Shown here piece after piece: positions 1 through 57,158 of a stretch of 57,158 nt of DNA. How positions within the stretch are numbered: position 1 is the stretch's first letter; each line of letters begins with the position of its first letter. The stretch spans positions 1-57,158 of the forward strand of contig FLMG01000131.1 in the NCBI GenBank assembly GCA_900088475.1. Direction: 5' to 3'. This DNA comes from Hyphochytrium catenoides. Its lineage: Eukaryota; Protista; Hyphochytriomycota. The position numbers were made by a program, and so were the translations under genes. A model generated the notes under the pieces. That model ran no database searches. It saw nothing but the letters and a program-made list of their open reading frames with translations, and was not told the origin of the DNA.

Positions 1-1160
1 AGCTGTGTCTCTTCTTCGAGTCGTTCCTTGAACAATCCCTTAGGCGATTGTAACTGTTTCCCGCTTTCTTTGTTTGCCTGTCCTACCGGCTCTCTTGTTA
101 GCAGCGTAGTCGCCCTGCAGCTCCCGCTGTGTTGCTGTCTCTCCCTGTTCTCTGTTGTTCATTGTCCGTCCCGTCTAGCAGTCATCATCAGGGCACTGCA
201 GCTGCGAACATTCATTCAGGGCATTTGATTGTCATCTTCACCTCCACGCTCCGTACATAGAACCTCCTGCCTCTTGTAAGGACGCATTGCGAGGGATTGC
301 ACGGCCGTCAGAGCCACAATAGCATGGAACGTAGCAACTTTTCTTCCAGCGCGGCCTCTTCTTTTTTAAGTACAAAAGAGATTGCTGCGTGCATTCTCAT
401 CTCTTCCCCTGCTGCCTCCAATTAGATCATCAGCCCTGGTCTGTTATCGTCCTTTCACCACTTCCTAGCACTTCCGGTGATGAGCTTCTCTCTCTGTTAT
501 CCACGGAGCATTCCTCTTCAAGACTCTCAGAAGCGCCGATGCTTTTCATATGCTTCTTAAGAGATGAGCTACCCTCTTGGGAGGGTCTCTGTTAGGCTAC
601 TGCCTCCTGTGTCGCAGCCAAATTTTGAGGTCTTGATCCATCAAAGAGCTTCTTCACTGGCTGTTCTCGCCGACTGGCTAGCCAGCATAAATAATTTTTG
701 CCTCTTGCATTCTTCCTGGTTCTTTACCGGCGCGAACAAATGCATGGACTCGTGAGCACTATCAATGCTATAACAGCCATGCTTGTTTCCTCCTGCGTAT
801 GCTGCGTTCGTCTCTTTCTTTCTAAGCTACTAGAGCGTGGTATAAGCGGCTAAAGTCTGCTCTCTGGGTAGTATGAGGCTGGGAATGGGATATAGGGTGA
901 CATCCGGAGGCTGCCGACGACAGACTGCCGACGAGAACGGGTTGCTGCCACTTGTAGACAACTGGGCCACTAGACGACGTGCTCCCTGCCGCATACGAGT
1001 AGCCAAAGACGGGCGGTTGCCCTTGAGCGCAGATCTGATAGTAGCAGCAGGTTGGGTCGTCTGAACGGATGGTAAGAAGGCTAAGTCTAATAGCCCTCAT
1101 TACAGAATTTAGCGGGCCTTCTGGCAAAGGCGGTGCTTCTGGCTATGACGGTGGTCATTG
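1..1160 (-). pseudogene. Possible decayed coding sequence (charged, low complexity)
   Basis: Minus-strand fragments such as KKHMKSIGASESLEEECSVDNRERSSSPEVL, VLKKEEAALEEKLLRS and KQLQSPKGLFKERLEEETQ lie in different frames separated by stops. Confidence 0.25.
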
Positions 1161-3239
1161 TGTTCTGTCCACCTTCAAGCAACAGAAGGAAAGATGGCTA
1201 ATAAGTGAGATAAGATTGGGGAGGCTCTTCTGGTTGTCACTCTTTAGTCAGTGCCAAGAATGTTGTTAGTATGATATACATCAAGTTGGCCAACCCCCCA
1301 ACAAACAAATCATTTAGATGAAAGGGAAGCAGCAACTTAGGTGTCTAAAGGACCATAGGACATTGAGAACTAAGAAAAACAGAGAGGGAGAGGCAGGAAG
1401 AAGATAGAAGAATGAGAGCAGAGGGAAGAGATGAGACAGAGGAGGAAGAGCGAGACTCGGAGGGAGAAGAAAGGGAAGGGGGAGAGAAAGAGAGAGGTAG
1501 ATAGTAGTGGGGGAGAGAGAAGAGAAGAAAGAGACACACTAACCCCAATTTATCACGACAACCCTTCCTCCTTGTCATGCAAGCCTCTGCTAGCAAGAAG
1601 GTCAAAATATATCATCATAACGACTGCATCCAAGCACGTGGGTTGTTGGGCTGAAGCATTTTTTTGAGATTAGCAGCTAACTGCTATTCCTGGATTGCAC
1701 CTGCACTTCCAAACACAACGGCGAGGGATCGCAATTCAATAGCCCTGGTTGTTGGCAACCTTGAGTACGGCGGGCGTCCATCATGCATGTATGGTAATGA
1801 CGAAAGTCAGCTATGGTCGCCGATTGGCACGCTGGAAGTAGAGCGACTGCAGCTCGAGGCAAGAGCCTCGGCGTGGCGAGGAGCAGCAGCAGCAAACGCC
1901 CGCAGCGGGTCTTGGAGTTGGGGCCCCAGCAACCCCTACAATGGAGGAAAGAGGATGTGGTGGGGGAAGAGTGAGAAAAGTGGCAGGAGCTATAAGGGAG
2001 GATCAACCTTGGGAGAGCGCCGAGGGCCGTGAACTGTATTACGGTTATGGGCACTAAAGCCCTCCTGCTAGTCCTGCAAGGTGGAATGCTTGCGTCTTAT
2101 GCACTTCCCCATCCTATGTTATCATGCCTCTTTTGGTGAGGTCCCTCCTCTCCTTTCGGATGGATAGTCTCATTAGCTCATTACCTATAACGACACAGTG
2201 GCCTCAATGCAGCACCTCCTAGTAACGGGAGAGCAGTCCTCATAGCGGCAGCATCCACTGGCGGCACCTTCCTACCTATCTACCTCCATGCACTGCCACA
2301 ACGACGTCTATCATCTCCTCTCGTCCGCCGCGGGGTCACGACGGCGGCACACAGCAACAATAATGAGGTACGTAAAGAAGGCATATCCCGCAGCTTGGCA
2401 GAAGGAACAGAAAAAGTCGTCGGTGTCCATCTCTCATCACCACTTTCTTTCGTCATTGGATGAGGAACAGAGCAATTATGATCATCTTCTTCAGTTCGAG
2501 TCTTTCTCAAATGATGATACCGCAGCAGCTTCTCCTATGATACTGCCAGCAGCAGCGGCAACAAGCAACCATCGCATCTTCACGTCTGCACCTGACAAAC
2601 AGCACTTATTAGCCCACAGTGAGCAGCAGCCAGTCAGCACACCAAGATGAAGACACTGCTGACCCGTAATAGTGCTTATCCTTGGTGCTCGCGCTGCTGA
2701 TTGCCGCCGGCGCGCGACGCTGCTGAGAGGGCAAGAGAAGGACAGAGACGGAGGACAGTGGTCCACTTTTCTGTACCGCAACATACAGGCGCAGCTTCAA
2801 CCAGCCCTCCGTCCATATTCCGCATCTGGTGCTCCCTGGCTTAGGTTATTCTCGATACCATTTTTCTAAGTTGCGGCTTCAGACCAGTGTATAGTTGCAC
2901 TAAAGATTCATTCGTTTCTTCAGCCAGGCAGAAATACTCATAGATTCAAACTTGTTTGGTTGGGCCAAACGAAGCTTTCAAAAATGGAAACAAAGGACGA
3001 AGGTTTCAGAAGCAGGTGGGCTGACAGAAGCGTCTTTGTAACGCCACGCTTGGATTCTGATTCCCACCCATCCCACAACTTAATTAACTCATGGCGTAGT
3101 ACAGGTAGAGGGTGGGTGGGAGATGGATCGTGTCATGGTCTTTGGCACTTTTCTCATTTGCCCTTTCAAACGTATCCTTGTTCTTATCTCTAGCCAGGCC
3201 GTCCCTGTTGTTTCCTTCGACCTTGGACCTCTCTGTCTC

Positions 3240-3462
3240 TCACCAACCTCTCCTCCTCTCTTTTCTTTCTCTCACTCTTCAGATCTTCCTCTTCCTTTTC
3301 TTTCTCTCTCTTTTTCTCTCTGTCTTTCTCTCTCTCTCTGCGCGCTCTCCTCCCTCTGTCTCTCTTGACCCCTTATGACTCTATCTGTCTCTCTTCTTTC
3401 TCTGTCCTGTACGAACCAAAACACAATGGTAGGCAGCTTCTCTCTCTCCTCTCTCTCTCTCT

Positions 3463-3506
<44 letters not shown>

Positions 3507-3528
3507 TCTCTCTCTCTTTCTCTCTTTC
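3240..3528 (+). repeat. (CT)n-rich microsatellite region upstream of the CBS gene
   Basis: Long interrupted CT dinucleotide runs. Confidence 0.9.
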
Positions 3529-3764
3529 ATAAACAGAACTCTGTCTCGACAGGACATCATCTTGAGCCTGCTCTTTGCGCCCTGTGTACTTCTCCTTCGA
3601 ACTTTCCCAATATATCTCCTGCTCACGCTCATTCCTAAACTTGACATCCAAGAAGAACAACAGAGATCGCAGATATCTGAAGACTGAGATCTGCAGAAGA
3701 AAGAATCTCAAGCAAAACGACATTGAGAACCGTAGAACAATCAAAAGCTAAGACGCTAACCAAG

Positions 3765-5021
3765 ATGGCCGCACATAACCCTGATGATAGGCAAAAGCTT
3801 GACCAGGAGATCTACAACTTTCTCCAGAGCCACAGCGTTGACAGCTTTCTCATCCCTCAAGAAAAGCTTCTGATAGCGCCGTCCCAATGGACTGTGGACA
3901 GAGCCATGAAGGAGATGCTGAAGCGGAACATTAGCAGCGTTCCGGTCTACGAGCAAGACTATGAGATCGTCCCGCCTCTTGACTGGGAGGACGTCCCTGT
4001 CCAAGCCACATTGGGCCCACGCTACTGGTTGGGCTTCGTAGACTGCTTGGATCTGGCGGCCATGGCCCTCCAGACAGACATAACAAAGAAGGAGGAGTCG
4101 CTGTTAGCCAAGCTCTCGAGCTGGATTTCGCTCACTCCAAGGTACTACATAGGCTCTCAATAGTACTGACTTCATGAAGTGGACAGTTGCTGATGATGCT
4201 CTCCGTCTGCCCACAGCTCCAAGGAGGTTGGCCGAGTGATCAATCTCTCAAATGCAGACCCTTTCTATGGCATCAGACTGGGCAACTCCCTGTTGAGGGT
4301 GATGGAGGCCATGTCCAGGGGTGTCCATCGTGTGGCTATCGTCAGCCCGGACCCTGAATACAAGGACGTCCTACAGGTGGTGGGCGTCATCACTCAGTCG
4401 CAGCTGGTCAAGCTCCTTGCAGACAATCTATATGCATTAGGAGACCTACCCGGCTATACGATAGAGGAGCTCTTCGCAGACAAGCTGCAGACAAAGCCAA
4501 AGGTGCTGACTGCCTCAACAAAGGTTTCGGCGCGGCAAGTGCTGGAGCTGATGGTGACCAACAAACTTTCAGCCATTCCGCTGGTGGATGAGAATGAGGC
4601 TATTGTCACGAGCATGAGCGCCTCAGACATCAGGGCACTTTGCAAGCTGCCTAAAGACCAGTGGACAATCTTGGACTCCCCGGCTTTGGAGTTTATCAAC
4701 GAGATCAGGAAGATCTTGCTGCAAGAGATCCCAGATTCTTTCATGGGATCCAGACAGATTGACAGAGCTATCACTGTCAACCCTCGGGACACGGTGGGGA
4801 CAGTGCTGAACCTCATCGCGGCCTCCAGATTGCATCGTGTGTACGTCGTGGACAATAGACGACGTGTCATTGCAGTGATCTCGCTTACGGATGTGGTGGC
4901 GGCCTTGCGGCCTAAGGGAGTGGTGACGGCCTCACCTAAGCCAAAACATAAGACACTGGCGCCACAAGATGTCCAGAAGGCAGCTGAAGCACCAGTGGAT
5001 GAAGGCAAGAAGACTCAGTAA
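3765..5021 (+). CDS. CBS-domain (Bateman module) protein, SDS23/AMPK-gamma-like; 2 exons (intron 4142-4216)
   Basis: ATG at 3765 (MAAHNPDD...). A GT-AG intron joins ORF 3723-4163 to ORF 4236-5021 in frame (CCA AG|C TCC). Four CBS-like signatures: NISSVPVY..GFVDCLDL, GVHRVAIV..VGVITQSQLV, KLSAIPLVD..SMSASDIR, RLHRVYVVD..IAVISLTDVV. Ends TAA. Confidence 0.88.
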
Positions 5022-5372
5022 GCGCGCCTGCATCCCCCGGGACAGTGATGTGTGTTTTCTCTGTAGGAAGGTTGTCTATAGCTATACATCGCGGCGTGGT
5101 CCTCGTGTAAGATAATTGTAAGGTTTGTGTCCAGCTTAAACAGAAGAGCCCACTTTCCTCTCTTTCTTTTTTTTGTCTCTCGATCCCTTTTCCTATGTCC
5201 CTGTGATGCCATCACATAGTACAATCACTCTGTGTGAGCCAGGGTGCATACGGCCTATTCTCTATGTAAAGGCTATCAAGCTGGAGATGCTTGAGAGCGC
5301 TAGAAAAAAAAAGGAAAAAGAGAGGAAGCTAGTGTCCTAGTCTAAAAGAGGATTTATGAAAATGGCTTAGCG

Positions 5373-8300
5373 TTAAAAGCCCGGAGTAGACATACGACCG
5401 ATGCCTTCGAACCGCCGGTCACCGTCTCTACTGGGAGGATGGTAGGATAGGGATGACCTTCTACCATCACCATAGCCGTGGTCCCCTCTTGTTCCCCTGG
5501 GACCTCCATAGTACTCTGGTTCATCATCTTGGAATGACCCGCCCCGAGCCCTGGTCTGAGTAGGTGCTGCTGCCTGGTATGGCGCAGGAGCGGCCCCACC
5601 ACCTTGATAGGCTGGTGCCAAGCCGCCTGCATTTCTAATACGCTCATTGTTGGTGCGGATCGTGTTCTTTAGCCTGTTGACCCAGCCAATCATCTCTTCC
5701 CTCGTCTCCGCTGCAAGAACCAGCTTCCGCTCTTCGGAGTTGACAGCGAATCTCCATTCTGAAGATCCACTCGTCCCAGTCTTCATCTGATCAGCAGGAA
5801 GAACCTCGATGGCGTTCTCATCGAGGTTTTCAAAGTAGACCTCGCCTAAGAATGACTGTCCGGCCGCTTGCTCTTGATTCTCATAGTATCTTAGGGCGTT
5901 CTGATAGACAATGAAGTACCGGCGCTTCCAGTTCTGTCGGTGTGCTCCTTTCTTCCATCTGGAGCAAAGCAGAGCCATATTAGACATCGGCAGCAGCCAT
6001 TAAAAAGTTGCAACGAGAAGAGCTAAGCAAGGACAGTGACTTGGATAGCAAGTAGATCACCCCGAAGACGGCATAATAGCTCAAAGCTAAGGAAGAGGAA
6101 CAACAATGAAGCGCCAGCACAGCCTCCAACAGGAACTGACTCATCCTGGTAAAAGAGAGAAGGAGGAACAAAACAACGTATACTTAAGGACTAAAGAGCA
6201 ATTGCACGTACAGCCAGCCCTGGCTTGGTCCAAGCATTTGCGGTTGTATCTCTACTTGGGCCACCGCTGATCCCCTCGCACGCTCCCTTGCCAATCGAGA
6301 CGCTGTGCATGTCGCTCTTAGAGCTGCTTCCCACTGCATAAAGGCCAATGTTCGCAAAAGGAGCAGCAGGAAGGATGAGATGAGTCTACTAGCAAGCCAT
6401 CTCATAGAATCGAGACAAGAAGAGGAGAGGACGAGATGACGTTTCCCTTAAAAGACACATAGAAACTACGCCCAGCTACCTCTTGCAGGTCTTCGTTGGA
6501 GACAGCCGTGACGTAGAGAGAGCGCTCCTTTGTGGTCAACTCGAGGATGCGGAAAAATCCTGGGACGCGGCCCAACTTGAGAGATTGAGGAGGCAGAACC
6601 TTTACCGAGCGTTCATCCACCCAGCTGAGGTTAACCTAAGAACACTGTCTTAGCATAACGTACATTCAGTTGGCTAGTTTCGCTTTCTTTGGTCTCCTTC
6701 TCTCTCGCTCTCGCTCTCTCTCTTTCTCTCTCTCCTATATTCCTCGATGCCCGGTCCTGTCTTTTGATCATCCAGTTTTGCTCCGTTTGCGTGGAGGAGG
6801 GCCGTACCTCGCCCTTCTGCTTCCCTCCGGGTCTATCGAAGTACTTGAGGTAGGTAGGATAGAGTGTGAAGTGCCTCTCTTTCCAATTTTTGTTCAACGC
6901 CCCTCGCTTCCAGATCATTCCCTCCTAGTGATGCAAGCAAATGGTGTTGAGTTAGCAGACCTTGAACAAAAATTCAGCAGAAAAGAGATATATCCTATGC
7001 CGAAGAAAGAGAGACACCATTCAAGGAAGCAGCAAAGGGCAAGTAAGGGACAAAGGTAGGTCAGAAAGATAGGTTAATCTGTAAGGTAGAGTCTCACAAA
7101 CAAGTGAGAGGTGGAGGACCGATTAGCCGGCCTAAAGACAGCGAAAGAAGAAAGAGATGTCCTGAGTTGGCTACCTTAATCAACCCGTGCGGCTGGCTGA
7201 GGATAGTGTCTATATTATATGGCGTGAAGGGCTGCTGTGCTTGTTGTTGAGGAAGTGATGGTGCCCGTGCTGTCTTTGAAGGACTAGTCTCCCTTGGGGA
7301 GTCTCCTAGTCTTGCTCGTGCTTCATCTTCCATATAAGGAACTCCTGCGGTGTCACACTTCCCGCCTGCTGGAGTCCTATAAGCTCTCCCTCCAGGACGA
7401 GGCTCCGCCTCTGCCCAGTCTCTTTCCCTTCCAGAACTTCCGCTGCTGAGCAAAGAGGTCACACTGACAATGCCACTAGCTCGCCCTGATAGCTCTGAGG
7501 ATGGGGATCGCCCTACAGTTTCCCGTGAAGGAGAGAAATCGCCGTAGACATTGCCCGTTAAACTTTGCCGTTGGTATGGAGCCGAACTTAGCTTCTCTCC
7601 ACGGGTAGAAGAGGATGGGCTCATATCTTTGTGAGAGGGCGAACGGCTGTCGTAGTACCTTCCTTCAGGGCTCTGACGTCGATGAGGAGCGGAGCTTGCT
7701 CTTTCTGCATAAGTAGGAGGTACCACATGCAGTGGAGGACTAGGTGCAGCCCTCTCTCTCTTCTGCTTTGAACGCGCTATGGCGCGACTCGGCTCACCCT
7801 CACAAACGTATCGGAAGTAAAGTAGCCACTAGGGGCCGAACAGGACCAAGGGCAAAAAGAGAGGTAGAGGGAATGACGCATGGCGGTGAGGACCTGAGTC
7901 TCAGAGAGCGTAACGTGTGATACTTACGTCTTGCATTTCTTCTTGACTATCTGCCGCCAAGTACAGCTGCCGTTTGTTTCTAGTTGAGGAGATGCTGAAT
8001 AGGAATCCTGTTGGTTCTAAGGGAGCCAGACCGAGCGCCGATAGAGCGTCCCATATAAAAGACAAGTTGATCAGCTTTCCAAAGACATAAGGAGGATCAG
8101 AGCAGATATCTTGAAAACGGAGACGGAAAAGGTAGCCCAAGAGAGAGGCTGTCGATAACGCTAGGATATGATAAGGTGCTTCTCATAAATGGAGAGACCC
8201 TCGGCGAGGCAGCTAACGCAAACTTCAAGCAAGAGGAGTACCTTCTTCAATAGCATCTCCCGGGTTCTCCCTCAGTAGGTTGCAAGAATAGGCATCATCA

Positions 8301-9732
8301 TCGAAGCAAAGCGTCATCTGGCAACGTAATTCGAGGAGGAGTCAGGAGAGCTTGATATTACGTCGGATATACCGGAGGCAAGCGGGGAGAAACGGAGACT
8401 GAGCCTATTCGTACCTTGCCCAGTAGCTTTCCTTCCTCCTTGTCTAGGTAGCACACGCAGTACGGATACAGGAGCACCCAGCGTTGTATCCAGCGTCCTC
8501 TGTGCAGCTTCCATAATGAGCCAGACTTCACCACCTCGAGCGGATCGAGATCGGGATACAGCCGGCGGAACTCTTCAGCAGCATTCCTCTTCGGCCTAGA
8601 AGACGTGGTGGATTGTCTCACTTCTGAGAGCACATCGCATAGGGTTTTCAGAGCAGAGGAAGGGGAATGTGTTACCGTCTTATAAGCACGATAGAGGCTA
8701 ACAAGTGCAGCACATCTCACGAGAGAGCTAGGTTGGATTAGCCCTGAGAACACAAGGGACCTTCCAAAATAAACAGACGAGTCATCATGAGTTGAGAAAA
8801 TCGCACAACTCAGCTCTTGCGGAGACAATGTAATGCCATGCTATACCAGTCTCTGCTTCTCTCTCAGGGCTCTCAAAGCTTGCGAGGCTGCCATAACGCT
8901 CGCTGTAGGAGGTTTGACCTGTGTTCCGCTGAGGAGGAGTTGAGGCTCGTCCTTCGACTTCTTGGTTGTTGACAGAGCGGAGGGTTTGATACTGATCCTG
9001 TTTGCTGTCAGAGCTGTAGCTCTGCATTCGCGCAGGATTGACGATAGGAGAGACAGACACCTTCTTCGTCAGATCCTCTGCTTCCTTGTCATCAGCGCCA
9101 TCAACAAGCTGTCGCTCTGAGTAATCAGGATAGTCTGTTCTGACTCTAAGGTCAAAGGTCTCGTGCTGGGTAGTAGGAGGAGACGCTCTTCTGCTAATGG
9201 GAGAGGGAGAAGATGGCTTGGCAAGGTCTTTGATGTTGGGAGGAGTACCAGGAGGCGTGAAGTCCTGAGAGGGCGGTGTACTGACAAAGTAGTCTCCATC
9301 TCTTTCTGCATATGGCTTAATGCCTCTCATCCAATCCGGCTCACTATCTTCTTCTCTCAGTCCTAGAAGATCAGCGGAGGTCCAGGTCAAGAGAACCGAA
9401 CTGAATGGGACTACGGATGCTCAATAAGCGGAAAGAAGGAGAGAAAGCAACTTCTTTACCTAACTCCGTGCCCTCGGGCGGCACATCGGCAGGAGTGAGG
9501 TCAGCGATGCTGGTATCCACGTAGATGCTGCCTTCCTGATCGAATATGATAACATCATCATTGAGGGCTAGGGGAGAACCGTCTATGAGGAGGACGTGCC
9601 GGGGTTGTGCTGGAGAGTAAGAGATGACATTGTCGTACCTGGTCTCTTCTGCTGGATATCCTCATATCCTGCCTTCACATCCTCCTGCAGCTCCTTGAAG
9701 GTTGTCTTCAGCGAGGTGATAAAGTTCGCCAT
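5373..9732 (-). CDS. Multi-exon protein with three pleckstrin homology (PH) domains and S/P-rich disordered linkers
   Basis: Spliced exons give PH1 VVKSGSLWKLHRGRWIQRWVLL...QLYLAADSQEEMQD|W, PH2 LIK|EGMIWKRGALNKNWKERHFTL...SLYVTAVSNEDLQE|WEAAL and PH3 GWL|WKKGAHRQNWKRRYFIV...LVLAAETREEMIGWVNRL. The junctions checked are GT-AG and in frame. The start at 9732 (MANFITSLK) is less certain and needs a 29-nt intron. Confidence 0.82.
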
Positions 9733-10032
9733 CTTAGCTTTCCTGGTCTTAATCTACTGAGCCTTTTGAGACCACCAGGCACCGAGCGCCTGTTGCCGCG
9801 TCCTGATCAGCAGCAGCCTCCGCGGCCGAGGAGGAGAGCGGGCTCAACAAGAGCTTTGGCCTCCGACAGCATTTTTCGGTCCAACAGAAGAGCTGTTAGA
9901 CGCTACGATGGACAGCAGGCAACGATACGCAATGTGTGCGCTGTATATAATCTACGTGGGCCAGGCTGGCTTCGTCTGTGTCTGAGCTTCAGATTTGACA
10001 GACTGGCAATGAGAATCTCAAACGGGAAGATG

Positions 10033-10139
10033 AGGGAGAGAGAGAGCCGAGAGAGAGAGAGAGAGTGATTGAAACGCAAGAAAAAGAAAGCGAGAGCGAG
10101 AGCGAGAGCGAGAGAGCGAGAGACAGAGAGAGAGAGAGA

Positions 10140-10197
<58 letters not shown>

Positions 10198-10200
10198 ACA
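10033..10200 (+). repeat. (GA)n / (GCGAGA)n microsatellite
   Basis: Direct reading of purine-rich GA runs. Confidence 0.92.
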
Positions 10201-10749
10201 CAGGAAGAGACAGAGAATAGAAGCGGCAACAGACAGATGACTGTGTCTAGGCTATTGTGGGCAAATTTCCCTAATGATTCTTGATCTGAAACTATCGATA
10301 GCACTACATATTAGCACCAGGCAGGAATCTTTCAAAGTTAACACCTCAGAAACCTTCAGGGCGGTTCTGATGGGGGAAAGGGACAAGATCTACAGGAAAT
10401 GACAGGAGTTAGGGTTAGGCTGGGGCGCTTCTCTTGCTGCTGTCTCCTCCTCCTCTGCTCCCTCTCTTCACTGTCTCCCTCCATAGAAACATGCCCGAAA
10501 TCCCGAATGTTGAAGCTCGTGATGGTGGTAGATTGGTATCTACCATTGTTGGAGAACTCTAAACTGGTTTAGTCTGAGTATCTGTGGGTGTGCGGAACTA
10601 TTTACACCACCAGTAGTTCCCACTGAGGAAAAAGACAAGACGCTTTAGGTCAAGAGAGGGGGTGGGGCCCCCCAGCATTCCTTACTGTAGTGCTATGACA
10701 GCCGTTTCGGCCTTCACTTGCAATGAAGGAAATGTAACCTTTCGAGCTT

Positions 10750-11113
10750 CTTTCTCTCTCTCTCTCTCTCCCTCTGTCTCTCTCTCTCTGCCTCTCTCTC
10801 TCTGTCTGTCTCTCTCCCTGTCTCTCTCTCTCTCCCTGTCTCTCTCTCTCTCTGTCTCTCTGTCTCTCTCTCTCTCTGTCTGTCTCTCTCCCTGTCTCTC
10901 TCTCCCTGTCTCTCTCTCTGTCTCTCTGTCTCTCGCTCTCTCCTTTCCTCTTTATTTTTCCTCTGTCGCTACTCGTCTCTCTCTTCTTTCTCTCTCTCTC
11001 TCTCTGTCTGTCTCTCTCCCTGTCTCTCTCTCTGTCTCTCTGTCTCTCGCTCTCTCTTTTCCTCTTAATCTTCTCCTCTGTCGCTAGTTGTCTCTCTCTT
11101 CTTTCTCTCTCTC
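10750..11113 (+). repeat. (CT)n/(CTGT)n compound microsatellite containing a direct duplication of about 114 bp
   Basis: ctcgctctctc..ttcctct..a.t.t.cctctgtcgcta..gtctctctcttctttc occurs twice with offset 114 (G at 10935 and 11049). Confidence 0.85.
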
Positions 11114-11791
11114 TCCTATGAGTACTTGCTTTATCCTTGTGTCTCTCTCTTCCTGACTCTTTTGTCATTGTCCTCTTCCTCCTCTCTAATTTTCTGTCTC
11201 TCTTCGTGTCTCCCTCTCTCTCCCCTCCGCTTTCCCTCTGTTCCATTCTTCTTCTCTCTTTATCCTCTTTTCCCATGGCTCTATCACTCTCTTTCTGCTT
11301 GGTTTTGCCAAACATTATTGATGCTGCTACTGAATCCTTCCCTCCTCTCTCTCAGCCTCAAGTCTCTTGTTGTTGACTGCTTGGTGTCTTCCTCCTTCTC
11401 CCTCACTTTCCGCGCCGGTCGGAGCTCCTGTCTGATGACACCCTGGATGACACTCTTAAGGCAGAAGAAGGACAGAGCATCAGACAGACAGAGGGACTGA
11501 GAGAGGAGAGAGCGTCTTCTCCGTTTTGTCCAGCAGAGAATCAATCTCTCTTTCCCGTGCCACTCTTTCCTGTTATCGGCAAAGGTGCTCGCTTTTTCTT
11601 TGNNNNNNNNNNNNNNNNNNNNNNNNNNNNNNNNNNNNNNNNNNNNNNNNNNNNNNNNNNNNNNNNNNNNNNNNNNNNNNNNNNNNNATGAACGCCCAAG
11701 CAGCTTCTCATCATCACCGCAACCCACCAGCTCCAACTTGTTAGACAAGTTACCTTGTTGAGGAACAGGGTACCACGGTTGCTGATAAGCG

Positions 11792-14700
11792 ATGAATATC
11801 CTAAGAGCAACAGACTGTTTGTCCTCCGGAGGACGACGACACTGGCTTGCCATCGTGCTGGTTGTTCTGACTCTAAGCTTGGGCCTGCTTCTTCCTTTGT
11901 CAAGTGCCAGCTGCTGTCCTAATGATTGTTCAGGCCGAGGGCTTTGCCGACCGTCCAATCACTGTCAATGCGACTGCATCAAAGGCTTCACAGGACCTGA
12001 CTGCTCTATCCGTAAGTCCTTCTACCTTTTCTATAGAGAGCAGGGACCTTCTGTCGAACACTTTGTCTAAATTAATTGCTTCAGTGTCCTCTCTTCCTCA
12101 CGCTAGCCACTTCTTCTTTCTCTCTTTGTCCACCATGCCGACAGTGGGACTTCGAGACTGCTCATCTTTGAAGTTTGAACTATGCGTCTCCTCTCTCCTC
12201 CTCTCTCGCTTGCTCTTTCTCAGTGCTTTCCTTCTCTCTTTGGCCCCACTTACTTTCTCTCTCGTCGTGTCTCAATCATTCTCTTCAGTACATCCTCCTC
12301 GTCGTCGCTATATGTTGCCGTCTTTTCCTGATGTCTTCTTCACTTTTCTAGGCTCGTGCCCTAAAGGCGTAGCTTGGTCTGACTTTGCGTCGGCTGTCAA
12401 CAAGGCCCACCAGCGGTCTGAGTGCTCAAACCGAGGGACCTGTGACTCCTCCTCCGGGCTCTGTGTGTGTGACCCCGGCTTCACAGGGGCGGCCTGCGAA
12501 AGAAGTAGGAGAGAGAAACCTTTCTCTTCTCTATCTTCACGCCTACTATATATTCTGTTTTCCGCGCTTTTTGCTCCATATCANNNNNNNNNNNNNNNNN
12601 NNNNNNNNNNNNNNNTTTTCTCCTCTCTCTCTCTCTCTCTTCTCTATTTTCTCTTTTCTCTGTCCTCCTCTTCTGATCTTTGCATTTACCTCTCTCCCTT
12701 CCCCACCTCTTCATTTCTGATGGGGCTTGACAATCTCGCAGATGTGTGTCCAAACAGCAATTGTGGGGGCCATGGCCGATGTATGACCTTAAGAGACTTT
12801 GCTTCTCGCGGCGCTCTCTCCTACGGTCTGCCGTCTCCTGTCTCTTACAGTGTCAACTGGGATGCTGAGAAGATTCAGGGCTGTTTCTGCGACGAGGGAT
12901 ACTCCGGTCCAGGCTGCGAGCTAAGTGAGTCGACCTGCTTCTGTCATCCTGGCACCACACTGCTGCCAGTTGCCGGATTCTATGGCTTCCCTTCTAAGCC
13001 TCTCCGAGGCTTCTAACACCACGTCTGCCGTCAACCAACTTCCCTAGAGGCTTTTGGCGGCTAATACTTCTCTGCTTCTCCTACTGCTCTCACTGGTCTT
13101 CAGATTTGTTTGAGGCTATCCTTGCCTCTCTCCTCCCTTAATTACTCTTCCCTCTCACTCTCTCTTTTTCAATCTGTCTCTCTACCCGCATAAAACTTTC
13201 TCCTTCTCCGGCCGTGTTTTCAACTCATTTTAACGGAATGGTGTACTTCTATCCTGGACGATAGGGAGCTGCCCTGCAGGTGATGATCCATTGACTGGAA
13301 CGGTGGAGGATCCCCAAGGCTTGCAAGTGGATGAGATCCAGCAGATCACGTGTACAGCCACGGTAGGTCTATTAGGCGAAGGGAAAGAGAAGAAGAGAGA
13401 AAGACGCTGGCTCTGTTGTTCATTGCTTTCTTTGTGCTCTCTCTCTCGTCTCTCACTGGCTTGCTCTTTGTTGTCTCCTTGTTATCCTCCTAATAATAGG
13501 GGGGAACCTTCACGTTAAGTTTCAAAGGAGAGACAACTCCGCGGCTTCCTTGGGACTCTTCGGCGGCGATGGTGCAGGAAGCTCTGAGAGGATTGCGGAC
13601 GATGGGAAAGGTGGCGGTTGAGTTTGCTTCTTCTTCCCTCTCCGCCTGTTCTCTCACAGGGACGAGGATTGTTATCCTGTTTCTGACCGAACATGGAGAG
13701 TAAGAATCACCAAGCATCAACCCCCTTCTTTCCTTCACAATTATCTTCAAGCATCACCCCTCCTGCACGGCACCTTGAGCTGCTCTTCTCCTCTCACTAC
13801 TCTTCTTTTATCTTTGCTCTCTCTCCCTTTACCTCTCTCCTGTCCTTTGCCTCTGCTTTGCCTGCCTTCTCTAGCCATGGATTCCTGGTTCCTCTACTAG
13901 CTGCGCGTGGAGATAATAGTCTCTATAGTATTCTTGCCTAACCTGTTCTCTCCTTTCGCCTTCTTCAGGTTGCCTCTTATACTTGGGGACGACTCTGCAC
14001 TTGTCTCCTCGTCTCTCTCCGTACCTCCTGGGCTGTCCGTCCATAGGATTCAGAAAGGGACAAAAGAGAGTGTTCCCTGTGCAGGCAGAGGAACATGCGA
14101 CAGTTCTATTGTATGGACTATCTGTCTCTTTCCTTCTCATCCTTTTTGTCACTCAGGACTGATCTTCTCCTGCACTCTACGAGCCATATTGCCTTCACTT
14201 GTTACCTCTTGCAGCCAACTAGATGTTGTTGTTGCTGGTTTCCTCTCACCACCTCTCTTTCCCTTCCTTTGACCGGTCAATTGGCTCTGCTGTTAGGGTG
14301 ATTGCCAGTGCTTCGAAGGCTATTCAAGCAGTGACGGCGCAGGGAGGCCAGGAGTTAGGGGAGAATGCGGCTTCAGGAAAGAGCAAGAAGTTAGATGTCC
14401 GGTAGGAACAAGGCCATTGCTTTCCTTCCTACGACGCACGTGGTCACGACTTGATACTTGGCTTGTTCTCTTTGGATCTCCATCTCGTCTCTCTTTCGCT
14501 GTCACACCTACGTAGAACTCTTCCCCTAGCCGTCGTCGCCTAAGTTATGATTTCTGTTTGCCCGCGTTCCTTGTAAACGTATCCCTGCTTACTTCGTGTT
14601 CTCCTATGGGTTCTCAATGACCTGATGTGGCTGTCACGGCACTCTTCCACTACGATGCTGGCAGGGTCCTTCCCAAAGCCTCTGCAGTGGACACGGTGCC

Positions 14701-16017
14701 TGTAGCGGGCCTCCAACCTTCCGCTGCCTCTGCCACCAGGGCTGGACAGGAGGAGACTGTGGACAACGTAGGGCCAAGCAAGACATTATCGGCTGCCTCT
14801 CTACTTTTTTCTCTTTCTTATAGATAGAGATATACAAGCCTAACCATTGAAGTCATGATAACGTAGACTAAACACTCGCTTTCCGCAGGCATCTGTCCTA
14901 GTGGGAAGTCTTTCTTCTCCTTCCCTTCGACTTCGACCTCTGCGCACCCGTTGGCAGAGTGTTCCTCGGCTGGAGTCTGCGATCGCAGCACGGGAGAGTG
15001 CACGTGCTATCCCGGATATGAAGGAGCAGCTTGCGAGCGATGTAGGAGTTTGGCTCCTTTGCTTCTTCCCTCCTCTTCTGGCTTTAACTTACTCTCTCTA
15101 TCTATACCTCTTTTTCCTGTCTTTCTGTCTGCTCCTCTCTCTTTCCCCTCTAGGGATCCTTATCTCCTTTTTCTGTCTTCTACCAGGACAGACAGCAGCT
15201 TCCTGCTTCTACCATAACTTTGCCGCTTAAAGCACGCCCTCGCTTTTAATTTCCTCTCGCCGATCCTTGGCTGCTAATCGTGGCGGTTCGGCAAACTGTT
15301 CTTTTGCTAAACTACCTCTAGGTTTCTCTGCACATCTCTCATTTCTCTTTCTCTCTCTCCCCCTGTCTATCTCTCCTCTCCTGCTTATTCTTTCACTGTC
15401 CTCTTTCCGTTCTCCCTCATCTCTCTGCGGTCGAGCAGTGGCTTGTCCCGGCGGCTCCCAAGAAATAGCGTGCAGTGGCCATGGGCGTTGTCTTTCTATG
15501 CGCAAACTGGCACCTCTTGGTCGGACACCCATCACGAAAGATCTGACGGGTCTGGCCTATGGAGAGGGCGATCCTAAGAATCTGAATGTAGGGGTTTCTC
15601 TCTCTCTGTCTCACTCACTCTCTCTGAAATATCCACATCCAGATGTCTTACCTTGTTTCCCTCAATACGTTCTCCAGTCCCAGTCGTTGTTTCATCCTCT
15701 CTCTATCTCTTTGATCCTTGGCTCACTTTCTCACTCTCTCTTCCGCACCTCTCAGATATGGGATGCAGACTCCATTCAAGGATGTCTTTGTGACCAGGGT
15801 TATGAGGGCCACGACTGCGCAAAGAGTATGACGACACATCTATCTCCTTTAACGGTCAATATTCTTCTAATTGTATGGACTCCTGGCATCGTGTCTCTCT
15901 CTTCCTTCTGGCTGTTCTATGCGCTACCATCAGAGTCCTGTCCCACCGGTGACGATATCTTAAAGCCCTTGGCCAGTGATAACAGTGTAAAAGTACCCAC
16001 CACGCAGGTGAGAAGTC

Positions 16018-16048
<31 letters not shown>

Positions 16049-17268
16049 TGTGTGTGTGTGTGTGGAGAGAGGGAAGGGGAGAGGAGTTCCTCTTGCGCCA
16101 AATGACGGAGACAACCTATCTAAGAGTCTCTCCTTTTGTCCTTTTGTTACTGAAAGTTGGCTGTTTCCTCCTCTGCATCGGTGTCTTTGGTTCTCTTTCT
16201 CTTATCCTTATTTCTGGTGTCTTTAAGCTAGTAACAGATCTATTTACTGCTGCGTCGCCTTGTCTAGGAGCTGCTTTGCACAGGGACAGGTGGTTTCTTT
16301 TTCCTCACCTTCCGTGGCAAAGATACAGAACAGATACCGTTTGACGCTCCGAAGGAGGAGGTAAGAAAGACGGCACTTTAAGGAGAGAGGGAGATGGTGA
16401 AAGAAAGAGAAAATCGAGAGATCGTGAGACCTCATGAAGGAGCTCTCATTCTTACACTTCGTTCCGTCCTTGTGGTGCAGTTACAGCGTCTGCTTGAGGA
16501 GGTGGAGAGCATTGGTCGAGTGACCGTCAGTTATTCTCAGGACGGTCTTGGAGCTTGCACATCTCTCTCTCCCTCGTCTCAGAGTATATCAGTCACTTTC
16601 GTCGACGACTTTGGTCCTCTTCCTGCCTTGGTAGCCACAGTCGGTGAGCCCTGAGGAACTTCACACAGCGTTTTCCAATGACTCTGCTCCTCGCTCTCTA
16701 ACGGTCCCTTCTATTGTCCACATTGCTTCTGAACTCTTGGGCCACAGATGGCGTTGGCGTTACGGAGGTCGTAGTGAGGGCTGACGGCAGTGGTGCTTCT
16801 GTCCTTGGTACCAAGGAAGACTTGCTGTGCTCGGGCAGGTGAGAAGCAAGAAAGAGAACGACTGCTACCTCGGGAACAATGGACTATCGGCCTGAAATCT
16901 CAGTTGCTCTTTCTCTAATTTAGGGGTGTCTGCATCTACGACATTGGACAATGCAAGTGTGCGGAGGGCTTCACCAGTAGCGACGGTAAGGTCATTGAGG
17001 TTGGGTCTGAAAGAAAGGTGAAGAGGGAGAATGTGGATTACGGAAGTAGAGACACAGAGCATCAGAGAGAGAAAGAGAGCTAGAGAGAGAAAGAGAGAGC
17101 CAGAGTGAAAAGTAGAACAAGACAGACCGTCGACGAAACAAGCGGCCAAGCTTTGCTGATAAGATGGACTCTGCAGGGTGGGGTTCTCCTGGCCCGCGAG
17201 GGGATTGTGGCTATGTGGATCCTCTTTATTGGAACTCCGAGGCCCAGAGACATAATGATAACCTCTGA
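11792..17268 (+). CDS. Secreted cysteine-rich EGF-like (tenascin-type) protein of the stramenopile Sig1/Ocm/Mas mastigoneme-related type, with the 4-EGF module present twice
   Basis: Hydrophobic signal-like segment (WLAIVLVVLTLSLGLLLPLSSA). Module 1: CPNDCSGRGLC, CPKGVAWSD..AH..ECSNRGTCD, WDAEKIQGCFCDEGY, CPAGDDPL, GTKESVPCAGRGTCD, SSDG..G.RGECG. Module 2: CSGHGAC, CPSGKSFF..AH..ECSSAGVCD, WDADSIQGCLCDQGY, CPTGDDIL, GTKEDLLCSGRGVC, SSDG..GPRGDCG. Many GT-AG introns; TGA at 17266-17268; no C-terminal TM segment seen. Confidence 0.85.
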
Positions 17269-17534
17269 TAATCAGAGAGGAAGAGCAGATCCAATCGCTT
17301 AATAGGAAGCACGTAAGACGAGAGCATTGTTTGACCACAAAGGAGTCCTACGCGACCGTAGAGACAGTCCGTAGATGTGATCAGGAGCAAGAAGCAAGTC
17401 TGCGCGTAGAGCAGAAGTGTTGAAGACTACTGAAAGAGAGCAATCCGCAGTCTCTAAAGAGCTGCCAGCGCGTTTCTCCTTCGTGTGGATCGCTTCTGCA
17501 AAGGGACAGAGACAGAGCAACAAGTAGGAAATGC

Positions 17535-20500
17535 TTAAGCCTTCTACAGAGAAACATATAAACACTTCGTTTAGCTTCTAGGACGCGCGTGTGATATCTC
17601 TTACCTTAACTGGACTTCCGTTCTCTTCTTCCTCCTTAATCGGGCCTTCTAGCTGCTTTGCCGCTCTCTTCTTTCCTCTGGAAGGGAGAGGGGCGTTTTC
17701 CTTGTCGGACAAGGTGTGATGGCAAGAAGGAACAGGAACAGCAACCCTCCTGCCACTCCGGAGGCTAAGAGTGGAAATGGAGGAAGCGTCCGAGTCGCTC
17801 TGCTGGCACAAGTCCGCTGTGTCTTTTGTCTGAGAACGTGTGCGACGAGAGATCTTCTTACATTCGTTGTGGTCCTCGCCTTTCTCTCCGTCTTCTGGGT
17901 GCTGCTTATCCTGGCCCTTTATTTTGGACGCCTTCTTCCGCGTTCTTGGCTTCTCCTGCTGCTCTCTGTTTTCCGGCTTTGGGGCTTTCTTTGCTCTCTT
18001 CTCGACTAGAGGTCCCTCTTCTTCGTGGGTGGATATGAGTTCCTCCTCGGTGTTCTGGATGGAGTTCTTCCGTGTGCGTCTGGTTCGTAGTTTCTTTGGC
18101 TTAGCCGTTGTATTTTCTTCCTCCTCTTGGTTCTTGTCCACGCTATGAGACGATGCTCCACGTCGCCTTCTCCTCTTTTCAGGAGCCTCGTGGCTCTCCT
18201 CGTTCCCAACGGAGGCCTTGTCCTTAAAAGATAACTGTCCTTCCTCGTCTTTTACTGTGGAAGCAAGAGGAAGGGGCAATGAGCCAGGGATAAAAAAAGG
18301 CTGAGTATGAAGAGTAAGGGGACTGTGTACCATTGAGTCAGAGGCAGTTATTAATGTGGAAAGAGAAAGAGTGGGAACAGGGAGTTATGGAAGGCCATCA
18401 TAGCGAGACTACCTTTCTTTTGCCTCTTTCTTTGGCGAGACTTGTCTTTTTCACTGTCGCCCGTATCCTCGACCTGCTCTCTTTCCTTATCCTCATCTTT
18501 CTTTAACTCTTCTGTGGTCTCTCTATTACTCTCCGGGTTGCACTCTTCCAACATCGCCTCTCTAAGAGCAAGAGAATCTTGAAGATAGGCATCCAGTACG
18601 AAGCCGTAGGCAATATCTAAAGAGAACAAGAGGTTTAAGCTTGGGTTGGGGCGGAAACAGTGGGAGCAGGACGACCATCACCGGCTGCCTTCTTTATGTC
18701 GTTTGTGAACTTCTCACCTTGGTCAATGTCAGCAAGGACTGACAGTTTATCTGCAAATTTCCGTACCTCTGCTTCCTCAATAGTATCCTTAAACAGAGAG
18801 TCTAATGCCATCTCGTCCTCCACTAATCCTGCATCTCTTTCCTTGACAGCGGCACTACGATAATGACGGACGGTGGGTGAGATGAAGATGGCAGCTGAGA
18901 AGCGTCCGGCTGCTTAGGGGAGTAAGCTCAGGATGCTCTTACATTTGACCTTCTTCACTTCCATCGGCGGCTCGTTTAGAGTCCAATGCTGACTCCGTTG
19001 CAACAAAAGGCAGACTGACAACAACTTCATCTTCTCCCGTTGGCTCCTCCGATACGTGCGCTTTTTGTTCAACTTCTGCTTCAGGAACTCTTTTGAACTC
19101 CAGTGACTGGCGACGGAAGGCTTCTGGATCAACCAGATACGCAGATAGTGCTGTATCATAGGCTTCTTCCTCTGGGCGAGATAGAACGAATTTAGAGACA
19201 AGCACTGGAGCAGTGGGGAGTCAAAGGAGAAAGAGGTCACTTATAGACAGAATAGACACAGCGACAGACTCCATAGTGTGTGAGATGGCCCTACCAAGAC
19301 AGGATAAGGAAGAAGGAGACTGCCAACCTGTTTGCACTTGACCGTGCAGAGTGAGCTCCTGAGCTTGTTCTTCAATGAGCTTCTGGTCCTTTAAGACCAG
19401 CATCTTTCGCGTCTCCTGAGCGCTCTCTTGGTCTAGGGACATTAGGGGTTGAGGAGTGAGGTCACTGAGAAACCCAAAGACAGTCTCACCTGCTGCAGCC
19501 TCATCTTGTCGTAGCACCTCAGGTTCCTGCTGGTAGGCTTCCACCACGACCCTATATGACACAGCTGTTGCAGGAAGGCTATTAGGGCTCGTCTCGGACA
19601 AGGCAGCCGGGCATCATGGAAATTGCTTACGAGGGGATAACAAAGGGGCCAAAGGGAGAGAGCTAGAGGGATCATTGGAAAGAGAACCTCTTACATAAGT
19701 CGGCCTCTGTCTCAGCGCTCAGTCGCCTAGCAGCCTGTAAAACCACCTCTTGATCTGCTCTGCACTTCGTTATACACTCCGCCAACGGCGAGACCATCGC
19801 TGCGTAATGGCTCCCGTGCTCCTCTCGTCTTCTCTTTCTCGTACTGACCGCCTCCTTTATCGCTCTCGTCATGGGGCTTTCCATCGTCCTCAAAGTCTTG
19901 ACGTTTCCCAAAGAGGAACTCTGAATGTCTCTTTTGAGTGGAGAGGACAGCTTACGCAGTTGGGAATAGTGAAGGGGACGGCTGTCTACCGCCTGCTCCA
20001 CCTCCTTCTTCAAAGGAGAGGAGATTCGAGGAAGCATAGAGAAGTGTGGTTGACGGCCAGCTACGGTATCTCTTATCTCTTCCCTTACGGGAGAAGAAAC
20101 TCTTGACAAAGAGGAAAAATGTGGAGGACGGCTGTTGACAGCTTCCTCAAGCTCTCTTTTTATGGGTGAGGAGATCCTCTGGCACTGTGAAAAGTGTTGA
20201 GAACGATTGGCGGCAGTCATTGCGAGTTCCCTCTTCAAAGGAGATTCAAGCTGAGGAAGAGCGGAATGATGTGGCTTGCGGTTGCGAGCTACCTCTTTCA
20301 GGTCTCTCTGGAGCGGAGAAGAGAGATGTGGAAAGGAGACTATACGTGGTGGACGCGCGCTGGCTGCCGCTCCAAGTTCGTTCTTAAGAGGAGAAGGTAG
20401 GTGAGGAAGAGCAGAAAAGTGTGGAGGCCTGGTATGGGCGGCTGTGTGGAGCTCTTTTCTCAAGGGGCTAGGCAACCCAGGGACGGAGGAGATGTGTTGA

Positions 20501-23500
20501 GATCGTGAAGCGGTCGCGTCTCTGACTCTCCTAAGAAGTTCCTCCTTATACTCCGCGCACCATCGCATGGCGGAGGCCTGAGGGCGCTGGAACCTCTCTG
20601 CAGCAGCTCTGACAAGTTCTTCCCTTTGCCGCTGAGGAAGACGAGACATCTGCGAAAAGTGCGGCTTGGCATTCATGACATTGGCGGTATCCTTCAGCTC
20701 CTTGGTAAGCGGAGAGGAAAGTGTTGCAAGCTCTCTGAGAGGCGGTGGTCGATTGTCGGCTATGTCAGCTGCTTTGCTCTTCAGCTCCTGCTTTAGAGCT
20801 TCAGGTACAGAACCCATTCCCGCGTGCAGAGCTCGTCTCTCTGCTCTATCTAGAGCATCTTGCTGCAAATCTTTCCTCAGTGGGCTTGGCAGAGTCGGCA
20901 CCTCAGTAAGTAGTGGAGGGCGGCTGCTCTCTCTCTCTTTTCCTCGTAGTACTAGTTCGTGTCTAAGGGGAGAAAGTATGGTAGGAACTTCGCTGGCCAA
21001 GGGCACTCGAGATTCTTCTCTTTCTTTTGTCTTTCCCTTCAATTCCCGTTTTATTGGTGTCGGCAAAGCTGGCAGCTCATCATGTTGAAGCGGTCGCCTG
21101 CTCTCTCGTTCTGTTGCCTTGCTTTTTACCTCGGTCCTCACAGGAGAAGGGATAACTGGAACCTGGCTGTAGTGCAAAGGACGGGTCTCGGCTGAAGCTT
21201 TCTGGTACAACTCCGTTTTGAGGGAGGCGGACATTAAAGGAGGATCAGCCGAAGAGCTAACCCTGCGTGCTTTGGCTTTGTTTTCCAATTCTTTCTTGAT
21301 AGGGGAAGGAATGGTCAGCAACTCGTCTCTGAGAGGAGGACGGCTGGCCCCTCTGTCTCGTCCTTCTTTCTGCAGCTCCTCTTGCAACTCTTTTGGAAGA
21401 GAGGGAAGCTCCTTGTAGATGTCAGAGCGGCCAATTTCTGTCTCCCTGACTGCCTGCTTAAGCTCTTTCTTCATGGGAGTTGGCAATCTCGCACTTTCCG
21501 CATAGTGCACCGGTCTTCTCTGGTCCATCGCGGCGGCTGTCGCTACCAGTTCTTGTTTCTGCGGTGAACTCATCACAGGAGGGATGGGGATCCCAAACAG
21601 CGAAGAGTCGCTGCTGACTTCCGATCCAGTTGCTAGGCTGAATGATGATATAGGAAGCGAGGAAAGAATAGCAGTATCTGAATCTTGCTCCATTCTTCTT
21701 TCTCTCTTGTTGGCCTCTTGACAGAGTTCCTCTTTTAGTGCTGAGTCGAGAACTGGGCCCTCAGAATAGTGCTTCGGGTCCCTAGCCGCCGTTTGTTGGA
21801 GCTCGAGTCCTGGTCCTTCCGCCATCGAGCACGGGACGTCGCTGGGTCGATTGACTGTTCCTCCTGTGGAACCATGAATCTCCAGAAGCTCCTGCCGCGA
21901 TGGAGAAGAGAGAGAAGGCAGAACCGCCGAGGTCCCTGTCTCTGGGTTCTCCATGGCTCCGACTTCGTTCTCTTCTGGAAGAGGAGGAAGAACCATAGAG
22001 GGACTATCTTCTTTGTGAGCGCATTCGACTAATGTGGTCTCCTTTTCCCCAAGCAGTTCGTCCTGTTGCGCATGGTTCGGTACCAGGGCATTCTCTAGGC
22101 ACTGCTCTTCCGGTTTATTAACCGCCTGATTGATTGTTCCCACAATTCTCTCCTCGACGGACTGCTGCGTCTCTTGAATGATTTCCTGGGTTTCAGTTAC
22201 TTTCTCCTGCTGACGACAAACTTCTGGCGATTCCACACTGAGGTCGTCTAGAACAACCTTGGGGGTCTCTGCCTCTACAGACTCCTTTGACACATCAGGC
22301 ACAAGGAACGGAGAACTTGGTCCTGTTGCGCTCAAGGTTGGAATAGAAGGCAAGGAAGGCGAAGGAGAGAACCTCTCGCCAAGAATGCTGCCAGGATCCG
22401 AAGATTCATCTACCTTGTAGCGCTTTGCTGGACTCTCTTCCAGTGAGCACCCAGGTCGAGGGGACGATGATCCAAACGAAGAGGGAGACGAGAGTGCATT
22501 CTCCCTGTTCCTTTTCTCTGGAGTACCCATCGGAACGCCATTCTCCGACGCCGTGCTGTGCCGACCGTTTTGCCCCTCAGATATCTCTGTGGCCGAATAA
22601 GACTTCTCATGGAGAGCTTTCACAGGTGTTGACGCAGAGTTGATTGGGGCAGGGGCCACAGGCTGAGGAGATGGAGGAAGGGCGTTTTCTTTCTCAGACA
22701 GGAATTCATACTCCGATGGACTTTGGCTCTTTTCCTCAATTTGTGGAGAGGGGATAATCGTCTTGGAATGAGGAGCGCGGTCAGCCAGCGGTCTCCGCTG
22801 TAAGAGCGTCCTATTTCTCACTGCTGCAACCCAGTTGGTCCTCAGAGTGCTAGGAAGATCTGTCCTAGGGAAAGAACTTCTTGCGGGCATCGAGATGGTT
22901 CGGTCTTCAGCGTCGTCCGAGACCATTCCTGGGGTAGACATGGAGCGCTGCGTTGAAGATGTAGGTTCTATGTCCTTTGCGCAGTCATCTGCAGCCCAGG
23001 ATTCCTGGTGGAGAGGTTCTGGCAGCAAGAGTGGACGTGAGGGCCAAAGACATAAGATACCCGTGAAAGGAGAAAGGAGAGCAACGTTCAAGGGTCCAAG
23101 GGTATGAACTCGAGGCCAGAAAGCAAGAGTTGAAGGAGAATGTACTAGATAGGCAGAGCGCTACCAAGGGTAAGAGGTGGATCATGATTCGAGAGAGCCA
23201 AGATAAGCCAGAAGGAGCACACTTTGTGTCGTACCATACTCCCAGCGAAAGGAGCGATCTGCAATCTTGATTATGGCGCCATGAGGGACAGCAGTGGGTT
23301 TACGAAGTGCCTCATCGTTGAGCAGCGTAACATTACTCTGAGTAAGGGACTCCAGGATAACCTGGCCATCGATCACGTTAAGACTGGACGGGCTCTGTCG
23401 AGGACGGATACCACAAAAGGAGATAAACATAGAGGATAGAGATAGACTGTCTACCTTTCCCCTACGGCAGATCCGGACGCTGGCGTGTAGGCGTGAGACC

Positions 23501-23710
23501 TGCGGTAACTGGATGCGGATGTCGCAGGAGTCTTTTCTAGAAGGGGAAAAGAGAGTTAGCCGACGGCCCATTGCAGTGGGCAAGCAAGCAGTGTGATGTA
23601 GACCTGCCCAAAGTGATATCCTGGCACACTTGGAAACGGCCACCTTCCTTTCCGTCCCGCTTGATGACAATGATGGTTCCAAACGGAGCCACCTTAGACG
23701 GTCCTTCCAT
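17535..23710 (-). CDS. Large Ki-67-like protein: N-terminal FHA domain, tandem S/T-P repeat array, acidic blocks and basic C-terminal tail
   Basis: Exons 1-3 splice to MEGPSKVAPFGTIIVIKRDGKEGGRFQVCQDITLGR|KDSCDIRIQLPQVSRLHASVRICRRGK|VILESLTQSNVTLLNDEALRKPTAVPHGAIIKIADRSFRWEY, with the FHA GR, SxxH and N motifs. This is followed by the 1139-aa ORF 19672-23091 and downstream ORF-exons 19221-19601, 18939-19205, 18635-18823, 18351-18629 and 17578-18333. The last micro-exon is predicted as KA* (TAA at 17535-17537). Some internal junctions were not fully resolved. Confidence 0.8.
19760..21771 (-). repeat. Protein-level tandem repeat array (about 23 units of 25-29 aa) inside the Ki-67-like gene
   Basis: Consensus approx. 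H-[FY]-S-x(4)-[LIV]-[PS]-[ST]-P-[LIV]-[KR]-x-[ED]-[LIV]-x(3)-A..R-P-P, e.g. HFSALPHLPSPLKNELGAAASARPP and HFSMLPRISSPLKKEVEQAVDSRPL. The period is about 29 aa in the N-terminal part and 25 aa in the C-terminal part. Confidence 0.9.
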
Positions 23711-25029
23711 TTCTCGAGGGGTTTTAAAGCTCTTTAGCACGATAGTCTCTCGCAACCCCACATCTACTAGGGGTAAGCTGTTCCCTGGTAATGAAAGGGC
23801 ACCTGCGATGCAAAGATGCTTTGAAGAAAACGTTGCCGGCACCGGAAAAGCTAGAACTTTTAGAAGTAGTTCAGGCCTGAGGTCGGACCGTGCTTAAGAT
23901 TTCAAGGCGCCTCTAGGTTCTGTCTAGAAAGCTCTGTTTCTATGTAAGTCCGGAAGTACTGAGCTCTAGCAGTGTCTGCTGGAGCTTCAACGGAGCTGCT
24001 TACCTGGCGATCATGAAGCTCTGATAAAGGGACAGAGCCCGTAACGCGGGACAGCGCCGAGCTTTGAGCGCGAGAGGTCAGAAGCTTCGTGTCACTTTGA
24101 TATTTGAATTTTCGTGGCAACCGTTATCGTGAGAATTCTGAATTCGGCGCACTCTATCCAGCATTCTGAGCCATAATTTAAGCGCGAAGGACGCAATTTC
24201 CTTTTTATAACAAGCATCCTGAACTACAGGTAAAAGAACGGCTCTGTAAGGAGAGAGGAGAGAGCAAGAATAAAGCATTCTCTGCTCTTTTCAGAATCCC
24301 TCTAATTCCTATCGGACGGAGGTTACTGAGTCCTTGCACCTCACTGCAGCTAAAGAGTTTATTTCTAAGTACCAATCTGACTTTATTGTCGTTTGGGGCA
24401 CTAAAAAGTTGTCCTAATTACCTTTATAAGAATAGACAATTTCTTTTCTATCAATCCGAGGGCGGCGCACGTTATGGTAGATTAATCATAATGACGCTAG
24501 CTGTAATGAATGGGGCGGCTAACGATCAGTCCAACGGCAGGACGAACCGACACGATAACCAAAAACTGCTGCCGCTGCTGCCGCAGGACACTGGCCCGGC
24601 ATCAGGGAGAGCAGAGAGCAGCAGCAGTCTGCTGTGCCGCTCAACTGATGGTCAGGCGTTTCTCTTCTTCTCACTTCCTTCTCATGGCGCGTCTGTGAGC
24701 AGGACACAGCGGCAAACCACAGAGACATCATAGTTTGTGGGAAGGAGTAAGCAACTAGTTACCTTAGCAGGACGGCAAGAAGATTAAGTCAGAGACACAG
24801 CGGGGATCGTTGCTAACAGCCATCTTTCCCCTTGCTGGATTCTTGTTTCCTCGACCGCTGTAAAGCAAGGTTGATTAAGGGCCCTGAACAGCGGGCTTCA
24901 TTTACAAATTAGCCTCCAGCCCTCGGCAAGCCAAGCTCAGCTGCGCGGCCGATGAAAGCTCTTTCAAGATTATCTAGGTCTGATTGACTAGCGCTCAAAC
25001 CCTTTATCGCATGATTGTCAAAGGACAGA

Positions 25030-26134
25030 ATGTCTACTCTCGATAGAGAAAGCATCAAAAAGCGACGTGGCAGTGCTCGCTCATCCTTTGAGAAGCCCAT
25101 ACAGTTTCCCGAGCTAAAGGGTTATCTGAAGAAGAAGTCACGTCAAGACAAATGGCAGCGACGATGGTTTGAAGCTAATGATACATTTCTTACTTACTAT
25201 AAGGTGACGTGCAGCCCTTCGTCGCCGTATGATGGCCTTCCACAGGAGGTCTAAATTATATGCACTTCCAGGTAGAAGGCTCGGAGAAGCTCCTTGCTTG
25301 TATAGACTTGACCCAAGTCAACGAGATCGCGAGGGTGGACAACAGCGATCAGCAGCACTTAGGAGAGTTTTATATTGGCCTTGGCGAGCGCTTCTACGTC
25401 ATCAGAGCTGAGACGGATGAGGAGGCAAAACGTTGGGTGGAGGTGCGTTCTATGTTGCACTCAATTGCAATACCAACGGGGCTAAGTGGACTTTATTGCT
25501 TGCTTGTAGGGCTTAAAGCTCCGTCAACAGACGAAGAATGCCTCATCGACCTCGTCCGATCTTGCTGCAACTGAGAATAACTCAGGCAACGAAGTGCTGA
25601 AGGTCCATTCAATAGTATAGCGTTAGACATGTTGCCACTGTCTTACTTGAGCGTCATTGTTTCTTCAGGTCCTGACAGGCAATGAGTACGTGGAGCCAGG
25701 GGATAACAGCAGCTGCGACACTAACTCCACCGCCACGGGAGCACTGGCAGAGACTGACGAGTTGGATAAGTTGCCGTCTGCTATCGACACTACCGAACCC
25801 AAAGCAAGTGGAGGACAGTCCAATTCAAAGGTGCAAATAGAAGGCACAACAGGAGAGCCTGCAGTACTTTCTGGAGAAGTGAAGCTTGAGGTGGGGCTAG
25901 AACAGGAGCAGCCGCCGGGTTATAGGAGTGTGCCAGAAGCAACATTGCATCGGGTTGCTGGCGCAGGTGATCCGTCGAAAGAAGAGGTAAGCAGTCTGGT
26001 GCTCAAGTAACGCCGCAGGTGCTGACCCCACAACCCAACTAAATCTCCCCCAGGCTCTAGAAAATGCGTCAGAAGACGAAGTCAAGAGTGGTGATCGCCC
26101 CTGCCTGTCCTGCTGCAGCTGTGTCGTTCAATAG
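25030..26134 (+). CDS. PH-domain protein with C-terminal cysteine cluster and CaaX motif; 5 exons
   Basis: PH domain: ELKGYLKKKSRQDKWQRRWFEAND..YYK|...FYVIRAETDEEAKRWVE|GLK. The last exon (acceptor 26052-26053) reads ALENASEDEVKSGDRPCLSCCSCVVQ* with TAG at 26132-26134. Confidence 0.82.
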
Positions 26135-26479
26135 GGTAAACACCTCCTTGTCTTCTAGAGTATTGGTGTATCGATGTACGATAACGGAGCCAAACGGTCT
26201 TCGGCGCTTCGTCTTGGTGTAGTGTCTTTTATATAAATTACAGCCCTACTCCTTTGCTCCATCTGAAGATGGAGAATGTACTCCTACTTCCTAGTGGGGA
26301 TTTTCCCATATATGGGGGTTAAAATAGCATGAGGGATAGAATAACGGAACAGCGGCCGCATGGGATAGAGGTAGCCATAGAGGGAAGTAAGAGATGGTGA
26401 TTTGCTGCTGGTGCAAGAAGGGAAGTTTGCATGCACAAGCTGAGTAGGGCTAAAGAAAAATAACGAAGACTGTCTTTGA

Positions 26480-27999
26480 GAGCTCCGTCATTTCATGTTG
26501 CCTTCTTTTTTCTTGATCGGACCTCTCCTTCAATGCCCTAGCTGAACAGCTTACTTCGCTCCTGGTAAGTCTTTGTCCATTTATCTAGTCATCTCCTTTT
26601 GTGCCACCCTCTGGTTTACCCTAATAACCAACCTGCCCAAGGGCCCGGTGCCCCCGGAAAATGGGCGAGTAATAAATAAACCTAGTGGCATGATGAGGCT
26701 CTGCCCCGCTTCTTCGCCAAGTCTTGGGTCGGCGCGTGACAAAAAGAGATTCTTGTCAGACGACGATGGAAAGAGGTTGCTTGCAAAGACGTCCACTGTT
26801 ATTCCTGGCACCTGCATAGTCCTTTTCCAGCACTACTCCGGGGCCATCGCTTTCTCGTATAAGCATTCGGTTGTCAGTCGAAGCTGAGCCCGTTCCACGA
26901 AGTCCTGGTACTTCTTGGTGTCGACCTGTATTAGGGGCCTCTCATCAGTATGGCGATGCAAACCTTCCTCACCACTGCAGAGCTGCTGGATCTGGCGCTA
27001 TATTTGCTGGGACTGAATGGGCTTTGTCTCGTTTGCCCGCCTAATAAGGGTGTTAGCGATGTGTATGGCCTACAAGGTTAAGCTGGCCAATAGCAAGAGC
27101 ACAGTTACTATCTTTTTTATCTTTGAAGCCAATGTCCGAGACCCTTCATTACTAGATAAGGTTACGAGACATATTTGTTAGTTTCCAGCTCCGGCCTTCT
27201 ACAGGCCCTCGTAGCCATACCACGTCTACCCCGTGATGCCCTAGGTTCTCAAGAAAGCTGGACAATAGGTTCAGGAAAGCAGAGTGGCTGAAGGATATGA
27301 TCAACTCCAAGACGGGAGTGGAGACAACATAAGAAAGAAGGTCAGTTGTCTTCATGCCGTACAAAGAGCCAATCAGTCGGCCATCCAACAATGCGACTTT
27401 CTAAGGTATTACCATTGCCAATGTATCGCGTTTGGTCTCTAGACTATCCCTATTCTCGAGAAAGTACATAGCATAAGCCCTTAGCAAAGCGGCACTTCTA
27501 TAACAGACAGATAGCATTCTACTTGTCATGTGAATCCATATGACGATATGGCCAGCATGGTCGATGTCGGGAGAGGGCAAAAGTGTCAGTCTACCGATCA
27601 GGTTCAAATCCGTTGTCTCAGCGTTGTGCCGTTTTCAACCGACCCTCATAACCGTGAGATTGCTGCTACGCTACGGCTTGATAGCAGTGAGGCAGTAAAT
27701 ACGATGCCTGCAAGTGGTGAGGATAGTCGGTAGCACTGTCCTAAATAACGTCACTCCACCCAGCCACCAGGCTGAGGAGCTCATAATGCAAAGCTGATGG
27801 GATAATGAGGCATACTGATGAAGCTTCAGCGTCAGCCTCATCATCAGCTTCAGGTGCAGACTTGTTCTCTATCCCGTATCCATCAACCCACCCACCACCA
27901 CATAAACAGAGATTCACTGTCTGATAATCAACGTTTGTGATCCTTTGTCAATGATTCCTCAGGGGCTTTAAATGTGAATTCCATTGTCTGCACTTCCAT
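26480..27999 (-). pseudogene. Probable decayed multi-exon gene of unknown family, head-to-head with RPL37A
   Basis: ATG at 27999 (MEVQTMEFTFKAPEE) is followed by protein-like blocks bounded by GT/AG (ADDEADAEASS|gt, AYAMYFLENRDSLETKRDTLAM|gt, ag|VDTKKYQDFVERAQLRL). These are interrupted by in-frame stops and frame changes. Confidence 0.35.
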
Positions 28000-28309
28000 C
28001 GCTTAAAGTACAGCAAGCAAGACCTCACCAATCAAGGTTTCGCTTAGCCCTACATTAATCTCGCACCCTGTATTACTACACCCTAAACAGATAGTGCTTT
28101 AGCGCATTATGGTCATTTGAAGGGGTGTATTATTGCTAGAGGAGCGTATTATTGTTTAGCGCGGCACCATCGGCTGGTGGGCGCTGATGGAAGAAGAAAA
28201 TCACGGGATGCGAGCTCTGCGGATCGACAGAAAAAGAGCTCACTTGCTCACTCTGCCAGTCCGCATCTAGACAAGCTTTGTCTGAAAGTTCCATCGCCAG
28301 GTATCAAAA

Positions 28310-28869
28310 ATGGTAAGTAGAGAGAAGTTTGCTGTAAATGATTGGAGTATGTGGCGGTGGGGAGCGTGAGCTGCAATGTCCGGGCTGTAATGTCCGGGCT
28401 GTAATGTCCGGGCTGTAATGTCAAGGTCCATGTAGGCGAAGCTGTTCAAAAGGATGCTGCTTCATGCCTAGGCTTGGTCAAGACACTCCTTTCTAAGGCT
28501 ATGTTTCTGTTGGCAACAGGGTAGACGCACTAAGAAGGTCGGTATTTGCGGTAAATACGGAACCCGTTATGGTTCCTCTCTGAGAAAGATCGTCAAGAAG
28601 ATCGAGGTGACTCAGCACTCCACCTACAACTGCGTATTCTGCGGCAGAGACTCTGTGAAGAGAAAGGCTGTCGGTAGGTTAATATAAAGTCGAATCAATC
28701 CGGTTTGTATGCCATGCTTAGGGTTTGTCGTTTAGGAATCTGGGTGTGCAAGGGCTGCCATAGAACCGTGGCAGGTGGTGCATACACTCTCGCTACCCCC
28801 TCTGGAGCTACCCTGCGATCTACCATGGCCCGTCTCCGTAAGGTGCAGGGCGAGTCTCTTATGGCTTAA
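28310..28869 (+). CDS. RPL37A: 60S ribosomal protein L37a / eL43; exons 28310-28312, 28520-28673, 28736-28869
   Basis: Spliced product [96 protein letters not shown]. It has the C4 zinc finger and KYGTRYG motif. Missing from the ORF track because the exons are short. Confidence 0.97.
28370..28425 (+). repeat. 14-bp minisatellite x4 (GCTGTAATGTCCGG) in intron 1 of RPL37A
   Basis: gctgcaatgtccgg gctgtaatgtccgg gctgtaatgtccgg gctgtaatgtcaag read directly from the sequence. Confidence 0.9.
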
Positions 28870-30203
28870 GGTAATCATAAAAAGGTTTCTTTATGAAAAG
28901 TATAGACCGCTAAGATCTCTCTTTATCACCAGTTAAGTCTCAGACCCCTGTAACCGTACACGATACCTTGCAGTCCAAAGTCGGCCTGCTAGCGGACTGT
29001 GTGATATGACATGAGCGATGGAATAAACTCTTTAGGTCTTCTCCTATCAGGGGCTCCCACACGCTCTCCTCCTTTGACCTATCGCCTTTCAATCCATTCC
29101 TCTCTTATTCTCCTTGACTCTGTCACTCGTGTAGCGAAGGGGACGAAGCCCAGAAGTTCATGACAGGGCCCATTCCATTCATGATAAGGCTTTCTCAGTC
29201 ATTAGGTTATGGGGCGGGGTCTTAGGGACGCCGAAGTCAACTCGAAATGCTGTAGCTCTGGAGCTTCATTATGTAGTTTCGATGAACGCCCCAATGCGTG
29301 AGAAGTGATAGGTCCTTCTTGTTTTGGCTCATTCTGATGCCCTTCACCTCAGCCACTATTGATACTTGATGTCTAGGTCATCACTCAAACCAGGAGCTGG
29401 CTATGCGTTGAATGACTCTTGATACTCTTTGCTAGGAGAGATTGTGTATGGGCCTTCCTAGGCAGCCTGCACACTAACGACTAGCATCAGCACCGATAAT
29501 ATTTATTCTACTGTAATGCTTTTCGACTCAGTCCTGTTGAATGTTGCTCAAGTTGCTCTTGGCTGACCGCTAACTTGCTCCTTGCATCAGTGGGTGCCCG
29601 GTGACACCCAGTCCAAGCTCGTCCTAAAGAATAGCTAATAAAAGGATAATGATCAATCGCATGATTGATGGCATACGACAGCACAGGAACAAGGAATTCG
29701 TAGCTGGTAACGGCCACAAATTACAAGCCTTGAGAGAGAGAGAGAGAGCTGTTCATCCTTAAAATGGTCTTATGATCTCGTCAGTCATTCATGATTTCTT
29801 GAGTTTCTGATGATGATGATGATGAATCAGATGGGACAGCTGCAGCTTCCACTAGCACTAGAAAGCTCCTGAGCATCCAGGGTCATGGGCCGACAAGGAT
29901 ACTCGGCACAGAGTGGACAGAGAGCGGGTGGTTAGCCAGGGTTGTATAAGCTGAAGTTGCTAGGGTCAGGGTGTCTGCGCCTCTCGCGCCAGCCCATTGA
30001 GCCAAGCTTCAGCTCTGTTGCTGGAGTGTAGAAAGTGAAAGCACCGTGAGCTTCTTTGCACCTTGGGACAACATCATGAACACCAGCCGCCTAGTACACT
30101 GCTATCGTCGCTTTAGGCCTCGAGGCTTGCAAGCACTGGAGCAAAGGCCGAATAATGCACATAGGAACCCTATTCGTAAGTAGACGGGGTTCGCTTGCCG
30201 GCA

Positions 30204-32935
30204 ATGAGCCATCCTCCTCGCTTCTTTTCTGTCATGGATTCACAAGAAGCGCACCCGCCCCGTAAGACCTTAGTTTCTTAAGAAGAACTCATAGCCTCTC
30301 TGTTGCTGCATTCAGGCCTCTTGTCTGTCTATCGTCGAGCAGAACCTCTAAGGAGCGTTGGTGCCCCTTTACCACTTGCCACTCTGTTATTGGGAGCAGC
30401 AGTAGGTGCAGGGTTTGCTTTCTCAAGCCATCACAGTGGCTGTGAAGAGCAAAAGGCCGCGTGTGACACTCAGGCGCATATAACTCAGCGATGGTACTAC
30501 TACAGAGGTAAGGCCCTCTGATCCTTTTAATGAGTGGCTTCCATTGTCATCCTTTCCACGCGCATTGCTGTCCTAGGGCTCTAGCTCTCTGCGATGCAAC
30601 TGTCTCCTGCTGTCTCCCGCCATTAGTACTATCATCTATCCTCATGTACTCTCAAATAGGTCCGTTATCCAAAGATCACTTGCAGATCTGCAATATCAAG
30701 ATCTTCGCTTGCCAAGAGCAGCCGATTGCATCAGATATTGCGCGATACCTCGGCGTCCCGCTGGGCGACCTGAAGGGTGGGACGACGCCCACCTCAATTC
30801 TTGCTCTGTCCGTCTTTTGACTCTTCTTTGCCTTTTGATCATTTCTTCATCCTCTTCTTCCCTCTCTAGCTCTTTTCCTCTACTCGTCTCTCTAGCTCAA
30901 TCTTTCTAGAGAATCCATAATACTTGTCCCGATTCATCAACCATTTTTGCGCTCCTCGCTTCATAAGTGTCTCTCTTCATCTGCGTCTCTCTTATCTGAA
31001 GCTTCCTCTCTGGTTTTATTGCTGATAAGCTATTGCAGAAGTTGATGAGTTACGACTAACGTCTTGTCCACAGTTGGCAGTTTTGCCGATGGCGAGACCA
31101 GCGTAGAGTTTAAAGAGAGCGTAAGAGGCGATGACGTGTACATTGTCTGCTCTACCACTTCACAAGATAGGTATGGCAAAGGCAAGAAGTCAATGGCAGT
31201 GCCCTTTCCTTCCTTCGCATGTGTGCTGGCAGTTGTTGTTGCTTATCATGGAGACTGGGCGTTGTCGCTGTGTTCCTGTGAGTTTAGTTGCTTACTCAAT
31301 GGTCGCAGGATTATGGAGCTTTTTCTTTCAGCTTCCGCAGCATCTCGTGGCTCAGCCAAACGAATAACTGCAATTATCCCTTTCTATGGTAAGTGATTTT
31401 GTTTGGTTAGGAGGTAAAAGGAGAAGAAGGGCCTAGAGAGGGCCTGTAAAAGCAGGATAGACCCATTTGAGCCTGCTACTCGACTTGAAGCATCCTCATG
31501 GGTAATCTGGTCGGAAGGTTACTCGAGACAAGACCGGATGGCAACTGAGGGAGAAACAGTGGCGGCAGCGGTAAGATAACTTCATCACCTTGCTCGACTT
31601 GTTCTGATAGACTTAGCCCTTCTGCCTTCGGCTGGTCAGGACATAGCGCGGATGCTGGAGGTTGTAGGGATTGATCGAGTCGTAACGATTGACCTCCATA
31701 CAGGGCAGACAGAGGTAGAATGCGTAGTTCCCTCCCCCCTGGCGCTTTACTAAGAATTTCTTCACACTGCTCCCACACAATCATTGTAGGGCTTTTTGTC
31801 ACCAAGAATGCCAGTAAGTGCTTCCTCCTCTCCAACGCTTGAACGTCTGGCTAATCAGTATTTGGACCCCTCTATCCTTTTCTCACTGAATCTATTGTCT
31901 ATCTTCTTCCTATCCACCGTGTCGTTGCCGGTTAGATGGATAACATTCAAGCAATGCCTCTGGGCGCAGCTTACCTCTCTGAATCTGATCTGGATTCGCC
32001 TGTCGTGGTAGCTGCCCAGGAAAATGAAGTGCACAGAGCCAAATCGTTCTTCAAAGCTTACCAACAGTTTAAGGGAAGGAAAGACGGTAAGCAATGAAGA
32101 AAGGAGAACATCATTCTCAATTATAGACTGTGAGGTGCCCGAGAGGGACTCTTCACAGAGTAAAGCCAGGAGGGGCGTCCTGTAGAAGGAAGATCATGGT
32201 GGTTAGGAGGCAATAGGTGGGACTTGCAAGATGACCCTAACGCGTGTCCTTTAAAACAGGCATCTCGTTAGCGATGTTAGTTCGAGCTAGAAAAGACCGA
32301 GGGACAGTGGAGCTAGTAGGAGATGTCGAAGGAAGAGACTGTATCATTGTGGACGACATCGTAGATACAGGAAGGACGCTCCTGTCAAGCTCTCGGCTGC
32401 TAAAGGAGAAGGGAGCGAAGAGCGTCTCCGCCTTCGTAGTTCATGGTCGTTTCTCTGCGGAGGTATGGAAAATGAAGCGGATCCATACCGCGAAGTATTC
32501 TATGTCTAGGTCGTTGGCAAAGTGCGAGCCCAGTCTCCCTCTCCTTCGCCGCTATCCCAGCTTCTCAATGGCCGCTAAGTCATCATTTGGATCGCGTTAT
32601 ATATACAGAGCGTGAGGCTTGTCGAGGAGAGTCCAGACTTAGACAGGCTGATAATTTTGGACACAATCCCACCCCCTCCAGCCTACGACCCCGAGGTAAG
32701 CAGAGAGTGGCTGTGACGGTTAGGACGAGTGGAGGCACTGTCAAGAGACAGTGGAGAGGGTAAAACACTTTTGTCCTCCTCTAAGATACTCCTCCCACAG
32801 CATAGCAAGATTGAGTACGTCTCAGTGGCGGCTCTATTAGCGGAGCTGATCAAGGTGATACACCTGAAGGGATCCATCACGGAGATTTTTAACCCAGAGA
32901 TTCACGGCACGATTGACCGTCCTAAGGGGCCATAA
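30204..32935 (+). CDS. Ribose-phosphate pyrophosphokinase (PRPP synthetase) family protein, divergent, with N-terminal extension; about 11 exons
   Basis: Motifs [34 protein letters not shown]|[52 protein letters not shown] and [11 protein letters not shown]. The start codon could be 30204 or the next in-frame ATG. Confidence 0.9.
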
Positions 32936-33697
32936 TAAACCTCTGCTTTTCTTTTCAACCTCTTGATGCGTTCTTTGTGTCAGTATAAGAACTTATCCGT
33001 ACGTGAGACAGGGCTATTTGTGAGGCATGGCATGCAGCTCTTCATGTCTGAGCGACAGTGTGCGATCACTTCGTGCCGTGGAGCTATGATGAGGCTCCTG
33101 CACTCATGTGCCTGAGATCAAATCAATGGAGAAGTCAGAAAGAGCCAGAACGGACACAAATCAGTAACCGTCAACGGGGCCTCTTGATAATCAGTTACCA
33201 CTACTCTTGGTTGATCTGATGCTGGTTCTGAAGTTGCAAAGGTTGGAAGCTCATCGCATCTTCTTCCAAAAGTCAGCGCTGCTGTTAGGAAGAAGTATTG
33301 CCAGGTCGCAGCAACAAGTAGGGCCAACCGACGGCTCTCCAGATCTTCTCTGCTTCCCAGGTTTTTGTTAGAGTTATACAACCCACTTAGCGCCCTGCCA
33401 CAAGGGCTGAAGCCAAGGTTGAAGCCTATCAAGGGCCCAGAGTATCCTGGCCCAGCGATGATCTAGAGACAAAGTGCCGCATAGTCGGAGCTTAAGAAGG
33501 TCCTTACTCAGACTGGCACAGTCACCCAGCAGGTTACCATCAGCTCGTGGTCCAGAGCCGATAGATTTCTCTCACCAGTAGACAAGCCCTGTGATTAGGG
33601 AAGCGTGCTAGTCAACAGCCCTTTCACTTGGCTTAGTTCTGAGCGCCGACCTTGGTCCTCCATCTATCTTCCCAACAGCCAAACCATAAAAGAACTG

Positions 33698-34464
33698 ATG
33701 GTGTTTTGCGGTAGGTTCCTCCGGATTACTTCCTAACTTCAGACTAATGAGATATCTCGGAAATGTGGTGGTTCTCAGCTGCATGCGGACAACGGGGAGA
33801 CGAAGACGCTAGATTTTGCGGTGAGGTCAATCGTAGCTTCTTTGGAGAAAGTCTTACTTCTCTGCGCCTTTCTCCCCTTCATTGTCCTAGTACAGCATCC
33901 TCTCTCTCTTTTCTCTTCTCTCTCTCATTTTTAAGACTTCAAAAGCGCGATCACATTAATGACGCGGACACTGATCGGTACAGTCTGTGAACCTGCTCTC
34001 AGGTAAATGCGGACAGCCACTCTTCGACCCCAGCCAAGCTCCAGCGTCTTCTCCCCTACCAGCATACCCTCCGGAGACTGTAATCCTTTTGGCTGATGGT
34101 TCCACTGCAACGTACGGTGAGCCATTTCAAACATTAGTCAGTGGCCAGGTGATAGGGATGGACGGCCAGTGTCTCCACGCGGTGCAGGCGACGCAATTTA
34201 CTATCTGTGGCGTGCTTCTAGCGATTATCTTCTTTCCTCTAGGCGTCCTTTGCTGCCTATTGCTGACAGAGCAGCGGTAAGACCTGCTGGCTGGCACATG
34301 GCATATGATAGTTGTACACTGAACCAAATGCGCAACGTTTCACTTGCTTCTTGACCGTGTCAACTCTCCTCCTCATTTGATGACTCTGGCTAAACATTTT
34401 GCTTGCCTCTCCGTTGCTGTGCTCCTTCTTAATCAGCTGCGTCCACTGTGGGGCTTACCTCTGA
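33698..34464 (+). CDS. Small membrane protein: N-terminal zinc ribbon plus BRI3-like (brain protein I3) cysteine-rich domain; 4 exons
   Basis: Spliced product MVFC|AACGQRGDEDARFC|GKCGQPLF...PAYPP...QCLHAVQATQFTICGVLLAIIFFPLGVLCCLLLTEQR|CVHCGAYL*. The FTxCGxxLAIxFFPxGxLCC..CxxCG pattern is the BRI3 signature. Confidence 0.8.
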
Positions 34465-35418
34465 TAACCCCTAAGATTAGAGAGAAGAGAGCCACCTGGA
34501 GCTGCGTTCACTGTTGGGCTTAGGACGTCAGTAGGATTGAGGAAAAAGAAAGAGCGTTCAATCCCGCTACCCTCATGTACAGGTTCTTCTCTAAGGCAAG
34601 AAGTGATTATTTGTTTGGAAGGAGAACTGTTGGCTTGCCATTCACTTTGGGCATACGTTTCTCAACGCTGCGCTTTACCAGTAAGAGTAGAACACTTTGA
34701 AGAAGACAAGGGTGATTGCGCTCCCGACTAATCTTGGTAATCTACATGTTAAATCTTCAAAAGCAATATTGGTCCCACCAGGGCAGCGACGAATGGGAGA
34801 CATGATTTTATGGAATATACAGGTTGAGGATGCTTTCTCAGGTCAAGAAGAGCTGACTCCGCTCCATTTTTCTCAGGTAAACGTTGGCTATAAGAATAAG
34901 TAATCTACTGGGCCCTTCTATGAGCTGCTGCCTTCATACCTAGAGAACCTGTTCCCACTCTTCGGTCACTGTCTTCCTTGATGAACTCTCCACCATCACC
35001 TTGCAAGACGGGCTGTCGATCTTCGCTGTCTGATAGCGCCAAAAGGACAGACAAACTGTAAAAAGCTCCATCTCATGTGCTCCAGATCAGAAACGGATAT
35101 TTGGACCTCCTTGAATGTTTCCAAATATACTTAAAGTTCCAGAGAATTAAATGCAGAGGAAACATTCGTATCATTCAAGTATGCCTTTTCGATACTTTTC
35201 GAGGCATATCTTGGATGATGTCAAAAGAGTCAGAATCCAGTTCACGATCGTCGTCGTCGGTCTTTCCTTGGCCGTGCGGAGAGGACCAGTTGCGCCTGCC
35301 TTGACCTAGAAGCGCGGCTCTTGACTGTTGAAGCAGACTGGTACGAGACTGGGTCCTTCTCGAGACTGTACTGTCATCGGTAAGTTTGAGCTGGAACGGC
35401 TTCGTATCGTCGGGGAGA

Positions 35419-36615
35419 ATGGTGATGTGGACACTTATTACGGGTGCGAACCGTGGCATCGGATTTGAGCTCGCTCGGCAGCTCTTGCTGGTTGACAGGC
35501 CAGTGCTTATTGGGGGGCGAAGCGGAGATCTGATTGAGAAGGCTAAGAAGGAGTTGCTGCAGCTGACCAACAAGCAAGAAGAAAATGTTGCTACTTTTGA
35601 GCTGGATTTGATGGATGATGCAAGGTATCTGCTGCTGCGAGCAGCTATATCGTGTCTCTTTTAAGAATCCTCTCCCAGTGACTTGACATCATGAGACCCA
35701 CAATCAATCTGCAGCTCTTTCTCTTGTACGAGATGTCTTAGAGTCCGCTCCTTCTCTTATACGGAGTTCTTAGGTCTCGCTTCTCCTCTGGCTCTGCGTG
35801 AACCCCACTCCTTCAATCAGCATCACAAGCGCCATCGAGTATCTTAGCAAGCACTTTGATCAAAATATCACGGCGCTAGTCAACAACGCCGCCATTTTGC
35901 GGCAAGACACCTGGACCCGAGAAAATTTTGATGAGGTCTTGAAGACAAACTATCACGGAACCTTACGGTTCCTTAGAGGCGTTGCGCCGCTACTTCCACC
36001 CGAGTCCCGAGTTGTCAACATTTCTTCGCGCATGGGAGAGCTCTCTGGGCTACCTCAAGTCTATAGAGAAGCGATAGCGAATGCGAGCTTGGACGATCTA
36101 GAGAAGATTTCCTTTGATCCTAATCTCCGTAGCGCAGGCACTGTCTCGTACTCCGTTAGCAAGGCGATGATCAATAGAGCTACCCATCTGCTCGCAGAGG
36201 AGGAGCCTTTCAAGAAAAGGCACATCAAGCTTGTCGCTCAGACTCCTGGATGGGTACAGGCTCCTTTGCCCCTACATCTGGAACATATCGCTTCCATAGT
36301 ATCTTCTCTAACGTTCTTCCCGTAAAAGCTCACGAGACCTGTCGGCGCAGCATAGAGTGTCCTGCTGAGCGCACTTTCACTTCTTCACCGCGCTGCCAGA
36401 CATGATCTGTGTCCTCTGCGCTTGTTTGTTTCTGGAGAGTCTCCTTCTGATGATTTCCTCCTTTATTGTAGGTTCAGACAAGAATGGGCGGAAGCGGAGC
36501 CCCTAAGTCCATTGAGGACGGAGGACGAGCGCCTTTCCGCGCGGTGACATGTGACTTCGCGTCCCTGCCCAACGGCTGCTTTGTAGATGAAGAGGTTAAG
36601 CCGTTGGAGTTCTAA
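35419..36615 (+). CDS. Short-chain dehydrogenase/reductase, carbonyl reductase-like; 3 exons
   Basis: TGANRGIG (TGxxxGxG), LVNNAA, VVNISS, YSVSK (YxxxK) and PGW|VQTRMGG. TAA at 36613-36615. Confidence 0.92.
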
Positions 36616-38523
36616 GGGCTACTGTCGATATGTTGCAAGAACAAGAGGCGCACTCAGTCGAAACGAAGACGTATGGCGGAGGCAATCGTGTGCACATATT
36701 GTCCTCGTTCCGTTGCGCAGCGGATCTTGTTGAATGCTCTTACCGGCACGTTAAGTGCTTGGAGGAGAGAGTCCGTATTGAGACGATGCAGCGTGGCGGA
36801 AGATGACGGACGCGACTAGACTTATCTGCGCAATATGACAATTCCATATCTCTTCGCAATAGCTTGTTAGTCTAGAAACTTTGCTAAGCTGCTGGCTGCT
36901 GACGGCTGACCAGAGCAAGAGTAGATGAAAGGGTGCACTTGATGCATGCACACCACCAGGAAGTTGATGCCTTCTTCATTCCTTCCTCCTTACGAGTCAG
37001 TGAGACGCCTTTGATGCTTTGAAGATAGCCGAAGGAGGTGCTTGGAAAGTAAACGACCACATCTTAGCTTTTACGTACAGCTTACACGGAGGAGGAGGAT
37101 AACCCAAGGACCTCTCGCGTGACCCCACACGAGGCCAATCATCCCTTTCCTAAACTAATGCGTCTACTTTTCCAATGAGCTGATGACGCTCTTGTGAAGG
37201 GTGGCTCCCCCCATAGTTTTCCATTAGTAGCAGTATCAAGGGAAACTCTTCATCTGCGACCGAGGCGTGAGCACAGGCAGAAGCAATAAACTTGTGAATA
37301 GTAAGCAAGAGCACCATGGATTAGCTTTGTCTTAGCCGGTTGGAGCCAGGTCAGAGGATGACACTCCGAGGAATCACCGGATGAGGTCAATAAGATACTC
37401 CACATCCGACAGGTCTTGAGCAGAGAGATTTACTCTTGCCTTCCGACTTTGCTAGGAAGAGAAACCTCAGCTAGGAAGAAGTATCTGTTTCTTCAAGAAT
37501 AAGGAAACAAAGAAGCAACNNNNNNNNNNNNNNNNNNNNNGAAATTTCATCGTAAACAGAGCCATATCACCAGGTCCCCCAAACAACCACTTGCCTTCAC
37601 CTCTCAGCATGATGATCTCTACTTCGACCAAATCCACTGCCCACAGACGACTCCTTCTGTCCAATGCACTGGCTCCAAATGGACCCTCAGGTACATTCCC
37701 TTAGTCGGGAGACCTTTGCTCTGTGCCTTGACTACCACCATAATACCTAGGAAAGAGAAGACGCTCAGCTGAAGGAATCGTCCACATCCTCCTTCAAGCG
37801 TCTATCTAGATGACCGCAGACCGCCACTGTCCTTTAGGATCACCTCAAGACAGACCACCCTCCGCCACTAGTGACATGCGGCTAAAGAGCTAGGTCCCTT
37901 GCATGCATCACGGAGAATCTCTCAAAGAGATTGAGGCGCGACTGCTTGCAGCAGCTGCACAAGGAAGTTCTCATCTTCAAGGAGGCTCTTCATCATTCAG
38001 CAACCACGATGAAGATCCAGGGTGAGAGGTTCTGATGATCGCACCAAAGATCTTCTTCTCATGCGCAGCGAAAGATTTCCGTATTAAATTATTTGAGGGA
38101 ATATTCCACTATGGAGTCAAGAGAATGCCTTGATAAATTCAGGTCTTCACGTTTCAAATATTTCACCCGCTTGATATCTTTCAACAGAACCAGCTTTGGT
38201 CTTGAGACCTTGGGTTGCTGTCTGGCCTCCTGCTCGGCCCTGTGACAGTGTAAAGCCCACTGTTCGTTGAGCAGAGAGAGCAGCAGCAGCGCTTGATGAT
38301 GATGATCCTCTCCTGCAGGGTTACCCTTGCTACCTCCGTCCAGCTTGCCTCCTGCTCGCTCTGGATCTTGCTTCTCTTCCCTCCTCTTTCTCAGCAGCCT
38401 TAAAAGTCTCTTAAGTTCTGGAAAGAAGGGGGAAAAGCGAAGGTGTCGTGCCGCCGCACGAAGAGAAGAAGAACAGTGTGGCCTTCACTCGATGCTCCTT
38501 CATCACAAGCTTCTCTGTGAACA

Positions 38524-40615
<2,092 letters not shown>

Positions 40616-43313
40616 GTAAAGATCTCGGGAAAGTCTCGTAGCAAGGACAAGGGTCCATACGTCTATACTGTTCTGTCGATTGCAGGATGATGTCATGATT
40701 GTAAATGATCCTTCTTCTTCTTCTTGCTTGGTACTGGCTCATTGGAAGGTGGATCTACGCGGATAAATGTTTTTGAGACAACCATTATATTGCCCTGTCC
40801 ACATTATTCAGGCTTTGTAGCCCGGTTCTTTTAACCTCAGATTGAGCATTAATGCCTGACGACTTTAGTTTGCCAGTAAGCGTAAAGCTGCCGTTGCATT
40901 CCGTTCTCTGCGATAAAACTATCTGTCACATTGTCTTCCATGTCAAGAAGAAAACGCAGCGCCGATGACAAGTAGCGCGGCAGCTGATGGTCTCCCACGT
41001 TACTCGTCACATTCAGACCTTTCTGCTCTTCGAGCGCAATCTGTCTCTATCAGCGCTAATAATAGCCCAATGTTGTTGACCTGATAGATTATTTATGTGC
41101 AACTTATTCTCTCGGCAGCCTTTAGACCAACCAGAGGAGTGGTATCTAGGGCGGGGTGAGTGCAGGCCAGTGTTGCTAGCGGATATCCTGAGACTTCCTA
41201 TGCTTGAGACAACAGACGCGCTACCCGGTCAACAATGATGATAACCAACCCAACCTATAGAACAAGATGAAGATGGCGTCTGTTGATGGCCGGAGGAAGA
41301 ATACTGACACGTGTCCTGGAGCCGGATCCTGCTGAACTAGTTCCTCCCGTTGGTGTGACAAGCTTAGAAGGGTAGCGAAACACAGAAGACAGCAAGACAA
41401 ACGAGAACGCAGCCGTTTCTATCTGAGCTGGGGACAGAGACAGAGCTGATGTGCCTTCCTTGCTACAGAGAGACGGCGCTTTGGGTCCTTGTTTCTCTGA
41501 GTGCTGCGTGTGCTCTCCAAGATCTTAAGGCTGAGCTTCAAAGAAAGAATGTGGACTGAACTGTCGGACAAAAAAAGACAGCTGTTGCTTTGTTGCTGAT
41601 GAAAGCGGGTGCAGAGACGAGGAAGTTATATGGGAGAACGACCTCAGCCGGCCAGGCGACATACCTCTTCTATATCTTCTACTCAGTCTCCCTCTGACCT
41701 TCTCTCACTTAGTTATTTCCTCTCTCTTTAGAGTCAATTATTACTTACTGGTCTTCCGTCCTATCGACTTTCATTGTCTCTCTCACTCTCTCTCTCTCTC
41801 TCTCTCCTGCTCTGCTGTATATAATATATATACCTTATATGTATCTCTTGGTCGTCTATTATCTGTCTCTCCCTCTGACCAACACATCCTTCTAGTCTCA
41901 ACCAATCTTGCTTCACCTGCTTCCAACTCCTCAAGATCCCCCGGAGTTCGAAGAGTCAAAGAAAGAGAACGGAGAAAACGCGGAGAAACCGAAAAAATGT
42001 TCTCAGTTCTCCTAGTCTTCTCTTCTTTCATCTTTTTTCCAAAAAGAGAGATTGCCGTTACTTTTTGCCTGATGAATGAATAAATAAAAGCTCATCACGT
42101 TCAAGGTATGAGAGAGGAAGAGAGCAAGAGAGAGACCCTTATCCTCTTGCCCTCTCGAGTCGCAACGGCATAATTGTGACGCGATGCTCATTTTTTAGTA
42201 GTGTATCTCTCTACCTAGCCTTGTAAGCATTTGTGCCCGTAAGGAGTGAAGGTAGAAGGGCACACAGTCACACCATCTGTCTGTGACACGTTAGGAGGCA
42301 GAAGAGAGGTACAGAAAGAGGTCGGGACCTCAGTATATATAAATAGATAAGGCTGATGGCCTGTGTCATCACCCATAGACTTATGCCAAACGACAGAGGT
42401 GAAGGAATGACAAAGAGAGCCTGGAAGACCATGAATAGTGTTATATATCCTCCTGACTCTGTCTGCTCATGATTGATGGCACGCTCTAATGATCAAAGGC
42501 CAAGAAGGAGGACTGACAGTGTAGCAGTCGAGACCTTTACGTGAGCATGGTGCTCGTGATAATGTCGACTGAGGCAGGCGCTTGATTAGGTCATCTCCTC
42601 GTCAGCACAGCCCTTGGACACGGCACATCAGCCGACCGTCCTAACGGCCGGGCAGAGCAGAGTAAAGGAGAGAAAGAAAGAGAAAGAGAGAGACCTTTTG
42701 ACGGGGAGAGAGAGACCCTGGAGGAGCCGTAGGAGCTGCGGGAAGTGGAGCTGCTGGCGCCTCTGTGTGCGCAATTGGTCCACAATCTGTAACGGACGCT
42801 TCCGAAGAAATATTCCCATAGTTTCATAACCCAAGAGTTCTTTCGTTTCATTCTTTCTCTTTTGTCAAACAAATGTACGGAAGTGACATTTTTGACAATA
42901 GGGTATGGATGTGAATTATGTTGTAAAGCGTCATGAGACACATTATTATGAACGAACGGGTTACGAGCTGATCTGGCCAAGAACTAGATATTCCTTTCAT
43001 GAATGTTTTTGATCAAGTGATTGAGCCAGCTCCAATCTATTCAGAATGAGAAACCTCTTATACCATATAAGGCCTGCTACAGTGTTCCATATCAAAGCAG
43101 CAGAGTACATACAAGTACCGTCCAGATACCGTAGCGCCATCCTTTGCCACTGTAGATCGTGGCGCCAGGCATCACATGATGTACTTCTACAATATCACTA
43201 TGAAAGGGATGAAAACTGAGGATGCGGAGCACCACCATCACGTCATCAGAAGGAGCTTTACTTATTGAGCTCAACGAAGAGATCGACCTCTCTATTATGC
43301 CTGATTAATGCCT

Positions 43314-44126
43314 ATGATGTCAAGATCAGCAATATTCCGATGCGTCTTCTGCCTTTTCAGCATCTTCTCAATCTGACGGTAGCTGTCCATCACTTTGTTA
43401 TCCTCTTCTGAGCGGCCAAAGGTCTTTCTTTTCTGAAACTACCGCAGAGAGTACTTCGCTCTCCCTCATGGCTGCTTGACTCTTCTCTCTTACTAACTGC
43501 ATGGATTTGTAGACCCGCAAATAATCCCTGGTCCTCCGAGCAAAGCGGCGGACACGTACAAGGGGTAAATAGCTGTCATCCAGCGCGGCGCAGACGTTCT
43601 TGTGGAGGTTGCCGGCGTTATAGTCCTTCGTCTCCCTCCAAAACGAAAGCTTGCCCTTCCCCCAGCAGTATTTCACTCCCATGTCTGCCACTTCGGGATG
43701 ACCCTTAGGCGACATGAGTAGGATGTGGCCTCGCTTGTGTATTGCGGCCTTCAGGACACTCATCTCTCCTTGAAGATCTGGACATTTAGAAAGGACGTCC
43801 ACCATCCCCTCCTTTTTCAACCCGGCTTGTACAAGCCGTGCTCATAAAGGACTTGTAGTTATTTACCCCTTGTACGTGTCCGCCCCTTTGCTCGGAAGAC
43901 CAGGGATTCCCTACGGGTCCACAGCTCCATGCAGTTAGGAAGAGAGAAGAGTCAAGTAGCCATGAGGGAGAGCGAAGTACTCTCTGCGGTAGTCTCAGAA
44001 AAGAGAGACCTTCTTGGTGGAGCTCTGGCGGCAGAAGAGGATAACAAAGTGATGGACAGCTACCGTCAGATTGAAGATGCTGAAAAGGCAGAAGACGCAT
44101 CGGGATATGGCTGATCTTGATATCAT
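43314..44126. repeat. Long imperfect inverted repeat: arms about 43314-43571 and 43860-44126, spacer about 290 bp
   Basis: The reverse complement of 43861 (atttaccccttgtacgtgtccgcc) equals 43570-43547. Both arms encode SMQLxREKSQxAMRESEVLSAVVSEK on opposite strands. Homology ends at atgatgtcaagatcagc / gctgatcttgatatcat. Confidence 0.95.
43398..43820 (-). mobile_element. Degenerate C-terminal fragment of an IS630/Tc1-mariner-type DDE transposase
   Basis: ORF reads CPDLQGEMSVL...RGHILLMSPKGHPEVADMGVKYCWGKGK..R...LHKNVCAAL....VRRFARRTRDYLRVY. This matches the remembered pattern PKxHxEL..IEYxWG..K...L...V..AL....IRRF.R...Y of fungal/stramenopile DDE transposases. The expected catalytic E appears as K and the N-terminal part is absent. 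Confidence 0.65.
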
Positions 44127-44684
44127 CCCTTCGAGGGGCTGCATCCTGCGCTCCGCCAGAGCAGAATGAGCGCTGCTGATGGGACAGCCTCTAAGTCCTT
44201 CTCCATCAGAAAGGACGGGTAATGGGATGATGAGTGCTGGTGAAATCAGTGGGACAGAAAGGCACGTATGTGTTCTCGTATCGCCTGCGCATTCTTTGGT
44301 TATCGGAAGCATCCAGAAGGAATGGGCTCGCAAATATCTGCTGTAGGGCCGGCAATAGGGATCAGGAGGAGTGCAAAAGTGGGATGCTGTTTATTCGTTT
44401 ACTCTGCTATCTCATAAGCGCTGGGATGTACTCGTTCTGGGCACAAAGACCTTTACCGTACACAGCCAACCTTACAACTGGACCAAAGAGCAGTGGATTA
44501 AGCTCTTTTTTCGCCCAAGCATAGAGATGGACGGAGATTTACATTTGAGGTTGCTGGCTGGCTGCTTGACATAGATCAGTGAGAGTTAAGACTTCTGTGG
44601 GCACCGCCCCCTTTGTACTGTTCGCGTACTTGTCTGTGAATGCCACAGTGTATACTTATCGTGTGTAAACCTCCACTCGGCAGA

Positions 44685-46364
44685 CTACTGGCTGCGACCA
44701 AAAGAACCGGTCACATCCGTCTAGGTTTGACGGCACACAGTCAGAATAGTGGAGCAGTATGTATCGAGAGCTAGTCCGCCTACCTCAATCGGGAAGTATA
44801 TATCTCTCTTCTTGGCAGCTGTAGCAATGGCTGCGAACGTCTCAATGTATCGCAAGCCAATCATGTACTGAGTGGTATTCACGCCAAAGTCCTGCATGGT
44901 GGCTCTGTGAGGAAAGGAAGCTTATCGCGTAACTCCATTCCGTGACTATAATATTCATCACCTTGAGAGCTTCCCCAATCAGTTGCAAGGCCTCTGCTTC
45001 GGCTCTAGCAACCAGAGTTCGCCCATCAGAAACACCCTTCGCCCTGAGGACCGAGACCTTGAGAAGTGGTTAGAGAAGTCAGGCTAACTGCTTTATTAGT
45101 GCTGGCAGGGTGTCGCTTACCTGTTGTTCCCCAGTAGCTATTGCAATTTGAGACTGACACTCTCCCTCGGCTATTTATAGTGTGGATAATAACATCACAG
45201 TGCGGTGAGCGGTGAGAAAAAAGGTCTTCTCTAACCCCACTCAACGGCTGTTCCCACCTTCAGTCTTCACTTGCTCGCGATAACCTTCCGCAGTGACAAT
45301 AGTAGCTCGACGAATACGCTCCGCAGCGAGCTGTTGGTGCATCGCTGCTTGAACGGACGGAGTCGGAATAATCTCCAGAAGCTCCACTCTGCAAATTTGC
45401 ATGCCCCAGTTCTGACAGACTTGCCTGCGGAAATAGAACAGAGGCCAAATGGCAAGTCCCATTTAGACATAAATCTTCCTGTTCAATGCAATGTTATCAA
45501 AGCCGAAAATGAGCGGTTCGTTGGACATACTGGATCTTCTGTGTCATACTCCGGTTGATCTCCTCCCGAGAGGCCAAAGTGTCATCGAGGCCCATGTCTC
45601 CGATAATAGAACGGAGCGTTGTCTGCACCAGCTTCTCCACGGCGTGAGAAAGGTCATAGGTCTATATAAATCACCGATATCAAGTTAGGAATGCCTTTCT
45701 ATCTCCTCAAGAACTATCCAAAGGCCTACTTCACCGTGCGATCTCACCTCATAGGCAACCCTGACAGGGTCTACAAGCTCGTATATAAGCATCGGATGCA
45801 CGAAGATCTCTACGTTATCTCGAGTAATAATCGGCTGCAAGGGAAAGTCGAGGATGCTTTGCCGGGAGTCGATTCTTCTGATCTTGCATTGGGTGATAAT
45901 CACTTCCTGTTTATCGCCATTGACGTAGGCCTGCAAGATGTTGAGGTTAAAGAACGATCCTCAACGAAGGCATGCTCAAAAATTGCTGTGTACCTCAGTA
46001 TATCGCCAGGTGACTGCTCGCATTGTGTCCATAATGGGAACCAGCCAGTGTATTCCTCCATCAAGCTGCAGGTTGATTTAGACGGAGAAGAATCAGAATC
46101 GGGTTAAGCAGGCGCTCGGAAAGGCACTGCCGCAACCTACCCTCTTATGGAATTTGCCCCACCGCTCAACGATGACAGTGGTTTTTTGTTGAACAGATAT
46201 CAGGTTCACGAGGGACCATATCAACAGTATCTGCAAGCACAATGGGCGTAAGTATCGGTTGTCTACACCTGAAGAAACGGCACCTTCATGTTTCGCCTTA
46301 CCCCGGCAGGGACGCCAAAGATGATGCCAAAGAAGATGCTGTAGACCTCGGCGTCGTCTGCCAT
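44685..46364 (-). CDS. Stomatin-like SPFH/Band-7 protein with N-terminal TM anchor; multi-exon
   Basis: MADDAEVYSIFFGIIFGVPAG|ILLIWSL...IVERWGKFH, GIHWLVPIMD, QPIITRDNV, VQTTLRSIIGDMGLDDTLASREEIN, WGMQICRVELLEI, AMHQQLAAERIRRATIVTAEG, YMIGLRYIE. The last exon reads TDVTGSFGRSQ*. Confidence 0.92.
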
Positions 46365-47210
46365 CGTTGCTACTACTTCCAGTCTACCAGTCTGATATCT
46401 AAGAACTCAACCACTGAACGCAATGATCTCCTTGCAGGCAGAGTCAAAGCCTCAATCAACGAGCTCTGAAAGGCGTCTTCTACCAAAGAGTTACAAGTGA
46501 TGAAAACCTCTTACATTTCTGTAAATAATTTCCAGCAAAAGAGACCACTATAAATCTACCAAGAAAGTTTAGGGCTCAGTAGACAGAAAAATAACAGTCA
46601 CACGGAACTCCCAACAACAAACCAGAACCTTTCACAACGAGATCTATGGCTAGAGATCAGTACGTATCAGTAATTAGATTCTACGGGAATTAGTTATCAA
46701 TACCATTTTCAGACAGGCCTGGAGTTCGTAATCCTGACAAAATAGCACCAGAGTTGTGAACTGGAACTGTCAACGTTGTAAACTTACAGCCGTTAAACGA
46801 TACGGGAAGTATTCATCACTGCAAATATTGCTTTGCAAGCTTTATTCTGTATGAAACGGAAACTAAACTTCAACCTGTTCAGCGTCTGGCTCTCTGCTTC
46901 GCAAGTCGAATGAGTCCAGAGCTTGGGGACAGCTCTCATCAGTCAGGCAAGTCAGTGTCCCATGAGACAGGACGGGCCGAGCTCTGGTGCTGTCTGTGTA
47001 GTCTTTCGATCCTGTTGTTGAAGAAGCACAGCACAGTACAGGTACAGTACAGTATAAAAGGCTTTAGTCTCTATCTCGAGTTCTATTGTTTAGGCCTTTG
47101 TAAGGCGCTCTTCTTCAGAACAAAAGTATAGCACTTCTTTTTAGTGTATGCTATCTCTAGGGAAATCAAGAACCAAAGAGGATGACTACACAAAGACCAG
47201 ACAAGAGTGA

Positions 47211-47310
47211 CTCCACCAATCAGAGGCAATCAAAGTTTCAAGCCAACCAATAGCAGCGGGCATTAGGGAAAGGGCTTTTACTTGATTGGCTCCTACTGTC
47301 CAATCAAATG
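47211..47310. promoter_or_regulatory. Cluster of four CCAAT boxes (candidate NF-Y sites)
   Basis: CCAATCAG at 47216, CCAATAG at 47247, TGATTGGC at 47283-47290 and CCAATCA at 47300. Confidence 0.4.
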
Positions 47311-47339
47311 GGAGCAGTAACACGGTGATGGGGCGACTT

Positions 47340-48164
47340 GAGAGAAAGAGAGAGAGAGAAAGAAAGAGAGANNNNNNNNNNNNNNNNNNNNNNNNNNNNN
47401 NNNNNNNNNNNNNNNNNAGAGAGAGAGAGAGAGAGAGAGAAAGAGAAAGAGAGAAAGGGATAGTTGGGCCGAATCGAGAGATTAGAGAGGGAGAAAGAAG
47501 GCGAGAGATAGCGAGAGAAAAAGAGAGAGAACGAGAAGGAGAGCAAGAGCTGTGAGCCATAGCTAAAAATCTTACAATCGAGAGTTGAGTGTCTAAAGTT
47601 AAAATGACGGAGTGCAAGTCACAGGTAAAGAGAGAAGGATAACCGGGAGCAGGTAGAGAGCAAAGGGGAAGAGAGAGAAAATAGAGAGAGAGAGAGAGAG
47701 AACGGGGGAGAGAGAGAGAGAGATGATCTCAGTCAGGACAGGGCGGGCGAGGTAACAAAGAAGGTACAGCTGTTGGTAGAGCGACATCACCATATGTCGC
47801 TTGGACCAGCCGCAGAGGGAGAGGAGAGAGGGGAGAGAGAGAGAGAAGAAGAGAGAGATAGAGAGATGAACTAGTAAGAGAGGGTGAGGGAAAGAACGAG
47901 AGCGAGAGAGAGGGAGAGACAGAGAGCGAGACGAGAGAGAGAGAGAGGGAAAGAGGGAAAAAGAGAGAAGGAGAAGAGAGAAGAAAGCGGGGTAAACGGG
48001 AGGTGAGGGACGGCAAGGAATGATGGAAGGGGAAGGCCTTTGTCTCTAAGAATAAGAGAAGATGACGAAGTTTCTATCTTTGGATCCTCAGCAGCCAGCC
48101 CGCATGCCTAACGGGCCATCACCAGCCCTACCCCACAGTCACTCTCCAAGAATAGACACCATAT

Positions 48165-48199
<35 letters not shown>

Positions 48200-48232
48200 T
48201 TCCCTCTTCCTCTGTTCCTCTCTCTCTCTCTC
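47340..48232. repeat. Extended GA-rich then CT-rich low-complexity region, including an N-gap
   Basis: GA runs at 47340-47545 and 47660-47990, a CT run at 48165-48232, and a gap at 47372-47417. Confidence 0.88.
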
Positions 48233-48585
48233 TTGCCGTGTTCCTGACGAGGTCGACGCATCTCTAGCTTGATCTGTCACGGTCATCATCCCGCCCCTGT
48301 AACCGCACTCGGCTGGCAGTGACGCTTTCCGTCTCACACAGACGTCAACCCAATCTCTCCCTCTCTCTCTCTCCCTTTCTCTCTCTGTCTCTCTTGCACT
48401 CTTCAGTCCTTTCCTTTCTAATCTATTGGAGGCACGTCCCTCTCTTTCTCTCTCTTTTCCTCCCCACCCTAGTGAATGTGCTAGAGCCCTTGCTGCTGCC
48501 TAAGAAGGCTGCTGCAAGCGGAGCAGCGCTGAGAGCCTCTCTCTCCTTTCTCATAGTGAAGATTCTAGAGCTGGTTGGTCTTATC

Positions 48586-49363
48586 ATGCCCGCACCGCCC
48601 TGCCCACACTCTGCCCCCACTCACTTTCCTTTCAGACACAAAGACGAAACGTTGGTCCCAGCCCCTTCGCCCTCACTCTTGCAACCTAGACAGACCAGCG
48701 CCCGAAGCTCCATTGAGTCTGAAAGAGCTTCAATAATCTTCAAATTGAGTTCCCGTTCCTTATACTCTAAGAAGCACAATGTGTAAACCGACCGTCTTCT
48801 TAAAGGTCCAACCTGGTGGCGCACTGCCGGTGGACATCGCGAGCGTCCTGCAGCATCAAGTTAAAGGCAATCCGCAATCCGCCAACCCGGATAGAGATCT
48901 GCAGCTTGAGAATGTAACGGAGACTGTCAGAGTTTCTCAGACGGTCAAGCCGCAGTTGATAGTTAGCATCGCTGCTCAGAAGGAAACTGATTTAGTAGCC
49001 CCAATAGTTGCCACCGAGACATTGGGGACCTTGGCTTCATCCTTTGTTAAGGAAACGGCCGCCATCCCGTCTGGGTCTGTGGAGACGGAGACGGCACAGC
49101 GTAAGGAAGAGCGTCCGGGGATTGAGGAGCCAGAGAAAGCTCCTGAGCCTGCCCTTCCCTATGCCATGGGAGTTGCTGTGCACCCTCGAGTCCGCGCTCT
49201 AATCCAGGAGGAGCGCAGCTTCTGTTGTGACATTCGAAGGCCACCACTAACGGCCAACAAGCTCCAGCCACATCGCACGGCCCTTCTTCAAAGCTCTAAT
49301 AAGTGGCACCCATCCACTGCCGGGGCCGCTGTGAGTCTTGGCCATGGTATCCTTGCTGCCTAA
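48586..49363 (+). pseudogene. Hypothetical low-complexity coding stretch, broken into two frames
   Basis: ORFs 48319-48786 and 48779-49363 have P/S/T/E-rich protein-like composition. No domain was recognised. Confidence 0.2.
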
Positions 49364-49823
49364 AGGCTCCAAACCCTAAGGTTGCAGCACCAAAGAGAGG
49401 AACAGTGCCGTTAACTATGGACTTAAAGCTCGTGGCTGGCAACCTCATGTCCGTGTCCCTTGACTGGTCAAGGACTGCTCTCTCTCTCTCACGGAGAACA
49501 AAGGGCTGCTTAACAGGGCCACGCTTTTACCTATCCAGCACATACTTCCATCACTGCAAGCTCGACGTCTTTTGCATGTTGTTTGCCTTCATTTCTTGCA
49601 TTAATGAACTGAACATTTATTTGAACGCTCTGTCTCTTCTTAGCCAATGCCTTGAACTCTCTGCCGGAAGGCAGGTACTGCCATTGTGGAGAGGGAGGTA
49701 GCTTGAGTCCATAATTTATCTTTATCTATAAGCAATAGTTTATCTATTAGCAATATTTTAAAGAGACAGGTTTCTAGAGATACAGAGGGAACATGGCTTA
49801 TGCCGGGGCCTTGCCATGCCCAG

Positions 49824-52800
49824 CTACTTTCGCCTCTTGCGACCAGCAACTCCTCGTCTCTTCCCTCTTCCTCCGCCTTCCTCCTCGCTGTAGCTTTCCT
49901 CGCTTTCAAAGCTGTCATCGTCTTCGGGCTCCGCATAGCTCCTTGTGCGCTTCCCAGATCTTGCAGGACGACTGTAGGATTGCACTTGAGCTGCATCTTC
50001 TTCGCTGTCAGAGTCTTGGATGGTCCGGGAAGCTACCCTTCTGAGACGAGTTCGGGTCAGATACCAACTTCTCAACGGGGAATGAAACCGAATGGGTGGA
50101 TGGGGGAGAGTGCAGGGAGAGAGAGCGAGGATCGACGATGAACTATGGGATAGGAAGGGAAGCAATAGAGATGCAGTGGACACGGACTTNNNNNNNNNNN
50201 NNNNNNNNNNNNNNNNNNNNNNNNNNNNNNNNNNNNNNNNNNNNNNNNNNNNNNTTCCATGTCATCTAAAGAGGGCGATACGCTGCTAGACGTGGTCGAA
50301 CTTGATGATGATGAGCTTGAGGACGCAGTCGGGGTCGATGAAGTTGCTTCAGAGGCAGGCTCTGTTGGTTGCCCTCCGGTTCTAAGACGCTTCTTGGACT
50401 GACTTACGGCCAGGTTTCCGTCCAAAATGCTAAAGATGACGCGGCGTCAGCACTAAGACAGAGTAGAGCTTTTCCCTATCTATCTTTCAGGAGATGTGAA
50501 CCTTTTCGTCTGCCGCTGTGAATTTGAACTCGTATCTCTCTTCCCTACGTCTCTGATCTTACCTGTCATCGGTCTCCACCACGGGTGCCTTTTGTTTTAA
50601 GTTCCTCTTAGGCGCTGGAAATCCTACTCGGCTGCTACTGGTGTTGGCTGCAGTACTCCCAGGAGCCCCTCGACTATTGCTTGACATTCTTTGCCTGTTC
50701 CTGCCAGTGGCTGGGGTTCTATTGTTGCTTGATCCTACCATATTCGAGCCACTGATAGTAGCGGAACCACCAGATGGCGGAGCAGGAACTGGAGGGAGGT
50801 GATCCTCAGTTTCATAAGATGGAGTATGTGAACTCAAGCATATAACAGCCACTTACGTCTGAGCTGAGGTCTCACGGAACGAATGATAGAGGTAACAGCG
50901 TCGTAGATAACGCGAGAGCGTCGGACGATATCGCTGCCTGGCTGGTTAAACTTCTCACAGTTCAGATGCATAAGGACCGCGTCATGAACGATAGCTTCCA
51001 CCTGAAGTACGGAAGAGATTGGAAATTTGTCAGACACAGCAAGGAAAACACAAGTAGGGAATCTTCGTTACAAGGAAAGCTAAGCACTAGAACCCGAAGG
51101 GAGCTGTCAGAGAAAAAGACAAGGAAAGCTGCACCAAGAGTCCATAGGGCACTGCGGACACTAGGCCAAGCTTTTCCCATCCTTTCCTTTCTCACAAGAA
51201 AGGAGATCTCTGGGCGATGCCTACTTCAATGAAGCTCTCTAACCTGTCTATAGTAGTTGCTCTCCACACGTTGAATGATGGAAGACAGATCAATGGGGAC
51301 CGCGACCACAATATGATAGCCCGCCACATCTTGCGGCACAGGCTCCCGGAACTGTTCGGCCTCGGGGGTGTTATATAGATCCGTGAGGGCGCTGAGGACA
51401 TGCGTCTTGTCTGCATGGAAAGAATTAGTAATCTGTCTAGTAGAAGGGGACAGCTAAGACGAAGATGCGCTAGATAGCAAGCGGAAGGAGGCCTTTATGA
51501 TGAGAGCTGAGCTTTACCTTCACCGACCAGACCGTGCTCTAGGGCGTGCGTAGTCTCCATCAGCTCCAGTTCCTTCTTGTATCTGCTGTTTTCTTCAGGA
51601 GCATCAGGCTCTATCTCCCAAGGACTCACCCTCTCAGATGTGATGCCATTTAGAGGATTCTCCCAGGCAACCTCCACGGACTCCCAATGTGACTGTCCCC
51701 AGCTCTCAGGGTCAGTCAAAGAGTAGGACGAAATGACTCCTAGGAACTCTTCCTGTGGAGAATCAGGTGTGCTGCCGGCATAAATGACGCGGACCCTGTA
51801 GCCTTCTTGCCACTTCCAGCTGTGGAGAAAGCGGGGCCACCGTTAGAATGCTCTACACTCCCTTATACTTCCTGTCCTTTAGTCTAAACGCTCACAAATG
51901 TTCTTGAACCAGTCTCTCTCTCAGTTGATGGCCGAACGGCTTAGTCCTCTAGGTCTTGGGTGCCAAGCTGGTGCGTACCTTAGTGATGTCATAAAACGAG
52001 GCTCGGGTACAAGATAATCGGGCTGATTGCACCTCCTAAAGCTCACGTCGAACTTGATAGTCCTCTGAGAGGAAGATGCCGGATAGGAATCAAAGGACAC
52101 TGAGTCAGCTGCTGCTTTTGGTACACCTGCGGGAGATAGTTAGCTCCGACGGAGACAGCTAAGCCGCTTTCCGCTCACGGCCTACCGCAAACTTCTAAGG
52201 AGAGCACGAGTACGACAGAGTCCGACTCCTCATATTCCTGAGTGGTAGGGAAAGTGTATCTGACGGAGCCAACGCGACACCTGGAAGAAATAGGAGCGCG
52301 CCGAAGCAGAGACAACATAGAGAGCGGTCAGTATGGCAACAAGGACACAAAGCGGGACGGAAGAGAAGAAAGAGACAAAACACTAAGGGTGGACTGAATG
52401 TGAAAGAGGAGGGGGTATACGAAGATCTAGACGTGACATTTCGAGCGGACACACCTTACGGCGCCCCATTTGGCTCCAGCAGGAAAGTTGAGCCAAGGAG
52501 GGCTCGATCTGCTTGGGAAGTGTCTCAGGTAGTTCTGATGGCCATGTGGAATATAGACCACAATGTCACCAACCTAATGAGGGTTTTGAGAGGGAAGTGG
52601 TCGCCGAAGAAGAGGGTTGAAGTCAAACAGAGCACTTTTGGCAAGTAACACTCTTCGCTGCACTCACTTGCGGGGTATACTGGTAGGAGGAGGCAGGTCT
52701 GGTGATAGTAACCCAGCTTCTGCTGTATTGCTTGCCAAAACGCAACTCAGGGGCTTCTTCCTCAGCATCAGCTGCGGATGCTCTGTCGAATTAATTGCAT

Positions 52801-55800
52801 TCGCGGGTTAAGGTTTTGAATGAAGCTTCTTTTCTGCCATTGCTTCAACGTTCCTCCTCTCCATCTGTTCCTATCCCCGGTCGCACATACTCAATCTTCA
52901 TTACCAGTTGTCGTCAGCTACTTTTCACCTCTCCCTATACACTCCATCCTCCAGGGACAACTTACTTCGCTTTTTTGGGTTTCACGGTCTTCGGTTTATG
53001 CTTCGGGCAATAGAAGTTTGTTTCGTGATCAGTAAGTCCAATAGCACTCGCACAAGGATAATGGTAGCTAGCCTTGCATTCCTGGAAGAGACAAAAGGGA
53101 TGTCGCCTATAATTAGCAACTGAGCAAACGGTGCGAAAGTCCACAGTTGGATAATACAAGCAGAACCATCACAGACAAAGATACATCCTCCTTGCAAGCT
53201 ACTGACAGGAACGAAGCATCCGATTGTTGCTCCCTTTTGTCTGCAAGACTGGCACTCGAGCTGCCGCCCTCTCCGAACTTCCTTGGCGACGTTGTACCAC
53301 CGTCCTGTCTCGTTGCTGCGGAGGAGGGAGGGAAGGCGAAACTTAGTAAGGCAATTGGGGCTTTTCATTTACTTCAAACCACCCAATCACTCACCTCTTA
53401 AAGGCCTGAGGAGAACAAATTGCGCAGAGATCGTGCACCCAAGACCGCTCTCTTGTCTTGAAAGAAGGCACTCGTAAGCCGCTTTGTTGGCTTAAGGGTT
53501 CGGACACTGAGAATCTATAGCTCACCTTGCCAGAGGACGTGAAGAGCGGATGAGGGCCCAGAGCGGTGCCAGGAAGTCTGAGCATGCCATTATCATTCCC
53601 TTTGTGGCACAGAGCACAGACTAGAGGAGGCAAATCTCCTGAGGCCAAACTGGCCTCTAAGAACTTGACTTCGCCATCCACGCACACAACGTTCGAATCA
53701 AACACGTCTTCTGTTTGGTCAAAGTGTGCTCCTGTCCGCCGCCTTTTGCGTTCGGTAAGAGTGAGGAGGAGGAGCGAGACAATAAGATGATCGTCCCACG
53801 GGCCGCGTAAAGATAATCCTCTTTTACCTAGAGTCTCCATCCAATTCAATCGGAGTTGCGGGGCCCATTGATCGCAGAGAATGCCCTACGGGTGCTTTGC
53901 TCTTAGATGATCTTGATTTGGATCGTCGTCTGGTTCTATAGCGCCTAGAGTTTCTGGTCCGAATGCCTAAAAGTGACCAGTGGTTGGAACCTTGCGTGCT
54001 GTATCAATCTGAAAGAGTAGTTGTAATGACCAACCTTCTTCCGCGTCTTTGTCTTCCCCTTCATCCATATCTTCTACCTCTTCCACCGAATCAGAGTCAC
54101 TGCTGCTCGGAAAGATCCAGCCAGGAACAGCTCAAAGATTAGTGACCCTCGAGATCTCATGGGCAAGCTAAATGGAGAAAACAGTTCGAAAGTACCTTGA
54201 CCATGACCGAGGTACCATGCAATGTGACGAGGAAGAAGTAGTATCTCAAGATAGATAGATGAAGAAGGTGGAGAAGACACGCACCTTTCATAATCGGAGT
54301 CGTCGCTGAAGGACGAATCTTCGTCTTGAGGATCGTCGTCATCCTCCACGGCCGGTGGACTTGGAGATGGTGTAGGAAGCCTTTGAACGGTCATGATGTT
54401 GCTGGGAAGCACTACCGCGGGAACACTGTGTCTTGCTTCTGCCTGGTTCTCTCGGTGGGCCAAAGAGGAAGATGGAGGCTGACCAGGTGCCGTGCTGGGC
54501 TGCGTAGGAGAGACAGCCTGACTGGGAGCAGGAGTGCTTGGGCTGTCCGAATCCTCTTCCTCAACCGAAGCGACTCCCAGAAGTCTCATCTCTGTCTCAT
54601 TGGCTTGACGAAGTCGGGCCTGCCAAGGATGGTGAAAACAGGGACTAATGAGTCTGATTCAAGGTTTGTACTGCGCGGAGGACAATGTTATCACCTCATA
54701 GAGAGCAGCCGCCTCCTCAGCGGACAGCGGCCGGGCTCCAGCTCTTGCCGGGGGTTGGTACTCATATGCTTGACCCATAATATCGATAAGGGGTCCCCGA
54801 TTCATGAGGTGTGGCGGTAACTGCAGACACAGGAACAGTCACAATATGGACGCTTTAGGCAGAGTGGCATGCATGCCTCAAGATTATTAAGACTAAGGTG
54901 CTGAGTGCTAGGGGTAGAGGTGCTTAGACGGCGTTTCAAAGCTACCTGTGTGTTGCCATCCAAGACATTCATGTTCCTGTCCATGACGATGAGTTGATAG
55001 TCTGAGGCGAAGTATTGCTCGACAGGCGCCGCCCGATACTGCTCCCCTCCGCCGGTAGAGAATATTAGGAGCCTATTAGAGAGAAGCAGTAGCAGCATAG
55101 TCCTTTTAAAAAATATTTCCATGAATCAGCACCGCACAGATACTGAAAAGTCCACCCCGGGAAAGCTACCAATGGTCAACATTTGTGTCAGTCAGTGACT
55201 AGACGAACCTTCCAATGCAGTCAGTGAGCACAAACGTCGAGCCGTCTGGAGAGAAAGATCCGTCTAAGAAAGCCTTGCTCAGAACGGGTTCCGGGGGAGG
55301 AAGGTTCTCGAAGCGCTTAATCATGACGCCTGCGTAGATCATTCAGTTAGTTCTGCTTGGTTTGAGATGAGTCTCGGAACTCGTTCAACGTGGCGTACAC
55401 TCCCGGTCAAAAGGCAGAGCAGCAAAAAGTCGATGGGGAAGAGAGGTCGTCGACAAGACAATAACACTTTTTGTCTTACCTCTTTCGATGTCCCACAGAA
55501 AGCATCGACCGTCGTATCCAGCCGTCATCAATATTCTCCAGTCGCTGGGGTGCGCTGCCATGACAAACGCCTGTTTGACGTGCCCATTGAGCTTCTGCGT
55601 GTCTGTAGCTTGCAGTGTGTGTATCAGTCTCCCATTCTTTGGATTCCATATCTTGATGCTTTGATTCCAGTCCGCATGCTCATCCGTTGTCAGCGTTCGA
55701 GGAGGCGGAAAGCACTGCATGACCCATGGTAACGATAAAGAACCAGTTAGGGAACTATAAAGGCAAGATGAGTGCTCAGAAGAGTCATTGGCTGCGCTAC

Positions 55801-57158
55801 GTTTGGAGGGACAAGAGAAAAGAAGAGACTTCTCCTGGTGTGCGTGTTGTTTAAATGGTACCTGATGTGTTGCTAGTCTTCTATCGTCGTTCGTCCAAAG
55901 TACCATATCTACAGATGGAGAAACCTTCTGATGTCCTCTGGGTCCTGAGCCCAAGCTCCTGCCCATAGATCCGGTATTGCCCAGCGCGATTTTGAGCACA
56001 TGATTATTAATCTGTGCAAAGTTCTTCTTCCAGAACCAAATCCGGGCAGTGCCATCCTTCATACTGCCAGTGGCAATGCGGTCGCCCGCGTTACTGAAAA
56101 ATATATTTGTAATGCCGCTGGTGTGGCCAGACAGCTTCCCAACCAGCCGCGTCAGTCCTGTGTCCTCCTCCGCCATTCCTGGTGCTGTACTAGCGTCCGG
56201 TAGCAATGACTCTGAGCGATTAGTCAATGGCGTGGATGGCGAGGTTTTCCATATTCGTCCCACACCATCCTCTGATCCTGTTGCCAAATAGTCTCCCCGA
56301 GGGCTGACAGTGGGATCAAGTTAGAGAAAAGAACGAACGTCCATCTCCGAAGGTAGGACATACCTGAAGGACACGCACATCACTTTGGTTTTCTTATTGG
56401 TCTGTGTATTTGTGTGTGGAAGAATCAGACTCTGTGCTCGACGCGGGTTGGCGTCCAAAACCGTGGCACTTTCCCCAGACGAGTGCCCTTGGAGGTACCA
56501 GATTCGACAGGACCCGTCGTCTGACACTGAAGCGATATTCCCAAAGACCGGATCAAACTTTACGTAGTTCACGACCCTGGAAAAGCCCTAATGATGCTCT
56601 AGTTACACCTGACAAAAAATAGTGAAAGTGCTTACGCTGTATGTCCTGTAAGGACAGCCACGGGAAAACCGTTACTTAGATCCCACACCCGAATAATCTT
56701 ATCGTCAGAGCACGTGGCGAGCAGAGTGTTATCGCTGTTGACCGCGAGATCAGTAATATTGCCTTGGTGTCCTCGAAGAGTGAGCAGCAGATCGCCAGTC
56801 CGTGCAGACCAAATCTTGACGAGCCTGTATTAGCCGCCGGGGTCAGAGCCTGCATTAATTGTCTTTCCCGTGTTCATGGGGAGCTGCTTGCCAAGAAAAA
56901 TGGATCCCACACAATCCTCATTCTACTCTTCTGCGATTCATCAACTCTACGTAAGTTCAATAGTTCCATGTCCTACTTCTTCCAATGCCTCCAATAGCAC
57001 ACCCTACGGCTCACCGATCGTCAGCTCCCGTTACAACGACCTGCCCTCGCTGGTCAAAGGTACAGCAGTACGCTGACATGTGATAGTGCCCGCTCAGCAG
57101 TTTCAGACGGCGAAACCGTGAGTAGAGATGGGCCGGGGGTGACGAAGACCGGGGTATT
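49824..57158 (-). CDS. BRWD/PHIP-like WD40 + extended PHD + Tudor-like + bromodomain protein; 5' end lies beyond the window
   Basis: WD40 repeats ([75 protein letters not shown]). BRWD hallmark [19 protein letters not shown]. ePHD (CALC..WVHDLCA..CQSC..GATIGC..C..SYHYPCA..YCPKH). Tudor-like YTPQ / PDYLV / [10 protein letters not shown]. Bromodomain (FREPVP..Y..V..PIDL..I..R....YYR|..D..L...NCEKFN.PGS.I). The 3' exon structure spans an N-gap, so the end is approximate. Confidence 0.88.

Follow-up and report, generated by a model that had tools for sequence, protein, structure and literature searches.

The gene encoding a putative Ki-67-like protein is located on the minus strand of contig FLMG01000131.1, assigned to Hyphochytrium catenoides, which we analysed as one stretch of 57,158 nucleotides (here denoted the window). 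Our hand-built model extends from 23710 to 17578 and comprises 10 exons with 1,699 codons and a stop, predicting a protein of 1,699 amino acids; an earlier note on this DNA had placed the candidate at 17535-23710, in agreement with the model. An FHA domain lies at the N-terminus, and downstream of it charge blocks alternate: an acidic linker, a basic repeat array, an acidic block and a basic tail (Table 1). The more than 1000 amino acids of disordered sequence, the tandem array, the acidic blocks and the basic tail motifs that the earlier note had listed are all present on the minus strand. Neighbouring coding sequence on the same stretch includes a WD40 ORF and a PLP-enzyme exon. An Rfam search of the whole window gave no match.

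Table 1. Features of the predicted H. catenoides gene, with positions in the window
Feature	Position	Strand	Remarks
Exon 1	23710-23604	(-)	
Exon 2	23536-23455	(-)	
Exon 3	23361-23235	(-)	
Exon 4, large (3.3 kb)	23018-19695	(-)	
Exon 5	19564-19490	(-)	
Exon 6	19432-19328	(-)	
Exon 7	19204-18943	(-)	
Exon 8	18854-18718	(-)	
Exon 9	18616-18413	(-)	
Exon 10	18254-17578	(-)	
Intron 3	23019..23234	(-)	216 nt, longest in model; links FHA exons to large exon
Ki-67-type FHA, residues 10-105	23236..23683	(-)	assigned by profile score, PDB matches, conserved residues
Acidic Ser/Pro-rich linker, residues 107-580 (~475 aa)	21595..23016	(-)	pI 4.6, net charge -34
KEN box 1, residues 215-217	22684..22692	(-)	context LSEKENALPPS
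Tandem repeat array, residues 581-1165	19840..21594	(-)	pI 10.2, net charge +32, 17 S/T-P sites
RKRRR basic cluster, residues 1166-1170	19825..19839	(-)	candidate nuclear localisation signal (putative role)
Acidic block, residues 1171-1475	18253..19824	(-)	net charge -29; runs from the last part of exon 4 through small exons 5-9
Basic C-terminal tail, residues 1476-1699	17581..18252	(-)	pI 9.5; KRRRRR and five R-[ST]-x(0,1)-R motifs
KEN box 2, residues 1659-1661	17695..17703	(-)	context LSDKENAPLPS

Splicing was predicted from the genomic sequence and the exon borders were set by hand. In principle, the FHA exons and the 3.3-kb exon could be parts of two neighbouring genes, or the whole could be a decaying pseudogene, and in either case no protein of 1,699 amino acids would exist. 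Such an artefact would fit the length of intron 3, as well as the absence of H. catenoides proteins from the searched collections, which is apparent from the 1,139-aa ORF, for which a word-indexed protein search returned no match, its own product included. Of four sequencing runs of unspecified kind, a single 49-base piece was all that aligned. However, 9 out of 9 introns are GT-AG, with lengths of 57-216 nt, and a single frame is open across the 5,100 nt of the spliced model. In addition, the peptide across the intron 3 junction reads WEY|EPLH, and the closest relative, P0003, carries FEYSPLH within one uninterrupted ORF. Four relatives (P0026, L004, L005 and L006) likewise join the FHA directly to 1,500-2,000 amino acids of disordered sequence, all in a single ORF. 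We consider a gene-model artefact very improbable.

Introns 23603-23537 and 23454-23362 divide the FHA coding sequence among exons 1-3. Using a profile built from 8 non-human Ki-67 FHAs, the H. catenoides FHA scored 109.6 bits and human Ki-67 scored 122, whereas all other FHAs of the PDB reached at most 38. When exons 2 and 3 were each searched against all PDB sequences, the only matches were 2AFF and 1R21, both of them Ki-67 FHA structures; exon 1 alone, too short a query, matched nothing in the PDB. The spliced FHA is 44-47% identical to teleost Ki-67 over ~98 residues that align almost without gaps, and 38% identical to the human Ki-67 construct. Searching 1.84 billion cluster representatives yielded 27 matches, and every one to which a source gives a name is called Ki-67, except for the sea-cucumber protein P0013. 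With the FHA region of P0026 as query, a word-indexed protein search returned only P0026 itself. The beta-4 strand CDIRIQLP is the same as in human Ki-67, where it is the strand with which NIFK pairs in the complex.

Since FHA domains have a common fold and the six general phosphothreonine-binding residues (G35, R36, S50, H53, N73 and N78) are kept here, a generic FHA might resemble Ki-67 by chance or convergence, and a tree of 19 Ki-67-type FHA rows was star-like and gave no placement. Yet a gap of ~70 bits separates the H. catenoides domain from every non-Ki-67 FHA of the PDB scored with the same profile, and the significant matches in the 1.84 billion representatives include no other FHA subfamily, so that a generic FHA is hardly credible. 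The earlier proposal that the spliced N-terminus fits the Ki-67 FHA beyond what a generic FHA would do is borne out by the profile scores, while the phylogeny proposed along with the profile search adds nothing. Judged by these scores and matches, the N-terminal FHA is specifically of the Ki-67 subfamily.

The ~1,590 amino acids outside the FHA are of low complexity and contain no Pfam domain. Pairwise and database searches with these regions detected no significant similarity, and a language-model similarity search with the large exon retrieved only other disordered proteins, all low-scoring. The protein as a whole has a pI of 6.36, a net charge of -14 (its basic regions, including the repeat array at +32, notwithstanding) and an R/K ratio of 1.24, and shows neither the strongly basic overall charge nor the low R/K of most Ki-67 homologues. 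It holds 35 S/T-P sites, 16 of them in the acidic linker; 19 of the 35 are the full CDK consensus [ST]Px[KR].

The array consists of 29-aa units in its first half and 25-aa units in its second half. At least 16 clear anchored units can be recognised, spaced by 25 or 29 amino acids, or by multiples thereof where units have decayed, and nearly every unit carries a full CDK site within the core [LIV]-x-[ST]-P-[LIVM]-[KR]-x-[DE]-[LIV]. A DNA tandem-repeat finder run across the gene reported only trivial microrepeats, indicating that the protein units are old and diverged. Single-sequence AlphaFold prediction of the 25-aa repeats gave a mean pLDDT of 50.6, with low-confidence short helices that each begin at Ser-Pro.

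The core of these repeats, in the form [LIVM]-x-[ST]-P-[LIVM]-[KR]-[KR]-x-[LIV], recurs in four further Ki-67-type proteins, all metagenomic. The motif [ST]P[LIVM][KRQ][KRQ]x[LIVM] occurs 10 times in our model and 11 times in P0026 (0.0 expected), and the broader motif [ST]P[LIVM][KRQ]xx[LIVM] has 14 copies in the model, 17 in P0026, 13 in L004 and 5 each in L012 and L033 (~0.2 expected), as against 0-2 in teleost Ki-67. Similarly, an HMM of the H. catenoides units scored 10.7 and 7.5 bits in L004 (shuffles reached at most 0.2) and 6.9 bits twice in P0026 (shuffles at most 4.3). Most candidate sites in the H. catenoides protein are Ser-Pro, while those of the relatives are Thr-Pro. The view that these repeats evolved independently has become doubtful, because the core is common to four further proteins of the Ki-67 type, including two with the canonical PP1-binding domain; convergence is conceivable, given that the motifs are short and coincide in part with the CDK consensus. 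A link to the vertebrate repeats through shifted variants of the motif ([ST]P[LIVM][KRQ]x[LIVM] and [ST]P[LIVM]x[KR][LIVM]) was dropped, as these occur 0-2 times in teleost Ki-67 against 0.1-0.4 expected and are not clearly enriched.

The basic tail contains KRRRRR, KKLRTRRTRK, RRTRSQ and LRSGRR. Motifs of the RRTR type, R-[ST]-x(0,1)-R, occur 5 times in the last 300 amino acids (0.77 expected; none of 1000 shuffles equalled this count) and nowhere else in the protein. The tails of L004, P0026 and P0012 are likewise enriched, and a single RRTRK is present in three teleost Ki-67 tails (P0017, P0022 and P0027) and in L005. Comparison of the tail with the chromatin-binding (LR) domains of Ki-67 detected no homology at the alignment level. 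The KEN tripeptide is found twice (0.25 expected, P = 0.027), and the nearly identical flanks of the two copies are consistent with a degron role.

We also searched for the PP1-docking module and the long repeat of animal Ki-67. The PP1 site, counted by the earlier note among the hallmarks of Ki-67, is absent from the H. catenoides protein by Pfam PP1_bind (PF15276), by the RVxF pattern [RK]x(0,1)[VI]{P}[FW] over the whole model, and by a profile made from 12 Ki-67 PP1 modules. A degenerate remnant seen by eye (RSSF...DLPSTLR, residues ~152-166) was ruled out, as the PP1 profile scores nothing there. With the docking module missing, the protein would probably act without recruiting PP1. The vertebrate K167R 122-aa repeat (Pfam PF08065) had no match in the protein either; the invertebrate-type relatives L004-L006 also have no K167R, indicating that this repeat defines vertebrate Ki-67 only.

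Ki-67, the standard proliferation marker, organises the surface of mitotic chromosomes. Its supposed restriction to vertebrates, accepted for a long time, made its origin hard to explain. The same restriction to vertebrates or chordates, assumed when the locus was first noticed, is out of date: the first description of non-animal relatives, among them one from a stramenopile, came in a preprint of June 2026 (Haider et al., bioRxiv 10.64898/2026.06.18.733134), which names fungi, Capsaspora, Thecamonas, Dictyostelium and the stramenopile Hondaea as having Ki-67-like proteins and notes a separate InterPro Ki-67-like FHA entry containing non-vertebrate proteins. According to the same preprint, the homologues mostly have a basic pI and a low R/K, those of Hondaea, Dictyostelium, Daphnia and Aedes (its Table 1) and of Drosophila (pI 4.5) are acidic, and the PP1 motif is missing from the Thecamonas, Dictyostelium and Malassezia homologues (10.64898/2026.06.18.733134).

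The H. catenoides protein shares several traits with vertebrate Ki-67 (MKI67, human P46013; FHA structures 1R21 and 2AFF): its FHA is N-terminal and belongs to the same subfamily, its disordered body is very long, CDK sites are abundant in its tandem repeats, its C-terminal tail is basic and contains R-[ST]-x-R, and it has candidate KEN degrons. Unlike vertebrate Ki-67, it has no RVxF/KiR PP1 module and, in place of 122-aa K167R repeats, units of 25-29 amino acids; its pI is 6.4 versus ~10, Arg exceeds Lys, and it is about half as long. With the proteins of Haider et al. from Hondaea fermentalgiana (A0A2R5GIG2), Thecamonas trahens (A0A0L0D4Q8) and Dictyostelium (Q54WT0), compared here by their published description, it shares the N-terminal Ki-67-type FHA and a long disordered S/T-P region. 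The Thecamonas protein is listed with ~15 repeats of 25 amino acids and without a PP1 motif (10.64898/2026.06.18.733134), and for the acidic stramenopile protein of Hondaea repeats are listed as 'no?', in contrast to the clear array in H. catenoides. The non-opisthokont proteins of Haider et al. have 1,022-1,139 amino acids, whereas the H. catenoides protein has 1,699 and a well-defined basic tail.

Two metagenomic proteins, P0026 (L002, 2,041 aa) and L012, resemble the H. catenoides protein in having a Ki-67-type FHA and no detected PP1_bind, and their arrays share the core [LM]-x-[ST]-P-[LMV]-[KR]-[KRQ]-x-[IL]. They differ in using Thr-Pro instead of mostly Ser-Pro and in a spacing that is irregular or 19-21 amino acids. 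P0026 is near-neutral like H. catenoides (pI 7.1) and its C-terminus closes with an R-[ST]-x-R cluster, but its tail has RGRK (AT-hook-like) repeats that H. catenoides does not. The metagenomic animal-type or holozoan-type proteins L004 and L033 also combine a Ki-67-type FHA with T-P-L-[KR]-[KR]-x-I tandem repeats, and the tail of L004 is RRTR-rich, as in H. catenoides. In contrast to H. catenoides, both have a PP1-binding domain (Pfam PP1_bind in L004; RSVCF...ELFDK...PPATPVKRG, recognised by eye, in L033) and units of 21 amino acids, and L004 is strongly basic (pI 10.1).

The architecture of an N-terminal FHA, a disordered region, CDK-site repeats and a basic tail supports a fit, at the level of predicted protein features, to Ki-67-like proteins. 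We estimate at roughly 70% the probability that the gene is a true Ki-67-like family member; its host is very probably not an animal, and is probably the hyphochytrid stramenopile H. catenoides. A different reading is that only the FHA is shared, retained for example for a NIFK/Nop15-like partner, in a lineage-specific scaffold of the nucleolus or of ribosome biogenesis that has no role at the chromosome periphery or on chromatin and whose repeats and tail converged on CDK sites and basic nucleic-acid-binding motifs. This would explain why nothing similar is detected outside the FHA, why PP1_bind is absent and why a near-neutral pI goes with a high R/K, unlike in most Ki-67 homologues; the common motifs are also short, and [ST]Px[KR] is the plain CDK consensus. 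However, the repeat core exceeds that consensus: position -2 is hydrophobic, +2 is [LIVM], +3/+4 form a basic pair and +6 is [LIV]. Core arrays of similar period (19-29 aa) recur among Ki-67-type proteins in five independent cases, and two of these proteins have a PP1 module. In this protein and in other family members, RRTR-type motifs are confined to the C-terminal tail, which likewise speaks against convergence, and we regard this reading as unlikely.

As a member of the family, the protein may have a perichromosomal or nucleolar role, by analogy with Ki-67. The basic tail would anchor it on chromatin or nucleic acid, and the FHA would bind a phosphothreonine partner, such as a nucleolar protein of the NIFK/Nop15 type. 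If CDK phosphorylated ~17-19 sites at mitosis, the +32 charge of the array would be cancelled or reversed, and this change might switch protein interactions or phase behaviour, as proposed for the Ki-67 repeats. The two KEN boxes, lying in near-identical contexts, could direct removal of the protein by APC/C-Cdh1 after mitosis.

The H. catenoides protein extends the known Ki-67-like family and is no new class of system; it adds a complete, cleanly modelled member from a second stramenopile lineage to a non-animal family that was only recently recognised. The FHA travels together with the CDK-site repeats and the basic RRTR tail, and the parts missing are PP1 docking, overall basic charge and lysine richness. 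The repeat core common to metagenomic relatives, including the PP1-bearing ones, suggests that sequence conservation in the disordered Ki-67 body is greater than concluded in the preprint (10.64898/2026.06.18.733134). It is possible, though we lean against it, that the unit [LM]-x-[ST]-P-[LIVM]-[KR]-[KR]-x-[IL], in which a CDK site opens a short helix, is an ancestral Ki-67 repeat, older than the divergence of stramenopiles and opisthokonts and later replaced by K167R in vertebrates. If so, the 'unalignable' disordered body would hold a conserved functional module, for example a multisite phospho-switch assisted by Cks/cyclin or a ligand of the protein's own FHA, and the hyphochytrid would give access to an ancestral, PP1-independent role of Ki-67.

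Within the acidic block we noticed three copies of A-Y-x-x-[DE]-x-x-[AV]-[LF]-R, each in its own exon. Smith-Waterman comparison of this block with the C-terminal parts of P0026 and L012 gave z values of at most 2.2, which are not significant. Both borders of exon 6 (19432-19328) are in phase 1 and the frame is kept with or without it, suggesting that this exon is optional.

Downstream of an N-terminal FHA domain, the predicted Ki-67-like gene encodes a long low-complexity body. The gene model was built by hand from three reading frames and the DNA of the minus strand, and comprises ten exons (see table). All nine introns are GT-AG (57-216 nt), and the spliced model is a single open frame of 1,699 codons ending in TAG, confirming the candidate Ki-67-like gene that the earlier note had described, together with the elements it quoted. 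The splicing is predicted; reads of four runs of unspecified kind, compared with 17711-23710, yielded a single 49-base match and no splice junction. Three comparisons support the splicing indirectly. Across both internal FHA junctions the spliced domain aligns almost without gaps to Ki-67 FHAs. The exon 3/4 junction reads WEY/EPLH, where the uninterrupted ORF of P0003, the closest relative, reads FEYSPLH. In addition, four relatives carry, in a single ORF, an FHA followed directly by 1,500-2,000 aa of low-complexity sequence. Of the ten exons, exon 6 is the least secure, since both of its borders are in phase 1 and the frame stays open with or without it. The gene models of the H. catenoides genome project were never deposited in NCBI (PMC5795050), which would explain the absence of the gene's own protein from protein collections. 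Reads covering the window come from two runs of one 2011 sample and one run of 2017, a circumstantial match to the two GAIIx lanes and one HiSeq lane of that project; kalium channelrhodopsins have been described from H. catenoides (10.1101/2022.09.26.509509). At 17711-17759, 49 bases are identical to the last 49 bases of a 151-base contig from a 2024 run of a different organism, and soil and rhizosphere metagenomes contain ~5% of the words sampled from 17581-19581; these overlaps may stem from environmental presence of the same organism or from words of low complexity.

Features of the predicted Ki-67-like gene, its product and the remainder of the window (nucleotide positions unless residues are indicated)
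Feature	Position	Strand	Details
Exon 1	23710-23604	-	predicted
Exon 2	23536-23455	-	predicted
Exon 3	23361-23235	-	predicted
Exon 4	23018-19695	-	predicted
Exon 5	19564-19490	-	predicted
Exon 6	19432-19328	-	predicted
Exon 7	19204-18943	-	predicted
Exon 8	18854-18718	-	predicted
Exon 9	18616-18413	-	predicted
Exon 10	18254-17578	-	predicted
Acidic Ser/Pro-rich linker	residues 107-580		net charge -34
Basic repeat array	residues 581-1165		net charge +32, pI 10.2
RKRRR cluster	between repeat array and acidic block
Acidic block	residues 1171-1475		net charge -29, across small exons
Basic tail	residues 1476-1699		pI 9.5
CBS-pair ORF	4236-5021	+
Two nearby PH-domain exons	5376-5999, 6634-6924	-
Two ORFs with EGF_2, laminin-type and teneurin-type EGF modules	11904-13016, 14867-15214	+
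Ribose-phosphate pyrophosphokinase (PRPP synthetase) gene, two exons	31049-31393, 32241-32612	+	Pfam Pribosyltran_N, Pribosyltran, Pribosyl_synth
Short-chain dehydrogenase exon	35798-36325	+
Cys/Met PLP-enzyme exon	38667-39299	+
ARF_AD / BRWD-PHIP ancillary-domain match (53 bits); WD40 ORF	51498-51842, 55388-56320	-	ancillary domain ~4 kb downstream of WD40 ORF

Pfam detected a generic FHA in exon 2 (19.8 bits) and exon 3 (17.8 bits), and when each exon was searched against all PDB sequences the only matches were 2AFF and 1R21, both Ki-67 FHAs. A phmmer search of 1.84 billion cluster representatives, using exons 2 and 3 with the intron read through, gave 27 matches, none of them to another FHA subfamily; the real ones were teleost proteins annotated as 'proliferation marker protein Ki-67', Ki-67 from a turtle, the human Ki-67 FHA construct, one sea-cucumber protein, a JGI entry called 'antigen KI-67' and environmental proteins without a name. 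Over ~98 residues the spliced FHA (residues 10-109) shares 44-47% identity with teleost Ki-67; its identity to the human construct is 38%. The clearest test was a profile made from one alignment of eight non-human Ki-67-type FHAs, on which the spliced FHA scored 109.6 bits and human Ki-67 122 bits, whereas the next-best PDB FHA, of a bacterial GGDEF protein, scored 38 bits, followed by CHFR (28.8), KIF13B (27.4), MDC1 (24.5), Rad53 (23.9), NIPP1 (18.7) and CEP170 (18.3). The six general FHA residues (G35, R36, S50, H53, N73 and N78) are all present, as is the CDIRIQLP strand, which according to the literature pairs with NIFK, the human FHA partner. The sequence searches and the profile identify the N-terminal domain as a Ki-67 FHA. 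A tree of 19 Ki-67-type FHAs resolved no placement and contributes nothing to this assignment. The profile search against other FHA subfamilies, a check that the earlier note had proposed, sides with Ki-67. Homology is supported for the FHA and plausible for the repeats and tail.

Searches with the body after the FHA detected neither a Pfam domain nor a homologue by sequence, and no look-alike by language model. Its basic array holds 16 units anchored on [ST]-P-[LIVM]-[KR]-x-[DE]-[LIV], at a spacing of 29 aa that shortens to 25 aa in the second half, with decayed copies in between. Tandem Repeats Finder detected no DNA-level repeat in the gene, indicating that the protein units are old and that the core alone was kept. 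Single-sequence AlphaFold modelling of the 25-aa units gave short helices, each from Ser-Pro onward (mean pLDDT 50.6, pTM 0.19), and this low-confidence model is consistent with a disordered chain that forms helices transiently. The whole protein (pI 6.36, Arg exceeding Lys) contains 35 S/T-P sites, 19 of them full CDK sites. The acidic block carries the motif A-Y-x-x-[DE]-x-x-[AV]-[LF]-R three times. Two KEN tripeptides (0.25 expected, P 0.027) lie in near-identical contexts, LSEKENALPPS (residue 215) and LSDKENAPLPS (residue 1659), and are putative APC/C-Cdh1 degrons. The PP1-binding pattern [RK]x(0,1)[VI]{P}[FW] does not occur in the model, neither Pfam PP1_bind nor K167R, the vertebrate repeat, was found in it, and a profile derived from 12 Ki-67 PP1-binding modules gave no match at all.

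By sequence, the protein consists of a Ki-67-subfamily phosphothreonine reader followed by a block-charged disordered body, in whose basic array a CDK site recurs every 25-29 aa, and then a basic tail. By analogy, the tail would bind chromatin or nucleic acid, and the FHA would recognize a phosphorylated partner in the nucleolus. Phosphorylation by CDK in mitosis, at ~17-19 sites, could cancel or reverse the +32 charge of the array and so alter its interactions, and the KEN boxes might time removal of the protein after mitosis. Such a mechanism would operate without PP1 recruitment. The precedent for these steps is vertebrate Ki-67, as reported by Cuylen et al. (2016) and by Yamazaki et al. 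(2022).

The earlier note stated that Ki-67 is usually described as restricted to vertebrates or chordates. This restriction does not hold, as a June 2026 preprint (Haider et al., 10.64898/2026.06.18.733134) identified Ki-67-like proteins by the same FHA signature across animals, fungi, Capsaspora, Monosiga, Thecamonas, Dictyostelium and the stramenopile Hondaea, and describes a separate InterPro entry for Ki-67-like FHAs that contains non-vertebrate proteins. In its Table 1 several homologues lack a PP1 motif and several have an acidic pI. The Thecamonas homologue, for which the preprint lists ~15 25-aa repeats but no PP1 motif, has by that description the same layout as the H. catenoides protein.

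Further relatives were collected by a CDIRIQLP peptide scan of JGI metagenome contigs, which gave 31 loci. Three of these (L004, L005 and L006) each combine an FHA with Pfam PP1_bind in one ORF (1,564-1,971 aa), and are canonical non-vertebrate Ki-67 proteins. L004 has a 21-aa tandem unit with the core T-P-L-[KR]-K-[DE]-I, the same as in the H. catenoides protein. Arrays of this core are also found in P0026 (2,041 aa, on a protist-like intron-poor contig and lacking PP1_bind), L012 (19-21 aa units) and L033 (21-aa units, with a RSVCF...ELFDK...PPATPVKRG module recognized by eye). The independent origin of the repeats proposed in the earlier note is not supported. The pattern [ST]P[LIVM][KRQ]xx[LIVM] (~0.2 expected) occurs 14 times in the H. 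catenoides protein, 17 in P0026, 13 in L004 and five each in L012 and L033, versus 0-2 in nine teleost Ki-67 proteins; the stricter [ST]P[LIVM][KRQ][KRQ]x[LIVM] occurs 10 times in the H. catenoides protein and 11 in P0026 (0.0 expected). An HMM of the 16 units scored 10.7 and 7.5 bits in L004 (maximum of 100 shuffles, 0.2) and 6.9 bits twice in P0026 (maximum 4.3), and the cores further share a hydrophobic residue two positions before the phospho-acceptor (-2). As the similarity spans just 10-16 residues and overlaps the CDK consensus, inheritance of the core from a common ancestor is likely on sequence grounds rather than demonstrated.

The tail motif R-[ST]-x(0,1)-R (RRTR type) occurs five times in the last 300 aa (0.77 expected; 0/1000 shuffles reach 5) and nowhere else in the H. 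catenoides protein. The tails of L004, P0026 and one teleost protein (P0012) are enriched in the same way, and a single RRTRK is present in the tails of L005 and three teleost Ki-67 proteins. Only the shared repeat core and tail motif are new here, and they qualify the preprint's view that the disordered Ki-67 body is free of sequence conservation. The protist-like P0026 (residues ~1309-1330) and L012 (long ORF), both without a PP1 module, share the short motif R-D-S-I-D-[ST]-I-F-x-G-L after their repeat arrays; the H. catenoides protein has no convincing counterpart, local alignments being not significant. L033 (Ga0105054 contig, 1772-3900) is genomic with short introns, and encodes a Ki-67-type FHA, a RSVCF-type PP1 module and 21-aa T-P-L-R repeats. 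The preprint lists a matching layout, with RSVTF and 21 units of 21 aa, in the Monosiga homologue (10.64898/2026.06.18.733134), and the source of L033 may be a choanoflagellate-like organism.

The window is eukaryotic, compact and rich in introns. The ancillary-domain match and the WD40 ORF may belong to one BRWD/PHIP-like gene; a word-indexed protein search with the WD40 ORF returned nothing at E <= 1e-10. The two EGF-module ORFs may likewise be exons that encode a single secreted or membrane protein. A scaffold gap is marked by a run of N at ~49900-50050, which translates as X in the frame 49827-50261. Long CT/GA-rich low-complexity tracts, read in all frames as SLSLSL or ERERER runs, occupy 10600-11500 and 47200-48800, and strong AT- and GC-skew excursions are seen at 10-16 kb and 46-50 kb.

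Follow-up and report, generated by a model that had tools for sequence, protein, structure and literature searches.

Ki-67 and Ki-67-like proteins

To our knowledge, the long-standing view was that Ki-67 is confined to vertebrates, and the working mode of its repeats is still under debate. In June 2026, a preprint reported Ki-67-like proteins from organisms other than vertebrates, one of them a stramenopile, and gave an FHA domain followed by a long S/T-P-rich repeat region as the architecture of Ki-67 homologues (10.64898/2026.06.18.733134). The examples include the thraustochytrid Hondaea fermentalgiana, Ciona with eight repeats of 15 aa and Xenopus Ki-67 with 13 repeats of 29 aa; Hyphochytrium catenoides is not among the organisms listed. 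According to the same preprint, all Ki-67 homologues have a low R/K ratio, and exceptions to the Ki-67-like signature are admitted, such as the acidic Drosophila protein. The phosphorylation of the human Ki-67 repeats drives assembly of the chromosome periphery (PMC9106583).

The window analysed here (the whole stretch of DNA, 57,158 nucleotides) is contig FLMG01000131.1 of the assembly GCA_900088475.1 of H. catenoides, a hyphochytrid and thus a fungus-like protist. It carries on the minus strand an open frame of 1139 aa (19672–23091) that contains a tandem array of short units. In our view, a Ki-67-like protein encoded by a single-copy gene probably has this array as its repeat domain, with phospho-switched basic units behind a Ki-67-type FHA domain. 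The N-terminal Ki-67-type FHA, the lineage-specific short repeats and the many S/T-P sites are shared with the non-vertebrate Ki-67-like proteins, and the long region behind the FHA may be disordered as in them. Since such proteins have already been described, the array is not new in kind; it is an unusually regular new form of them.

Organization of the locus

The features that frame the array are the following:

23604..23710, minus strand: putative exon 1, starting at ATG 23710, with the first FHA strands up to the G-R that belongs to the phosphothreonine pocket, where the exon ends; GT donor at 23603 (read from the sequence)
23455..23536, minus strand: putative exon 2, coding for the FHA core, in which CDIRIQLP...S-x-x-H occurs (splice sites read from the sequence)
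23235..23361, minus strand: putative exon 3, covering the FHA domain's C-terminal half (Pfam FHA, E 5.5e-9)
19695..23018, minus strand: large exon, about 1107 codons inside the 19672–23091 frame (putative splice sites)
21919..23016, minus strand: acidic, S/T-P-rich, putatively disordered half (aa 26–391 of the ORF; pI 4.7; 15 S/T-P)
17581..19564, minus strand: putative downstream exons, acidic ones and then a basic K/R-rich tail (boundaries and gene membership inferred)

In a phmmer comparison with the PDB, exon 2 aligned solely to the human Ki-67 FHA (2aff, 1r21), with about 60% identity over 23 residues, and exon 3 matched residues 55–103 of the Ki-67 FHA (whole-ORF E 1.4e-8). Exon 1 alone, being too short, gave no significant PDB match. 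Ki-67 aside, none of the other FHA structures in the PDB matched at E ≤ 1. The six pocket residues G-R-S-H-N-N named in the preprint can all be read in exons 1–3. The N-terminal FHA is thus most likely of the Ki-67 subtype, and its presence at the start of the protein makes the array most likely the H. catenoides version of the Ki-67 repeat domain. The mammalian repeat profile itself, Pfam K167R (PF08065), had no match at E ≤ 1 across the whole ORF. An alternative acceptor for exon 3, at 23395, would add 11 residues.

Judged by the splice sites, the large exon and the three FHA exons probably form one gene. It is present as a single copy in the genome. The donor at 23234 and the acceptor at 23019/23018 are phase-compatible, and the latter is preceded by a pyrimidine tract. 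The large ORF could instead be a separate gene whose repeat protein has an unrelated function, with an accidental Ki-67-type neighbour: a Met occurs inside it at aa 51, and read-through of exon 3 meets a stop at 23182–23184. We regard this as improbable, as the two parts lie on the same strand with 216 nt between the donor and the acceptor, a protein of about 125 aa with nothing but an FHA would be out of the ordinary, and an FHA with long S/T-P-rich repeats corresponds exactly to the architecture of the Ki-67 homologues. An in-frame allelic indel was found at position 22361, within the large exon (DNA run X2). Two FtsZ genes with introns were observed in the same genome.

At the other end, a GTAAGA donor at 19694 is located 20 nt ahead of the in-frame stop of the large ORF and forms an in-phase pair with an acceptor at 19565; more GT..AG pairs can be read further on. 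The downstream exons would thereby probably extend the protein to a basic tail. The putative acidic exons carry three copies of a Y-x-x-V-x-x-A-Y-x-x-[ED]-P motif, and the K/R-rich tail corresponds to ORF 17581–18384 (pI 9.4–9.5).

In MDC1, too, the N-terminus carries an FHA, with PST repeats and then BRCT behind it, so that the order seen here, an FHA and then Pro/Ser/Thr-rich tandem repeats, resembles this DNA-damage mediator, and the H-[FY]-S-Q present in five linkers might be read as ATM/ATR S-Q sites. An MDC1-like role is nevertheless highly improbable: the downstream ORFs matched no Pfam family, with neither BRCT nor any other domain at E ≤ 1, and only the Ki-67 FHA was matched at this threshold although the PDB includes MDC1 FHA structures. 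One of them, 3VA4, is named in 10.64898/2026.06.18.733134.

Structure of the repeat array

The preliminary description had placed about 23 units at 19760–21771. The array is indeed located there, and its true span, 19807–21918 on the minus strand (aa 392–1095 of the ORF), reaches slightly further. It is composed of 22 units (aa 507–1095) and three degenerate head units (aa 392–506), i.e., about 22–25 in total, in the following order:

21574..21918, minus strand: degenerate head of the array (aa 392–506), three recognisable partial units with unit-HMM matches at aa 392, 430 and 450
20476..21573, minus strand: 13 units of 26–32 aa (mode 29), with the pattern Phi-x-[ST]-P-Phi-[KR]-x-[ED]-Phi, a predicted 16-residue helix and then an R-P-P linker
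19951..20475, minus strand: seven exact 25-aa units (aa 873–1047), L/I-S/P-S-P-L-K-R-E-L-x-x-A-V-x-x-R-P-P-H-F-S-x-L-P-x
19807..19950, minus strand: two decaying tail units (aa 1048–1095; unit HMM and unit table)

The five units quoted initially were all found in this frame, at aa 536, 594, 873, 948 and 1023. The reported shift of the period from 29 to 25 aa was reproduced, successive S-P sites being spaced by 29, 29, 29 and then seven times 25 residues. The 25-mers are 29-mers with four residues removed at the end of the helix. Because this deletion is common to seven adjacent units, two rounds of expansion, as proposed earlier, are plausible; both would be ancient. The upstream units were picked up by an HMM made solely from eight clean units with 25-aa spacing (aa 871–1070).

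At the DNA level no tandem repeat is detectable. The identity among units is 42% for amino acids and 51% for nucleotides, and falls to 34% at third codon positions, a pattern which in sequence terms marks the units as ancient, with saturated silent sites. Across the 22 units, S/T is kept in 17, P in 17, E/D in 21, L/I/V in 22 and R in 18, and R-P-P-H-F/Y-S forms a second conserved motif. The retention of S-P, K/R, E, L and R-P-P-H-F/Y-S in spite of silent-site saturation argues for selection on those positions.

Relatives of the repeat

In an exhaustive HMMER search of 1.84 billion representatives, the only alignable relative, and a plausible one, was a 1530-aa ORF, hereafter P0003, on the ENA metagenome contig ERZ27293365 (E 5.4e-4). 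It contains 14 units of 28 aa (L-x-T-P-L-[KR]-K-x-I-I-x-E-A...R-P-x-P) whose layout is the same as in the 29-aa units and which can be aligned to them in register. Twelve of the 14 have T-P or S-P at the corresponding position, and T-P-L-K/R is also kept. P0003 differs from the array in its T-P sites, where the array has S-P, in the low hydrophobic moment of its helices, and in its five C-terminal SAP DNA-binding domains, with no FHA within the called ORF. These SAP domains point to a role in chromatin. The kinship is seen in one direction only (16.6 bits, while 200 shuffles did not exceed 7.1) and the reciprocal unit HMM was not significant; the link is modest and could reflect convergence. 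The claim of a novel repeat holds for the sequence, which has no Pfam family and one distant relative; the concept was already known. If the link to P0003 is true, the unit represents a repeat family not described before.

Candidate phosphorylation sites and predicted helices

The motif [ST]-P-x-[KR] is the optimal CDK consensus. Eighteen full sites were present in the ORF, of which 15 were in the array and 14 in aa 507–1095, the last figure agreeing with the approximately 14 units announced. Shuffling of the ORF residues gave 2.8 ± 1.6 sites and never reached 18 in 5000 trials, an enrichment of about six-fold. The K/R at +3 was retained in 14 of the 17 S/T-P units of aa 507–1095 and in 15 of 18 over the array. 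Overall, the 1139-aa ORF contains 35 S/T-P, and beyond the array, too, the dipeptide was more frequent than expected (15 observed, 8.4 expected).

An AlphaFold model of three 29-aa units, computed from a small alignment of only six rows (A2), showed helices at residues 4–19, 33–48 and 62–77, each starting at the Pro of its unit, with pLDDT values of about 76–85. With the helix of 16 residues beginning at the Pro, the Ser would occupy the N-cap position. In a single-sequence model of aa 500–1100 (mean pLDDT 49.5, many short helices, no tertiary fold), the helix began 0–2 residues past the Ser at 13 of the 17 S-P sites. The earlier proposal of a CDK site capping an amphipathic helix is borne out as to the site, which lies at the predicted helix start, and half supported as to amphipathicity, since the hydrophobic moment exceeded the 80th percentile of the helix's own shuffles in eight of the 17 helices.

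A Ser or Thr at the N-cap with a Pro at N1 is statistically favoured in helices. The units might accordingly be helices that bind a protein, RNA or DNA partner constitutively and multivalently, with S/T-P kept only for capping and phosphorylation having no regulatory function. A helix was predicted in every unit, even in the five of 22 that have no S/T-P (aa 562, 621, 762, 818 and 845), and the R-P-P-H-F/Y-S motif has no kinase logic. We think this unlikely: the frequent K/R at +3 is not needed for capping, and neither the enrichment of the CDK consensus, nor the T-P-L-K/R retained in P0003, nor the S/T-P excess beyond the array is in line with it.

The Polo-box consensus is S-pS-P. The large exon contains 13 S-[ST]-P, six of them within units of aa 507–1095, compared to 2.6 ± 1.5 in shuffles (none of 3000 reached this number), and the array could chiefly be a docking platform for a Polo-like kinase, with CDK-primed S-S-P converted to S-pS-P. 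This is very unlikely as the main function. In half of the units L-P-S-P or I-P-S-P is found in its place, the P0003 units read x-T-P with a variable −1 residue, and Polo docking would in any case be one form of the phospho-switch and does not really compete with it.

Charge and the proposed phospho-switch

The net charge per unit is +1 to +3, so that one phosphate cancels or reverses it. By arithmetic only, the array would pass from +27 to −9 if every S/T-P were phosphorylated, and the large-exon ORF from aa 40 would pass from +4 to −64.

We propose that the protein consists, in order, of the Ki-67-type FHA, the acidic S/T-P-rich disordered stretch and about 22–25 basic units. What was observed or computed is the repeat with its pattern of conservation, the helix predictions, the sums of charges and the relationship of the FHA; the single-gene model, the phosphorylation, its timing and the cellular role are what we infer. 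In each unit the Ser or Thr of a CDK-type S/T-P-x-K/R site would be the N-cap, the Pro the first residue of a 12–16-residue helix, and a Pro-rich linker with R-P-P-H-F/Y-S would follow. When CDK activity is high, most units would be phosphorylated, their positive charge cancelled and the array brought to its negative value. A phosphate at the helix N-terminus, with Lys or Arg at i+3 and i+4, would probably also alter helix stability.

A multisite mitotic phospho-switch, as first suggested, is compatible with this evidence and partly supported by it: the CDK consensus position is kept, the N-cap is predicted and the charge would reverse. The neutralisation would be uniform from unit to unit, unlike the diblock pattern of 30–40 aa reported for human Ki-67. 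The Ki-67-type FHA context strengthens a mitotic-chromosome reading. A similar switch has been demonstrated for the human Ki-67 repeats (PMC9106583) and proposed for distant Ki-67 homologues (10.64898/2026.06.18.733134).

Comparison with human Ki-67 and other repeats

As in human Ki-67, tandem repeats are found in a long, here putatively disordered, region behind the FHA (22–25 units here), the S/T-P density is similar (1 per 32 aa compared to 1 per 35; 10.64898/2026.06.18.733134), phosphorylation would, by arithmetic only, reverse the net charge, and a basic C-terminal tail is probable. The units are much shorter, 25–29 aa compared to the 16 repeats of 122 aa whose K167R profile was unmatched. 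Human Ki-67 has a diblock charge pattern of 30–40 aa with many sites (PMC9106583), whereas here there is one N-cap site per unit. Human Ki-67 is K-rich; the present region is R-rich (R/K 1.6) and the large exon is close to neutral.

The highly basic character and low R/K ratio of the reported signature were not found: the large exon has a pI of 7.6 and an R/K of 1.55, and the array alone a pI of 9.9 and an R/K of 1.64. The PP1 motif of that signature is also unconvincing. The sole match to the docking pattern [RK]-x(0,1)-[VI]-{P}-[FW] is R-I-V-S-F (aa 916–920, 20332..20346, minus strand), which takes the place of the usual R-P-P-H-F-S in the unit at aa 898. At least one match occurs in 29% of exon shuffles, so R-I-V-S-F is no evidence for PP1 binding.

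The array is far more regular than that of human Ki-67, as about 20 units each carry a single consensus CDK site in a fixed structural position, and with this regularity it offers a simple natural system in which to study Ki-67-type repeats. It bears on whether multisite CDK phosphorylation acts via net charge, charge pattern or an induced helix, and on whether a chromosome-coat function was already present in stramenopiles. More speculatively, and with rather little likelihood, the 28–29-aa unit may be an ancient portable module of protist chromatin proteins, joined to a Ki-67-type FHA here and to SAP in P0003, whose phosphate-gated helices (pSer at the N-cap, Lys at i+3/i+4) would act as a folding and charge switch. 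It would perhaps represent the form from which the Ki-67 repeat descended, given that Xenopus Ki-67 is quoted with repeats of the same 29-aa period.

Short basic CDK-site repeats are also known from nucleolin (TPxKK) and histone H1 (S/TPxK). The array shares with them a repeated S/T-P-x-K in a basic, nucleic-acid-associated context, and differs by its structured units of 25–29 aa with a predicted helix and a second conserved motif.

Organization and Age of the Tandem Array

The minus-strand ORF 19672-23091 contained 1139 codons without a stop, and its second half was filled by a tandem array of units of 25-29 aa (aa 392-1095, nt 19807-21918). All five example units of the preliminary description were found in this frame, and the repeat which it reported was confirmed, with 22 units in aa 507-1095 behind three degenerate ones. 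An HMM built from only the eight clean units spaced by 25 aa (aa 871-1070) picked up the upstream units.

Composition of the array
Head units, degenerate: 3, in aa 392-506, ahead of the 22
Longer units: 13, of 26-32 aa, mode 29
Short units: 7, of exactly 25 aa
Tail units, decaying: 2

Measured from S-P to S-P, the spacing was 29, 29 and 29 and, further on, 25 seven consecutive times. In a multiple alignment, the 25-mers corresponded to 29-mers lacking the four residues directly ahead of the linker. Because this deletion is common to seven neighboring units, it supports a second round of amplification, which would have started from a single shortened founder unit; the two rounds of expansion proposed earlier from the change of period are thus plausible. 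The full CDK-type site, [ST]-P-x-[KR], was present 18 times in the ORF, 15 of these sites lying in the array, as compared to 2.8 +/- 1.6 in shuffles of the ORF, none of which reached 18 in 5000 trials; the abundance of such sites had been claimed and is borne out. The S-[ST]-P motif, a Polo-box ligand core once primed, occurred 13 times in the large exon, the putative exon within this ORF, against 2.6 in shuffles (0/3000). S-S-P and H-[FY]-S-Q (S-Q sites) were also recurrent among the units of aa 392-1095.

At the DNA level, no repeat was detected by Tandem Repeats Finder. Between 25-mers, the mean identity amounted to 42% in amino acid sequence and 51% in nucleotide sequence; at third codon positions it was 34%, close to random. 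Seven columns of the unit were conserved, and a second conserved motif, R-P-P-H-F/Y-S, was absent from the preliminary description.

Conserved columns among the 22 units
S/T: 17/22
P: 17/22
K/R at +3: 18/22
E/D: 21/22
L/I/V: 22/22
A/V: 18/22
R of the linker: 18/22

Judging from these identities and the conserved columns, the repeat units are old and under selection. The best available argument that the conserved positions are functional is that they were kept although the silent sites are saturated.

Predicted Structure and Charge of the Units

The AlphaFold model of aa 500-1100 obtained from the single sequence was poor (mean pLDDT 49.5). In this model a helix began 0-2 residues past the Ser in 13 of the 17 S-P sites, and units without S-P also began a helix at the equivalent position. 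With an alignment of six rows of three-unit segments, AlphaFold predicted three identical helices of 16 residues (4-19, 33-48 and 62-77) in three 29-aa units which were unstructured in the single-sequence model. Pro was the first residue of each helix, and pLDDT was approximately 76-85 in the helices and 53-60 in the linkers. Since the helices start at Pro, the Ser/Thr is the predicted N-cap and Pro the N1 residue. The amphipathic helix announced by the preliminary description was recovered as a predicted helix, with only moderate amphipathicity: the mean hydrophobic moment was 0.39, and for 8 of 17 helices the moment exceeded the 80th percentile reached by shuffles of the same helix. Helices are stabilized by a phospho-Ser at their N-terminus and by pSer-Lys(i+4) pairs, a geometry which the S-P-x-K-K motif would provide.

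The first half of the large exon (aa 26-391) was acidic, with a pI of 4.7, and the array was basic, with a pI of 9.9 and a net charge of +27. A single unit carried +1 to +3, or -1 to +1 with one phosphate. By arithmetic, phosphorylation of all sites would bring the array to about -9, and full phosphorylation would shift the large-exon ORF from aa 40 onwards from +4 to -64. The computed effect was an even neutralization, unit by unit, whereas in the human Ki-67 repeats mitotic phosphorylation gives rise to a diblock charge pattern of 30-40 aa (PMC9106583).

Putative FHA Exons and Gene Model

Three short putative exons were located directly upstream of the large exon. Exons were searched singly.

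Putative FHA exons
23710-23604, minus strand, FHA exon 1
23536-23455, minus strand, FHA exon 2
about 23361-23235, minus strand, FHA exon 3

Together they would encode an FHA domain, which was detected by Pfam (E 5.5e-9), and the phosphothreonine-pocket residues G-R, S-x-x-H and N...N were all readable. Among all PDB chains, phmmer returned the FHA domain of human Ki-67 (2aff and 1r21, E 1.4e-8) and no other FHA structure at E <= 1. An MDC1-like reading was rejected on the basis of the Pfam search and of these PDB matches, restricted to human Ki-67.

FHA exon 3 ended at a phase 1 GT donor, and a phase-matched putative acceptor lay behind a pyrimidine tract at 23019/23018. Near the 3' end of the large ORF, a GTAAGA donor was read 20 nt ahead of the stop, with an in-phase CAG acceptor at 19565/19564, and more GT..AG pairs connected acidic putative exons downstream. 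Three of these, on the minus strand of 18560-19560, each contained one copy of a Y-x-x-V-x-x-A-Y-x-x-E/D-P motif (YRVVVEAYQQEPEVLR, YDTALSAYLVDPEAFR and YGFVLDAYLQDSLALR), in fuller form Y-x-x-[VA]-[VL]-x-A-Y-[QL]-x-[ED]-[PS]-x-x-[LF]-R, and had no match in Pfam. The minus-strand ORF 17581-18384 was rich in K/R (pI 9.4-9.5) and included stretches like KRRRRR and KKLRTRRTRK. It probably forms the final exon of the putative FHA-repeat gene, in which case it would be an analogue of a basic chromatin-binding tail. Rfam gave no match anywhere in the window. No RNA sequencing run was found to contain this locus, and three small runs under the same species label yielded nothing from it.

Contigs of the DNA sequencing run X2 differed from the assembly at this locus by allelic SNPs and in-frame indels, which is consistent with the coding sequence of a diploid. 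At 22361, 6 bp were missing in X2 within a GAAGGCGAAG mini-repeat, and at 19588 a TCG was inserted. SNPs were more closely spaced within 18672-19645 than across the large exon. An allelic difference was also seen at 18908. The published assembly of Hyphochytrium catenoides is diploid, with about 2.75% SNPs (PMC5795050), and the allelic differences in X2 match this.

Comparison with Ki-67-Like Proteins

Ki-67-like proteins have been reported from various non-vertebrates, among them the thraustochytrid Hondaea, and are recognized by an N-terminal FHA domain of the Ki-67 type, disordered sequence, repeats peculiar to the lineage (8 x 15 aa in Ciona, 13 x 29 aa in Xenopus), charge-reversing S/T-P sites, a PP1 motif, a basic pI and a low R/K ratio (June 2026 preprint, 10.64898/2026.06.18.733134). 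The array gene, as modeled here, shares with them the FHA, the repeats and the S/T-P sites, but it is neither basic nor low in R/K (pI 7.6, R/K 1.55-1.64). R-I-V-S-F, the sole candidate for a PP1 docking motif, was rejected as being at chance level, 29% of shuffles matching too. The array gene had no match to Pfam K167R. By its FHA and architecture, we file the gene as Ki-67-like and its unit as a new sequence family. The mitotic multisite phospho-switch inferred in the preliminary description receives partial support, and the reading can be narrowed: the array would form the repeat domain in a Ki-67-like protein of a stramenopile, made of predicted helices capped by CDK sites.

Relatives of the Repeat

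When 1.84 billion representatives were searched exhaustively with HMMER, three weak matches emerged. P0001 and P0002 were rejected, both being repeat proteins unrelated to the array whose S-P-L or A-P-L-K-E resemblance is due to chance. P0003, a protein of 1530 aa from a 17.8-kb contig of the ENA metagenome ERZ27293365, possessed 14 units of 28 aa (L-x-T-P-L-K/R-K-x-I-I-x-E-A...R-P-x-P), alignable in register with the 29-aa units of the array, and ended with five SAP DNA-binding domains. Its kinship with the array is plausible but modest, since the array-unit HMM scored 16.6 bits on P0003 against 7.1 for the best of 200 shuffles, yet the reciprocal search was not significant. An RVxF-like K-I-T-F motif was present in the P0003 N-terminus, and several ORFs of 60 aa upstream of its repeat ORF could be FHA exons.

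A word-index protein search gave no match for the array and, for the P0003 repeats, returned P0003 alone. Nothing usable came from the ESM Atlas feature search with the array, and only noise from the PDB profile search with the units. Locus scans of metagenomes, for which the repeat alignment and the FHA served as queries, gave no relatives. In the organism's own genome (61.0 Mb, 4759 contigs), neither the array nor the unit profile nor the FHA had a paralogue. The novelty claimed earlier holds for the sequence of the unit, with one modest relative among the representatives searched, and not for the concept, already described in Ki-67-like proteins; novelty lies in the unit itself, in how regular it is and in its possible recurrence in a protein with SAP domains.

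Other Genes

Two intron-bearing FtsZ genes were observed elsewhere in the genome (G000:C1847:13007-14578 and G000:C3003:14465-15960); FtsZ is not known from animals or fungi, and the two genes served to exclude an origin of the genome in either group. The window also contained other gene fragments.

Other gene fragments in the window
4236-5021, CBS pair
5373-5987, PH domain
11904-13016, teneurin-type EGF
38667-39299, Cys/Met-metabolism PLP enzyme
55385-56287, WD40 propeller
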